The notes beneath the pieces are model-generated. The model saw only the letters and a program-made list of their open reading frames with translations. It had not been told where the DNA came from and made no database searches. A DNA stretch of 64,000 nucleotides from Octopus sinensis (lineage: Eukaryota). The position numbers were made by a program, and so were the translations under genes. The stretch's first letter is position 1, and each line of letters begins with the position of its first letter. The stretch spans positions 3,906,001 to 3,970,000 of the forward strand of contig NC_043020.1 of NCBI RefSeq assembly GCF_006345805.1, given 5' to 3'. This document shows positions 1 through 64,000 of the stretch, in pieces.

Positions 1-29
1 ATTATTATTATTATTATTATTATGGCCGT

Positions 30-1760
30 TAGTTTCCTTGCAAAATATTCTCTTCGTTTTCTTCTCAACATGCTTGATGAGATGAAAAATCTTCGGCAAC
101 TCGTTTCCCGACAGCTTGAACGAACAGGGCTGGATGCATCGCCGGGCTTTGTCCTTAAATGTGGTGTCAGCAGAGACTGTAAACCGTTGGAGCAGGACTA
201 GACGACCATGGCTAAGAACGGCTTCTGCTGCGAGGACTGAGCGTGCAACAGGTGAAGGCATTCCACGGTACAAAAGGTCCAGGTGAGGCACAGCATGGGC
301 GGAAAAATATGCATCCAGTTGAGCAAACCAAAGTGTGACGTCACCAGAGTATGTGGTGGGCATGTTGGGAAGACTCAACTTTTACAGAGGAAAGAAAGGA
401 AAACGAAAAAAGCACGGGACCAAAGAACCAACAAAAATGTTGGAATAATAAACGTGTGAGCAGAAAATGGTGGTACTCAGAATAGGCAGCGTAAATGCAC
501 GTTGCCTGGGATCGCCTTAGAAGCGGGATCACTTACTCAACGGCCTCAGGGCACTGAAGGTCGGTCTGGTGGACATTACTGAAACCAGAATTTCTGAGAT
601 TTCCAACCCATTTTCTGTGACTATGAAGTGTACGTATCTCCAAGTCATCCGAGAGCAGAAATCTGAGTCGCCATTTATTTCGGAAAAATCCGTATCTCAC
701 GATACGGACCAACTTCCTGGATCCAGAATTGAAGTCAGTAGTGTTGGACGTGACCGGTAGTGAAGGACATACTATCAGGCTAATTGTCGTCTATGCCCCG
801 AGAGGGTCAGGACTATCAGATTTCATCAGGCGTCTGGAAACTTTTCTGGGAACGTCCCGCTCTTTAGTGTTAGTGGGAGATTGGAACGGATTCTTAGGTG
901 CACGGTGGAACTGTGTGGGTTTAGTGGATAGGGGAGGAGGGAGCAAAAACCTCGCAAACCTGCTCAGACGATTCCATCTGCCCGACAGGTATGGACTGGA
1001 TTTCCTTGATAGGCCAGTGTGGATCTGATCAAACCGCATCGGGTTATTCAGGTTGTATCTAGATAGGGTATTCTATAGAGAAGCAGATAAGCATAGCATA
1101 GGTTGCCCATAATTTAAAACACTCGACTACACAGACCACAGATTCGTGATCTGTACAGTCGACTTAGATAGGGCCCATAGACAGGAGCCCAGTTACTGGA
1201 TGATGAACGCGTCCTTGCCGGCGCGCAAAGCTTTCGGAGACCAGATTAGTGAATTAGTTAAGCGGGCGTTGATGGAGCAATCGTCAACAATAAATGGTAG
1301 TTAGCCCTCAAAAGGGTGATTAGAATAGAATTGATAAGGTTTAGCAAAGGATCAGCTGTAGAAAGAAACAAAATAGAGGCAGAGCTAGTCAGGATGTTAG
1401 GTGAGGCTTTTAGGAAAGGCATTATGACCGACGTGATTGGCACTCGAAAAATTCTTTGACGCGAAACATGAAGGTTGCGTTGTCAGAGCTAAGATGCGTG
1501 CTCTTAGACATGAAGGGACGAAAACCATTCAATGGGCCCGAGTGGCAAAGACACGGTGGGGCAATAAACCCACGATCCGATCCTTACTGGACTACGACGG
1601 ACAAACGATAATCGATCCCAATCAGTGGTGTGTGGCTTTTTAGCTCAACTGTTCTGGAAATAGCGGTTAACCGAGTCTAGACTTCATTCATACCTCAACG
1701 TATTGTCGCGGCTCTCGACAACGAGGTGAAGCATTGGGAAAGGCCGATAACAGCTCCTGA
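30..1760 (+). mobile_element. Decayed L1/Tx1-clade non-LTR retrotransposon: end of ORF1 region and the APE endonuclease/linker part of ORF2, 3'-truncated
   Basis: ATG at 467 reads MVVLRIGSVNARCLG. ORF 729-1028 has RLIVVYAP...LVLVGDWN. 1130-1210 reads TDHRFV...YWMMN. ORF 1437-1643 (GCVVRAKMR..E) matches the linker in the Tx1-like copies at 8.9 kb and 61.4 kb. Many stops and frameshifts. Boundaries approximate. Confidence 0.8.
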
Positions 1761-2109
1761 AAAACGGGAAACAATGACTAACATTAAAGTTCTTTAGCTA
1801 AAATATGTGTATACAAGGGAAACTCCAATGATAGAAATATAAAAAAAATTGAATATTCGAATCTACAGCATAAAGCGTTTCGTCATCGTTGGTGGAAGAA
1901 ATTAGCATTATTTAGAGAGAAGTGCTTTTGAAACGGTTCTGCGCAAATGGAATGTAGAAATATCGAGGGTATATTAAAAATGTAGTCTAAGGCTATAGAA
2001 AATAAAGGAAGTTTGAGTTTTCAGAAAAAAGCGTAATTAATAATTTTGGGATACACAATTATGATAACAGCTTCAAATTTTGGCACAGAGCCAGAAATTT
2101 TAGAGGAGG

Positions 2110-2235
2110 CAGCATAAGTCGAGTACATTGATCCAAGTGCTCAACTGGTACTTATTTTATCGACCCCAAAACGACGAAAGGCAAATTCGACAAGCATTTT
2201 GTTCGGCGTGCTAACAGTTCTGCCAGTTCTCCGCC
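2110..2235 (-). mobile_element. SINE fragment (family shared with 17405-17597)
   Basis: Shares caactggtactta..ttatcgac..gaaagg..aaa and cggcgtgctaac with the copy at 17.4-17.6 kb. Confidence 0.65.
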
Positions 2236-2519
2236 TGATTAATAATACAATGAAAACAATTGGATTTCTATATTTTTTTTCAAAATTTTAAACTTTAAAG
2301 CATAGAGTTTACAAGTACACCATTTGAAGTGTGTCAGAGTTTATACTTTTTCCATACAAAGTGTGTCAGTAATCTCCATTCCAATTTTCATTTGATCGCC
2401 AGTGATCCATTAATATGTTAAATGTTTTATTTGATTAGATCCACAGAGCTCTATTAATGTTCTCGGTTTCACTAAAATTCTGAAAGGGTTTTAGTCAAAC
2501 AAATTGACCTGAATACTTA

Positions 2520-2630
2520 TTTCTTTAAAGCCTGTTATTTAGTTTATCGATGGTTTTTGTCGGACCGCTAAGCTGTGGGGTAAGTAAACAAATCCACACC
2601 GGTTTCAAGTGGTGCTAGGGGACAAACGTG
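2520..2630 (+). mobile_element. SINE fragment (gccgaaccgctaag family)
   Basis: gtcggaccgctaagctgtggggtaagtaaacaaatccacaccggtttcaag resembles 62.5 kb and 63.1 kb. Confidence 0.5.
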
Positions 2631-3709
2631 TAGGGGGCTGAAGTGACTTACCATATCAAGTCGATATGATGTAACCCACTGCCAAACGTAGTGTGTAAAT
2701 GTAACGTTCGGAGTAAGCAATGGATATCAAAGAATCAACACCAAGAAGGAAGAAATATTATTTACATGTAACGGTAAATTTTGTCTCATAGCTGGCTGGT
2801 TGTAACCTTCTTTCTCCCTCTGTCTGTTTGTCTTTAGTGGTTGCCTGCTTGTGACCATAACTCTAGTTTGTCTCATTTCACTAACTGATGGTCGCTCTCA
2901 CTAACTGATTTTGCCTTATCAAATTCTTGTATTTATAACTATCCAAACCCAACTAGAAGGAAAGGCATATCGTTGAGAACAATAGATTTCGTTGGAAGTC
3001 TGTTATCTCTAGTCTCGCTTTTGGTGGCCTAGAAGAGGTTAGAAGTATCAAGTGGCAAAGACATTATTTTGCTTGGCGAAGGCATCTGGCAAATGTAACT
3101 ACTCACAGAAAAACTATCGTTTCACCGCGAGAAAAGTGCTGTTGAACTGTTAAGTGAAATTTGGCGATCGAGATCGAATCCACGCTATGCCTGCATGAAG
3201 CCACTACATACAAATATTTTATTCGTTTGCCCGACAGGTAGTTAAAGAGACAGTTGTAACTGTAGTGATAGTGACAAAAAGGTTGACTCGTTGGTTAGTA
3301 GTTGATAGTGTAGAAGTTGCTGTCTGTCAGTAGAGAGTGAAATAGTAAGGAATGCACGGTGCTGACTAGAAAGGAAGAAAGGATAAAAGTGGCATCGTCT
3401 TTCTTGCGGCCGAAAGCTTCTTTTTGTATGTCGAGCGAAGGGCGAAAGGGAAGTGCTACTCTTGGTTTGGCTGACACAAAAGAGGGCGTTGCTCCTTGGT
3501 CTAACTGGCATAAAAGAGGAAGTGATAGGAAATGTTCTTTGTTATGTAGACTATGATCAATAATGAAGGTCAAACCCTAAACAAAGGACTGACCTTTCCT
3601 TGACCAGCACAAGCCCTTGGGGGTCAAGTGATTCCCCATCAATCATCTGGTGTGGAGAGGGTAGATTCGGTTTCAAATCTCAGGTAGGGCCATGCGGGGT
3701 CCCTACAAA

Positions 3710-3822
3710 TGCACACACACTGATACACACACACACTGATACACACACACACACACACACACTGATACACACACACACCTATACACACACACCGATACAC
3801 ACACACCTATGCACACACACCG

Positions 3823-3865
<43 letters not shown>

Positions 3866-4020
3866 AGCAACGGGCTTCATTCCGTTTCCATCTACCAAAT
3901 TCACTCACAAGGCATTGGTCGGTCCGGGGTTATAGTAGTAGACTTTTGCCGGGGTTATAGTAGTAGACTTTTGGCCAAGGTACCACGCAAAGCCAACTTC
4001 TTACCATACAGCCACGTGTA
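3710..4020 (+). mobile_element. (CA)n tract followed by the SINE 3' half
   Basis: (CA)n at ~3710-3860, then gggcttcattccgtttccatctaccaaattcactcacaaggcattggtcgg...cttaccatacagccac. Related to 6580-6870 and 62470-62730. Confidence 0.7.
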
Positions 4021-4064
4021 AATATTTATTTCTTCACACAAGGTAAATAAATGATCTTGGAAGC

Positions 4065-4349
4065 ACTCAGTCGGTTACGACGACTGAGCACTCCACAGAC
4101 ACGTGTACCCTTAACGTAGTTCTCGGGGATATTCAGCGTGACATAGGTACAACAGAAACAGGAAGTAAGAGTGAGAGAAAGTTGTGGTGAAAGAGTACAG
4201 CAGGGATCACCACCATCCCCTGCCAGAGCCTCGTGGAGCTTTTTAGGTGTTTTCGCTCAATAAACACTCACAATGCCTGGTCTGGGAATCGAAACCGCGA
4301 TCCTATGACCACGAGTCCGCTGCCCTAACCACTGGGCCATTGCGCCTCC
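4065..4349 (-). mobile_element. tRNA-derived SINE
   Basis: Minus-strand head GGAGGCGCAATGGCCCAGTGGTTAGGGCAGCGGACTCGTGGTCATAGGATCGCGGTTTCGATTCCCAGACC has A-box and B-box motifs but runs into a non-tRNA body. Confidence 0.75.
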
Positions 4350-4659
4350 TAAATAAATGATCTAATCTACCTTTATAAAAGAAGGAGAAAAAACTTGCAC
4401 ACTTTGGCTTCAATGGCACTAGACGTTCCAGGATCGAGCTGAAAATTGGCAGGGATACTAAATGCGACCCGCGATGGTTAAAATTCGCAAGCTGTGAAGA
4501 TGTGGTTGCTATGGCAAAAAGAGTGATTTAAAAAAAAAAATATTTCAGCATTCAGAAATAGATACGTTGTAAGGGGAACAACTCTGTAGTTCCTATGATT
4601 ACACTTCCGAGTAACGACTCGACCTGAATATCAAGGTTACTTATCTGTTGCGAAACAAT

Positions 4660-4746
4660 ATGTTGCGTGTGTGTATGCGTGCGTGTGTGCGTGCGTGCGT
4701 AAGTGTGTGTGTGTGTGCGTGAGTAAGTGTGTGTGTGTGTGCGTAA

Positions 4747-4779
<33 letters not shown>

Positions 4780-4945
4780 GTGTGTGTGTGTGTGTGTGTG
4801 CGTAAGTGTGTGTGTGTGTGTGCGTGCGTAAGTGTGTGTGTGTGTGCGTAAGTGTGTGTGTGTGTGTGTGCGTAAGTGTGTGTGTGTGTGTGTGTGCGTG
4901 TTTATGTGTGTGTATGCGTGCGTGTGTGTGTGTGTGTGCGTGCAT
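4660..4945. repeat. Compound (TG)n microsatellite with recurring GCGTAAGT interruptions
   Basis: Seen directly in the sequence. Confidence 0.95.
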
Positions 4946-5148
4946 ACGAGCGCGAGAGTTGGCTGTTAATTCAATCGAACATAAAGAAATCAAAAAAGTA
5001 GTTAAAAAAGCAATTAATAATTTTAAGAAGAATTTCACTCAACCTGATAGCATAAAAAGCATGAAAGAAGATAATAAGAGTAGAAATTACTATTATTTTT
5101 AGCATATAAGGGATCCACTGAGTGGTCTCTCCTCTTGTCTATTTATAT

Positions 5149-5597
5149 AAATATTTTGGCAATCTTTCGCCTCTTGTAGACCTTTCCGTCGACTTCCGTA
5201 AAAAATCTTTTTTTTTTTTTACATATGGGCTTGCGGGAACTTTTGAAGTAATGAGGGCGAAAGAGACTAAGAGAAAGCGATTGTATGACGAGGGAAGTTC
5301 TTTTGACGTTACCGTCCAGGGGAAGCATTGATGTACATGTGTGTGTGCGTGCGTGTTTGATGGGGTGTGGGAGACAGACAGTATGTTGTGTAAGTGAAGT
5401 GCTTCTGTTAGTGTGTGTGAAGAGACAGAGAGAGTAATGAGTGAAAGAAAGAGATAACTGAAATTTTTTACTCGGTGTATGTGTATATGTATGTATATTA
5501 CTTCAAAAGTTCCCGCAAGCCCATATGTAACAAAAAAAAAATTTTTACGGAAATCGACGGAAAGGTCTACTAGAGACGAAAGATCGCCAATATTTTT
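5149..5597. repeat. ~100-bp inverted repeat, arms 5149-5252 and 5497-5597
   Basis: ...acatatgggcttgcgggaacttttgaagtaat is the reverse complement of attacttcaaaagttcccgcaagcccatatgt.... The match extends through ccgt/acgg, gacctttcc/ggaaaggtc to the tattttggc/gccaatat ends. Confidence 0.9.
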
Positions 5598-5806
5598 CGA
5601 ACAAAGTAAATAAATTATTTTTTAAAACAATGAATATAATTTTTTTACACAAATTAAATATGTTTCAAACAAAGTAAATAATTTTTTAAACTAAGCAAAT
5701 AAATTATGTTTTATAAACAAAAACTAAGGTTAGGGTCAAAAAATGTATTCATTTGCACACGCACACTTCGTTGTAGGATCAACTACTTACGACTAGCTAG
5801 CGCGGA

Positions 5807-5843
5807 TGCGCGAGTGCGCGCACCGGGACCACTGTTCGCTAGT
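5807..5843 (+). mobile_element. Helitron-like 3' terminus (GC hairpin + CTAGT)
   Basis: tgcgcg-agtg-cgcgca stem at 5807-5822, CTAGT at 5839-5843. Confidence 0.4.
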
Positions 5844-6048
5844 AGTACGGGTTATATATACGTTAACAGGAAGTGGGCGAGGTAATATTTACATTTTCAT
5901 AGTCTGATAATAGAAATTATATGAACACTACCAAATCGCTCCAACCATGGCGAGCTCAGCAGCGAACAAGGCAGGACCAGTGACGTCACAGCAGCTACTC
6001 GCCTGACGACTGCGCTAAAGTGATTAATACGGAAGGCAAACTCCGCCA

Positions 6049-6121
6049 GCCGAAATAGCTCAGTTGGGAGAGCGTTAGACTGAAGATCTAAAGGTCCCTG
6101 GTTCAATCCCGGGTTTCGGCA
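6049..6121 (+). tRNA. tRNA-Phe-GAA: tRNA-Phe (anticodon GAA), intronless
   Basis: GCCGAAATAGCTCAGTTGGGAGAGCGTTAGACTGAAGATCTAAAGGTCCCTGGTTCAATCCCGGGTTTCGGCA is the 73-nt canonical eukaryotic tRNA-Phe, with a paired acceptor stem and A/B boxes. Confidence 0.97.
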
Positions 6122-6141
6122 TCCGGAGGTTGGCAACAAGC

Positions 6142-6146
6142 TTTTT
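6142..6146 (+). terminator. RNA polymerase III oligo(T) terminator for the tRNA-Phe gene
   Basis: TTTTT about 20 nt after the tRNA 3' end. Confidence 0.8.
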
Positions 6147-6579
6147 AATTTAAAAAAAAATTTTTTTTTTTAGGGAATCGCAATGGAGAGAGTAAATACT
6201 ATATTGTGTAGCTGTAAATTGTTTATGTTTTAATTAAATCGTCTGTTTTCTCATTTTTGAAAAAAATTAGTTTTCCTTTTATAACTACTTAGATTTCCGT
6301 TTCGAGTTTCCCATTTTCAGTTTTATGTGAAATCTATTTCAAACCTCAATCTTGTTCGTTGTGGTTTTTTGTTTTTGTTGTTGTAATATGTAGTCTCCCC
6401 TTTTCGGTCTGTCAACATCTTTGGTCAACTGTTTTTATTCCTTATTTCAATGTGTCGCAATCAATTCCATTTCAGCGCTTTTACAACTTTCAAAATGTCA
6501 TTTGCTTTGGCTTCTTTTTCGGATCCATTTCAAGAATCTCTCCAATCCCATAAAAGTTGGAACTTTTCTTTAGGCACAA

Positions 6580-6720
6580 GAATGGCTGTGTTGCAACTAC
6601 GAGGTTCCGAATTCAGTCCCACTGCGTGGCACCGTGGGAAAGTGTCTTCTACAATAGCTCTGGGACGACCAATGAATTGTGGTTGAATTTGATAGACGGA
6701 AATAGAGTGGATGCCCATCG

Positions 6721-6767
<47 letters not shown>

Positions 6768-6870
6768 TTGCTTGTCCCACCGCTTGACAATTGGTGTTGG
6801 TTTATTTGCGGCCCCGTAATTTAGTGGTTTGACATAAGTGACGTCCAGAATAAGTACCAATTTTCAAAAT
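6580..6870 (-). mobile_element. SINE with internal (CA/TG)n
   Basis: Reverse complement of the SINE body seen at 3865-4020 and 62470-62730, with (TG)n at ~6723-6762. Confidence 0.7.
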
Positions 6871-6999
6871 TAAGTACTGAAACCGATTTGTTTGAGTAAG
6901 GACTTCAAGGGGTTACTCCTGCATCACCGTTGTCCAATGACTGACACAAGTAAAAGATTTGTTAAAAATCGGTTGTATACTCCCTTCGAAGGCTTGTTC

Positions 7000-8990
7000 T
7001 TCGCTTTCCAAAATAGATCTAATCCTACAAAAGATCTGCCAGCCCAAAGTAAAAAGCCATTTTTATTTCTTTTTCTTTACTTGACCTGTGTTGTTGTGCC
7101 TGTAAAGTTTATCTCGAACAGGCAAAGCTCCCCGGTGGCACTGCCCGGCCAGAGACTTTTGGAAATTATCCATTGGTCCCGACCCGAAAGTTTTCCGGAA
7201 AAGAGCGAACAGCTTCTTCGACGCCCAAGGTCTCCCCAAAAACGTCGTGACACCTTTTCTCCACTAATCCTCTATAAAAAGCTAAAGTGGTCGTTCCACC
7301 AATCGCACTGTCCGATTGACTGAGGGCTGTGACAGCTTGAAGACATTCCACTTTCGAAAAGCCCCCCCCCCTCGGTCTCTGTTTCGCTCAAGACTGCAAC
7401 TCCGTTAAGGAAACGAACTGCGGAAATTCATGTCTGGCGAACTGCGACACACCTATTCACCATCAAGGAAGCACTGGAGATGTCATAACTTCAGGGCATG
7501 TCTGTGCATCATCAGCCACGTTATGCCCAGTCCAACATGCAGTGGATGCTGACAGCAGATAGACCGCATCCCTTCCACAAGAATCGGAAGAGCATACGCT
7601 CCAGCGTAATCAAACGGTGACCAGGACAAGGTACGACGGTCAAATGATTGTAGAAGACGGACGCAATATACGTATTAGTCACCCACTGCCTGACTCTTCA
7701 GGGACAGCTTTCTCACGGCCCATTTCTGGGTGAGAGCAGTTACTCTGTTCGTTACCTCGTCCCATTTTGTGTCCATCTGGAGGTCCGGACCTAACCAGAC
7801 CCCGAGTAATTTAACCGGTCCGCCCGTCCAGCACCAAACGAAGCAGTTGGACGACATGGACTTGCTTCTCCAGGTGCTGAGCTGCAAGCCCACTGATTTT
7901 TCTTGGTTAATTGTCTCTCCTGACACCGCTTTGTAGTCCCTGAGTGCGGTGCCGATCATTTCTATGTGTTTATGATCCGACGCGCATCTCCCACGTAACT
8001 AGGTCACACAGAATGCCTCTCAAAGCTTTCAGTTTGTGTAGTAGTGGCTTGAGAGTCAGTATGTACAAGAGAGACTAGAGGGGACAACCTTGTCGGTCGA
8101 GCGCATAATGTTGATCTCTCTGAGAGGTTACCGTTCACTCTTACCACTGAACAGATGTTGCTGTACATTGCAGCGACCCAGCCTCCGAATACAGGCCCGA
8201 AACCAACTGCCTTGAGGACCACCGCCAGATATAGATGGTCGACCCTGTCGAAAGCTTAAGACTGATTTAGATTGATCAAGGCCCCACCCGTGCCAGGTTC
8301 TTTAGCCAATTTTTCAGTGATGTATCTCAAGAGGTGGTGGTTGTCGTGGGTGGGCCTTTTCGAGATGGCCCATGTCTGTGCCTCCTCTACCAGATCCCCG
8401 ATGACAAGTGCCAACCTCGTAGCTAATACACTGGCCAAAATTTTGAACTCTGCATTCAGCAGAGTTACGGTCCCAAGTTATCAAAACAATTCTCCCTTGT
8501 TCGGGTCTTTTCTCAGCAACGCTACCGCTCCTCGGCTCACAAAATTGAGAATTCTCCTATTCTGTTGCCTGTCGCAGTAAACGTTTGCTAAGAGGTCACC
8601 GAACAAGTCTGGCATGTAAGCGTTAAGCTCGTAGGCAGACCATCCAAACCAGGCGATTTACCCCTCATGCAGCTAGCCATTGCTTCTCGTATTTCAAAGG
8701 CTGTTATCGGATTTCACATCGCTCCGCCTCCGTCGACGAGAGCCGCGGCAACCCGTCGAGGAAGGATGTAAAATCCACGCAGCCACCTGGCTCATCGCTA
8801 CTCCCGAACAGTTGAGCGAAGTGCCGCTGAAAGGCCTCACACATGTGTTCTGAGTCAGTTATCGTTTGCCCTTCGTATTTCGACAAGAATCGGATCGTGA
8901 ATTTATTGCCACGATGTACTTCTTCCACTCGGGTCCGTTCAACGGCGTTCGTCCCTTCGTCTCAAGTCCTCACACCTTAGCTCTGACAAC
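7000..8990 (-). mobile_element. Decayed Tx1-like LINE, RT domain to 3' region
   Basis: Minus fragments read KSPGLDGLP, TLLNAEFKILASVLA, LINLNQSxAFDRVDH, SVRQGCPLSSLLY and PVKLLGVWLGPD. Homologous to 59.1-61.4 kb. The YADD segment appears deleted near 7990. Boundaries approximate. Confidence 0.85.
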
Positions 8991-11499
8991 GCAACCTTTG
9001 AACAAAAATAGAGGGCACTGAACAGGAAGTATAATTCTGAAAGAAAGGGCCTGAAAGTGGTATTGGAGGAACTGAAACAGTGCCTCGTTGCAAAGAAAGC
9101 AAAGATGGTAACATACGACCAAAGAATGAAGGGTTACCAGCAAAATAGGTTATTCAGAGCAGAAGAGATTCTACAAAGAAATAAATGGAGAGTGTACAGA
9201 TGAAATGTTGATACCAGAGAACATTGAAAATCAAATGTTTTGGAGTGACATCTGGAGCAAAGGCAAGGAGCACAAGAAGGATGCTGAATAGTTGCAAGAA
9301 CTGAAACAAACAGTAGTCTGTCCAAAACAGGCAGAACTAGTCATTTCAGTTAGGGAAGTGAAGGAAATCACAAAAAACAAAAGACAAAAAGGAGCAACTG
9401 GGAGGCCCCGGGACCAGATGGAGTTCAAGGCTACTGGATCAAAAGATTTGGTGAATGTCATGCACGAACAGCTGCACAACTGAACACCTTGTTAAATGCT
9501 GACCAGAGTGATTGACATTGGGTAGGACAGTGCTGTGCTTGAAAAACACCGAAAAAGGCAATACGATATCCTGTTTGCCACTTATGTGGAAATTATTGAC
9601 TGGAATAGCTGCAGAGTCAGTGTACGAACATCTGGGGGGGGGGATGGAGTCCTGCCACATGAGCAGAAGGGTTTCATGCGTAAGTGCAGAGCTGCCAAGG
9701 ATCAACTCCTGGTAGACAAAACTGTACTTAGAGATTGCAAGAGGAGGAAAAGTAACTTAGCTATGTCATGGATCGATTATCGTAAGGCATACGATATGAT
9801 CCCACATTCATGGATTGTATGAACGTACTTGCTACTGCATCGAATGTTGAGCGATTGTTTGGAAAAAGTATGGCGAAGCGGAGGACGGAACGGACAGCAT
9901 ATGGAAGAAATTTAGGGACAATAGAAATCAGGAGGGGCATCTTCCTTAGTCAGAAAGAGCCTTGACCTAGTTACAACATTCTCAAAAGATGTAGGGTTGG
10001 AGTTTGGTCAAGATAGATGTTGTTACATGGCTGTAAAAAGGGGGGGGGACTAGTAATATCTCCATGAATGATTTGACTGTTTCCCCTGTATCTGACGAGG
10101 AATGTTACAAGTATGTAGGGAAGGATGAAAATATATCTTACAGTGATACATGTAACAAAACATGTGTCACTAAAGGATATTACAGCCGTCTAAAAAAAGT
10201 TGGACTTCAGAACCTGATTTCAATAAAACAGTGACCAACAATGTGTTTGCAGTGCCAGTACTCATACCAACATACGGGCTGTTTGATTGGAAGTTTGATG
10301 AGATCCGAGCCATTGATGTGAAAACCCGAAAAATTCTTACAAGCTCACATAATTTCCACATAAACAGTGACGTAGACCGCCTCTATCTAAAACGAAAACA
10401 AGGCGGCAGAGGCATAACATCAATCCAAAATGCTTTTGAATGTCACATCATATCCCTTCGGTAACATCTTTTAACCACCAAGTGTCGAAGTGCATCTCTT
10501 GATCAAGTTTGCATACATGAGGCTGATATTATCATGAGACTTGGAAGGCAGCTCCTTGAGCAACACTCTTTGTCTGATAACCTAGAAAACATGCCCAAAG
10601 AAGCCGCACGACTCTACTGCAACATATCCTCAGATGAAAGGACGAGCCTATATGAGCAGAAGACTATACATGGAGATGTCAGTAGAAAGCTCCGTGATGA
10701 TAGTATATCGATCATCAAAGCAGTTTATCGTAGACCAATAGCCGGATTACTACCTCCCACTTTGAAGGGTATGCGTTTGCAATCCAGGAACAGGAAATAT
10801 CAACCAAGTACCTGATACACAAAAGGAATAGAGATACAGGACAAGCCGTAAAATGTGACAACCGATGCAGACTTTGTGGAGTTCACACTCAAGATATCAT
10901 GCACATCATAAGCAGTTGTCTGAAAATGTCATCACAGTATTATCTGCCGATGACATATGATGCTGTAGCGAGGACACTCCATAGCGAAATCTGTCAGAAG
11001 CATAATTCTGGAAGACAAAGAAATAAGAACCCACAACATGATAGAAGCCTCTCATTATTAAAAGAAATACTGGTGGAATGTCTTAGTGAAGACCTCAACA
11101 AAATGTAAGCATAACATCTTTGGGATAGAGAAGAGAAACTGTGTACAGTTGTGGAAATTAGCTGCCCAGCAGATGTTAACAGAAAGCTGAAGATCAGGGG
11201 AAAAGGGAAAACCTCTGCTGAACTATTGAGGAATCTGCAGTTACTCTATCCAGATTAGAAGTTCAGGTTTATACCTGTAATTATTGGGGCCCTGGGATAT
11301 GTAACACAGTGCTTAAATACCAATCTTGAGAAATTAGGCTTCTAAAGAACGGAACTTAAAAATCTGTAAAACTTTCCAGAAATTTATCATTTAAATATAT
11401 ACGAGCATGTCTAGATATGCAACTATATGCATGAGAATACATATATAAAGGAAAACATACAAATCTGCGCATAATACATACATACATACATACATACAT

Positions 11500-11540
<41 letters not shown>

Positions 11541-11640
11541 AATACCCTGTTGTTGATGTTGAAATTCCAATGGAGAAGCTTTGGATGTTGGTTAGAAAAT
11601 GGTTCTTTCTCTATTGGAAAGAAATCTTGAAATAAACTGT
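8990..11640 (+). mobile_element. Decayed RLE-type non-LTR retrotransposon (Dong/R4-like): RT, CCHC knuckle, restriction-like endonuclease and 3' UTR
   Basis: ORFs read [50 protein letters not shown] and DVDRLYLKRKQGGRG. Then CRLCG..MHIISSC, KLCTVVEISCPADVN and IPVIIGALG. The subclade name is inference. Confidence 0.85.
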
Positions 11641-12598
11641 ATAATGACATACATACATACATACATACATACATGCCCGTATGTATAGTCACATTTCTGA
11701 TCTCGCTTCAATTCGGTTTCGAGCACTACCATCAGCTGATTGTGCCTTTAAACACGATTAGCACTCACGTGGCTTTTTCAGTGCTGGTGAGACCTTACAC
11801 ACTCTTTTGCATCGATGTGGCAATGCTGAGCGTCTCTTGAAGCAGGTGTCGAGAGAAATTGGCTCCTACACTGACACGTGCCTTCAGAATAACATGGAAC
11901 TTTTCTTTCACTTGTGTCTAGGGAGGGTGAATCCTCTTTTTTGCCTTTCTCAGTAACGGCTAGCCATTATTATGCGATAAATAATAGAAATGTTCCTAAA
12001 TATGTTAAAAATCCTGTGAATTTGTTTTTAAGTGGGAAAAGGCGTTGCGCAAAGCCAGGTCCACTCTCTGCGCAGCGAGTGCATTTGACCAAAACGAGGA
12101 ACTAGTCTACACCACTAGACTTCTCTCTTCGAGACAGATGTTTAAAGAGAGACTGTGTTCGGCCAGCGGCTGGATGGCAATTGACCCTTCACCCACCCTT
12201 TGATAGGTTTCGTTTTATATTCTTCAGGGTATCCAATGAAAACTCTCTTTATCAGGCAGGCTTAGTAGGGTTTCCAGCTTCAGTGCCGACAGCCCGACCA
12301 TGTGACAGATCGAACTGGGTTCTATGATACCAGTAACACTAAGAGTAACATAAATGCATAGATCACTCAGAGTTACATTTTACATTTTCCACTTTCGCTA
12401 ATTTGAAGAGCTTTTCAGACACACAATATTTTGAACCTGTAAATGTAGTGATTTCAGAGGATTTCTTTGTAATCTAGATGTTTAGAACCAGTTTCATTCA
12501 TAACAGTTCAAATATTTTTTCACAGAATATAATGTAATTTGGTATCGTTACGAAATTATCTACATTCATTTATGTAAGTATGGATGGAAATGTGTAGT

Positions 12599-12645
<47 letters not shown>

Positions 12646-12979
12646 GTACAAATATGTATATACACACACATTTCTGTGTATGCGCGCACAGATGGCTACA
12701 TATACAGATGCATGCATATGCATATGTATGCCACACACACACATAGTTACAAGCTTACGTATACAAGGTATTCGGGATACATATTTTATGCCTATTTTTT
12801 TTCAGGAAGGGCTTCAGGTATTGTCGAACAATCAACGGCGATGGAGAGCATAAAGATTAAAGTTTAAGTTGATCAAACGTTTGCTGACTTGAAACACTGA
12901 AAGCCATTGGAAGACAAATACCTATATCAGGACGATTTTCGCCGGATGTCACATTGCTGGCATTATGACTGCTGCTCGA

Positions 12980-13632
12980 TACACTGTGAACACTGCAAAG
13001 GTTGTAAGACGTGGATATCATGAAAACCAAGTTGCCCTAAACTGTGATGGTCAGTGGGTGTGTCTCCTGTGTGGGTGAAGCCATGCCGTTCCACACTTTT
13101 GGAAAGGGCCTAAGGCTTACTTCAGATGGTTATGTGACGATACTGGAGACTGTATTGAAACCCTGGCTGGGGATTGTTACTACTGCTTGAAGGCCACGTT
13201 TGGAAGCAGAATTTGGATCTAACCATACTTTCAGAAAGAGTCAGAAATGGTTGTTGGAGAATTTCTACGGCTTTATCAGGTCCGTTTTCATGCCGCCTAA
13301 TTTTCCCGATCGCAATCCGATGGATTACTATGCGTGGGGCAATTAGAAACAATACCAACCGCTGTGTTTGCAACACCAAGGCCGAGTCGGTTGCCAAAAT
13401 CAAGAAGGCGTCCCAAGATCTTCCCGACGACACAGTGAGGAACGCATGCGCCAGGTTCCGGAACCGTCTCGAAGCAGTGGTGGAAATTGGGTGTGGTTAC
13501 TCTGAGTAAACTGCTATCTCCCAGCCATAATCCAATTGATATCTTTTGCTCTTTTAAAATATCCTTAACTTACCTTAGGACATTGTGTTTTCGATTCCTT
13601 GTGTGCAAACTTTAACCAGAACACTCTTTATA
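12980..13632 (+). mobile_element. Tc1/mariner transposase C-terminal remnant
   Basis: Reads ..SQKWLLENFYGF..FMPPNFPDRNPMDYYAWG and NTKAESVAKIKKA..DTVRNACARFRNRLEAVVE, similar to the WPPxSPDLNPxD catalytic end. Contains frameshifts and stops. Confidence 0.75.
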
Positions 13633-14779
13633 TGTCGATCATATTACAAACAAAACTTCTTGAACCGTTTACATAATTTGACTGTCGCTCTGACAGCTTG
13701 GAGCTATAATCTTTTAGTAAGAGACGTTCTTTCTGGCTTTATGAAACCTATCCTCTCAAGATTGGCAGTGAGACAGTAGTTAGTCACGTAGCCAAGTGCA
13801 CCAATAATCGTGACGATGGCTTAACTGTATACATGTATGTCAGAAGACGTCATTGTGTGTGTATATATGTATATATATGTTTGCATGTGGAGAGAGAAAG
13901 GGAAGATGAAAAAGTGAGAGAGAAAGAGAGATAGCTAGATAGATAGATAAATAGACAAATAGAGCGAGAGAGAGAGGAATACAAAAACAGATCGATAGAT
14001 GACAATATATGTAGGAGCTAAAAATAAAAACCAAGATTTTATTACAAAAAGTAATTTTCATAATTTATGTCGAATTTATCACAGGTTTTTAAATAACTGA
14101 TATAATTGTATTATTTATTACATAGATATGTATAGAGGGGTGTAAATATATGTGTGTATATATGTGTGTGTGTGTGTGTGTATATGCATACATATATACA
14201 CATTGTTTAATTTTATATACATATATTATTTGTACACGAGCATATATATATCCATATATACACATATAAAACTTACTTGGAAGAGGATGCGTGGCGTTCA
14301 ATTATATAATAATATAAATGATAAATATATATATATAAATATGGCTGTCTTAAGCACCACAAAAATCATTCTCTTAGAAAACTACATATCAGGTTTCTGA
14401 AACAAAGAATAAAAAGGGAGCCGGGCGCTGCCCTTCCCTGTCTTAGACAAATATATATATATTTATATAACAAACAGTTATTATTTACAATGGTTATGGT
14501 AGCGGCATCTGTTGTAACGTGTCGTATGTTCAACGGCATCCTTGTTAGCGGAGTCCGCTCAAAGCTGCAGAGTCTCTTCTTACTAACACAATGCTGTTGG
14601 AAATAGCATACGGGTTACACCTACTTTCCTTCGACCCGTCGAAGTTATATAGGAAATGTCGCTGTTTCTTGGATAATTTTAATGAGAAATAATTTCGCTT
14701 TATTAATCACCGGACAGATTGGCGAGGAATACATGTTGACTTTTTACTCTTCGTATTTTCCAAATAACCGAGTATAAGA

Positions 14780-14825
<46 letters not shown>

Positions 14826-14934
14826 CGTACGTGCGTGCGTGTCTTCTGTTCTTAATTATTTAAATTCTTCCTCTGAAGAAGGAGCTGGTTTCTAACCCAG
14901 ACACAAAGCTCCATCTCTGGAATGTAGATAACGA

Positions 14935-15290
14935 AAACAATGTCACATTTTAAACCTGAGAAAAGTCTTGCATAACTTTATTGTTCCACTTATAGATTAT
15001 ATTTGTAATGTGAGAATCAGTTGGTTGATTACTTTTTCTGAAAACCCAAGCTTATCCAGATTAACCGATTATTATTGTTATAAATGTAAATTTGTAATCC
15101 GGAAGCTGGAGGATTCGAAGCAGTTGTCCTTAGTTATCTTCTTTCTCTTTGATTTCCAAAGAGAGATTCACAGCAGCAGGACAGATGACCTTCTTTGATA
15201 ATACATACTTTTCCCTGTCTGTCCCAAACAACAATATCCGGCCCGTTATGCTTATAACGCGATATATGAATACATACGTAAAGAAATGTC
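14935..15290 (-). mobile_element. RLE-type LINE C-terminal fragment
   Basis: Minus strand reads KHNGPDIVVWDRQGKVCII, then after a frameshift KEKEDN.GQLLRILQL.PDYKFTFITIIIG and NLDKLGF. Same family as 11.1-11.35 kb. Confidence 0.7.
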
Positions 15291-15419
15291 TGGAAGCACA
15301 CTCACACACAAATACACATCCATGGAATCAGTTTGCTTCAGTAATTAATGCAGGTTTGAAACAGTTTAGCACAGCTTTCGACAGCCATCGAACCATTTCG
15401 ATCCTGTAATTAATAATCA

Positions 15420-16165
15420 TTGGTACAGTTTCATATTGTCAGTGATAGAATTTTGAAACAACCTGATGTTGCAGTCATTTACATAGTTTGATAAAGTCTT
15501 TCCATCAGATTGATCCAACGATTGAATCGATTTATATAACCAGCTGTATAGATTGATAGATTCTTTATGAGTTCCATGATGTCATCGATATTTTGATACA
15601 AGTTCATAGGGGCTTTGTTATTGTTCGATACAGGCATTGATCCTCTGTAACAGAGGCATCGTTACTGTTTGATACATCAAACTGTTTGATACATCAAACT
15701 GTTTGATACAGCATTGAATACACTTGATGCAGGCATTACTGTCACGTGTCAGAGACACGTGACAGTAATGCTGATACAGCCATTAATACAGTTGTAAACA
15801 CCTTGTTTGATACTGTTTGATATGGACATTCAGTCAGTTCAATAATGCATTTGATACAGTTTGATACAATCATTGATGGAGTTACTTCCTGAATTTGATA
15901 CAACGGGAGATACAATACGATACGGTTATTTCGCTGTTACAGTGGAAGGTACAATGCGATACGGTCATTTCTGCTCATATAAGCATCTTGATACAAGCAT
16001 TGATACAGCGATAGAGTTTGATAGCGTTTTGCATCCAACTTGGTACAACAGACTGATGCAGACTTTCACGGTCACTGATACATTTTCTATACAGCCATAA
16101 ATACAGTGATACAGTTTGATAGAGCCTCTGTGTTTGGTTATCTATGCAGTTTGATACAGCCACTG
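15420..16165. repeat. Degenerate TTTGATAC(AG)-based repeat region with a 17-bp tandem repeat and a perfect 18-bp hairpin
   Basis: Many gatac/tttgatac motifs. ctgtttgatacatcaaa occurs about 3 times at ~15665-15710. Hairpin at 15733-15771. Confidence 0.8.
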
Positions 16166-16399
16166 GTACAGATTCCCACAGCTATTCATATAATTGAAAC
16201 AACTTCTGTCTTCTTTCTGTCTTTAAAAAACACGTGTATATATGTCTCCTTAATGTGAGAACATCCAAGTCTGACGCAGCAAGAAAACGATGTTGACAAA
16301 CCTTCATACATATAAGCTGTTGAGCTTTATGAACATTTAACCATATTTCTTATTCCGTTGACGTTAAAATGCTGTTCCGATATTACAACAATAGTTATA

Positions 16400-16663
16400 A
16401 GGTTTGGGACTCAATGCTTAACGAGGTTATACACTGTCTGTGGCACCCGTTAACTCCCTTTACGTTCCAGTTCTCGGCTATGAGTGTATAGTTTCTGGTT
16501 TCTGAATCAATGGCTAACGGTGGTTGAACATCGGTTCCAGCAGTTGCAGCTGTTTCTTCAGATAGTGCTCTTGCATTTTATGGCAGTTCTAGAGTTTTTC
16601 ATCCAATGCTCGTATGTGGGTCTACCATTTCACATCCTATCGTTGTAGATATTTGTACAGTTT
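16400..16663 (-). pseudogene. Degraded exon-like segment, Thr/Ala/Glu-rich
   Basis: Strong acceptor cttttcttttacag at 16664+. Phase-1 reading ETVQISTTIGCEMVDPHTSIG*KTLELP*NARALSEETAATAGTDVQPP has in-frame stops. 3' end not defined. Confidence 0.35.
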
Positions 16664-16762
16664 CTGTAAAAGAAAAGCGAGGTTGTGAAATCCATAACAA
16701 TTCAGCTGGGAACAATTTAGATGAGAGAAGACCAACTTTTTAAAAGATAACAAATTAATTAC

Positions 16763-18418
16763 CTGTTTTCAATATTGTTGTCAGTGGTGGTTCAATGCCA
16801 CTTTATGATCCACTGGTATCAGATGGTTCAGTAGTTGGAGATATTACCCAATGTCTATTGATTAATTACTCACTGGTGGTTGTAACGGATGATGATGGTT
16901 ACATTGAAGTGAGAGAGAAGTTCTCGTAGATGGTAGCTCAGTGGTTGTATTAGGGAACATTTCGTGATAGTAGAAGGTTGTTCCTGTCTGAGTAGCTGTT
17001 AGCTCAGTGCGGTTAAGCGATTAGTTAGTGGGGGGAGACAACAGTAAAGTTAGGATGGGCTATAGTTCAGTGGTATCAGATTGGGTTCAGAGCGAGTGGA
17101 TTTTGTTCCTCGGTGGCAGGTTTAATATTTGTTTTATATAAAAATATTGTCAACTTAAAAGAAAGAGATGATTGTTCAGTGGGGGTAGTTATGGGCCCAG
17201 GTTTAGTAATCTATTGTTCATGGGAGTAGGTGAACATTTGCAGATGAAGGCTGAGTATTGAGTGAAGGCAATGTGTGGCGAGGTTGATAATTAATGGCTT
17301 AACAGAGTCAGGCTTTACGTCACTAAAGGAGAAGATATCATCCAATGGGGCCAATAAAGACCCAGTTGTTTTGGAATGTAGATATTCTTTTCTATTCTAG
17401 GCACAGGGACCCAAATTTGGGGGGAGGGGGCCAGTCGATTATATTGACCCCAGTACGCAACTGGTACTTAATTTATCGACACCGAAAGGATAAAAGTCAA
17501 AGTCTACCTCGGCGGAATTTGAACTCGGAACGTAAATACAGACGAAATACCGCAAAGCATTTCGCCCGGCGTGCTAACGATTCTGTCAGTTCGCCGCTCT
17601 TTAGGTCGTAGATATTAACATAGAATGAGTTGTAAGTAAAGAAGGGCAATAACTCAATGAGAACGTGGGCGCTTGTTCAGTGGAGGTAGATGGAGTCTCA
17701 AAGGGAAAATCGTAGATAATAGAGCAATATTGGGAGGGTATGAATCGGTAGATCATTGTAGAGTAGTGGTGTGAAACGGTTTAGTTACATTGGAGTGAAT
17801 GAGTTTTCTACAGAAGCAAATGTGAGCCCAACTGTTCCGTGATGTAGGGAGTGGAAAAGGGGATCTGCGAAGTATATGTTAGATGCGAGTGCATTGGAGA
17901 AGACATGTACCTGGGGATGGGGGATGGGGGAATGGTGGGTAGATCAGTAAAACAAGGTGAGGAGTGCAATATGGATCAGTTCGGAAGGATGGAACCTGAA
18001 TGATGGTATAAGAGGGGACGATTGGGCAATGGTGGTAAATGATTGGTGAATTCAGTTGGATGGTGGTCCAGTGGTTGTAGAGGATATTTCAATGGTGGTT
18101 GATGATTGTCCTGTGGGTGTAGAATACGGGTTTTATCTTCTGTGAAAAGAAGATGGTGATTCAAGCTGAATAAAGATGGTTGTTCTGTTGTTGTTGATTT
18201 TTAAAATAGATTTGTGGTCTTCGATGATTGTCCCGTGGTGGTAGACAATAACTCAGTGACTGTCGAAAATATGTTAGTGAGTGTAGATGTCGCTGCAGTG
18301 GTTGTTGATGGTTGTTGCCCGGTTGGTGTAGGCTGTGGTTCTGCGGTGGATTGGGTAACTCCGACAGTTGTGTCTCCACTCTGTCTGTTCCATGCGCCGT
18401 ACCATTGTCGTGGAGGGT
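16763..18418 (-). pseudogene. Degraded Ser/Thr/Pro-rich mucin-like exon with an inserted SINE
   Basis: Acceptor ctcttttacag at 18419+. Phase-1 reading DPPRQWYGAWNRQSGDTTVGVTQSTAEPQPTPTGQQPSTTTAATSTLT.. is followed by stops and frameshifts. Ends IEPPLTTILKTG|gtaatt at 16763 (phase-1 donor). Confidence 0.5.
17405..17597 (-). mobile_element. SINE inserted in the degraded mucin-like exon
   Basis: Minus strand gttagcacgccgggcgaaatgc...gagttcaaattccgccgagg...gtaccagttg has a B-box-like motif. Shared with 2110-2235. Confidence 0.7.
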
Positions 18419-18519
18419 CTGTAAAAGAGCAGATTTGTGTTTCAGTCTACATTTCAAACAGACATCACACGTTTGCTTGATATTAAGAATGGTAGCAATG
18501 ATGCATATAATATTTAACA

Positions 18520-18820
18520 ATCTTGAGAAATTAAGCTTCTCAAAACCAGAAAGGAGAAAGCTAATTCGAAGATTACAGATCCAATCCATCACTGTAACTA
18601 TAAATATCTATAAAAACCTTCCAGAAGTTTATCAGTTGAATGTATATGAGCATGTCTAGATATGTGGCTATATGCAGGAGAATAAATACAATAAACTTAC
18701 AAATCTGCACATACACATAAACAAAAATATCCTGTTGTTGGTGTTGAAATTGCAATGAAGGAGCTTTGGATCTAGGGTACGCTCCAGTTATTGGCTACAA
18801 ATCTTGAAACTTAGATATGT
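18520..18820 (+). mobile_element. 5'-truncated RLE-type LINE: ORF end and 3' UTR
   Basis: NLEKLSFSKPERRKLIRRLQIQSI, followed by gagcatgtctagatatg...cctgttgttg..gttgaaatt matching 11370-11580. Confidence 0.7.
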
Positions 18821-18895
18821 TTCGACCAAAGATTGGTCCAGGCCATGTCTAACTTCATAGCACCACCTGATAGGATTATTTGAATCCTGTTTAAG

Positions 18896-19340
18896 TCAAG
18901 TTTTGTTTATGGTCCATTCAAGTAGTGAGTTTTTGTTGGGTGAGTTGTATGCAATTATGGGTGGCTTATCTGGTATTCCTGGAAGGAATCTATCCAGACT
19001 CCGTTTAAAGTTGATGGGATCCTTTTCCTCTTTGATCTCTTTCGGGACAATGTTAAATAGGGCAGGGCCTGTTGAGGAAAAGAAATTATGTTGCAGTGTA
19101 CATGTATGCTGTGATCTTGAATTGGGCAGGGGACGTATGGCCCGTGGTCCCAGTCTTGGATGAACCTTGAAGCTAATGTTCAGGTCGTTTGGGCAAAGTT
19201 GGCGGTATATTCTCCGCATCGTACAAATGATGTACCGCTCACGGCGACGCTGGAGAGAGTAGAGTTTCAAGGCTTTAAGGCGATCCCAATAATCGAGAGC
19301 AGCCATGCCTTCAATTCGTTTAGTGAGTGCCCTCTGGGGT
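18896..19340 (-). mobile_element. CR1/L2-type LINE ORF2 C-terminal fragment
   Basis: ORF 18896-19384 reads TKRIEGM..LDYWDRLKALKLYSLQRRRERY..FKRSLDRFL..IPDKP. Confidence 0.75.
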
Positions 19341-19389
19341 GATTCATACATATATATATAAAATATATATATAAATGTATGCACATGTG

Positions 19390-20104
19390 GTCGGATTCAG
19401 CTGAAAATATGCACACCTATGTTAAAAGTGCTAGCGAGTTTGCATGGCAACTTTGAGTTTGCTCAATTGAAAGACATGGCCTCTAGGGCAAAATTCCTCA
19501 TCTTTCAAAATGTGGCCCACGTAGACCCGAATGAAATAGGGGTATAATATCGAAACAAGTAAACCAATGATAAACTATTTTAATCCCAAGCAAGACCGGG
19601 TATATCTGTCTAATTTATAAAATGAAGAAGGCGAACATTGATACAAATTGGATTTTTATATAACAAAGGGTCTAAATGGGGCTGGAAGGGGATTAAAATT
19701 TACAGGAGGGGGTAACTTGAGGTGAGAAATTGATTGGGAGACGCTTTGGGGCGCTACAGTGATTGCTTTGGTGTTAAAATGGGTATTTTATTGATTTATG
19801 AGGACACTTGGGGGTCTAGATTGAACACCTTTTGCCCGATTTCAATCAAATTTTCAACATCGTAAAGTGGAAGCGGATTTGTTATTTAAGCGCGAAAAAT
19901 CAATATTTTTTATAAATTGGAGAGAGAGATAGAGAACGATAGGGAGTAAGAGAAAGCGAGGGAGAGTCCGAGAGAAAGGAAGAGTAAGAGAGGAAAAGTG
20001 AGAGAGAAAGACGAGAGAAACAAAGAGGGAGAATGTGGCGATAAGAAACAGAAAGTAACAACCACAACCTCACCCGCGCATAGAGCGGGTCACGTTAAGC
20101 TAGT
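19390..20104 (+). mobile_element. Non-autonomous Helitron-like element; 3' end clear, 5' end approximate
   Basis: acccgc-gcataga-gcgggt hairpin at 20072-20090, then CTAGT at 20100-20104. Internal GA-rich tract. Confidence 0.5.
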
Positions 20105-20923
20105 CAATGTACATGTATATGATGATTATCATTATATATGTCTATGTATATAATTATACGGTGGCAAGGATCCTCTAAATTCACGCCATGCAATACTGAT
20201 GATTATGATGCACTACAGAAAAGAAGACGAGACCATTACACACGACGCTCCTCTGTCGTCCAATAAAAACTTACCTCCAGTTCTCGCCTCTATTAACGTT
20301 TAGTGCAGAAGCGATCAACTACAACAAATGTAATACCTTTCCAAAGACATTTAAAGCACCGACTGCTGCCAGAATGGAGCAGATCAACAAAAGATCAACA
20401 GTTGATCAGAAAAATATCGCCAAAGGTAAAAGCAAACATTCAAACACACCGACAGAGCAATACTTAGGAAGAAATGCACGGAGTTACCTGTTCAGTCCCC
20501 TTCGGCAGGCAAAGCTTCGTACTTCTATTATTGCAGTGAACTGAATAAGCGATTCAGTAATGATTCTTACTTGGATATTATGGAGACTACTAGATGTATT
20601 CATGTAGCTATTAGTGTCTATGTATGAAGAGACCAGTGTTTACCTGTATCTAATTGTAAGACTGTGTCTTTGGAAATGGGTTTCATTCAACATCATTATG
20701 CATGTCACAACCTCAATATTTACGATAATAGTTACGTTGAAAAACAATTCCATTCTGTATTTCCAGCCAAGGCGATTTCACGTCGACACGATCGTCGATA
20801 TTTCACTTTCGTTGAGATTACATCAAGCAAGACACGCCAATCGATGTCAGGATGTGAGAGATGTCAGAATCTGATCGATGCAAAAAGAATTTGGAGAGAT
20901 GTTGCAGAGACTAAAACACTCAC

Positions 20924-23900
20924 CTGTTGTCGTTGGTTCTTCAGTTGTGACTGTTGTCGTCGGTGCTGCTGCTGCTGCTTGGTTGTTCCGTTGTTGTTGT
21001 TGTTGTTGTTGTCGGTGGTTGCTCAGTTATTGCTTTTGTTGGTCTCACATTTGCTGTCCTTCATTGACCAATTGTTGTTGTTGGTTGATCAGCTGTTGTT
21101 ATTCATACGTCTTTTGTTGTTCAGACGTACTTTGTTCACTCAGATAATGTTATTGTTTCATCATTTGTTTTCTTCGTTGTTCAGTTTTTATCCTTGGTTG
21201 AAAAGTTGTTGGATGTTCCCTAGTTCAATTCTTGTTGTGGGTTGTTCAGTTGTTGTTGTTGTTGGTTGTTCAGTTGTTGTTGTTGTTGGTTGTTCAGTTG
21301 TTGTTCTTGTTGTATTGTTCACTTGTTGTTGTTGTTGGTTGTTCAGTTGTTATTGTTGTTGTATTGTTCAGTTGTTGTTGTTGTTGGTTGTTCAGTTGTT
21401 GTTGTTGTTGGTTGTTCAGTTGTTGTTGTTGTTGGTTGTTCAGTTGTTATTGTTGTTCTATTGTTCAGTTGTTGTTGTTGTTGGTTGTTCAGTTGTTGTT
21501 ATTGTTGTATTGTTCGGTTGTTGTTGTTGTTGGTTGTTCAGTTGTTGTTATTGTGTTCTTCAGTTGTTGTTGTTGGTTTTTCGGTTGTTGTTGTTGTTGT
21601 TCAGTTGTTATTGTTGTTGGTTGTTCAGTTGTTGTTGTTGTTGTGTTGTTCAGTTGTTGTTGTTGTTGGTTGTTCGGTTGTTGTTGTTGTTGGTTGTTCA
21701 GTTGTTGTTATTGTTGTATTGTTCGGTGTTGTTGTTGTTTGGTTGTTCAGTTGTTGTTATTGTGTTCTTCAGTTGTTGTTGTGGTTTTTTTTCGTTGTTG
21801 TTGTTGTTGTTCAGTTGTTATTGTTGTTGGTTGTTCAGTTGTTGTTGTTGTTGTGTTGTTCAGTTGTTGTTGTTGTTGGTTGTTCGGTTGTTGTTGTTGT
21901 TGGTTGTTCAGTTATTGTTGTTGTTGGATGTTCAGTTGTTGTTGTTGTTGTTCAGTTGTTATTGTTGTTGGTTGTTCGGTTGTTGTTGTTGCGGGTTCTT
22001 CAGTTGTTGTTGTTGTTCAGTTGTTATTGTTGTTGGTTGTTCGGTTGTTGTTGTTGTTGGTTGTTCAGTTGTTGTTGTTGTTGGTTGTCCAGTTGTTGTT
22101 GTTGTTGTTGTTGTTCAGTTGTTATTGTTGTTGGTTGTTCGGTTGTTGTTGTTGTTGGATATTCAGTTGTTGTTGTTGGATGTTCAGTTGTTGTTGTTGT
22201 TGGATGTTCAGTTGTTGTTGTTGTTGGTTGTTCAGTTGTTGTTGTTGTTGGTTGTTCTTTTGTTGTTGTTGTTGGTTGTTCAGTTGTTGTTGTTGTTGGA
22301 TGTTCAGTTGTTGTTGTTGGTTGTTCTGTTTTTGTTGTTGTTGTTGGATGTTCAGTTGTTGTTGTTGTTGGATGTTCAGTTGTTGTTGTTGTTGGTTGTT
22401 CAGTTCTTGTTGTTGTTGTTGGATGTTCAGTTGTTGTTGGTTGTTCTGTTGTTGTTGTTGTTGTTGTTGGATGTTCAGTTGTTGTTGTTGTTGGTTGTTC
22501 AGTTGTTGTTGTTGTTGGATGTTTAGTTGTTGTTGTTGTTGGTTTTTCAGTTGTTGTTGTTGTTGGTTGTTCAGTTGTTGTTGTTGCTGGATGTTCGGTT
22601 GTTGTTGTTGTTGGTTGTCCTGTTGTTGTTGTTGTTGTTGGATGTTCAGTTGTTGTTGTTGTTTGATGTTCAGTTGTTGTTGTTGTTGGTTGTTCAGTTG
22701 TTGTTGTTGTTGGATGTTCAGTTGTTGTTGTTGTTTGTTGTTCTGTTGTTGTGGTTGGATGTTCAGTTGTTGTTGTTGTTGGTTGTTCAGTTGTTGTTGT
22801 TGGATGTTCAGTTGTTGTTGTTGGTTGTTCAGTTGTTGTTGTTGTTGGTTGTTCAGTTGTTGGTTGTTCAGTTGTTGTTGTTGTTGGTTGTTCTGTTGTT
22901 GTTGTTGTTGTTGGATGTTCAGTTGTTGTTGTTGGTTGTTCAGCTGTTGTTGGTTGTTCTGTTGTTGTTGTTGTTGGTTGTCCAGTTGTTGTTGTTGTTG
23001 GATGTTCTGTTGTTGTTGTTGTTGGATGTTCAGTTGTTGTTGTTGTTGGTTATTCAGTTCTTGTTGCTGTTGGATGTTCAGTTGTTGTTGTTGTTGTTGG
23101 ATGTTCAGTTGTTGTTGTTGTTGAATGTTCAGTTGTTGTTGTTGATTTCTGTTGTGTTGTTTTGGTTGTTCTGTTTTGTTGTTGTGGTTGTTCAGTTTTG
23201 TGTTGTTGTTGTTGTTTGTTTGTGTTGTTGTTCAGTTGTTGTTGTTTGTTGGTTGTTGCTGTTGTTGTTGTTGTTGGTGTTCAGTTGTTGTTGTTGTTGG
23301 ATGTTCAGTTGTTGTTGTTGTGGATGTTCAGTTGTTGTTGTTGTTGATGTTCAGTTGTTGTTGTTGTTGTTGTTCAGTTGTTGTGTTGTTGGTTGTTCAG
23401 TTGTTGTGTTGTTGTTGGATGTTCAGTTGTTGTTGTTGGTTGTTCAGTTGTTGTTGGTGTTGGTTGGATGTTCAGTGTTGTTGTTGTTGGTTGTTCAGTG
23501 TTGTTGTTGTTGGTGTTCAGTTGTTTGTTGTTGGATGTTCATTGTTGTTGTTGTTGGTTGTTCAGTTGTTGTTGTTGTTGGTTGTTCAGTTGTTGTTGGT
23601 GTTGGTTGTCAGTTGTTGTTGTTGGATGTTGTTGTGTTGTTGGATGTTCAGTGGTGTTGTTGTTGGTTTTTGTTCAGTTGTTGTCGTTGCGTTGGATGGT
23701 CAATTGTTGTTGTTGTTGGATGTTCAGTTGTTGTTGTTGTTGGTTGTTCAGTTGTTGTTGTTGCTGGATGTTCAGTTGTTGTTGTTGGATGTTCAGTTGT
23801 TGTTGTTGTTGGATGTTCAGTTGTTGTTGTTGTGGTTGTTCAGTTGTTGTTGTTGTTGGATTTTCAGTTGTTGTTGTTAAATGTTCAGTTGTTGTTGTGT

Positions 23901-26900
23901 TGGTGATGTTCAGTTGTTTGTTGTTGTTGGATGTTCGTTGTTGTTGTTGTTGGATGTTCAGTTGTTTTGTTGTTGGATGTTCAGGTTGTGTGTTGTTGGT
24001 TGTTCAGTTTTTGTTGTTGTTGGATGTTCAGTTGTTGTTGTTGTTTGGTTGTTCAGTTGTTGTTGTTGTTGGTGTTCAGTTGTTGTGTTGTTGGTGTTCA
24101 GTTGTTGTTGTTGTTGGTTGTTCAGTGTTGTTGTGTTGGATGTTCCTTGTTGTTGTTGTTGGATGTTCATTGTTGTTGTTGTGGATGTTCAGTTGTTGTT
24201 GTTGTTGGTTGTTCTGGTGTTGTTTTTGTTCGGTTGTTGTTGTTTTGGATGTTCAGTTGTTGTTGTTGGTGCATGTTCATTTGTTGTTGTTGCTGGTTGT
24301 TCAGTTGTTGTGTTGTTGGTGTTCAGTTGTTGTTGTTGTTGGAGTTGTTGTTTGTTGTTGTGGATGTTCAGTTGTTGTTGTTGTTGTTGGATTTCAGTTG
24401 TTGTTGTTGTTGGTTGTTCAATGTTGGTTGTTGGATGTTCAGTTGTTGTTGTTGTTGGATGTCAGTTGTTGTTGTTGTTGGTGTCAGTTGTTGTTGTGTT
24501 GGATGTTCAGTTGTTGTTGTGTTGTTGTGGAGTTCAGTTGTTGTTGGTTGTTCAGTTGTTGTTGTTGTTGTTGTTTGTTCAGTTGTTGTTGTTGTTGGTT
24601 GTTCAGTTGTTGTTGTTGTTGGATGTTCTGTTGTTGTTGTTGCTGGATGTTCAGTTGTTGTTGTTGTTGTTGGATGTTCAGTTGTTGTTGTTGGATGTTC
24701 AGTTGTTGTTGTTGTTGGTTGTTCAGTTGTTGTTGTTGTTGGATGTTCTGTTGTTGTTGTTGTTGGATGTTCAGTTGTTGTTGTTGTTGGATGTTCAGTT
24801 GTTGTTGTTGTTGGTTGTTCAGTTGATGTTGTTGCTGGATGTTCAGTTGTTGTTGTTGGATGTTCAGTTGTTGTTGTTGGTTGGTCAGTTGTTGCTGTTG
24901 TTGGACATTCTGTTGTTGTTGTTGTTGGATGTTCAGTTGTTGTTGTTGTTGGATGTTCAGTTGTTGTTGTTGTTGGTTGTGCAGTTGTTGTTGTTGTTGG
25001 ATGTTCTGTTTTTGTTGTTGTTGGGTGTTCAGTTGTTGTTGTTGTTGGATGTTCAGTTGTTGTTGTTGTTGGTTGTTCAAGTGATGTTGTTGCTGGATGT
25101 TCAGTTGTTGTTGTTGTTGGATGTTCAGTTGTTGTTGTTGTTGGTTGTTCAGTTGTTGTTGTTGTTGGATGTTCTGTTGTTGTTGTTGTTGGATGTTCAG
25201 TTGTTGTTGTTGTTGGATGTTCAGTTGTTGTTGTTGTTGTTGTTCAGGTTGTTGTTGTTGATGTTCTGTTGTTGTTGTTGTTGGATGTTCAGTTTGTTGT
25301 GTTGGTGTTTCAGTTGTTGTTGTTGTGGATGTTCAGTGTTGTTGGTTGTTGTTGTTCAGTTGTGTTGTTGCTGGTTGTTCAGTTGTTGTTGTTGTTGGAT
25401 GTTCAGTTGTTGTTGTTGTGTTGGTTGTTGTGTTGTTGTTATGTTCAGTTGTTGTTGTTGTTGGTTGTTCAGTTGTTGTTTTGTTGGTTGTTCAGTTGTT
25501 GTTGCTGGATGTTCAGTTGTTGTTGTTGTTGTTGATGTCAGTGTTGTTGTTGTGGTTGTTCAGTTGTTGTTGCTGGATGTTCAGTTGTTGTTGTTGTTGG
25601 TTGTTCAGTTGTTGTTGTTGTTGGTTGTTCAGTTGTTGTTGTTGGATGTTCAGTTGTTGTTGTTGTTGGTTGTTCAGTTGTTGTTGTTGGATGTTCAGTT
25701 GTTGTTGTTGTTGGTTGTTCAGTTGTTGTTGTTGGATGTTCTGTTGTTGTTGTTGGATGTTCTGTTGTTGTTGTTGTTGGATGTTCTGTTGTTGTTGGTG
25801 GTTGTTCGTTGTGTTGTTGGATGTTCTGTTGTTGTTTGTTGGTTGTTCAGTTTGTGTTGTGGGTTCAGTTGTTGTTGTTGTTGGTTGTTCAGTTGTTGTT
25901 GCTGGATGTTCAGTTGTTGTTGTTGTTGGTTGTTCAGTTGTTGTTGTTGGATGTTCTGTTGTTGTTGTTGGATGTTCTGTTGTTGTTGTTGTTGGATGTT
26001 CTGTTGTTGTTGTTGTTGGTTGTTCAGTTGTTGTTGTTGGATGTTCTGTTGTTGTTGTTGTTGGATGTTCAGTTGTTGTTGCTGGATGTTCAGTTGTTGT
26101 TGCTGTTGGTTGTTCAGTTGTTGTTGTTGGATGTTCTGTTGTTGTTGTTGTTGGATGTTCAGTTGTTGTTGTTGTTGGTTGTTCAGTTGTTGTTGTTGTT
26201 GGATGTTCAGTTGTTGTTGTTGTTGGTTGTTCAGTTGTTGTTGCTGGATGTTCATTGTTGTTGTTGTTGGTTGTTCAGTTGTTGTTGTTGTTGGATGTTC
26301 AGTTGTTGTTGTTGTTGGTTGTTCAGTTGTTGTTGCTGGATGTTCAGTTGTTGTTGTTGTTGGTTGTTCAGTTTATGTTGTTGCTGGATGTTCAGTTGTT
26401 GTTGTTGTTGGTTGTTCAGTTGTTGTTGTTGGATGTTCTGTTGTTTGTTGTTGGATGTTCAGTTGTTTTGTTGTTGTTGTTGTTCAGTTGTTGTTGTTGT
26501 GTTGGATGTTCCAGTTGTTGTTGTTGGTGGTGTTCAGTGTTGTTGCTGGATGGTTAGTTGTTGTGTTGGATGTTCAGTTGTTGTTGTGTTGGTTGTTCAG
26601 TTGTTGTTGTTGTTGGTTGTTCAGTGTTGTTGTGGATGTTCTGTTGTTGTTGTGTTGGTTGTTGTTCAGTTGTTGTTGTTGGATGTTCTGTTGTTGTTGT
26701 TGTTGGATGTTCAGTTGTTGTTGTTGGATTCAGTTGTTGTTGTTGTTGTTGGTTGTTCAGTTGTTGTTGTTGTTGGTTGTTCAGTTGTTGTTGTTGGATG
26801 TTCTGTTGTTGTTGTTGTTGGTTGTTCAGTTGTTGTTGTTGTTGGTTGTTCAGTTGTTGTTGTTGGATATTCTGTTGTTGTTGTTGGATGTTCAGTTGTT

Positions 26901-29900
26901 GTTGTTGTTGGTTGTTCAGTTGTTGTTGTTGCTGGATTTTCAGTTGTTGTTGTTGTTGGTTGTTCAGTTGTTGTTGTTGGATGTTCAGTTGTTGTTGTTG
27001 ATGGATGTTCAGTTGTTGTTGTTGTTGGTTGTTCAGTTGTTGTTGTTGGACGTTCTGTTGTTGTTGTTGCTGGATGTTCAGTTGTTGTTGTTGTTGGTTG
27101 TTCGGTTGTTGTTGTTGGATGTTCTGTTGTTGTTGTTGATGGATGTTCAGTTGTTGTTGTTGTTGGTTGTTCAGTTGTTGTTGTTGCTGGATTTTCAGTT
27201 GTTGTTGTTGGATATTCTGTTGTTGTTGTTGTTGGATGTTCAGTTGTTGTTGTTGTTGGTTGTTCAGTTGTTGTTGTTGGATATTCTGTGTTGTTTGTTG
27301 ATGTTCAGTTGTTGTTGTTGTTGGTTGTTCAGTTGTTGTTGTTGCTGGATTTTCAGTTGTTGTTGTTGTTGGTGTTCAGTTGTTGTTGTTGGATGTTTAG
27401 TTTGTTGTTGATTGATGTTTCAGTTGTTGTTGTTGTTGTTGTGAGTTGTTGTTGTTGTTGGATGTTCTGTTGTTGTTGTTGTTGCTGGATGTTCAGTTGT
27501 TGTTGTTGTTGGTTGTTCTTGTTGTTGTTGTTGTTGATGTTCTGTGTGTTGTTGTTGGATGTTCAGTTTTTTTGTTGTTGTTGGATGTTCAGTTGTTGTG
27601 TTGTTGGATGTTCGTTGTTGTTGTTGTTGGATGTTCAGTTGTTGTTGTTGTTGGTTGTTCAGTTGTTGTTGTTGTTGGATGTTCAGTTGTTGTTGTTGTT
27701 GGTTGTTCAGTTGTTGTTGTAGGATGTTCAGTTGTTGTTGTTGCTGGATGTTCAGTTGTTATTGTTGTTGGATGTTCAATTGTTGTTGTTGTTGGATGTT
27801 CAGTTGTTGTTAGTTGTTGGTTGTTCAGATGTTGTTGTTGCTGGATGTTCAGTTGTTGTTGTTGTTGGTTGTTCAGTTGTTGCTGTTGGATGTTCAGTTG
27901 TTGTTGCTGCTGGATGTTCAGTTGTTGTGGTTGTTGGATGTTCTGTTGTTGTTGTTGTTGGATGTTCAGTTGTTGTTGTTGTTGGTTGTGCAGTTGTTGT
28001 TGTTGTTGGATGTTCTGTTTTTGTTATTGTTGGGTGTTTAGTTGTTGTTGTTGTTGGATGTTCAGTTGTTTGTTGTTGGTTGTTCAGTGATGTTGTTGCT
28101 GGATGTTCAGTTGTTGTTGTTGTTGGATGTTCAATTGTGTGTTGTTGTTGGTTGTTCAGTTGTTGTTGTTGTTGGATGTTCGTTGTTGTTGTTTGGATGA
28201 TCAGTTGTTGTGTTGTTGGATGTTCAGTTGTTGTGTGTTGGTTGTTGTTCAGTTGTGTTGTTGGGGATGTTCTGGTTGTTGTTTTTGGATGTTCAGTCAT
28301 TGTTGTTGTTGGATGTTCAGTTGTTGTTGTTGTTGGTTGTTCAGTTGTTGTTGTTGTTGGATGTTCTGTTGTTGTTGTTGTTGGATGTTCAGTTGTTGTT
28401 GTTGTTGGTTGTTCAGTTGTTGTTGCTGGATGTTCAGTTGTTGTTGTTGTTGGTTGTTCAGTTGTTGTTGTTGATGGATGTTCAGTTGTTGTTGTTGTTG
28501 GATGTTCAGTTGTTGTTGTTGTTGGTTGTTCAGTTGTTGTTGCTGGATGTTCAGTTGTTGTTGTTGTTGGTTGTTCAGTTGTTGTTGTTGTTGGTTGTTC
28601 AGTTGTTGTTGCTGATGTTCAGTTGTTGTTGTTGTTGGTTGTTCAGTTGTTGTTGATGTTGGTTCTTCAATTGTTGTTGCTGGATGTTCAGTTGTTGTTG
28701 TTGTTGGTTGTTCAGTTGTTGTTGTTGTTGGGTGTTCAGTTGTTGTTGTTGGATGTTCAGTTGTTGTTGTTGTGGGTTGTTCAGTTGTTGTTGCTGGATG
28801 TTCATTTGTTGTTGTTGTCGGTTGTTCAGTTGTTGTTGTTGTTGGTTGTTCAGTTGTTGTTGTTGGATGTTCTGTTGTTGTTGTTGTTGGATGTTCAGTT
28901 GTTGTTGTCGTTGGTTGTTCAGTTGTTGTTGTTGCTGGATGTTCAGTTGTTGTTGTTGTTGTTTGTTCAGTTGTTGTTGTTGGATGTTCAGTTGTTGTTG
29001 CTGGATGTTCTGTTGCTGTTGTTGTTGCTTGTTCAGTTGTTGTTGTTGGATGTTCTGTTGTTGTTGTTGCTGGATGTTCAGGTGTTGTTGTTGTTGGTTG
29101 TTCAGATGTTGTTGTTGTTGGTTGTTCAGTTGTTGTTTTTGTTGTTGTTCAGTTGTTGTAGTTAGATTTTCAGTTGTTGTTGTTGGATGTTGTGTTGTTG
29201 TTGGATGTTCTGTTGTTGTTGTTGCTGGATGTTCAGTTGTTATTGTTGTTGGTTGTTCAGTTGTTGTTGTTGCTGGATGTTCAGTTGTTGTTGTTGTTGG
29301 ATGTTCACTTGTTGTTGTTGGATGTTCTGTTGTTGTTGTTGCTGGATGTTCAGTTGTTGTTGTTGTTGGTTGTTCAGTTGTTGTTGTTGCTAGATGTCCA
29401 GTTGTTGTTGTTGGATGTTCAGTTGTTGTTGTTGTTGGTTGTTCAGTTGTTGTTGTTGGATGTTCTGTTGTTGTTGTTGCTGGATGTTCAATTGTTGTTG
29501 TTGTTGGTTGTTCAGTTGTTGTTGTTGTTGTTTGTTCAGTTGTTGTTGTTGGATGTTCAGTTGTTGTTGTTGGATGATCTGTTGTTGTTGGATGTTCTGT
29601 TGTTGTTGTTGCTGGATGTTCAGTTGTTTTTGTTGTTGGTTGTTCAGTTGTTGTTGTTCCTGGATGTTCAGTTGTTGTTGTTGTTGGATGTTCAGTTGTT
29701 GTTGTTGGATGTTCTGTTGTTGTTGTTGCTGGATGTTCAGTTGTTGTTGTTGTTGGTTGTTCAGTTGTGGTTGTTGCTGGAAGTTCAGTTGTTGTTGTTG
29801 TTGGATGTTCAGTTGTTGTTGTTGTTGGTTGTTCAGTTGTTGTTATTGGATGTTCTGTTGTTGTTGTTGCTGGATGTTCAGTTGTTGTTGTTGTTGGTTG

Positions 29901-32900
29901 TTCAGTTGTTGTTGTTGCTGGATGTTCAGTTGTTGTTGTTGTTGGATGTTCAGTTGTTGTTGTTGGTTGTTCAGTTGTTGTTGCTGGATGTTCAGTTGTT
30001 GTTGTTGTTGGTTGTTCAGTTGTTGTTGTTGTTGGTTGTTCAGTTGTTTTTGCTGGATGTTCAGTTGTTTTTGTTGGTTGTTCAGTTGTTGTTGTTGGAT
30101 GTTCTGTTGTTGTTGTTGTTGGTTGTTCAGTTGTTGTCGCTGGATGTTCAGTTGTTGTTGTTGTTGGCTGTTCAGTTGTTGTTGTTGGATGTTCTGTTGT
30201 TGTTGTTGTTGGTTGTTCAGTTGTTGTTGTTGGATGTTCTGTTGTTGTTGTTGTTGGTTGTTCAGTTGTTGTTGTTGGATGTTCAGTTGTTGTTGTTGTT
30301 GGATGTTCAGTTGTTGTTGTTGTTGGTTGTTCAGTTGTTGTTGTTGGATGTTCAGTTGTTGTTGTTGCTGGATGTTCAGTTGTTGTTGTTGTTGGTTGTT
30401 CAGTTGTTGTTGTTGGATGTTCAGTTGTTGTTGTTGCTGGATGTTCAGTTGTTGTTGTTGGTTGTTCAGTTGTTGTTGTTGGATGTTCAGTTGTTGTTGT
30501 TGCTGGATGTTCAGTTGTTGTTGTTGTAGGATGTTCAGTTGTTGTTGTTGTCGGTTGTTCAGTTGTTGTTGTTGTTGGTTGTTCAGTTGTTGTTGCTGGA
30601 TGTTCAGTTGTTGTTGCTGCTGGATGTTCAGTTGTTGTTGGATGTTCAGTTGTTGTTGTTGCTGGATGTTCAGTTGTTGTTGTGGCTGGATGTTCAATTG
30701 TTTTTGTTGGATGTTCAGTTGTTGTTGTTGCTGGATGTGCAGTTGTTGTTGTTGTTGGTTGTTCAGTTGTTGTTGTTGCATGTTCAGTTGTTGTTGTTGC
30801 TGGATGTTCAGTTGTTTTTGTTGGATGTTCAGTTGTTGTTGTTGCTGGATGTTCAGTTGTTGTTGTTGCTGGATGTTCAGTTGTTGTTGTTGGATGTTAA
30901 GTTGTTGTTGTTGCTGGATGTTCAGTTGTTGTTGTTGTTGGATGTTCAGTTGTTGTTGTTGGATTATCAGTTGTTGTTGCTGCTGGATGTTCAGGTGTTG
31001 TTGTTGGATGTTCAGTTGTTGTTGTTGCTGGATGTTCAGTTGTTTTTGTTGGATGTTCAGTTGTTTTTGTTGCTGGACGTTCAGTTGTTGTTGTTGCTGG
31101 ATGTTCAGTTGTTGTTGTTGGATGTTAAGTTGTTGTTGTTGCTGGATGTTCAGTTGTTGTTGTTGCTGGATGTCCAGTTGTTGTTGTTGGATTATCATTT
31201 GTTGTTGCTGCTGGATGTTCAGGTGTTGTTGTTGGATGTTCAGTTGTTGTTGTTGCTGGATGTTCAGTTGTTGTTGTTGTTGGTTGTTCAGTTGTTGTTG
31301 TTGGATGTTCAGTTGTTGTTGTTGCTGGATGTTCAGATGTTGTTGTTGTTGGTTGTTCAGTTGTTGTTGTTGGTTGTTCAGTTGTTGTTGCTGGATGTTC
31401 AGTTGTTGTTGTTGGATTATCAGTTGTTGTTGCTGCTGGATGTTCAGGTGTTGTTGTTGGATGTTCAGTTGTTATTGTTGCTGGATGTTCAGTTGTTGTT
31501 GCTGTTGGTTGTTCAGTTGTTTTTGTTGGATGTTCAGTTGTTGTTGTTGCTGGATGTTCAGATGTTGTTGTTGTTGGTTGTTCAGTTGTTGTTGTTGGAT
31601 TTCAATTGTTGTTGCTGCTGGATGTTCAGTTGTTGTTGTTGTTGGATGTTCAGTTGTTGTTGTTGTTGGTTGTTCAGTTGTTTTTGTTGTTGGTTGTTCA
31701 GTTGTTTTTGCTGGATGTTCAGTTGTTGTTGCTGGTTGTTCAGTTGTTGTTGTTGGATGTTCTGTTGTTGTTGTTGTTGGTTGTTCAGTTGTTGTTGCTG
31801 GATGTTCAGTTGTTGTTGTTGTTGGTTGTTCATTTGTTGTTGTTGGATGTTCTGTTGTTGTTGTTGTTGGTTGTTCAGTTGTTGTTGTTGGATGTTCTGT
31901 TGTTGTTGTTGTTGGTTGTTCAGTTGTTGTTGCTGGATGTTCAGTTGTTGTTGTTGTTGGTTGTTCAGTTGCTGTTGTTGGATGTTCAGTTGTTGTTGTT
32001 GCTGGATCTTCAGTTATTGTTGTTGTTGGTTGTTCAGTTGTTGTTGTTGGATGTTCAGTTGTTGTTGTTGCTGGATGTTCAGTTGTTGTTGTTGTTGGTT
32101 GTTCAGTTGTTGTTGTTGGATGTTCAGTTGTTGTTGTTTGATGTTCAGTTGTTGTTGCTGCTGGATGTTCAGTTGTTGTTGTTGTAGGATGTTCAGTTGT
32201 TGTTGTTGTTGGTTGTTCAGTTGTTGTTGTTGTTGGTTGTTCAGTTGTTGTTGTTGGATGTTCTGTTGTTGTTGTTGTTGGTTGTTCAGTTGTTGTTGTT
32301 GGATGTTCAGTTGTTGTTGTTGCTGGATGTTCAGTTTTTGTTGTTGTTGGATTTACAGTTGTTGTTGTTGGATGATCATTTGTTGTTGTTGCTGGATGTT
32401 CAGTTGTTGTTGTTGTTGGTTGTTCAGTTGTTGTTGTTGGATGTTCAGTTGTTGTTGTTGCTGGATGTTCAGTTGTTGTTGTTGTTGGTTGTTCAGTTGT
32501 TGTTGTTGGATGTTCAGTTGTTGTTGTTGCTGGATGTTCAGTTGTTGTTGTTGTTGGATGTTTAGTTGTTGTTCTTGGATGTTCTGTTGTTGTTGTTGTT
32601 GGATGTTCAGTTGTTGTTGTTGTTGGTTGTTCAGTTGTTGTTGCTGGATGTTCAGTTGTTGTTGTTGTTGGTTGTTCAGTTGTTGTTGTTGGATGTTCTG
32701 TTGTTGTTGTTGCTGGATGTTCAGTTGTTGTTGTTGTTGGTTGTTCTGTTGTTGTTGTTGGATGTTCAGTTGTTGTTGTTGCTGGATGTTCAGTTGTTGT
32801 TGTTGGATGTTCAGTTGTTGTTGTTGTTGGTTGTTCAGTTGTTGTTGCTGGATATTCACTTGTTGTTGTTGTTGGTTGTTGTTCAGTTGTTGTGTTGTTG

Positions 32901-35796
32901 GTGTTCAGTTGTTGTTGCTGTTGGATGTTCAGTTGTTGTGTTGTGCTTGTTCAGTGTTGTTGTTGGATGTGTATTGTTGTTGTTGTTGGTTGTTCAGTTG
33001 TTGTTGCTGGATGTTCATCTGTTGTTGTTGCTGGATGTTCAGTTGTTGTTGTTGTTGGATGTTCTGTTGTTGTTGTTGTTGTTTGTTCAGTTGTTGTTGT
33101 TGCTGGATGTTCAGTTGTTGTTGTTGTTGGATGTTCAGTTGTTGTGTTGTTGTTTGTTCAGTTGTTGTTGTTGTTGGTTGTTCAGTTGTTGTTGCTGGAT
33201 GTTCAGTTGTTTTTGTTGCTGGATGTTCAGTTGTTGTTGTTGTTGGATGTTCTGTTGTTGTTGTTGTTGGTTGTTCAGTTGTTGTTGATGGATGTTCAGT
33301 TGTTGTTGTTGTTGGATGTTCAGTTGTTGTTGTTGTTGGTTGTTCAGTTGTTGTTGCTGGATGTTCATCTGTTGTTGTTGCTGGATGTTCAGTTGTTGTT
33401 TTTGTTGGATGTTCTGTTGTTGTTGTTGTTGGTTGTTCAGTTGTTGTTGTTGGATATTCAGTTGTTGTTGTTGCTGGATGTTCAGTTGTTGTTGTTGTTA
33501 GATGTTTAGTCGTTGTTGTTGTTGGTTGTTCAGTTGTTGTTGTTGCTGGATGTTCAGTTATTGTTGTTGCTGTATGTTCAGTTGTTGTTGTTGTTTGATG
33601 TTCTGTTGTTGTTGTTGTTGGTTGTTCAGTTGTTGTTGTTGGATGTTCAGTTGTTGTTGTTGCTGGATGTTCAGTTGTTGTTGTTGTTGGTTGTTCAGTT
33701 GTTGTTGTTGGATGTTCAGTTGTTGTTGTTGCTGGATGTTCAGTTGTTGTTGTTGTTGGATGTTTAGTTGTTGTTGTTGTTGGTTGTTCAGTTGTTGTTG
33801 CTGGATATTCACTTGTTGTTGTTGTTGGTTGTTCAGTTGTTGTTGTTGTTGGTTGTTCAGTTGTTGTTGCTGTTGGATGTTCAGTTGTTGCTGTTGTTGC
33901 TTGTTCAGTTGTTGTTGTTGGATGTTCTATTGTTGTTGTTGTTGGTTGTTCAGTTGTTGTTGCTGGATGTTCAGTTGTTGTTGTTGTTGTTTGTTCAGTT
34001 ATTGTTGTTGCTGGATGTTCAGTTGTTGTTGTTGTTGGATGTTCAGTTGTTGTTGTTTTGTGGGTTGTTCAGTTGTTGTTGTTTGGATGTTTCAGTTGTT
34101 GTTGTTGTTGTTGTCAGTTGTTGTTTTTTAGGTTGTTCAGTTGTTGTTGCGGAGGTTCAGCGTTGTTGTTGTTGGTTGTTCAGGTTGTTGTTTGTTGGAG
34201 TTCAGTTGTTTTGTGTTGTTGGATGTTCAGTTGTTTGTTGTTGTTGTGCGTTGTTCAATTGTTGTTGTGTTTGGATGTTCATTGTTGTTGTTGTTGGGAT
34301 GTTCAGTTGTTGTTGTTGGATGTCAGTTGTTGTTGTTGTTGGATGTTCAGTGTTGTTGTTGTTGGTTGTTCAGTTTTGGTTGTTGTTGGGATGTGTTCAA
34401 GTTGTTGTTGTTGTTGGTTGTTCAGTGTTGCTGTTGTTGGTTGTTCAGTGTGCGTTGTTGTGGAGGTTTCGTTGTTTTTGTTGGTTGGATGTTCAGTTGT
34501 TGTTGTTGTTGGTTTTTCAGTTGTTGTTTGTTGTTGGTTGTTCAGTTGACTTGTTGTTGGCTGTCTGTTGTTTAGTTTTTGTTGTTGTTGGATGGTTACT
34601 GTTTGTTGTTGTTTGTTGTTTGGTTGTTCAATGTTGTTCTTGGATGTTACAATTGTTGTTGTTGTTGGATGCTTCAGTTATTGTTGTTGTTGGTGGTTCA
34701 GTTTGTTGTTGTGTTGGTTGTTCAGGTGTTGCTGTTGTGGATGTTCAGTGTTGTTGTTGTTGGTTGTTCAGTTGTTGTTTGTTGTTGTGGATGTATTCAA
34801 TTGTTGTTGTTGTTGGATGTTCGTTATTGTTGGTGTTGTTCAGTTATGTTGTTGTTGGTTGTTTCAGTGGTTGACTGTTGTTGTGATGTTCTGTTGTTGT
34901 TGTTGTTGGATGTTCAGTGTGTTGTGTTGTTGGATGTTCAGGTGTGTTGTTGTTGGTTGTTAGTTTGTTGTTGTTGCTCGGATGTTCAGTTGTTGTTGTT
35001 GTTGGTTGTTCAGTTGTGTTGTTGTTGGATGTTCAGTATTGTTGTTGTTGTTTGTCAGTTGTTGTTGTGTTGTTGGTGGTTGTTCAGTTGTTGGTTGTTT
35101 GGATTGTTTAGTTGGTGTTGTTGTTGGATCGTTTCATTTGTTGTTGGTTGTTGGTTGTTGAGTCGTTGTTGTTGTTGGATGTTCAGTTGTTGTTGTTGTT
35201 GATGTTCAGTTTGTTGTTGTTGGGTTGTTCTTGTTGTTGTTTGTCTGTCGGGTGTTGTTGGTGTTGGATGTCAGTGGTTGTTGTTGTGTGTTGTTTCAGT
35301 TGCTTTTGTTGTTGGTTGTTCAGTTGTTGTTGTTGTTGGATGTTCTGTGTGTTGTTGGGATGCAGTTGTTGTTGTTGTTGGATGTTCAGTTGTTTTGTTG
35401 TTGGTTGTTCAGTTGTTGTTTTTGTTGTTGGATGTTTTGTTGTTTTGTTGGTGTTGGAGTTGTTTGTTGTTTTTGTTGGTTGTTCAGTTGTTGTTGTTGC
35501 TGGATGTTCAGTTGTTTTTGTTGTTGGATCTTCAGTTGCTGTTGTTGTTGGGTGTTCAGTTGTTGTTGTTGTTGGTTGTTCAGTTGTTGTTGTTGCTGGA
35601 TGTTCAGTTGTTGTTGTTGTTGGATCTTCAGTTGCTGTTGTTGTTGGATGTTCAGTTGTTGTTGTTGTTGGTTGTTCAGTTGTTGTTGTTGTTGGTTGTT
35701 CTGTTGTTGTTTGTTGTTCGGTTGTTGTTGTTACTTCAGTCGTGGCTGTTGTTGTTAATTCTTCAGTCGTGCCTGTTGTTGATTGTTGTTCAGTAT
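20924..35796 (-). CDS. Mucin exon of cassette 1, ~14.9 kb, (T3-5-E-Q/H-P)n, frameshifted in this assembly
   Basis: Same acceptor (ttttacag|ATACTGAAC) and opening TEQQSTTGTTEELTTTA as the other copies. Donor CAG|gtgagt at 20924. Length 14873 is not a multiple of 3 and there are many 1-nt indels. Confidence 0.6.
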
Positions 35797-35959
35797 CTGT
35801 AAAAATATAATGCATGTTACACAATCTGTATTGCTAAAGCGTATCACACTTTCATGTGTTTTGGGGAGTGGTAACTCTCACTGATACATTGTTGTGTCGA
35901 AATTCACTATAAATCATATATACTAAGAAAGTTAAATAGTCGTAGTATTTGTTGTAGTT

Positions 35960-36069
35960 GTTGTAGTAGTTAGGTAGTAGTAGTAGTAGTAGTAGTAGTA
36001 GTACTAGTAGTAGTGGTGGTGGTAGTGGTTGTAGTCGCAGTCGTAGTAGTAGTAGTAGTACTAGTAGTT

Positions 36070-36116
<47 letters not shown>

Positions 36117-36225
36117 TTTAGGAGTTGTATTTGTAGTAGTAGTAGTATTTGTAGTTGGAGTATTATTTGTAGTAGTAGTAGTAGTAGTAGTAGTTGTAGT
36201 AGTAGTAGCAGTAGAAGGAGGAGGA
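35960..36225. repeat. Intronic (TAG/ACT)n microsatellite; shorter versions at ~44018-44170 and ~53058-53225
   Basis: Seen directly at the same intron position in all three cassettes. Confidence 0.9.
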
Positions 36226-36329
36226 TTAGTTCATTTCATTGTTGTTGCCTTAGAAATATGTTATCGTTTTATCCTGATAAAATTTAATGTGAAAGAATAT
36301 AATACACCTTTTCGAATCTTTGCACTTAC

Positions 36330-36482
36330 TTTCGGAATTCACTTTCGTCTTTTCTCCTATGACACCTGTAATATTATTGATGGTTTCGCGGACAATCTCT
36401 ACCTGGGGATCTGCACGTTTGAATTCCATAATCAGGTCTGCAATCAGGCTACCGTTTCTGAAATCAAGAAAGATAATCTTTA
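36330..36482 (-). CDS. SEA-domain C-terminal exon, cassette 1
   Basis: Reads KIIFLDFRNGSLIADLIMEFKRADPQVEIVRETINNITGVIGEKTKVNSE. Donor GAAA|gtaagt at 36330 (phase 1, matches the mucin exon). The acceptor is ambiguous: 36457, 36482 or 36486. Confidence 0.75.
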
Positions 36483-36741
36483 CTAACTGCACGAGCATTT
36501 TACGAGAATTTGCAGAAGAACTTGTTATATTTGTGCAATAACAGAAATCACAAGCAGAGATTTTCTCTCAACTCTGTTCATAAAATCCCTCTTGGTTTAC
36601 CTCTTTATGAATCAGTGCAAACGGCGTGATCTCCACCCTACATCGTGGAACAGGGCCTGCCTCACTTCAGAGAGCTAAGCAAATCCAGTTGAGAATGCAG
36701 ACAAACCCTGGCCAGAGATTGTTATTGCTAGAGAGCCATAC

Positions 36742-36789
36742 GTATGGCAGTAATAATCTTTCGTAGATTTTGATTCTTTAAAATATCGC
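36742..36789 (-). CDS. Candidate optional 48-nt phase 1-1 exon within the SEA domain (homologues near 44.7 kb and 53.75 kb)
   Basis: cttcag|GC GAT ATT TTA AAG AAT CAA...GCC ATA C|gtatgg reads (S)DILKNQNLRKIITAI. Length and open frame are kept in all three copies, but the splice sites are only moderate. Confidence 0.25.
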
Positions 36790-37282
36790 CTGAAGATTTA
36801 GCGCTTTCTCTTCCTTTTATGCAAACTATCAAATTCAGCCTGAATGTCCAGAACATTCACACACGCTTCTATTCCCTATCACTTGCTGGGGGTCACTTGA
36901 TTTTCACGACTATGCCAAAATCAAATATTTTTGCCAATTGCCCATTCACTTCCCTATAACAGCCTCTAACAACCCGCGTCGTTGCGCACCAACTGTCGAC
37001 AGTGTTTTCTCACTTGTGAATTCCTTAATTCCTTCAAACATGTATCCACGAAACTTTCCTTGACCGCTTTTCCATCAGCTCTAATATACTCCCTGCCATC
37101 GCTTGCATTTCTCATCTTTTTGCTTCTCCTTATAACAAAGAAAGACTCATCGACACACATGATATTCAGTTTCATTACCCTTCCATATCTGCACGTATGT
37201 GTCAGCCACAAAATATTCTGAGACATATTGTCGAATAATCGCTGACACCTCTAAAGAAGAAAGTCTATAATACTACGTGTGT

Positions 37283-37314
<32 letters not shown>

Positions 37315-37408
37315 TTGTGTAATTGAACCGTATATAAAAGAGACTTCACCGATAGAACTGACCTTAATTGTGTAACATTATTGCCAAGATATGTGTCCTC
37401 CAACTCAC

Positions 37409-37430
37409 TGTTTTCCATAGATTCATCGAC
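37409..37430 (-). CDS. 22-nt microexon (VDESMEN), cassette 1
   Basis: tttttgtgtttttag|GTCGATGAATCTATGGAAAACA|gtgagt: strong acceptor and donor, phase 0 to 1. Confidence 0.6.
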
Positions 37431-38239
37431 CTAAAAACACAAAAATAAAATTCAACATGGCTGAAATGAATGTTGATTATTGTCGCGTTTGCATTTAAGA
37501 GAAATGCTAATTGAGTATATTTACTACTTTATTACTTTTATCATTCTCTCTAGTTGAAGATTACTTTCTTCCTACACCCCTATCCTTCGAGCTCACAATT
37601 ATGTATATTTCATGATAACAATTATCATGAAACAATATATAAATTAATATTTTAACAATAAAAATCAAACACAATTCAATTAAAAAATTAAGTAATATTG
37701 TTATATATATATACGTTACTTATCTTATCGGAGAACATTTTATAACTGAATCTTAAACGTGAAAATGTGTTAGCGTTTATAAGAAATTAAACTCGTGAAG
37801 ATGTTTGTAAAAGGATAGAATAAATTTATTAATGAAAATGACGAAATATATTTATTAATGAAAATAACGAAAAATATTTAAGCTTCTAGAAGCAAAGAAT
37901 AAGAGAACAACAAATCTATAAATGACTATTTCCTATAAATTTTACAATCCTAATAATCATTACGTAAAATATACATATTATATATAAATTAATTTATATT
38001 ACTATAATTAATACATCTTAATAAATTTATATATTCATTTATTTATTAAGAAATATCCAAGTTTAAACGTATTCAGATATAGTAATATAACATATAATAT
38101 TATGCTAATTTATACACTAACACTACTGAATTATATCTTCAATAAATAAGTAACATACAATAAGGTTTTATATATCCGGAAAACCTATTATATAGGTAAG
38201 TGAATTTATGTTTGCATGTAATTATACGCTCTTCGAGTT

Positions 38240-38459
38240 AATTGAACGGTACATGATTATAATTATATAATATTTCCTTAAATTCATTATTACACAATAA
38301 ACAAGAATTACTCCCTATACAATATGATTTTGCCTTACAAACTTTCTCCCAAGTTAATTTATAGTTAATACATTTAGATCTAAGTTCCCAAATATATTTA
38401 CTGAGGCCTGTTGAATTAATTAGATTTTTATTCCTGAAAGAATACATGAGTTGAGCCAC
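38240..38459 (-). mobile_element. Penelope-like GIY-YIG endonuclease C-terminal fragment (also 46233-46442 and 55295-55516)
   Basis: SFRNKNLINSTGLSKYIWELRSK.INYKLTW....AKSY....CLLCNNE matches the NST.LSKYIW..C.LC signature. Confidence 0.75.
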
Positions 38460-38471
38460 TCTTAATTTATT

Positions 38472-38680
38472 TTGAAGGATATTCCTATAGCATCTAGAAA
38501 TGAATATATTTTAAAACTTAATGAAGATTTTATTACTAGGATTCAATGGAAATCCTACTATAATAGTTGTAACATATCTAACATTAATTATGTAGAGAAT
38601 AATAATAATATTAAGTCAAAGTTTAAATCTACGAAGGAACCCCTATATAATAGAGAAATACAGGTTTAAGAGAACAATGT
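38472..38680 (+). mobile_element. Penelope-like ORF N-terminal fragment, divergent from the GIY-YIG piece (also ~46450-46620 and 55529-55730)
   Basis: KDIPIASRNEYILKLNEDFITRIQWKSYY..FKSTKEP resembles the KNIP.PS..Y..KL...E.FI.RMRWK..GFKS pattern of Penelope ORFs. Confidence 0.55.
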
Positions 38681-38843
38681 TTGGAAGGTAGTGTAAACTA
38701 TGGTCCACTGATGGATGATAACAGCATTCTGCAACATGATGCGAAAGAAAATTGAAGAAACCTCCAGAAGCACTGCAGAAACAATACTGCTCTGTCTTTA
38801 GAGTGAAGTTACCTGATTATTATTATACTAAAATCCATCTTAC

Positions 38844-38956
38844 CTTTGCAGAAATATCAGCAACCTTCGCTTGTGTCTCAGCATTATTAAGATCCGAATA
38901 TATAGCTTTGTATTCCTCATTCAAGTGCATTTCTACATTGACCGAACTAGTAACAC
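38844..38956 (-). CDS. SEA-domain N-terminal exon, cassette 1
   Basis: atttcttctacag|GT GTT ACT...GCA AAG|gtaaga, 113 nt, phase 1 to 0. Reads VTSSVNVEMHLNEEYKAIYSDLNNAETQAKVADISAK. Confidence 0.75.
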
Positions 38957-39020
38957 CTGTAGAAGAAATGACAGTGTGACAATCTGTAAAATTCTTGGCC
39001 TTTAATTATCATTATTATTA

Positions 39021-39098
<78 letters not shown>

Positions 39099-39100
39099 CA

Positions 39101-39725
<625 letters not shown>

Positions 39726-39908
39726 AGAGAGAGAAAGAGAGAGAAAGATAGATTACAAAAGTTGTGGAGAATATCAGTATTTTCTAATCTACATATGGGT
39801 GTTTTCTAAAGAATATAATTTTCGATCTGATATGTTGGTTGGACTCAAAGAGCAAATGAAATCGACACAACAACACGCAAACACACACCCAAACACAAAA
39901 AAACAGAA

Positions 39909-39974
<66 letters not shown>

Positions 39975-40899
39975 GTATGTATGCATAAATGCGCGTGTGT
40001 GTACATATATATATATAAAGTCAGGGAGACAGAGAGAGAGAAGGAGCGAAAGACGGAGCAAATAATATAAGTGTTTATGAATATTATTATATATGTATAT
40101 TATCATTATTTATGTCTATGTATATAATTATACGGTGGCAAGGATCCTCTAAATTCACGCCATGCAATACTGATGATTATGATGCACTACAGAAAAGGAG
40201 ACGAGACCATTACACAGGACGCTCCTCTGTCGTCCAATAAAAACTTACCTCCAGTTCTCGCCTCTATTAACGTTTAGTGCAGAAGCGATCAACTACAACA
40301 AATGTAATACCTTTCCAAAGACATTTAAAGCACCGACTGCTGCCAGAATGGAGCAGATCAACAAAAGATCAACAGTTGATCAGAAAAATATCGCCAAAGG
40401 TAAAAGCAAACATTCAAACACACCGACAGAGCAATACTTAGGAAGAAATGCACGGAGTTACCTGTTCAGTCCCCTTCGGCAGGCAAAGCTTCGTACTTCT
40501 ATTATTGCAGTGAACTGAATAAGCGATTCAGTAATGATTCTTACTTGGATATTATGGAGACTACTAGATGTATTCATGTAGCTATTAGTGTCTATGTATG
40601 AAGAGACCAGTGTCTACCTGTATCTAATTGTAAGACTGTGTCTTTGGAAAAGGGTTTCATTCAACATCATTATGCATGTAACAACCTCAATATTTACGAT
40701 AATAGTAACGCTGAAAAAAATTCCATTCTGTATTTCCAGCCAAGGCGATTTCACGTCGACAAGATCGTCGATATTTCACTTTCGTTGAGATTAGATCAAG
40801 CAAGACACACCAATCGATGTCAGGATGAGAGAGATGTCACAATCTGATCGTTGCAAAAAGAAATCAGAGAGAAGATGTTGCAGAGACTAAAACACTTAC

Positions 40900-43872
40900 C
40901 TGTTGTCGTTGGTTCTTCAGTTGTGACTGTTGTTGATTCTTCAGTTGTTACAGTTGTTTGTTCATTAGTTGTGACTGTTGTTGGTTCTTCAGTTGTGACT
41001 GTTGTTGGTTCTTCAGTTTTGAGTGTTGTTGGTTCTTCAGTTGTTACTGTTGTTTGTTCTTCAGTTGTTACTGTTGTTGTTGGTTCATCAGTTGTTACTG
41101 TTTTTGATTCTTCAGTTGTGTCTGTTGTTGGTTCTTCAGTTGTTACTGTTTTTGTTTGTTCATCAGTTGTTACTGTTGTTTGTTCTTGAGGTGTGACTAT
41201 TGTTGTTGGTTCTTCAGTTGTTAGTGTTGTTGGTTCTTCAGTTGTTACTGTTGTTTGTTCTTGAGGTGTGACTGTTGTTGTTGGTGCTTCAGTTGTAACA
41301 GTTGTTGTTGTTGGTTCTTCATTTGTTAATGTTGTTGTTGGTTCTTCAGTTGTGACTGTTGTTGTTGGTTCTTCAGTTGTGACTGTTGTTGTTGGTTCTT
41401 CAGTTGTAACAGTTGTTGTTGATTCTTCAGTTGTGACTGTTGCTGTTGGTTCTTCAGTTGCGACTGTTGTTGTTGGTTCTTCAGTTGTAACTGTTGTTGT
41501 TGATTCTTCAGTTGTGACTGTTTTTGTTGATTCTTCAGTTGTGACTGTTGTTGTTGATTCTTCAGTTGTGACTGTTGTTGTTGGTTCTTCAGTTGTGACT
41601 GATGTTGTTGGTTCTTCAGTTGTTACTGTTGTTGTTGGTTCTTCAGTTGGAACAGTTGTTGTTGTTGGTTCCTCAGTTGTAACAGATGTTGTTGTTGGTT
41701 CTTCAGTTGTTACTGTTGTTGTTGGTTCTTCAGTTGTGACTGCTGTTGTTGGTTCTTCAGTTGTGACAGTTGTTGTTGATTCTTCAGTTGTGACTGTAGT
41801 TGTTGGTGCTTCAGTTGTGACTGTTGTTGTTGGTTCTTCAGTTGTTACTGTTGTTGTTGGTTCTTCCTCTGTAACTGCTGTCGTTGGTTCTTCGGTTGTA
41901 ACAGTTGTTGTTGTTGGTTCTTCAGTTGTGGTTGTTGTTGTTGGTTCTTCAGTTATAACAGTTGTTGTTGTTTGTTCTTCAGTTGTGACTGTTGTTGGTT
42001 CTTCAGTTGTCAGAGTTGTTGTTGTTGGTTCTTCAGTCGTGGTTGTTGTTGTTGGTTCTTCAGTTGTAACGGTTGTTGTTGTTGGTTCTTCAGTTGTTAC
42101 TGTTGTTGTTGGTTCTTCAGTTGTTACTGTTGTTGTTGGTTCTTCAGTTGTTACTGGTGTTGTTGGTGCTTCAGTTGTTACTGTTGTTGTTGATTCTTCA
42201 GTTGTTACTGTTGTTGTTGGTTCATCAGTTGTAACAGTTGTTGTTGTTGGTTCTTCAGTTGTTGTTGTTGTTGTTGGTTCTTCAGTTGTAACAGTTGTTG
42301 TTGTTGGTTCTTCAGTTGTTACTGTTGTTGTTGGTTCTTCAGTTGTTACTGTTGTTGTTGGTTCTTCCTCTGTAACTGCTGTCGTTGGTTCTTCGGTTGT
42401 AACAGTTGTTGTTGTTGGTTCTTCAGTTGTGGTTGTTGTTGTTGGTTCTTCAGTTATAACAGTTGTTGTTGTTGGTTCTTCAGTTGTGACTGTTGTTGTT
42501 GGTTCTTCAGTTGTCAGAGTTGTTGTTGTTGGTTCTTCAGTCGTGGTTGTTGTTGTTGGTTCTTCAGTTGTAACGGTTGTTGTTGTTGGTTCTTCAGTTG
42601 TTACTGTTGTTGTTGGTTCTTCAGTTGTTACTGTTGTTGTTGGTTCTTCAGTTGTTACTTGTGTTGTTGGTGCTTCAGTTGTTACTGTTGTTGTTGATTC
42701 TTCAGTTGTTACTGTTGTTGTTGGTTCATCAGTTGTAACAGTTGTTGTTGTTGGTTCTTCAGTTGTGGTTGTTGTTGTTTGTTCTTCAGTTGTAACAGTT
42801 GTTGTTGTTGGTTCTTCAGTTGTTACTGTTGTTGTTGGTTCTTCAGTTCTGACTGCTGTTGATGGTTCTTCAGTTGTGGCTGTTGTTGTTGGTCCTTCAG
42901 TTGTAACAGTTGTTGTTGTTTGTTCTTCATTTGTGACTGTCGTTTGTTCTTGAGGTGTGACTGTTGTTGTTGGTCCTTCAGTTGTAACAGTTGTTTTTGT
43001 TGGATCTTCAGTTGTGACTGTTGTTTGTTCTTGAGGCATGACTGTTGTTCTTGGTTCTTCAGTTGTAACTGTTGTTGGTTCATGAGTTGTGACTGATGTT
43101 GTTGTTTCTTCAGTTGTGACTGTTGTTGTTGTTGTTTCTTCCGTTGTGACTGATGTTGTTGGTTTTTCAGTTGTGACTGTTGTTGTCGTTGTTTCTTCAG
43201 TTGTGACTTTTGTTGTTGGTTCTACAGTTGTGACTGTTGTTGTTGGTTGTTCAGTTGTGACTGTTGTTGTTGGTTCTTCAGTTGTGGCTGTTGTTGTTGG
43301 TTCTTCAGTTGTGACTGTTGTTGTTGTTTGTTGTTTAGTTGTGACTGTTGTTTTTGGTTCTTCAGTTGTGGCTGTTGTTGTTGTTGTTTCTTCAGTTGTG
43401 ACTGATGTTGTTGGTTTTTCAGTTGTGAATGTCGTTGTCGTTGTTTCTTCAGTTGTGACTGTTGTTGTTGGTTCTACAGTTGTGACTGTTGTTGTTGGTT
43501 GTTCAGTTGTGACTGTTGTTGCTGGTTCTTCAGTTGTGACTGTTGTTGTTGTTGGTTGTTCCGTTGTGACTGATGTTGTTGGTTCTTCAGTTGTGACTGT
43601 TGTTGTTGTTGTTTCTTCAGTTGTGACTGAATTTGTTGGTTTTTCAGTTGTAACTGTTGTTGTCGTTGTTACTTCAGTTGTGACTTTTGTTGTTGGTTCT
43701 TCAGTTGTGACTGTTGTTGTTGGTTGTTCAGTTGTGACTGTTGTTGTTGGTTCATCAGTTGTGACTGTTGTTGTTGTTGGTTGTTCAGTTGTGACTGTTG
43801 TTGTTGGTTCTTCAGTTGTGGCTGTTGTTGTTAATTCTTCAGTCGTGCCTGTTGTTGATTGTTGTTCAGTAT
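40900..43872 (-). CDS. Mucin (Thr/Glu/Pro) exon of cassette 2, 2973 nt, 991 codons, phase 1-1
   Basis: Lies inside open ORF 40820-43900. Acceptor ttttacag|AT, donor G|gtaagt. TTVTTEEPT-type repeats. Confidence 0.85.
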
Positions 43873-44018
43873 CTGTAAAAATATAATGCATGTTACACAA
43901 TCTGTATTGCTAAAGCGTATCACACTTTCATGTGTGTTTGAGAGTGGTACCTCTCACTGATACATTGTTGTGTTGAAATTGACTCTAAAACATATAATAC
44001 TAAGAAAGTTAAATAGTC

Positions 44019-44071
<53 letters not shown>

Positions 44072-44272
44072 TGTAATAGTTGTAATAGTAATAGTAGTTT
44101 TAGTAGTAGTATTAATCGTAGTTGTAGTAGTTGTTGTCGTATTAGTATTTGTAGTAGCAGTTATAGTAGTAGTTCATTTCATTTTTGCTGCCTTTCAAAT
44201 AAGTTATGGTTTTATCTTGATAAAATTTACTGTGAAAAAATATAATACATCTGTTCGAATCTTTGCACTTAC

Positions 44273-44425
44273 TTTCGGAATTCACTTTCGTCTTTTCTCC
44301 TATTACACCTGTAATGTTATTGATGGTTTCGCGGACAATCTCTACCTGGGGATCTGCACGTTTGAATTCCATAATCAGGTCTGCAATCAGGCTACCGTTT
44401 CTGAAATCAAGAAAGATAATCTTTA
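44273..44425 (-). CDS. SEA-domain C-terminal exon, cassette 2
   Basis: ORF 44142-44441 contains FRNGSLIADL. Donor gtaagt at 44273. Acceptor ambiguous (44400 or about 44425). Confidence 0.75.
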
Positions 44426-45339
44426 CTAACTGCACGAGCATTTTACGAGAATTTGCAGAAGAACTTGTTATATTTGTGCAAGAACAGAAATCACAAGCAG
44501 AGATTTTCTCTCAACTCTGTTCATAAAATCCCTCTTGGTTTACCTCTTTATGAATCAGTGCAACGCTGCGTGATCTCCACCCTACATCGTTGAACAGGGC
44601 CTCTGCCTCACTTCAGAGAGCTAAGCAAATCCAGTTGAGAATGCAGACAAACCCTGGCCAGAGATTGTTATTGCTAGAGAGCCATACGTATGGCAGTAGA
44701 ATTCTTTCGTAGATTTTGATTCTTTAAAATATCGCCTGAAGATTTAGCGCTTTCTCTTCCTTTTATGCAAACTATCAAATTCAGCCTGAATGTCCAGAAC
44801 ATTCACACACGCTTCTACTTCCCTATCACTTGCTGGGAGTCACTTGATTTTCACGACTATGCCAAACATCAATATTTTTGCCAATTGCCCATTCACTTCC
44901 CTATAACAGCCTCTAACAACCCGCTTCGTTGCGCACCAACTGTCGACAGTGTTTTCTCATTTGTGAATTCCTTAATTCCTTCCAACATGTGTCCACGAAA
45001 CTTTCCTTGACCGCTTTTCCATCAGCTCTAATATACTCCCAGCCATCGCTTGCATTTCTCATCTGTTTGCTTCTCCTTATAACAAAGAAAGACTCATCGA
45101 CACACATGATATTCAGTTTCATTCCCCTTCCATATCTGCACATATGTGTCAGCCACAAAATATTCTGAGACATATTGTCGAATAATCGCTGACACCTCTA
45201 AAAAAGAAAATCTATAATACTACGTGTGTGTGTGTGTGTGTGTGTTTGTGTAATTGAACCGTATTTAAAAGAGACTTCACCGATAGAACTGACCTTAATT
45301 GTGTAACATTATTGCCAAGATATGTGTCCGCCAACTCAC

Positions 45340-45361
45340 TGTTTGCCATAGATTCATCGAC
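45340..45361 (-). CDS. 22-nt microexon (VDESMAN), cassette 2
   Basis: tttttag|GTCGATGAATCTATGGCAAACA|gtgagt. Confidence 0.6.
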
Positions 45362-46788
45362 CTAAAAACACAAAAATAAAATTCAACATGGCTGAAATGA
45401 ATGTTGATTATTGAAGCGTTTGCAATATTTGCCATTTTAAGAGAGGCTTTCTTTTGTAAAATATTCTCTGCATTTTGAATGTTGGAAATATTTCTCGAAA
45501 TGCTAATTGAGTATATTTACTACTTTATTACTTTTATCATTCTCTCTGCTTGAAGATTACTTTCTTCCTACACCCCTATCCTTCGAGCTCACAATTATGT
45601 GTATTTCAGGATAACAATTATCATGAAACAATATATAAATTAATATGTTAACAATAAAAATCAAACACAATTCAATTAAAAAATTAAGTAATATTGTTAT
45701 ATAAATACGTTACTTTTCTTATCGGAGAACATTTTATAACTGAATCTTAAACGTGAAAATGTGTTAGCGTTTATAAGAAATTAAACTCGTGAAGATGTTT
45801 TGTAAAAGGATAGAATAAATTTATTAATGAAAATGAAGAAATATATTTATTAATGAAAATAACGAAAAATATTTAAGCTTCTAGAATCAAAGTATAAGAG
45901 AACAACAAATCTATAAATGACTATTTCCCATAAATTTTACAATCCTAAAAATTATTACGTAAAATATACATATTATAAATAAATTAATTTATATTATTAT
46001 AATTAATACATCTTAATAAATTTATATATTCATTTATTTATTAAGAAATATCCAAGTTTAAACATATTCAGATATAATAATATTACATATAATATCATGC
46101 TAATTTATACACTAACACTACTGAATTATATGTTCAATAAATAAGTAACATACAATAGGGTTTTATATAGACGTAAAACCTATTATATAGGTAAATGAAT
46201 TTATGTTTGCATTTAATTCTACGCTCTTTGGGTTACTTGAACGATACATAATTATAATTATATAATATTTCCTTAAATTCATTATTACACAATAAACAAG
46301 AATTACTCCCTATACAATATGATTTTGCCTTACAAACTTTCTCCCAAGTTAATTTATATTTAATACATTTAGATCTAAGTTCCCAAATGTATTTACTGAG
46401 GCCTGTTGAATTAATTAGATTTCTATTCCTAAAGGAATACATGAGTTGAGTATTTTAAAACTTATTAAAGATTTTATTACTAGGATTCAATGGAAATCCT
46501 ACTATAATAGTTGTAACATATCTAACATTAATTATGTAGAGAATAATAATAATATTAAGTCAAAGTTTAAATCTACGTAAGAACCCCTATATAATAGAGA
46601 AATACAGGTTTTAGAGGACAATATTTGGAAGGTAGTGAAAACTATGTTCCACTGATGGATGATAACAGCATTCTGCAACATGATGCGAAAGAAAAACTGA
46701 AGAAACGTCCAGAAGCACTGCAGAAACAATACTGCTCTGTCTTTAGAGTGAAGTTACCTGATTATTATTATACTAAAATCCATCTTAC

Positions 46789-46901
46789 CTTTGCAGAAAT
46801 CTCAGCAACCTTCGCTTGTGTCTCAGCATTATTAAGATCCGAATATATAGCTTTGTATTCCTCATTCAAGTGCATTTCTACATTGACCGAACTAGTAACA
46901 C
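46789..46901 (-). CDS. SEA-domain N-terminal exon, cassette 2
   Basis: 113 nt, same splice sites and open frame as 38844-38956. Confidence 0.75.
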
Positions 46902-46992
46902 CTGTAGAAGAAATGACAGTGTGACATTCTATAAAATTATTGGCCTTTAATTATCATTATCATTATTATTTTTATTATTATTATTATTATCA

Positions 46993-47606
<614 letters not shown>

Positions 47607-47823
47607 TGATAGATAGATAGAGAAAGAGAGAGAAAGATAGATTACAAAAGTTGTGGAGAATATTAGTATTTTCTAATCTACATATGGGTGTTTTCTAAAG
47701 AATATAATTTTCGGTCTGATATGTTGGTTGGACTCAAAGAGCAAATGAAATCGACACAATAACACGCAAACACACACACATACACACACACACCCAAACA
47801 CAAACAAACAGAAACACACACAC

Positions 47824-47879
<56 letters not shown>

Positions 47880-48800
47880 GTATGCATAAATGCGCGTGTG
47901 TGTACATATATATATATAAAGTCAGGGAGACAGAGAGAGAGAAGGAGCGAAAGACGGAGCAAATAATATAAGTGTTTATGAATATTATTATATATGTATA
48001 TTATCATTATTTATGTCTATGTATATAATTATACGGTGGCAAGGATCCTCTAAATTCACGCCATGCAATACTGATGATTATGATGCACTACAGAAAAGGA
48101 GACGAGACCATTACACACGACGCTCCTCTGTCGTCCAATAAAAACTTACCTCCAGTTCTCGCCTCTATTAACGTTAGTGCAGAAGCGATCAACTACAACA
48201 AATGTAATACCTTTCCAAAGACATTTAAAGCACCGACTGCTGCCAGAATGGAGCAGATCAACAAAAGATCAACAGTTGATCAGAAAAATATCGCCAAAGG
48301 TAAAAGCAAATACTCAAACACACCGACAGAGCAATACTTAGGAAGAAATGCACGGAGTTACCTGTTCAGTCCCCTTCGGCAGGCAAAGCTTCGTACTTCT
48401 ATTATTGCAGTGAACTGAATAAGCGGATTCAGTAATGATTCTTACTTGGATATTATGGAGACTACTAGATGTATTCATGTAGCTATTAGTGTCTATGTAT
48501 GAAGAGACCAGTGTTTCCCTGTATCTAATTGTAAGACTGTGTCTTTGGAAATGGGTTTCATTCAGCATCATTATGCATGTCACAACCTCAATATTTACGA
48601 TAATAATAACGCTGAAAAAAATTGCATTCTGTATTTCCAGCCAGGGAGATTCCACGTCGACGAGATCGTCGATATTTCACTTTCGTTGAGATTACATCAA
48701 GCAAGACACACCAATCGATGTCAGGATGTGAGAGATGTCACAATCTGATCGATGCAAAAGGAAATTGGAGAGAAGATGTTACAGAGACTAAAACACTTAC

Positions 48801-51800
48801 CTGTTGTTGGTTCTTCAGTTGTGACTGTCGTTGGTTCTTCAGTTGTTACTGTTGTTGTTGGTTCTTCAGTTGTGACTGTTGTTGTTGGTTCTTCAGTTGT
48901 AACAGTTGTTGTTGGTTCTTCAGTTGTGACTGTTGTTGTTGGTTCTTCGGTTGTGACTGTTGTTGTTGGTTCTTCAGTTGTTACTGTTGTTGTTGGTTCT
49001 TCAGTTGTAACAGTTGTCGTTGGTTCTTCAGTTGTGACTGTTGTCGTCGGTTCTTCAGTTGTGACCGTTGTTGTTGGTTCTTCAGTTGTGACTGTTGTTG
49101 TTGGTTCCTCAGTTGTAACAGTTGTTGTTGGTTCTTCAGTTGTGACTGTTGTTGTTGGTTCTTCGGTTGTGACTGTTGTTTTTGGTTCTTCAGTTGTTAC
49201 TGTTGTTGTTGGTTCTTCAGTTGTGACTGTTGTTGTTGGTTCTTCAGTTGTAACAGTTGTTGTTGGTTCTTCAGTTGTGACTGTTGTTGTTGGTTCTTCA
49301 GTTGTAACAGTTGTTGTTGGTTCTTCAGTTGTGACTGCTGTCGTTGGTTCTTCAGTTGTGACTGTTGTTGTTGTTGTTTCTTCAGTTGTTACTGTTGTTG
49401 TTGGTTCTTCAGCTGTAAATGCTGTCGTTGGTTCTTCAGTTGTGACTGTTGTTGTTTGTTCTTCAGTAATGAATGTTGTTGTTGGTTTTTCAGTTGTAAA
49501 AGTTGCTGTTGGTTCTTCAGTTGTGACTGTTGTTGTTGGTTCTCTGGTTGTGACTGTTGTTTTTGGTTCTTCAGTTGTTACTGTTGTTTGTTCTTGAGGT
49601 GTGACTGTTGTTGTTGGTTCTTTAGTTGTGACAGTTGTTGTTGGTTCTTCACTTGTGACTGTTGTCGTTGGTTCTTTAGTTGTTACTGTTGTTGTTGGTT
49701 CTTCACTTGTGACTGTTGTTGTTGGTTCTTCAGTTGTGACTGTTGTTGTTGGTTCTTCAGTTGTGACTGTTGTTGTTGGTTCTTCAGTTGTAACATTTGT
49801 CGTTGGTTCTTCGGTTGTGACAGTTGTCGTTGGTTTTTCAGTTGTTACTGTTGTTGTGCGTTCTTCAGTTGTAACAGTTGTCGTTTGTTCTTCAGTTGTG
49901 ACTGTTGTTGTTGGTTCTTCAGTTGTGACTGTTGTTGTTGGTTCTTCAGTTGTGACTGTTGTTGTTGGTTCATCGGTTGTGACTGTTGCTGTTGGTTCCT
50001 CAGTTGTTACTGTTGTTGTTGGTTCTTCAGTTGTAACAGTTGTCGTTTGTTCTTCAGTTGTGACTGTTGTTGTTGGTTCTTCAGTTGTAACAGTTGTCGT
50101 TGATTCTTTAGTTGTTACTGTTGTTGTTTGTTCTGCAGCTGTAACTGCTGTCATTGGTTCTTCAGTTGTGACTGTTGTTGTTGGCTCTTCGGTTGTGACT
50201 GTTGTCGTTGCTTCTTCAATTGTGACTGTTGTTGTTGGTTCTTCAGTTGTGAGTGTTGTTGTTGCTTCTTCAGTTGTGACTATTGTTGTTGGTTCTTCAG
50301 TTATGACTGTTGTTGTTGGTTCTTCAGTTGTTACTGTTGTTGTTGGTTCTTCAGTTGTGACTGTTGTTGTTGGTTCTTCAGTTGTGACAGTTGTTGTTTC
50401 TTCAGTTGTGACAGTTGTCGTTTGTTCTTCAGTTGTGACTATTGTTGTTGGTTCTTCAGTTGTGACTGTTGTTGTTGGTTCTTCAGCTGTAACTGCTGTC
50501 GTTAGTTTTTCAGTTGTGACTGTTGTTGTTGGTTCTTCGGTTGTGACTGTTGTCGCTGGTTCTTCAGTTGTTACTGTTGTTGTTGTTTCTTTGGTTGTGA
50601 CTGTTGTCGTTGGTTCTTCAGTTGTGACTGTTGTTGTTGGTTCTTCAGTTATGAATGTTGTTGATGGTTCTTCAGTTGTGATAGTTGTTGTTGGTTCTTC
50701 GGTTGTGACTGTTGTCGTTGGTTCTTCAGTTGTTACTGTTGTTGTTGGTTCTTCGGTTGTAACAGTTGTCGTTTGTTCTTCAGTTGTGACTATTGTTGTT
50801 GGTTCTTCAGTTGTGACTGTTGTTGTTGGTTCTTCAGCTGTAACTGTTGTTGTTGGTTCTTCAGTTGTGACTGTTGTTGTTGGTTCTTCAGTTGTGACTG
50901 TTGTTGTTGGTTCTTCGGTTGTGATTGTTGCTGTTGGTTCTTCAGTTGTTACTGCTGTCGTTGTTACTACAGTTGTGACTGTTGTTGTTGGTTCTTCAGT
51001 TGTGACTGTTGTTGTTGGCTCTTCGGTTGTGACTGTTGTCGTTGGTTCTTCATTTGTTACTGTTGTTGTTGGTTCTTCAGTTGTGACTGTTGTTGTTGGT
51101 TCTTCAGTTGTGACTGTTGTTGTTGGTTCTTCAGTTGTGACAGTTGTTGTTGGTTCTTCGGTTGTGACTGTTGTTGTTGGTTCTTCAGTTGTGAGTGTTA
51201 TTGTTGGTTGTTCAGTTGTGACTGTTATTGTTGGTCCTTCAGTTGTGACTGTTGTTGTTGGTTCTTCAGTTGTGACTGTCGTTGTTTGTTGTTCAGTTGT
51301 TACTGTTGTTGTTGGTTCTTCAGTTGTGACTGTTGTTGTTGGTTCTTCAGTTGTGAGTGTTGTTGTTGGTTCTTCAGTTTTGACTGTTGTTGTTGGTTGT
51401 TCAGTTGTGACTGTTGATGTTGGTTGTTCAGTTGTGACTGTTGTTGTTGGTTCTTCAGTTGTGACTGTTGTTGTTGGTTCTTCAGTTGTTACTGTTGTTG
51501 TTGGTTCTTCAGTGGTGACTGTTGTTGTTGGTTCTTCAGTTGTGATTGTTGATGTTGGCTCTTCAATTGTCACTGTTGTTGTTGGTTCTTCCGTCGTGAC
51601 TGTTGTTGTTGTTTCTTCATTTGTGACTGTTGTTGTTGGTTCTTCAGTTGTGACTGTTGATGTTGGTTCTTCAGTTGTGACTGTTGTTGTTGGTTGTTCA
51701 GTTGTTACTGTTGTTGATTCTTCAGTTGTTACTGTTGTTGTTGGTTCTTCAGTGGTGACTGTTGTTGTTGGTTCTTCAGTTGTGACTGTTGTTGTTGGTT

Positions 51801-52913
51801 GTTCAGTTGTTACTGTTGTTGATTCTTCAGTTGTTACTGTTGTTGTTGGTTCTTCAGTTGTTACTGTTGTCGTTGGTTCTTCAATGGTGATTGTTGTTGT
51901 TGGTGTTTCAGTTGTGACTCTTGTTGGTTCTTCACTTGTTACTGTTGTTGGTTCTTCAGTTGTGATTGTTGTTGTTGGTTCTTCAGTTGTGACTGTTGTT
52001 GTTCGTTCATCGGTTGTGACTGTTGTTGTTGGTTCTTCAGTTGTGACTGTTGTCGTTGGTTCTTCAGTTGTTACTGTTGTTGTTGGTTCTTCAGTTGTGA
52101 CTGTTGTTGTTGGTTCTTCAGTTGTGACTGTTGTTGTTGGTTCTTCAGTTGTGACTGTTGTTGTTGGTTCTTCAGTTGTGATTGTTGTTGTTGGTTCTTC
52201 AGTTGTGACTGTTGTTGTTGGTTCTTCAGTTGTGACTGTTGTTGTTGGTTCTTCAGTTGTGACTGTTGTTGTTGTTGGTTGTTCAGTTGTGACTGTTGTT
52301 GTTGTTACTTCAGTTGTCATTTTTGTTGTTGGTTCTTCAGTTGTGACTGTTGTCGTTTGTTCTTCAGTTGTTACTGTTGTTGTTGGTTCTTCAGTTGTGA
52401 CTGTTGTTGTTGGTTCTTCAGTTGTGACTGTTGTTGTTGGTTCTTCAGTTGTGACTGTTGTTGTTGGTTCTTCAGTTGTGATTGTTGTTGTTGGTTCTTC
52501 AGTTGTGACTGTTGTTGTTGGTTCTTCAGTTGTGACTGTTGTTGTTGGTTCTTCAGTTGTGACTGTTGTCGTTGGTTCTTCAGTTGTGACTGTTGTTGTT
52601 GGTTCTTCAGTTGTGACTGTTGTTGTTGGTTCTTCAGTTGTGACTGTTGTTGTTGGTTCTTCAGTTGTGAATGTTGTTGTTGGTTCTTCAGTTGTGACTG
52701 TTGTTGTTGGTTCTTCAGTTGTGACTGTTGTTGTTGGTTCTTCAGTTGTAACAGTTGTTGTTGGTTCTTCAGTTGTGACTGTTGTTGTTGGTTCATCAGT
52801 TGTGACTGTTGTTGTTGTTGGTTGTTCAGTTGTGACTGTTGTTGTTGGTTCTTCAGTTGTGGCTGTTGTTGTTAATTCTTCAGTCGTGCCTGTTGTTGAT
52901 TGTTGTTCAGTAT
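48801..52913 (-). CDS. Mucin (Thr/Glu/Pro) exon of cassette 3, 4113 nt, 1371 codons, phase 1-1
   Basis: Lies inside open ORF 48721-52941. Acceptor ttttacag|AT, donor G|gtaagt. Predominant 27-nt unit encodes TTVTTEEPT. Confidence 0.85.
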
Positions 52914-53059
52914 CTGTAAAAATATAATGCATGTTACACAATCTGTATTGCTAAAGCGTATCACACTTTCATGTGTGTTTGAGAGTGGTACCTCTCACTG
53001 ATACATCGTTGTGTTGAAATTGACTCTAAAACATATAATACTAAGAAAGTTAAATAGTC

Positions 53060-53098
<39 letters not shown>

Positions 53099-53326
53099 CT
53101 GGTGGCGGTGGTGGTGTTTGTGGTGGTGGTGTTAGTAGTAGTTGTAGTAGTAGTATTTTTTTTTAGTTGTAGTAGTTGTTGTGTTAGTAGTAGTAGTAAT
53201 AGTAGTAGTAGTAGTTATAGTAGTAGTTCATTTCATTGTTGTTGCCTTTGAAATATGTTATCGTTTTATCCTGTTAAAATTTACTGTGAAAGAATATAAT
53301 ACATCTGTCCGAATCTTTGCACTTAC

Positions 53327-53479
53327 TTTCGGAATTCACTTTCGTCTTTTCTCTTATTACACCTGTAATGTTATTGATGATGTCGCGGACAATCTCTACC
53401 TGGGGATCTGCACGTTTGAATTCCAAAATCAGGTCTGCAATCAGGCTACCGTTTCTGAAATCAAGAAAGATAATCTTTA
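53327..53479 (-). CDS. SEA-domain C-terminal exon, cassette 3
   Basis: ORF 53274-53495 reads FRNGSLIADLILEFKRADPQVEIVRDIINNITGVIREK. Donor gtaagt at 53327. Acceptor ambiguous (53454 or about 53479). Confidence 0.75.
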
Positions 53480-54401
53480 CTAACTGCACGAGCATTTTAC
53501 GAGAATTTGCAGAAGAACTTGTTATATTTGTGCAAGAACAGAAATCACCAGCAGAGATTTTCTCTCAACTCTGTTCATAAAATCCCTCTTGGTTTACCTC
53601 TTTATGAATCAGTGCAACGCTGCGTGATCTCCACCCTACATCGTTGAACAGGGCCTCTGCCGCACTTCAGAGAGCTAAGCAAATCCAGTTGAGAATGCAG
53701 ACAAACCCTGGCCAGAGATTTTTATTGCGAGAGAGCCATACGTATGGCAGTAGACTTCTCTCGTAGATTTTGATTCTTTAAAAAATCGCCTGAAGATTTT
53801 GCGCTTTCTCTTCCTTTTATGCAAACTATCAAATTCAGCCTGAATGTCCAGAACATTCACACACGCTTCTACTTCCCTATCACTTGCTGGGGGTCACTTG
53901 ATTTTCACGACTATGCCAAACATCAATATTTTTGCCAATTGCCCATTCACTTCCCTATAACAGCCTCTAACAACCCGCGTCGTTGCGCACCAACTGTCGA
54001 CAGTGTTTTCTCATTTGTGAATTCCTTAATTCCTTCCAACATGTGTCCATTAAACTTTCCTTGACCGCTTTTCCATCAGCTCTAATATACTCCCAGCCAT
54101 CGCTTGCATTTCTCATCTGTTTGCTTCTCCTTATAACAAAGAAAGACTCATCGACACACATGATATTCAGTTTCATTCCCCTTCCATATCTGCACATATG
54201 TGTCAGCCACAAAATATTCTGAGACATCTTGTCGAATAATCGCTGACACCTCTGAAGAAGAAAGTCTATAATACTACGTGTGTGTGTCTGTGTGTGTGTG
54301 TGTGTCTGTGTGTTTGTGTAATTGAACCGTATATAAACTGACCGATAGAACTGACCTTAATTGTGTAACATTATTGCCAAGATATGTGTCCGCCAACTCA
54401 C

Positions 54402-54423
54402 TGTTTGCCATAGATTCATCGAC
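54402..54423 (-). CDS. 22-nt microexon (VDESMAN), cassette 3
   Basis: Same sequence and splice sites as 45340-45361. Confidence 0.6.
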
Positions 54424-55902
54424 CTAAAAACACAAAAATAAAATTCAACATGTCTGAAATGAATGTTGATTATTGAAGCGTTTGCAATATTTGCCATTAT
54501 AAGAGATGCTTTTTTTTGTAAAATATTCTCTGTGTTTTGAATGTTGTAAATATTTCTCGAAATGCTAATTGAGTATATTTACTACTTTATTACTTTCATC
54601 ATTCTCTCTACTTGAAGATTACTTTCTTCCTACAACCCTATCCTTTGAGCTCACAATTATGTGTATTTCATGATAACAATTATCATGAAACAATATATAA
54701 ATTAATATTTTAACAATAAAAATCAAACATAATTCAATTTAAAACTTAAGTAATATTGTTATATAAATACGTTACTTATCTTATCGGAGAACATTTTATA
54801 ACTGAATCTTAAACGTGAAAATGTGTTAGCGTTTATAAGAAATTAAACTCGTGAAGATGTTTTGTAAAAGGATAGAATAAATTTATTAATGAAAATGACG
54901 AAATATATTTATTAATGAAAATAACGAAAAATATTTAAGCTTCTAGAATCAAAGAATAAGAGAACAACAAATCTATAAATGACTATTTCGTATAAGTTTT
55001 ACAATCCTAATATTTATTACGTAAAATATACATATTATATTTAAATTAATTTATTTTACTATAATTAATACATCTTAATAAATTTATATATTCATTTATT
55101 TATTAAGAAATATCCAAGTTTAAAAGTATTCAGATATAGTAATATAACATATAATATCATGCTAATTTATACACTAACACTACTGAATTATTTCTTCAAT
55201 AAATAAGTAACATACAATAGGGATTTATATAGACGTAAAACCTATTATATAGGTAAATAATTTTATGTTTGCATTTAATTCTACGCTCTTTAGGTTAATT
55301 GAACGATACATAATTATAATTAACTAATATTTCCTTAAATTCATTATTACACAAAAGACAAGATTTACTCCCTATACAATATGATTTTGTCTTACAAACT
55401 TTCTCCCAAGTTAATTTATAGTTAATATATTTAGATTTACGTGCCCAAATATATTTACTGAGGCCTGTTGAATTAATTAGATTTCTATTCCTGAAAGAAT
55501 ACATGAGTTGAGCCACTCTTAATTTATTTTGAAGGATATTCCTATAGCATCTAGAAAGGAATATATTTTAAAACTTAATGAAGATTTTATTACTAGGATT
55601 CAATGGAAATCCTACTATAATAGTTGTAACATATCTAACATTAATTATGTAGAGAATAATAATAATATTAAGTCAAAGTTTAAATCTACGAAGGAACCCC
55701 TATATAATAGAGAAATACAGGTTTTTAGAGGACAATATTTGGAAGGTAGTGAAACTATGTTCCACTGATGGATGTAACAGCCATTCTGCAACATGATGCG
55801 AAAGAAAAACTGAAGAAACGTCCAGAAGCACTGCAGAAACAATACTGCTCTGTCTTTAGAGTGAAGTTACCTGATTATTTATTATACTAAAATCCATCTT
55901 AC

Positions 55903-56018
55903 CCTTTGCAGAAATCTCAGCAACCTTCGTTTTGTGTCTCTCGCATTATTAAGATCCGAATATCTAGCTTCGTATTCCTCATTCAAGTGCATTTCTACAT
56001 TGACCGAACTAGTAACAC
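55903..56018 (-). CDS. SEA-domain N-terminal exon, cassette 3 (116 nt)
   Basis: Same splice sites as the other copies. Three extra nucleotides in total shift the last part of the reading to NNARDTKRRLLRFLQR but restore phase 0. Confidence 0.6.
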
Positions 56019-56088
56019 CTGTAGAAGAAATGACAGTGTGACTCTCTGTAAAATTCTTGGCCTTTAATTATCATTACTATTATTATTA

Positions 56089-56645
56089 TTGAGTGAGAGA
56101 ACAGTGCATGCCATCAATGTGACACTGGGGTAAAATATACGAAGCCGAATATACCCATCATGACTACACGTCTGGTAAGGGTATACCAGGCACATGCATC
56201 ACAACCATATGTGTGCGACATGGTGATCTCATACCAAGATAAACAGCACATGACCTTGCAGGTGGGGCCCAGTTAGAATTTTCCTCAGGTTGAGTAGCCC
56301 ATCCTGCTCAAAAGGTCCCTGAATAAGGGTTGTTTAAGGATGTTGAAAGAACCACCCATGTTTCCAGAGGTGAACTATTCAAACCCCAAAGAATCCCTCT
56401 CAACACATGGCTATGATGCTCCCCCACTACTTCTGCTCGTGATCAGAGATGCACATATCGTCAGCCACTAAGGGATATGCTCAACTGGTTAAAGTCAAAC
56501 AACTGACAAGCAAATCTGTGGTATTGTGCAGAATATTGCTGTAGCCCATCTTTTATACCAAGACAAAACAATGTACATGATAACATTCCAATCAGTTAAG
56601 ATCAGAAGCCATGAGAGCCACTGCCTGGCACTGCATCAGGGCATT
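56089..56645. mobile_element. Full-length ~560-bp interspersed repeat flanked by (ATT)n on both sides
   Basis: Starts ttgagtgagag after (ATT)n and ends gcatcagggcattt before (ATT)n. Confidence 0.85.
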
Positions 56646-56693
56646 TATTATTACTATTATTATTATTTTATTTTATTATATTATTATTATATT

Positions 56694-56735
<42 letters not shown>

Positions 56736-56939
56736 TATTATTATTATCATTGTCATTTACTTTTAATCTGCATGTTTGATGCAATCACCTGCCGGGGCAC
56801 ACCCAGCGCCCTAGGGCAAGTGAAGGTTAAGAGTTGTTGAAATATAGCTGAAAGCTTGGGGAGGGGAAGTAGAGATATATCTCCATGTAATGCAAACACA
56901 AACATTTACATTGATAGGGTTTTTCTAAGGATGTGGGCA

Positions 56940-57100
56940 GTACTTGTTAGCACATCTTTTGGATTTCCTTGAGACATGGTTTCCAGGGATGTTTGTCTAG
57001 GTGTTCTGCGATTCCTTTTTTTATCATACCTAGGGCACCTACAGTAACAGGAACAGTTTTTGTTTTAGATTCCACATCCTCTGTATTTCGATCTGTATTC
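56940..57100 (-). mobile_element. RLE-type LINE extreme C-terminal fragment
   Basis: Minus strand reads DVESKTKTVPVTVGALGMIKKG..HL.K.P..P.L.EIQK. Confidence 0.6.
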
Positions 57101-57101
57101 G

Positions 57102-57147
<46 letters not shown>

Positions 57148-57248
57148 TATTATTATTATTATTATTTATTATTATAATTATTAGATTATTATTACCTTAT
57201 TATTATTATTATTATTATTATTATTTTTATTATTTATTATTATTATTA

Positions 57249-57808
57249 TTGAGTGAGAGAGCAGTTCATCATGCCATCAAGTGACACTGGGGTAAAATAA
57301 CGAAGCCCAATATACCCATCATGACTACCCGTCTGATAAAGGACACCCCAGGCACATGCATCACAACCATATGTGCGCGACATGGTGATCTCATATCAAG
57401 ATAAACAGCACATGACCTTGCAGGTGGGGCCCAGTTAGAATTTTTCAGGTTGAGTAGGCCCATCCCGCTCAAACGGTCCCTGAATAAGGGTTGTTTAAGG
57501 ATGTTGAAAGAAACCACCCATGTTTCCAGAGGTGAACTATTCAAACCCCAAAGAATCCTCTCAAAACAATGGCTATGATGCTCCCCCACTACTTCTGCTC
57601 GTGATCAGAGATGCACATATCGTCAGCCACTAAGGGCATGCTCAACTGGTTAAGGTCAAAACACTGACAAGCAAATCTGTGGTATTGAGCAGAATATTTG
57701 CTGTAGCCCATCTTTTATACCAAGACAAAACAATGTACATGATCATACTTCCAATCAGTTAAGATCAGAAGCCATGAGAGCCACTGCCTGGTACTTCATC
57801 AGGGCATT
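57249..57808. mobile_element. Second full-length (ATT)n-flanked ~560-bp repeat
   Basis: Near-identical to 56089-56645, with many small indels. Confidence 0.85.
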
Positions 57809-57840
<32 letters not shown>

Positions 57841-57899
57841 ATTATTATTATTATCTATTATTATTATTATTATATTATTATTATTTATTATTATCAGTA

Positions 57900-58465
57900 G
57901 TTTTTTTTTATGGCGTGCTTTCACTTCAATACGTGTGCCTTGGGTAGTGCTGGTGTGATTTGTTGTGATGCTCTGATGGTTATTGTATGGAAAGTGTTCT
58001 GCGTAGGATGTGTGCAGGCCTAGTAGTGCAATTTTCTGTATGTTATATGTGTTTGTAAGTCCTGGTGTTTTTTTGGTATGTATTTGTCTGAATTTTTTAT
58101 CATGCCTAATGCATCTACTATGATAGGAATTGTTTCTGTTTCAGATTCCACATCCTAGTTACCTCTATTTCCAGGTCTTTGTATTTTGAGAGTTTTCATT
58201 TCTTTAGAGACACGTTGTCATCAGCCGGTATTGATACATCATTAGAAAGCCTTTTTTTCATGGTCTCTGACAACTATATCTGGTCTGTTGGCCTTAATTT
58301 CTCTATCTGTGTGTATCGGCATATCCCAGAGTATGGTTGCTTTTCGTTTTTCTGTGACCTTTTGGTGTGTGGCCTATACCATCTTTTTTCTGTTGTTATT
58401 CCTAATGTTGGCATAGTTTCCAATGTATGTAGGTTCCAACTCTGTCATGTCTGTGAATATATTCC
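57900..58465 (-). mobile_element. RLE-type LINE 3' end with an (AAT)n tail
   Basis: Minus strand reads YIHRHDRVGTYIHWKLCQH, ILWDMPIHTDREIKANRPDIVVRD, DVSIPADDN and IPIIVDALGMIKK. Confidence 0.8.
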
Positions 58466-58565
58466 NNNNNNNNNNNNNNNNNNNNNNNNNNNNNNNNNNN
58501 NNNNNNNNNNNNNNNNNNNNNNNNNNNNNNNNNNNNNNNNNNNNNNNNNNNNNNNNNNNNNNNNN
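58466..58565. other. Assembly gap (100 N)
   Basis: Run of exactly 100 n. Confidence 0.99.
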
Positions 58566-58592
58566 ATAGATAGATAGATAGATAGATAGATA

Positions 58593-61460
58593 GTATGTTT
58601 CTTATTAGCCACACAGGGTGCACACAGATAGAACAAATTACATGGTAGAGCTTTTCTTTTGAAGGTTAAAAAAAAAAAAATAAATAAATAAAAATAAAAA
58701 TAAACAAATAAAAAAAAAAAAAAAAGAAGGGGGAGTTTCCATCAAAAGGGATCGTAAAAGGAGAGAAAGAGGACAAAAAAAAGGGAGGAGAGGAGATAAA
58801 AAAAAAAATTGATCAATAGGGATCGTTATCACAGAATGTCAATATGAAGTGTAAAGGGGAGGACAGGTGAGGTTTACCCGTGGAAAGAAAAGCCTACGGA
58901 AAAGACCACGGTAACCTCGGTGTCAATGGAGTCACATGTTATATTTCTTTCTTTTTTTTTTGCGAATAAGCAACTCTCTGTTTTCAATTTCTGGGTTCAT
59001 AGGATCATGCTCAAGGTGGCTTCGTCATTCATTACGTGCCATTCTTGCTACATTCACCATCTTTTTTTAAAATATTCGCTAGACAAAACTTGCCTCTCTA
59101 CTCTCATTTCCTTTTCAAGTGGTACTTGAAGAAGTTGATGAGGAGATGGACCAGAGAGGAAAGTGTTGTCTCCAATCCTTTCAGACGCGTCCACCAGTAC
59201 ATTCTTTCGCCATAGCCACAAGGAGATGATGAAAATAGCTCTTCATTCCCGTTTTTGAAGGACAGGAGGCGTGACAATATTGACGATTAGACTCAGCTGA
59301 TAAACCGACTCGTCCCACACAGTGACAGCAGTTGTTCGACATAAGCCCACAGGTCGGAAATTGTTGGACACTGACACGAGTGCGTGCAGAACGGTTTCGT
59401 CGCTCTGACCGCATCTCGGCAGGTCGGCCCCCGTGTTTCTCGAGCCGTGTCTGTAGAGCTTATCCCGAAGGGTAGCGCTTCTCGGTAGCACTGCCAGGCC
59501 AGGGATCTCTGGAAGTTGTCCATGGGCACTGGCCGAAAGTCGTCCTGAACAGGCGGGTCAGGTACTCCTCGTCGACGTCCAGGTCGCCCCGAGCTCGTCG
59601 TCGTACCTCCCCTCCACTAAACCCCTATAGAATGCTTTGGTTGTGTTGAAGTCACTCAAGGTCGACCCAGGACGGCAGAGCCTTGCTTGAGAGCAACGCG
59701 ACACTCGCGGTGCCATTCGCCCTTCCTCGGCCTCTTTTTGATCCACGACTGCAGTTCGGTCATGGAGACGAGCTGCGGGAAAGCGTGCCTCACAAACGGC
59801 GACCAAACCTGTTCACGTCGTCTACATAGAGCCAGAGATGTCGCAGTCTCAGCGCGTGTCTGCGCATCATCAACCACGGCATGCCCAGCCCTCCTTTTAA
59901 CGGGTGTTGACAGCAAATGGATCGCCTGACCATTGGGACGCATCCTTTCCACAAGAAGCGAAAGAGAATGCGTTGTAGTTTGGTGATGGTAGGGTTCGGA
60001 CAAGGTACGACGGTCAGGCGGTAGTAGATGACGGACGCGATGTACGTGTTCGCCACCTCCGCCCGACCTTTTAGGGACAGTTTCCTCTCGGCCCATTGCC
60101 GGGCGAGAGTGACCACCCTACTCGTTATCTCGTTCCAGTTCTTCTCCACTTGGAGGTCCGGACCAAACCAGACCCCGAGCAACTCAACCGGGCCGTCGGT
60201 CCAGCGTCCCACGACGGAGGCGCTGGTGGACGGCATGGGCTTGCTTCTCCAGGTGCCTAGTCGCAAGCCCACTGACTTTTCCCGGTTGATTTCGCTCCTG
60301 TCACCGCTTCGTAGTTTTTCAGTGCTCGCCGACTGCTCGATGTGTCGTGGCTAGACACTATGACGGTGACGTCGTCGCGTATGCAGACACGCTCGTCCCG
60401 CATCCCAGTTCTCGCGGGATGCCTCTCAATGTTGCCAGCTTCCGCAATAATGGCTCGAGAGTCAATACGTATAGAAGCGACGAGAGGGGGCATCCATGAC
60501 GGACCGAACGTGAGATGTCGAAGGGTCTCGATAGATGTCCATTCACGCGAATTACCGAACGGATGCCTCTGTACAAAGCGGCTATCCAGCCGCGGAAGAC
60601 GGGACCGAAGCCAGCCGCTCCGAGGACCGCCTCCAAGTATCGATGGTCCACCTATCGAAAGCTTTCGATTGATCCAAATTGATCAGTGCCCCACCCATGC
60701 CAGGTTCGTTAACTACCTTTTCTATGATTGTAGCGCATCAGGTGGAGGTTGTCATGGATGGTCCGGCCTGGCACGGCGCATGTTTGCGCCTTGTCGACCA
60801 GTTCTCGATGACAAGCGCCAACCTCTTGGCTAGCACCTTGGCCAAAATTTCAAGTCTGCATTGAGCAGAGTGATGGGCCTAAAGTTATCTATTACATTTC
60901 CCTTGTTTAGATCTTTCTTCAGCAGTGTTACGGCTCCTCGGCTCACAAAACCAGGAGTGCTCCGTTTTGCTGCCAGTTGCAGTACACCGCCGCCAAGAGA
61001 TCTCCAAACAAGTCTGGCATACAATTGTAAAGCTCGTAGGGTAGACCATCCAAACCCGGTGATTTGTCCCTCGAGCATTCTGCCATCGCTTCCTGCACTT
61101 CCGCCGCCGTGATGGCACCTTCGCAGCACCCTGCCTTTCTTGTCGAGAGTCGTGGTAGGCTATGTAGGTAGGCACTGAAGTCCACCCTACGTTCTTGCCC
61201 TCCACTCGTTCCGAACAGTCGGGCAAAATGCTGCTGAAAGGCCTCAAACATTTTACTTGGCTCGAGCAATTCGCGCCCCCGTTCATCTACCAGTGACCGA
61301 ATGGGGCTTTGTTGCCCTGTTGCGCCTCTGCCACCGGGCTCTCTCGCGGCTCAACACCTTCGTTCCTTAGAGCACGCATCCTAGCTCTGACAGCACATCC
61401 TTCGTGTTTGGCGTTGAAGTGTTGGTCGAGGGCCAACCGCGCCGCCAAAACGTCGGATGC
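58593..61460 (-). mobile_element. 5'-truncated Tx1-like LINE (RT domain, 3' ORF2 and 3' UTR) between (GATA)n tracts
   Basis: Reads DKSPGLDGLPYELY, FRPITLLNAD, GCPLSSLLYVLTLEP, SAYA(D)DVTVIV, LLGVWFGPD, HPLKGGLGMP and CPRCG. Many frameshifts. Confidence 0.88.
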
Positions 61461-61583
<123 letters not shown>

Positions 61584-62469
61584 GAGTTCAGCAAAAATTT
61601 AATTTCAGATGAATATGGTACTTAAGTTGAGGTACTAGAATTTAGTACGATATTATCCATACAATTTCAAAGTAAGGTGATTAAAATCAAAATAAGCAAC
61701 AAGGATATCCAGAGGTAATGCAGTACGATCGTTTCATGCAGCTCCATTTAATTGAACAATGCAATCATTACATCAATTTAAAATGCAGAGCAATCTTCAG
61801 CTGCACAAAGACATAGAATTTAATTAGATTAGAACAGATGGACACATTAGTATAATTATACTTAAAATCTCCAAGAAGTTAAGGAGATAGGCAAATAACA
61901 TGCTGTCTCACTCCAGTTTAGAAGTTACTGAATTTTCAAGAAGATATACATTGCTACAGACTCTGACTGTCACTGATTTTTTTTTTATGGGGTCAGTTTT
62001 AATTTATAGACGAGTTTATCAAATCCCTTGTATATCTAAGGCTGAGAGAACAGAGGACAATATCTGTTAGGGGTAGAGCTGAGGGAGCAGACAGACATCA
62101 TAATTGGTATAGTCATGAGGTTTGGTAAAGGAAAACTTAAAACAAGATGTTGGCTGACAATTAAGGGGGTCACCCACTAGCAGACCATTGATAATGAAAC
62201 AGGGAAAGTCTTATCATGTAAAACAATGTAAAACAATGTAACACAATGCTGCTATATTGTATACAACTAAAGTTTAGGGTTATTCAGAGGATTATTAAGA
62301 AGAATATTATAACAAAAGGATAGAAATTTATGAATACTCTTGAGTATATACCAAACTTGTACCACAACTGAGGGAGGAAAAGAAATTATCCAGAAATAGT
62401 TTAATATTTGTACATACTGTACACTTAAATATTAACTCATCAGATGGTATCTGTGAATATTGATTTATT

Positions 62470-62572
62470 GGTATATACTCGAATTTATACCAGTATTTTG
62501 CCGAACCGCTAAGTTATGGGAATATAAACACAGCAACATCGGTTGTCAAGCAATTGTAGAGGTACAAACACA

Positions 62573-62637
<65 letters not shown>

Positions 62638-62730
62638 GCAAACAAATATACACATATATACGACTATTCTTTCAATTTCCATGCACGAAGTCCACTCACA
62701 AAACTTTGGTCGGCCTGAGGCTATAATATA
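62470..62730 (+). mobile_element. SINE with central (CA)n
   Basis: gccgaaccgctaagttatggg..aaacacagcaacatcggttgtcaag..(CA)n..atatacgac..tttc..ccactcacaa..tttggtcggcctgaggctata. Confidence 0.75.
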
Positions 62731-62803
62731 TACATACATACATACATACATACATAGATACATACACACATACAGGACATACATATATATATATATATAT
62801 TAT

Positions 62804-62836
<33 letters not shown>

Positions 62837-62878
62837 TTACATATATATCCATATATATACTACACATGTATATATGTT

Positions 62879-62923
<45 letters not shown>

Positions 62924-62933
62924 ATATATAAAC

Positions 62934-62978
<45 letters not shown>

Positions 62979-63291
62979 ATATATTAGGCTTTTACTTTGT
63001 TACTTGTTTCAGTCAATTGAGTGTGGCCATGCTGGAGTAATGCCTTTTAGTTGAAGAAATCGAGCCCTGGACTTATTCTTTGTAAGGCTGATTCTATTCT
63101 ATCGATATCTTCTGCCGAACAGCTAGTTACGCGACGTCGTACGGAAATACAACAACATCGGTTTCTAAGTGCTGGTGGGGGAACAAACACAGAGCAAATA
63201 CAACATATATGTATGTATATATATATATATAATATATATATATATATATACATACATACATGCATATATATGTGTGTGTGTGTGTGTATAC

Positions 63292-63328
<37 letters not shown>

Positions 63329-64000
63329 ATATAGGACACTTCTTTCAGTTTCCGTCAGACTTCTTTCAGTTTCAGTGCGTATGGACGTGTGTATATGTGT
63401 GAGTATGTGTATAGATGTGTGTATATGTGTGGGGCTAACGTGTGTGTGTTTTGTGTAGCAGTTGATGTGTGTTTGTTCAGGTGGTTTATGCACATGTGTA
63501 TGTGTGTGTGTCTGTGACCAAGTAGTGTGCATGTGTATAGTGTTGTGTGTGTGCATATATTGTCTGTGTTCAGGTATTATGTGCTTGTGTGGGTGTGGGA
63601 GTGTGCATGATGGTGTGTGGTGTGTGTACTTGAGTTAAACGGTGTGTGTGACTGCTCGTATAGTGGCGTGTGTGGTGACGCTATTGGGGAGTTATGTGTG
63701 TGTGTGGGTGATGGTGTGTGTTGTGGGTGCTAAGAAGTGTTCGGCGCTAGTGTGTGTGGAATGGGAAGGTGTTTGTAAATGTGTGTGTAATTGAGTGTGA
63801 AGCGAGTAATGAGTTGAACAGTGTCTATGGGTGTTTGTATAGTGGTGTGTGTGGTGAGGGTACTGAGGTAGACGGTATGCAGGTGTGTAGGTGGAAGGGA
63901 CAGTTGAATATGGGGAATGTGTGGGAATCCGTGTGGAGTTGGTGTCAAATGAAGTGAAGTAGTGAGTTGAGCCCATATGGGGCAAAGGAATGAAGAGAAA
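62730..64000. repeat. (TA)n, (TACA)n and (TG)n low-complexity region with a SINE fragment at ~63010-63370
   Basis: Seen directly in the sequence. Confidence 0.8.

What the first reader, a model, noticed from the sequence alone, without database searches (positions are those of the whole stretch)
20924..35796. Homologous mucin exon expanded to ~14.9 kb with a different repeat alphabet (TEQP/TEHP)
Seen: the exon keeps the same splice sites and the same opening residues as the 2973-nt and 4113-nt copies. Its interior is replaced by ~18-24-nt (CAA)n-based units encoding T3-5-E-Q-P, T3-5-E-H-P or TEHPA. The Val-Thr dipeptide of the TTVTTEEPT unit is lost and E-E-P has become E-Q/H-P. Inference: one paralogous exon switched from a 27-nt minisatellite to a slippage-prone microsatellite-like array and grew about 4-5 fold. 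If intact it would encode roughly 5000 aa with regularly spaced His, a chemically distinct mucin segment.
Basis: partly seen in the sequence, partly recalled or inferred. Interest (0 to 1): 0.75.

Follow-up and report, generated by a model that had tools for sequence, protein, structure and literature searches.

The report
Decayed mucin-like exon turned minisatellite
The 14.9-kb repeat really is an expanded copy of a neighbouring threonine-rich (mucin-like) exon with a changed repeat unit, but it has lost its reading frame about 90 times and carries stop codons, so it is most likely a dead exon growing as non-coding repeat DNA, not a giant histidine-bearing mucin.

Summary
On the minus strand, 20924..35796 has the same acceptor, the same donor and the same first 20 codons as the intact exons at 40900..43872 (2973 nt) and 48801..52913 (4113 nt). 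Its interior is built of 24/21-nt units reading TEQPTTTT, TEHPATTT and TEHPTTT. V-T junctions fall to 1, TEEP to 2, and TEQP/TEHP rise to 165/209.

The copy is not an intact exon:
- Its length is 14873 nt, which is 2 mod 3.
- The E-[Q/H]-P motif changes frame 90 times.
- About 20% of unit spacings are not multiples of 3, against 0/92 and 0/133 in the two short copies.
- The entry frame stops at codon 204, and the last ~300 nt have stops in all frames.
- Nonsense substitutions sit in the local Thr frame. One GAA>TAA occurs in both copies of a 228-nt higher-order repeat, so the array kept growing after it stopped being translatable.

Sequencing error explains this poorly. The short copies are clean, frame breaks cluster regionally (P=4e-15), and nearly all homopolymers are 2 nt or shorter.

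No relative was found in any public collection searched, so the species and transcription remain untested.

Verdict: a pseudo-exon that became a minisatellite. It is ordinary in kind and of modest interest.

The parts
20924..35796 (-). Copy A: exon-derived tandem array (pseudo-exon). It is 14873 nt long, about 510 units of 24/21 nt, and has no continuous reading frame.
35797..35810 (-). Acceptor TTATATTTTTACAG, identical in all three copies.
20918..20923 (-). Donor GTGAGT (GTAAGT in B and C). The exon ends with 1 nt of a split codon (phase 1).
35400..35796 (-). The 5' part that is still in the entry frame. It has 20 ancestral codons and then TEQP/TEHP/TEDP units. The first frame change lies between 35410 and 35387.
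35183..35185 (-). First stop codon in the entry frame (codon 204).
28600..34050 (-). Homogeneous core of the array. It has few frame changes (motif runs of 30, 6, 1, 49, 92 and 20) and higher-order periods of 45, 69 and 228 nt.
31125..31127 (-). GAA>TAA nonsense codon in the local Thr frame, in higher-order repeat copy 1.
30897..30899 (-). The same GAA>TAA nonsense codon in higher-order repeat copy 2, 228 nt away. The two copies are 97% identical.
23050..23052 (-). CAA>TAA nonsense codon in the local Thr frame.
20924..21240 (-). Decayed 3' end of copy A. Units are eroded by substitutions and there are stops in all three frames. The last stop in the exit frame is 34 codons before the donor. Only the final TVTTEEPTTT unit is ancestral.
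40900..43872 (-). Copy B: an intact PTS (Pro/Thr/Ser-rich repeat) exon of 2973 nt. It has 991 open codons and 27/30-nt units (TTTVTTEEP).
48801..52913 (-). Copy C: an intact PTS (Pro/Thr/Ser-rich repeat) exon of 4113 nt. It has 1371 open codons and 27-nt units, with an excess of synonymous changes.
35797..39549 (-). Upstream (intron-like) part of duplication unit A. It is homologous to 43873..47440 and 52914..56536.
20116..20923 (-). Downstream part of duplication unit A. It is homologous to 40090..40899 and 47991..48800 (97% identical).
18201..18418 (-). Candidate downstream terminal coding exon (inferred only). It has a TTTTACAG acceptor and 71 T/S/P-rich codons followed by TAA. It is in frame with the phase-1 donors of A, B and C.
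   Evidence: no homologue found

Best explanation
Copy A is a dead paralogue of a mucin-like PTS (Pro/Thr/Ser-rich repeat) exon. An ~8-kb module, made of one large Thr/Glu/Pro-repeat exon plus its intron, was duplicated in tandem to give three copies on the minus strand.

Two copies, B and C, stay under reading-frame constraint. In the third copy (A, the most 3'), one variant unit became the founder of a new 24-nt unit. This variant is the TEQPTTTTVT unit minus the 6 nt that code V-T. The new unit is almost pure (CAA)n and so is more prone to slippage and unequal exchange.

The copy then lost its reading frame and evolved without coding constraint. It picked up about 90 frame-breaking 1-2-nt indels and several nonsense substitutions. 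Meanwhile its core kept being amplified as higher-order repeats, up to 14.9 kb.

All three exons are symmetric: phase 1 at both ends, and B and C are multiples of 3. Skipping A would therefore keep the message in frame, which would let the gene tolerate A's decay.

Shown directly: the homology, the unit derivation, the loss of frame, the stop codons, and amplification after a nonsense mutation. Inferred: that A is skipped or untranslated, that the three exons belong to one gene, and that the product is a secreted O-glycosylated mucin-like protein.
For: - Homology and boundaries.
- Founder unit with the 6-nt deletion.
- Length: 14873 mod 3 = 2.
- Frame changes: the E-[Q/H/E]-P motif forms 91 frame runs in A but a single run in each of B and C. 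Only 39% of the motifs lie in the entry frame.
- Unit spacings that are not a multiple of 3: 95/479 in A against 0/92 in B and 0/133 in C. A second way of splitting the units gives 97/512.
- Stops: the first stop in the entry frame is at codon 204. Entry and exit frames differ, and the last ~300 nt have stops in all frames.
- Eight stops lie inside frame-consistent Thr-frame runs. They include GAA>TAA at 31127 and at 30899, in two 97%-identical copies of a 228-nt higher-order repeat, and CAA>TAA at 23052.
- Synonymous share of substitutions: C 0.48 and B 0.28, against 0.28 expected at random; A is 0.19.
- Neutral yardstick: the intron flanks of B and C differ by 10 non-3n gap events in ~4.3 kb, yet their exons have none. 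My derived A-lineage flank rate is about 2.9 per kb, against about 6.3 per kb inside array A.

Against an assembly artefact:
- Frame breaks are strongly regional (chi-square 100, df 14, P=4e-15).
- Nearly all homopolymers are 2 nt or shorter, and both -1 (32) and +1 (20) changes occur.
- No exact internal duplicate of 200 nt or more exists.
Against: - There are no reads, no RNA data and no second assembly, so neither the array length nor any individual indel could be checked independently.
- Both splice sites of A are intact. At 3-5% divergence that is expected by chance, but it leaves inclusion of A possible.
- Frame-breaking units are mostly singletons (83 distinct among 95). That fits neutral decay, but it would also fit random consensus errors.
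- Substitution load does not correlate significantly with frame-break density across bins (rho 0.2, P 0.48).
- B shows no synonymous excess, so the constraint on B rests on frame and stop preservation only.
- The rest of the gene was not identified. No signal-peptide exon and no other domains were found.
Confidence: 0.72

Rival explanations
1. Copy A is a real, intact giant exon encoding a ~5000-aa TEQP/TEHP mucin domain. On this view the frame breaks are consensus errors of a long-read assembly in an array that is hard to polish.
For: - The window comes from a scaffolded assembly with a 100-N gap at 58466..58565.
- Most frame breaks are single 1-nt changes and are not shared between units.
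- The splice sites are intact.
Against: - The equally repetitive arrays B and C, 7.1 kb in the same assembly, have no frame break at all.
- Breaks are absent from the array core (3 of 140 units) and dense towards the edges. The distribution is strongly non-uniform (P=4e-15), although the sequence context is the same throughout.
- Nearly all homopolymers are 2 nt or shorter.
- Substitution-type nonsense codons and a 3' end eroded by substitutions would remain even if every indel were removed.
- No protein among 5.8 billion resembles the TEHP/TEQP tract.
Confidence: 0.06
2. Copy A is still spliced into some transcripts, and only its 5' part is translated. That part is about 105 codons of TEQP/TEHP/TEDP units followed by an out-of-frame Q/N-rich tail up to the stop at codon 204. 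The result would be a truncated isoform or a transcript targeted by nonsense-mediated decay.
For: - The acceptor, the branch region and the donor are intact.
- The first ~390 nt remain in the entry frame.
Against: - A 14.9-kb internal exon with a premature stop followed by a donor site would normally be degraded.
- There is no evidence of transcription.
- The open 5' part is what a recently decayed copy would be expected to show anyway.
Confidence: 0.15
3. None of the three arrays is coding. The whole cluster would then be a satellite-like repeat with fortuitous open frames.
For: - No homologue, no domain and no signal-peptide exon were found.
- Stop codons are rare by composition in CAA-rich sequence.
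- Substitutions in B look neutral.
Against: - B and C are exact multiples of 3, and every one of their 225 unit spacings is a multiple of 3.
- Their flanks, in contrast, carry non-3n indels.
- C has a clear synonymous excess, 0.48 against 0.28 expected.
- The arrays are bounded by canonical acceptor and donor sites in the same phase.
Confidence: 0.05

Closest known systems
Central PTS/VNTR exons of animal mucins, such as vertebrate MUC1, MUC2 and MUC5AC. Pajic et al. 2022 (PMC9417175) define mucins operationally by T/S-rich exonic repeats.
   Same: B and C are single large exons made of head-to-tail units whose length is a multiple of 3. They are rich in Thr and Pro (T about 53%, P about 9%) and differ in unit number between paralogues. 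A derives from such an exon.
   Different: No vWD, CysD, SEA or any other mucin domain, and no signal peptide, was found in the window. The homology searches gave only compositional hits. A itself has no open frame. The exon-plus-intron module is triplicated, which is different from a single VNTR exon.
Pseudo-exons and pseudogenised tandem duplicates (own knowledge of the category).
   Same: A is homologous to functional paralogous exons and keeps their boundaries. It also has disabling frameshifts and nonsense codons, and it lacks a coding-type substitution pattern.
   Different: Most pseudo-exons shrink or erode. This one expanded about 4-5 fold after, or while, losing its frame. Whether it is excluded from mRNA is untested.
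Minisatellites and satellite arrays with higher-order repeat structure (own knowledge of the category).
   Same: - The array has 21-24-nt units and strong strand asymmetry.
- It has higher-order periods of 45, 69 and 228 nt.
- It has a homogeneous, recently amplified core and degenerate edges.
   Different: Its origin from a coding exon can be traced base by base. It also lies between intact splice signals.
Insect and other invertebrate Thr-rich secreted proteins, such as Drosophila salivary glue Sgs3-type repeats and peritrophin-type linkers (own knowledge). Full-text hits for the string TTTEQP came from a paper on the mite allergen Der p 23; that paper was not opened.
   Same: They have short Thr-rich repeats that include Glu, Gln and Pro.
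   Different: The similarity is in composition only. No homology was shown, and no chitin-binding or other domain was found here.

Membership tests
Mucin-type PTS repeat exon (coding) | A continuous open reading frame through tandem repeats rich in Thr/Ser/Pro. | tested here: not met
   A has 188 stops in the entry frame, the first at codon 204, and 90 frame changes. The feature is met by B (991 codons) and C (1371 codons), which have 0 stops.
Mucin-type PTS repeat exon (coding) | Unit lengths and total exon length are multiples of 3. | tested here: not met
   A is 14873 nt (2 mod 3), and 95/479 spacings are not 3n. B has 0/92 and C has 0/133 such spacings, with lengths of 2973 and 4113 nt.
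Mucin-type PTS repeat exon (coding) | A substitution pattern showing protein-level constraint. | tested here: not met
   The synonymous share is 0.19 in A, against 0.28 expected at random. C is 0.48 and B is 0.28.
Mucin-type PTS repeat exon (coding) | A secreted protein with a signal peptide and dense O-glycosylation. | not testable with these tools
   No convincing signal-peptide exon was found. Glycosylation needs biochemistry.
Mucin-type PTS repeat exon (coding) | The exon is transcribed and spliced into mRNA. | not testable with these tools
   No RNA data are available, and the locus is absent from the public collections searched.
Pseudo-exon / pseudogenised paralogous copy | Homology to a functional paralogue, with conserved boundaries. 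| tested here: met
Pseudo-exon / pseudogenised paralogous copy | Disabling mutations that are not explained by sequencing error. | tested here: met
   Nonsense substitutions lie at 31127, 30899 (a duplicated higher-order repeat) and 23052, and the 3' end is eroded by substitutions. Indels cluster regionally and are absent from B and C. Confirmation at read level was not possible.
Pseudo-exon / pseudogenised paralogous copy | Exclusion from the mature mRNA, or no translation. | not testable with these tools
   No transcript data are available.
Minisatellite with higher-order structure | Head-to-tail units of 10-100 nt in a long array, with higher-order periodicity. | tested here: met
   Tandem Repeats Finder gives period 24 (626 copies), plus periods 45 and 69. 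A 228-nt higher-order repeat is 97% identical between its two copies. Lag analysis agrees.
Minisatellite with higher-order structure | Length polymorphism between individuals. | not testable with these tools
   Only one assembly is available.

The most novel reading that the evidence does not exclude
The frame breaks and stops are assembly or allele artefacts. In the animal, A would then be an intact ~15-kb exon, so that one gene carries two chemically different mucin domains: acidic TTTVTTEEP, and TEQP/TEHP with a His roughly every 8-16 residues. Such a domain could have pH- or metal-dependent gel behaviour.
Probability: 0.05. Interest if true: 0.55.

Novelty: new member of a known kind. Interest (0 to 1): 0.25.

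Why it matters
The main value is a correction. Gene models or repeat-based mucin screens that translate this array would report a spurious giant His-rich mucin.

It is also a clean natural example of what happens to a coding minisatellite once frame constraint is lifted. The founder unit can be identified (a 6-nt deletion that removes V-T). The intact sister exons give an internal control, and a nonsense-bearing higher-order repeat shows that amplification continued after coding capacity was lost. That is useful for people who study the evolution of mucin and VNTR exons, but it does not open a new class of system.

Tried and rejected
- Long plus-strand ORFs inside the array, up to 1176 aa. I rejected these as a composition artefact. 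The plus strand is almost free of A, so stop codons cannot form, and the ORFs read as poly-L/V/C.
- Protein search with exon C. It gave only compositional hits: Streptococcus surface proteins, fish mucins and similar. There was no homologue and no self-hit.
- Protein search with a 158-aa TEHP/TEQP tract. Nothing scored E<=1e-5.
- Species identification through the LINE (non-LTR retrotransposon) tail ORF at 18896..19384. The best hit was 71% identical. Named hits were ctenophores and a shrimp at 42-45%, so the clade is unresolved.
- Exact-protein look-ups for two window ORFs. Neither is on record.
- Two exact-pattern scans of metagenome contigs, one with an A-type unit pair and one with the shared exon start. 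Both found nothing.
- Full-text searches for the peptide units. Nothing relevant turned up.
- Pfam scan of 10 flanking ORFs, the candidate terminal exon and part of exon B. Only a weak RVT_1 hit appeared.
- Representative-library search with the candidate terminal exon. The single hit (E=1e-4) is an unrelated repetitive ORF that matched 17 times, so I dismissed it.
- Rfam scan. It found only a tRNA.
- BLAST self-comparison for long near-identical blocks inside A. This was uninformative, so I replaced it with k-mer counting.
- Correlation of substitution load with frame-break density. It was not significant.
- My first permissive unit tokenisation created false frame breaks. I discarded it and used instead.
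Full report
**1. What is there**

The feature lies on the minus strand. Three blocks show extreme strand asymmetry: 21-36 kb, 41-44 kb and 49-53 kb. Tandem Repeats Finder finds three arrays:
- 21232..35726, period 24, 626 copies, with periods 45 and 69 also reported.
- 40900..43870, period 27.
- 48802..52911, period 27.

Self-comparison shows that these arrays sit inside a tandem triplication of an ~8-kb unit. The non-array flanks are 95-97% identical in every pair.

Pattern matching places identical boundaries in all three copies. The acceptor is TTTTTACAG|ATACTGAAC and the donor is ACAACAG|GTRAGT. This gives three exons:
- A = 20924..35796, 14873 nt.
- B = 40900..43872, 2973 nt.
- C = 48801..52913, 4113 nt.

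**2.

In the frame set by the splice sites (phase 1 at both ends), B and C are open for 991 and 1371 codons. Both read TEQQSTTGTTEELTTTATTEEP followed by TTTVTTEEP units. A starts with the same 20 residues.

The interior of A is made of 24-nt and 21-nt units: TEQPTTTT (85 identical copies), TEHPATTT (29), TEHPTTTT (25), TEHPTTT (24) and TEHPATT (15).

| Copy | V-T junctions | TEEP | TEQP | TEHP |
|---|---|---|---|---|
| A | 1 | 2 | 165 | 209 |
| B | 48 | 52 | 4 | 0 |
| C | 81 | 93 | 7 | 0 |

(All counts.)

The alignment of the exon starts shows where the new unit came from. The conserved third unit of B/C is 30 nt, ACTGAACAACCAACAACAACAACAGTCACA (TEQPTTTTVT). In A it carries a 6-nt deletion that removes V-T, which gives the 24-nt TEQPTTTT. 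So TEQP is an old minority variant that was amplified. His (CAA>CAT) and Ala (ACA>GCA) are later single-base variants. The (ACA)n runs are longer in A, with a mode of 4 against 3 in B and C.

**3. Copy A is not an intact exon**

- Its length, 14873 nt, is 2 mod 3, so its inclusion would shift the frame.
- The 9-nt E-[Q/H/E]-P motif occurs 472 times and switches frame 90 times. It forms one single frame run in each of B and C. Only 39% of the motifs lie in the entry frame.
- Among spacings between unit anchors, 95 of 479 are not multiples of 3. The figures are 0 of 92 in B and 0 of 133 in C. A second tokenisation gives 97 of 512.
- Read from the acceptor, the frame is lost after about 105 codons, and the first stop is codon 204 at 35185. 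In total that frame has 188 stops.
- Read backwards from the donor, the last stop is only 34 codons upstream. The last ~300 nt have stops in all three frames.
- Even inside frame-consistent runs there are 8 stops in the local Thr frame. These include the clear nonsense substitutions GAA>TAA at 31127 and 30899 and CAA>TAA at 23052. The same test gives 0 stops in 968 codons for B and 0 in 1349 codons for C.
- The longest open stretch that starts in the Thr frame is 765 codons (30896..28602), and its end already reads Q/N-rich.

**4. Real decay or assembly error?**

No reads or second assembly could be obtained, so this rests on internal evidence.

- Internal control. B and C are equally repetitive and lie in the same assembly, yet they have no frame break in 7.1 kb.
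- Regional clustering. Frame breaks affect 3 of 140 units between 28.9 and 32.9 kb. They affect 26 of 62 units between 22.9 and 24.9 kb, and 15 of 28 between 33.9 and 34.9 kb. The test across bins gives chi-square 100, df 14, P=4e-15. The sequence context is the same everywhere. The core, which is the hardest part to polish, is the cleanest part.
- Context of the changes. Nearly all homopolymers are 2 nt or shorter. Both -1 (32) and +1 (20) net changes occur.
- Nonsense substitutions and the 3' end eroded by substitutions are not indel-type errors.
- The TAA at 31127 and the TAA at 30899 sit at the same position in two copies of a 228-nt higher-order repeat. These copies are 97% identical and share other rare variants. 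The nonsense mutation was therefore copied when the array grew.
- No exact internal duplicate of 200 nt or more exists in A. The array is therefore not a stack of identical blocks of the kind an over-expanding assembler would produce.
- Neutral yardstick. The B and C flanks differ by 10 non-3n gap events in ~4.3 kb, while their exons have none. My derived estimate for the A-lineage flank rate is about 2.9 per kb, against about 6.3 per kb inside A. That is plausible for slippage-prone DNA evolving neutrally over the same time.

There are also weak points. Most frame-breaking units are singletons (83 distinct among 95). Substitution load does not track frame-break density.

**5. Constraint on the sister copies**

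C shows a synonymous excess, 0.48 of substitutions against 0.28 expected. B is at the random expectation, but it keeps its frame and has no stops. A is below expectation at 0.19. B and C therefore behave as coding exons and A does not.

**6. Most likely history and mechanism (inference)**

An exon-plus-intron module was triplicated by unequal exchange. The unit junctions carry (ATAG)n and (AC)n microsatellites at 39545..39753 and 47437..47642.

In the most 3' copy, a V-T-less TEQP unit created a longer uninterrupted (CAA)n tract. Slippage (the 21/24-nt heterogeneity) and unequal exchange (the 45-, 69- and 228-nt higher-order repeats) then expanded it.

Once the frame was lost, indels and stops accumulated, most of all at the older edges, while the core continued to be amplified.

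All three exons are phase 1-1, and B and C are multiples of 3. Skipping A therefore leaves the message in frame.

A candidate downstream exon fits this picture. It has the acceptor TTTTACAG|AC at 18418, then 71 T/S/P-rich codons and TAA at 18203..18201. It is in frame with all three donors. It has no homologue, so it remains a lead only.

**7. Comparison with what is known**

By the operational definition used by Pajic et al. 2022 (PMC9417175), mucins are proteins with heavily O-glycosylated T/S-rich exonic repeats. B and C look like mucin-type PTS (Pro/Thr/Ser-rich repeat) exons. Secretion, glycosylation and expression are all untested, and no classical mucin domain was found.

A fails the defining features of a coding PTS exon: an open frame, 3n periodicity and coding constraint. 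It meets those of a pseudo-exon and of a minisatellite with higher-order structure.

No relative of either repeat type was found in the 5.8-billion-protein collection, in metagenome contigs, in the exact-protein look-ups or in the literature. The species was not identified. The transposon-based search only points to a marine invertebrate.

**8. Verdict**

- Observation: confirmed.
- Interpretation: partly supported. A is a paralogous exon with a new unit and a 4-5-fold expansion. It is not a ~5000-aa His-bearing mucin segment.
- Best explanation: a decayed exon that evolves as a non-coding minisatellite, confidence about 0.7.
- Novelty: a new member of a known kind. Interest is modest.

Noticed in passing
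window 18201..18418 (-): A candidate terminal coding exon. Its acceptor is ctcttttacag|AC, and its 71 codons read PPRQWYGAWNRQSGDTTVGVTQSTAEPQPTPTGQQPSTTTAATSTLTNIFSTVTELLSTTTGQSSKTTNLF, followed by TAA. It is in frame with the phase-1 donors of exons A, B and C. It is one of only 2 of 29 acceptor-like sites downstream of A that open 60 or more codons in that phase. No Pfam family and no real homologue was found.
   Followed up: partly
window 17950..18150 (-): A second acceptor-like site (cttcttttcacag|AA) follows. After it comes another P/T/H-rich open stretch, and a PTGQSSTT/STTTGPPS-like stretch lies in another frame. This may be a further or alternative exon, or decayed PTS sequence.
   Followed up: no
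window 35937..36214, ~44014..44170, ~53055..53228: A (TAC)n/(ACT)n microsatellite lies ~140 nt upstream of each PTS-exon acceptor, and it is longest in unit A. On the minus strand one of its frames reads poly-Thr.
   Followed up: no
window 39545..39753 and 47437..47642: (ATAG)n plus (AC)n/(AT)n microsatellites sit at the junctions between the ~8-kb duplication units. They are possible substrates for the unequal exchange that made the triplication.
   Followed up: no
window 56063..56744 and 57225..57911: A ~0.7-kb segment from the far-upstream end of each unit is repeated once more, 1.16 kb further on (92% identity). It lies just before the assembly gap. A fourth unit could be hidden in that gap.
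   Followed up: no
window 58466..58565: A run of 100 N marks a scaffold gap, so the region upstream of exon C is not contiguous.
   Followed up: no
window 6049..6121 (+): A tRNA-Phe (GAA) gene. It scores 69.8 bits in Rfam and is also found by ARAGORN.
   Followed up: yes
window 7600..8700 (-), 59200..61350 (-), 9526..11105 (+), 18896..19384 (-), 627..1025 (+): Non-LTR retrotransposon debris. There are two frame-shifted reverse-transcriptase copies that are 75-77% alike, an RVT_1 fragment, and a LINE tail ORF. The best database relatives of the LINE tail ORF are unnamed marine metagenome ORFs, ctenophores and a shrimp.
   Followed up: partly
window 36330..36498, 44273..44441, 53327..53495 (-): Each unit has an ATG-started 56-codon ORF (MLVQLVKIIFLDFRNGS...) that ends at a phase-1 GTAAGT donor, ~410 nt upstream of the PTS exon. 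It does not look like a signal peptide and is probably chance. If it were real, the units would be three separate genes.
   Followed up: no
window 20664..35810 (+): The plus strand of array A has many long ORFs, up to 1176 aa, that read poly-Leu/Val/Cys. This is an artefact of a strand almost devoid of A.
   Followed up: yes
window 38241..38510, 55298..55567 (-): Two of the units share a conserved ~90-aa ORF inside the intron (…LSKYIWELRSK.INYKLTWEKVCKAKSYC…CLLCNNEFKEIL), in units A and C; no ORF of at least 75 aa was listed at the matching place in unit B. It resembles a transposon-derived motif seen in many invertebrate genomes. It has no Pfam hit.
   Followed up: partly
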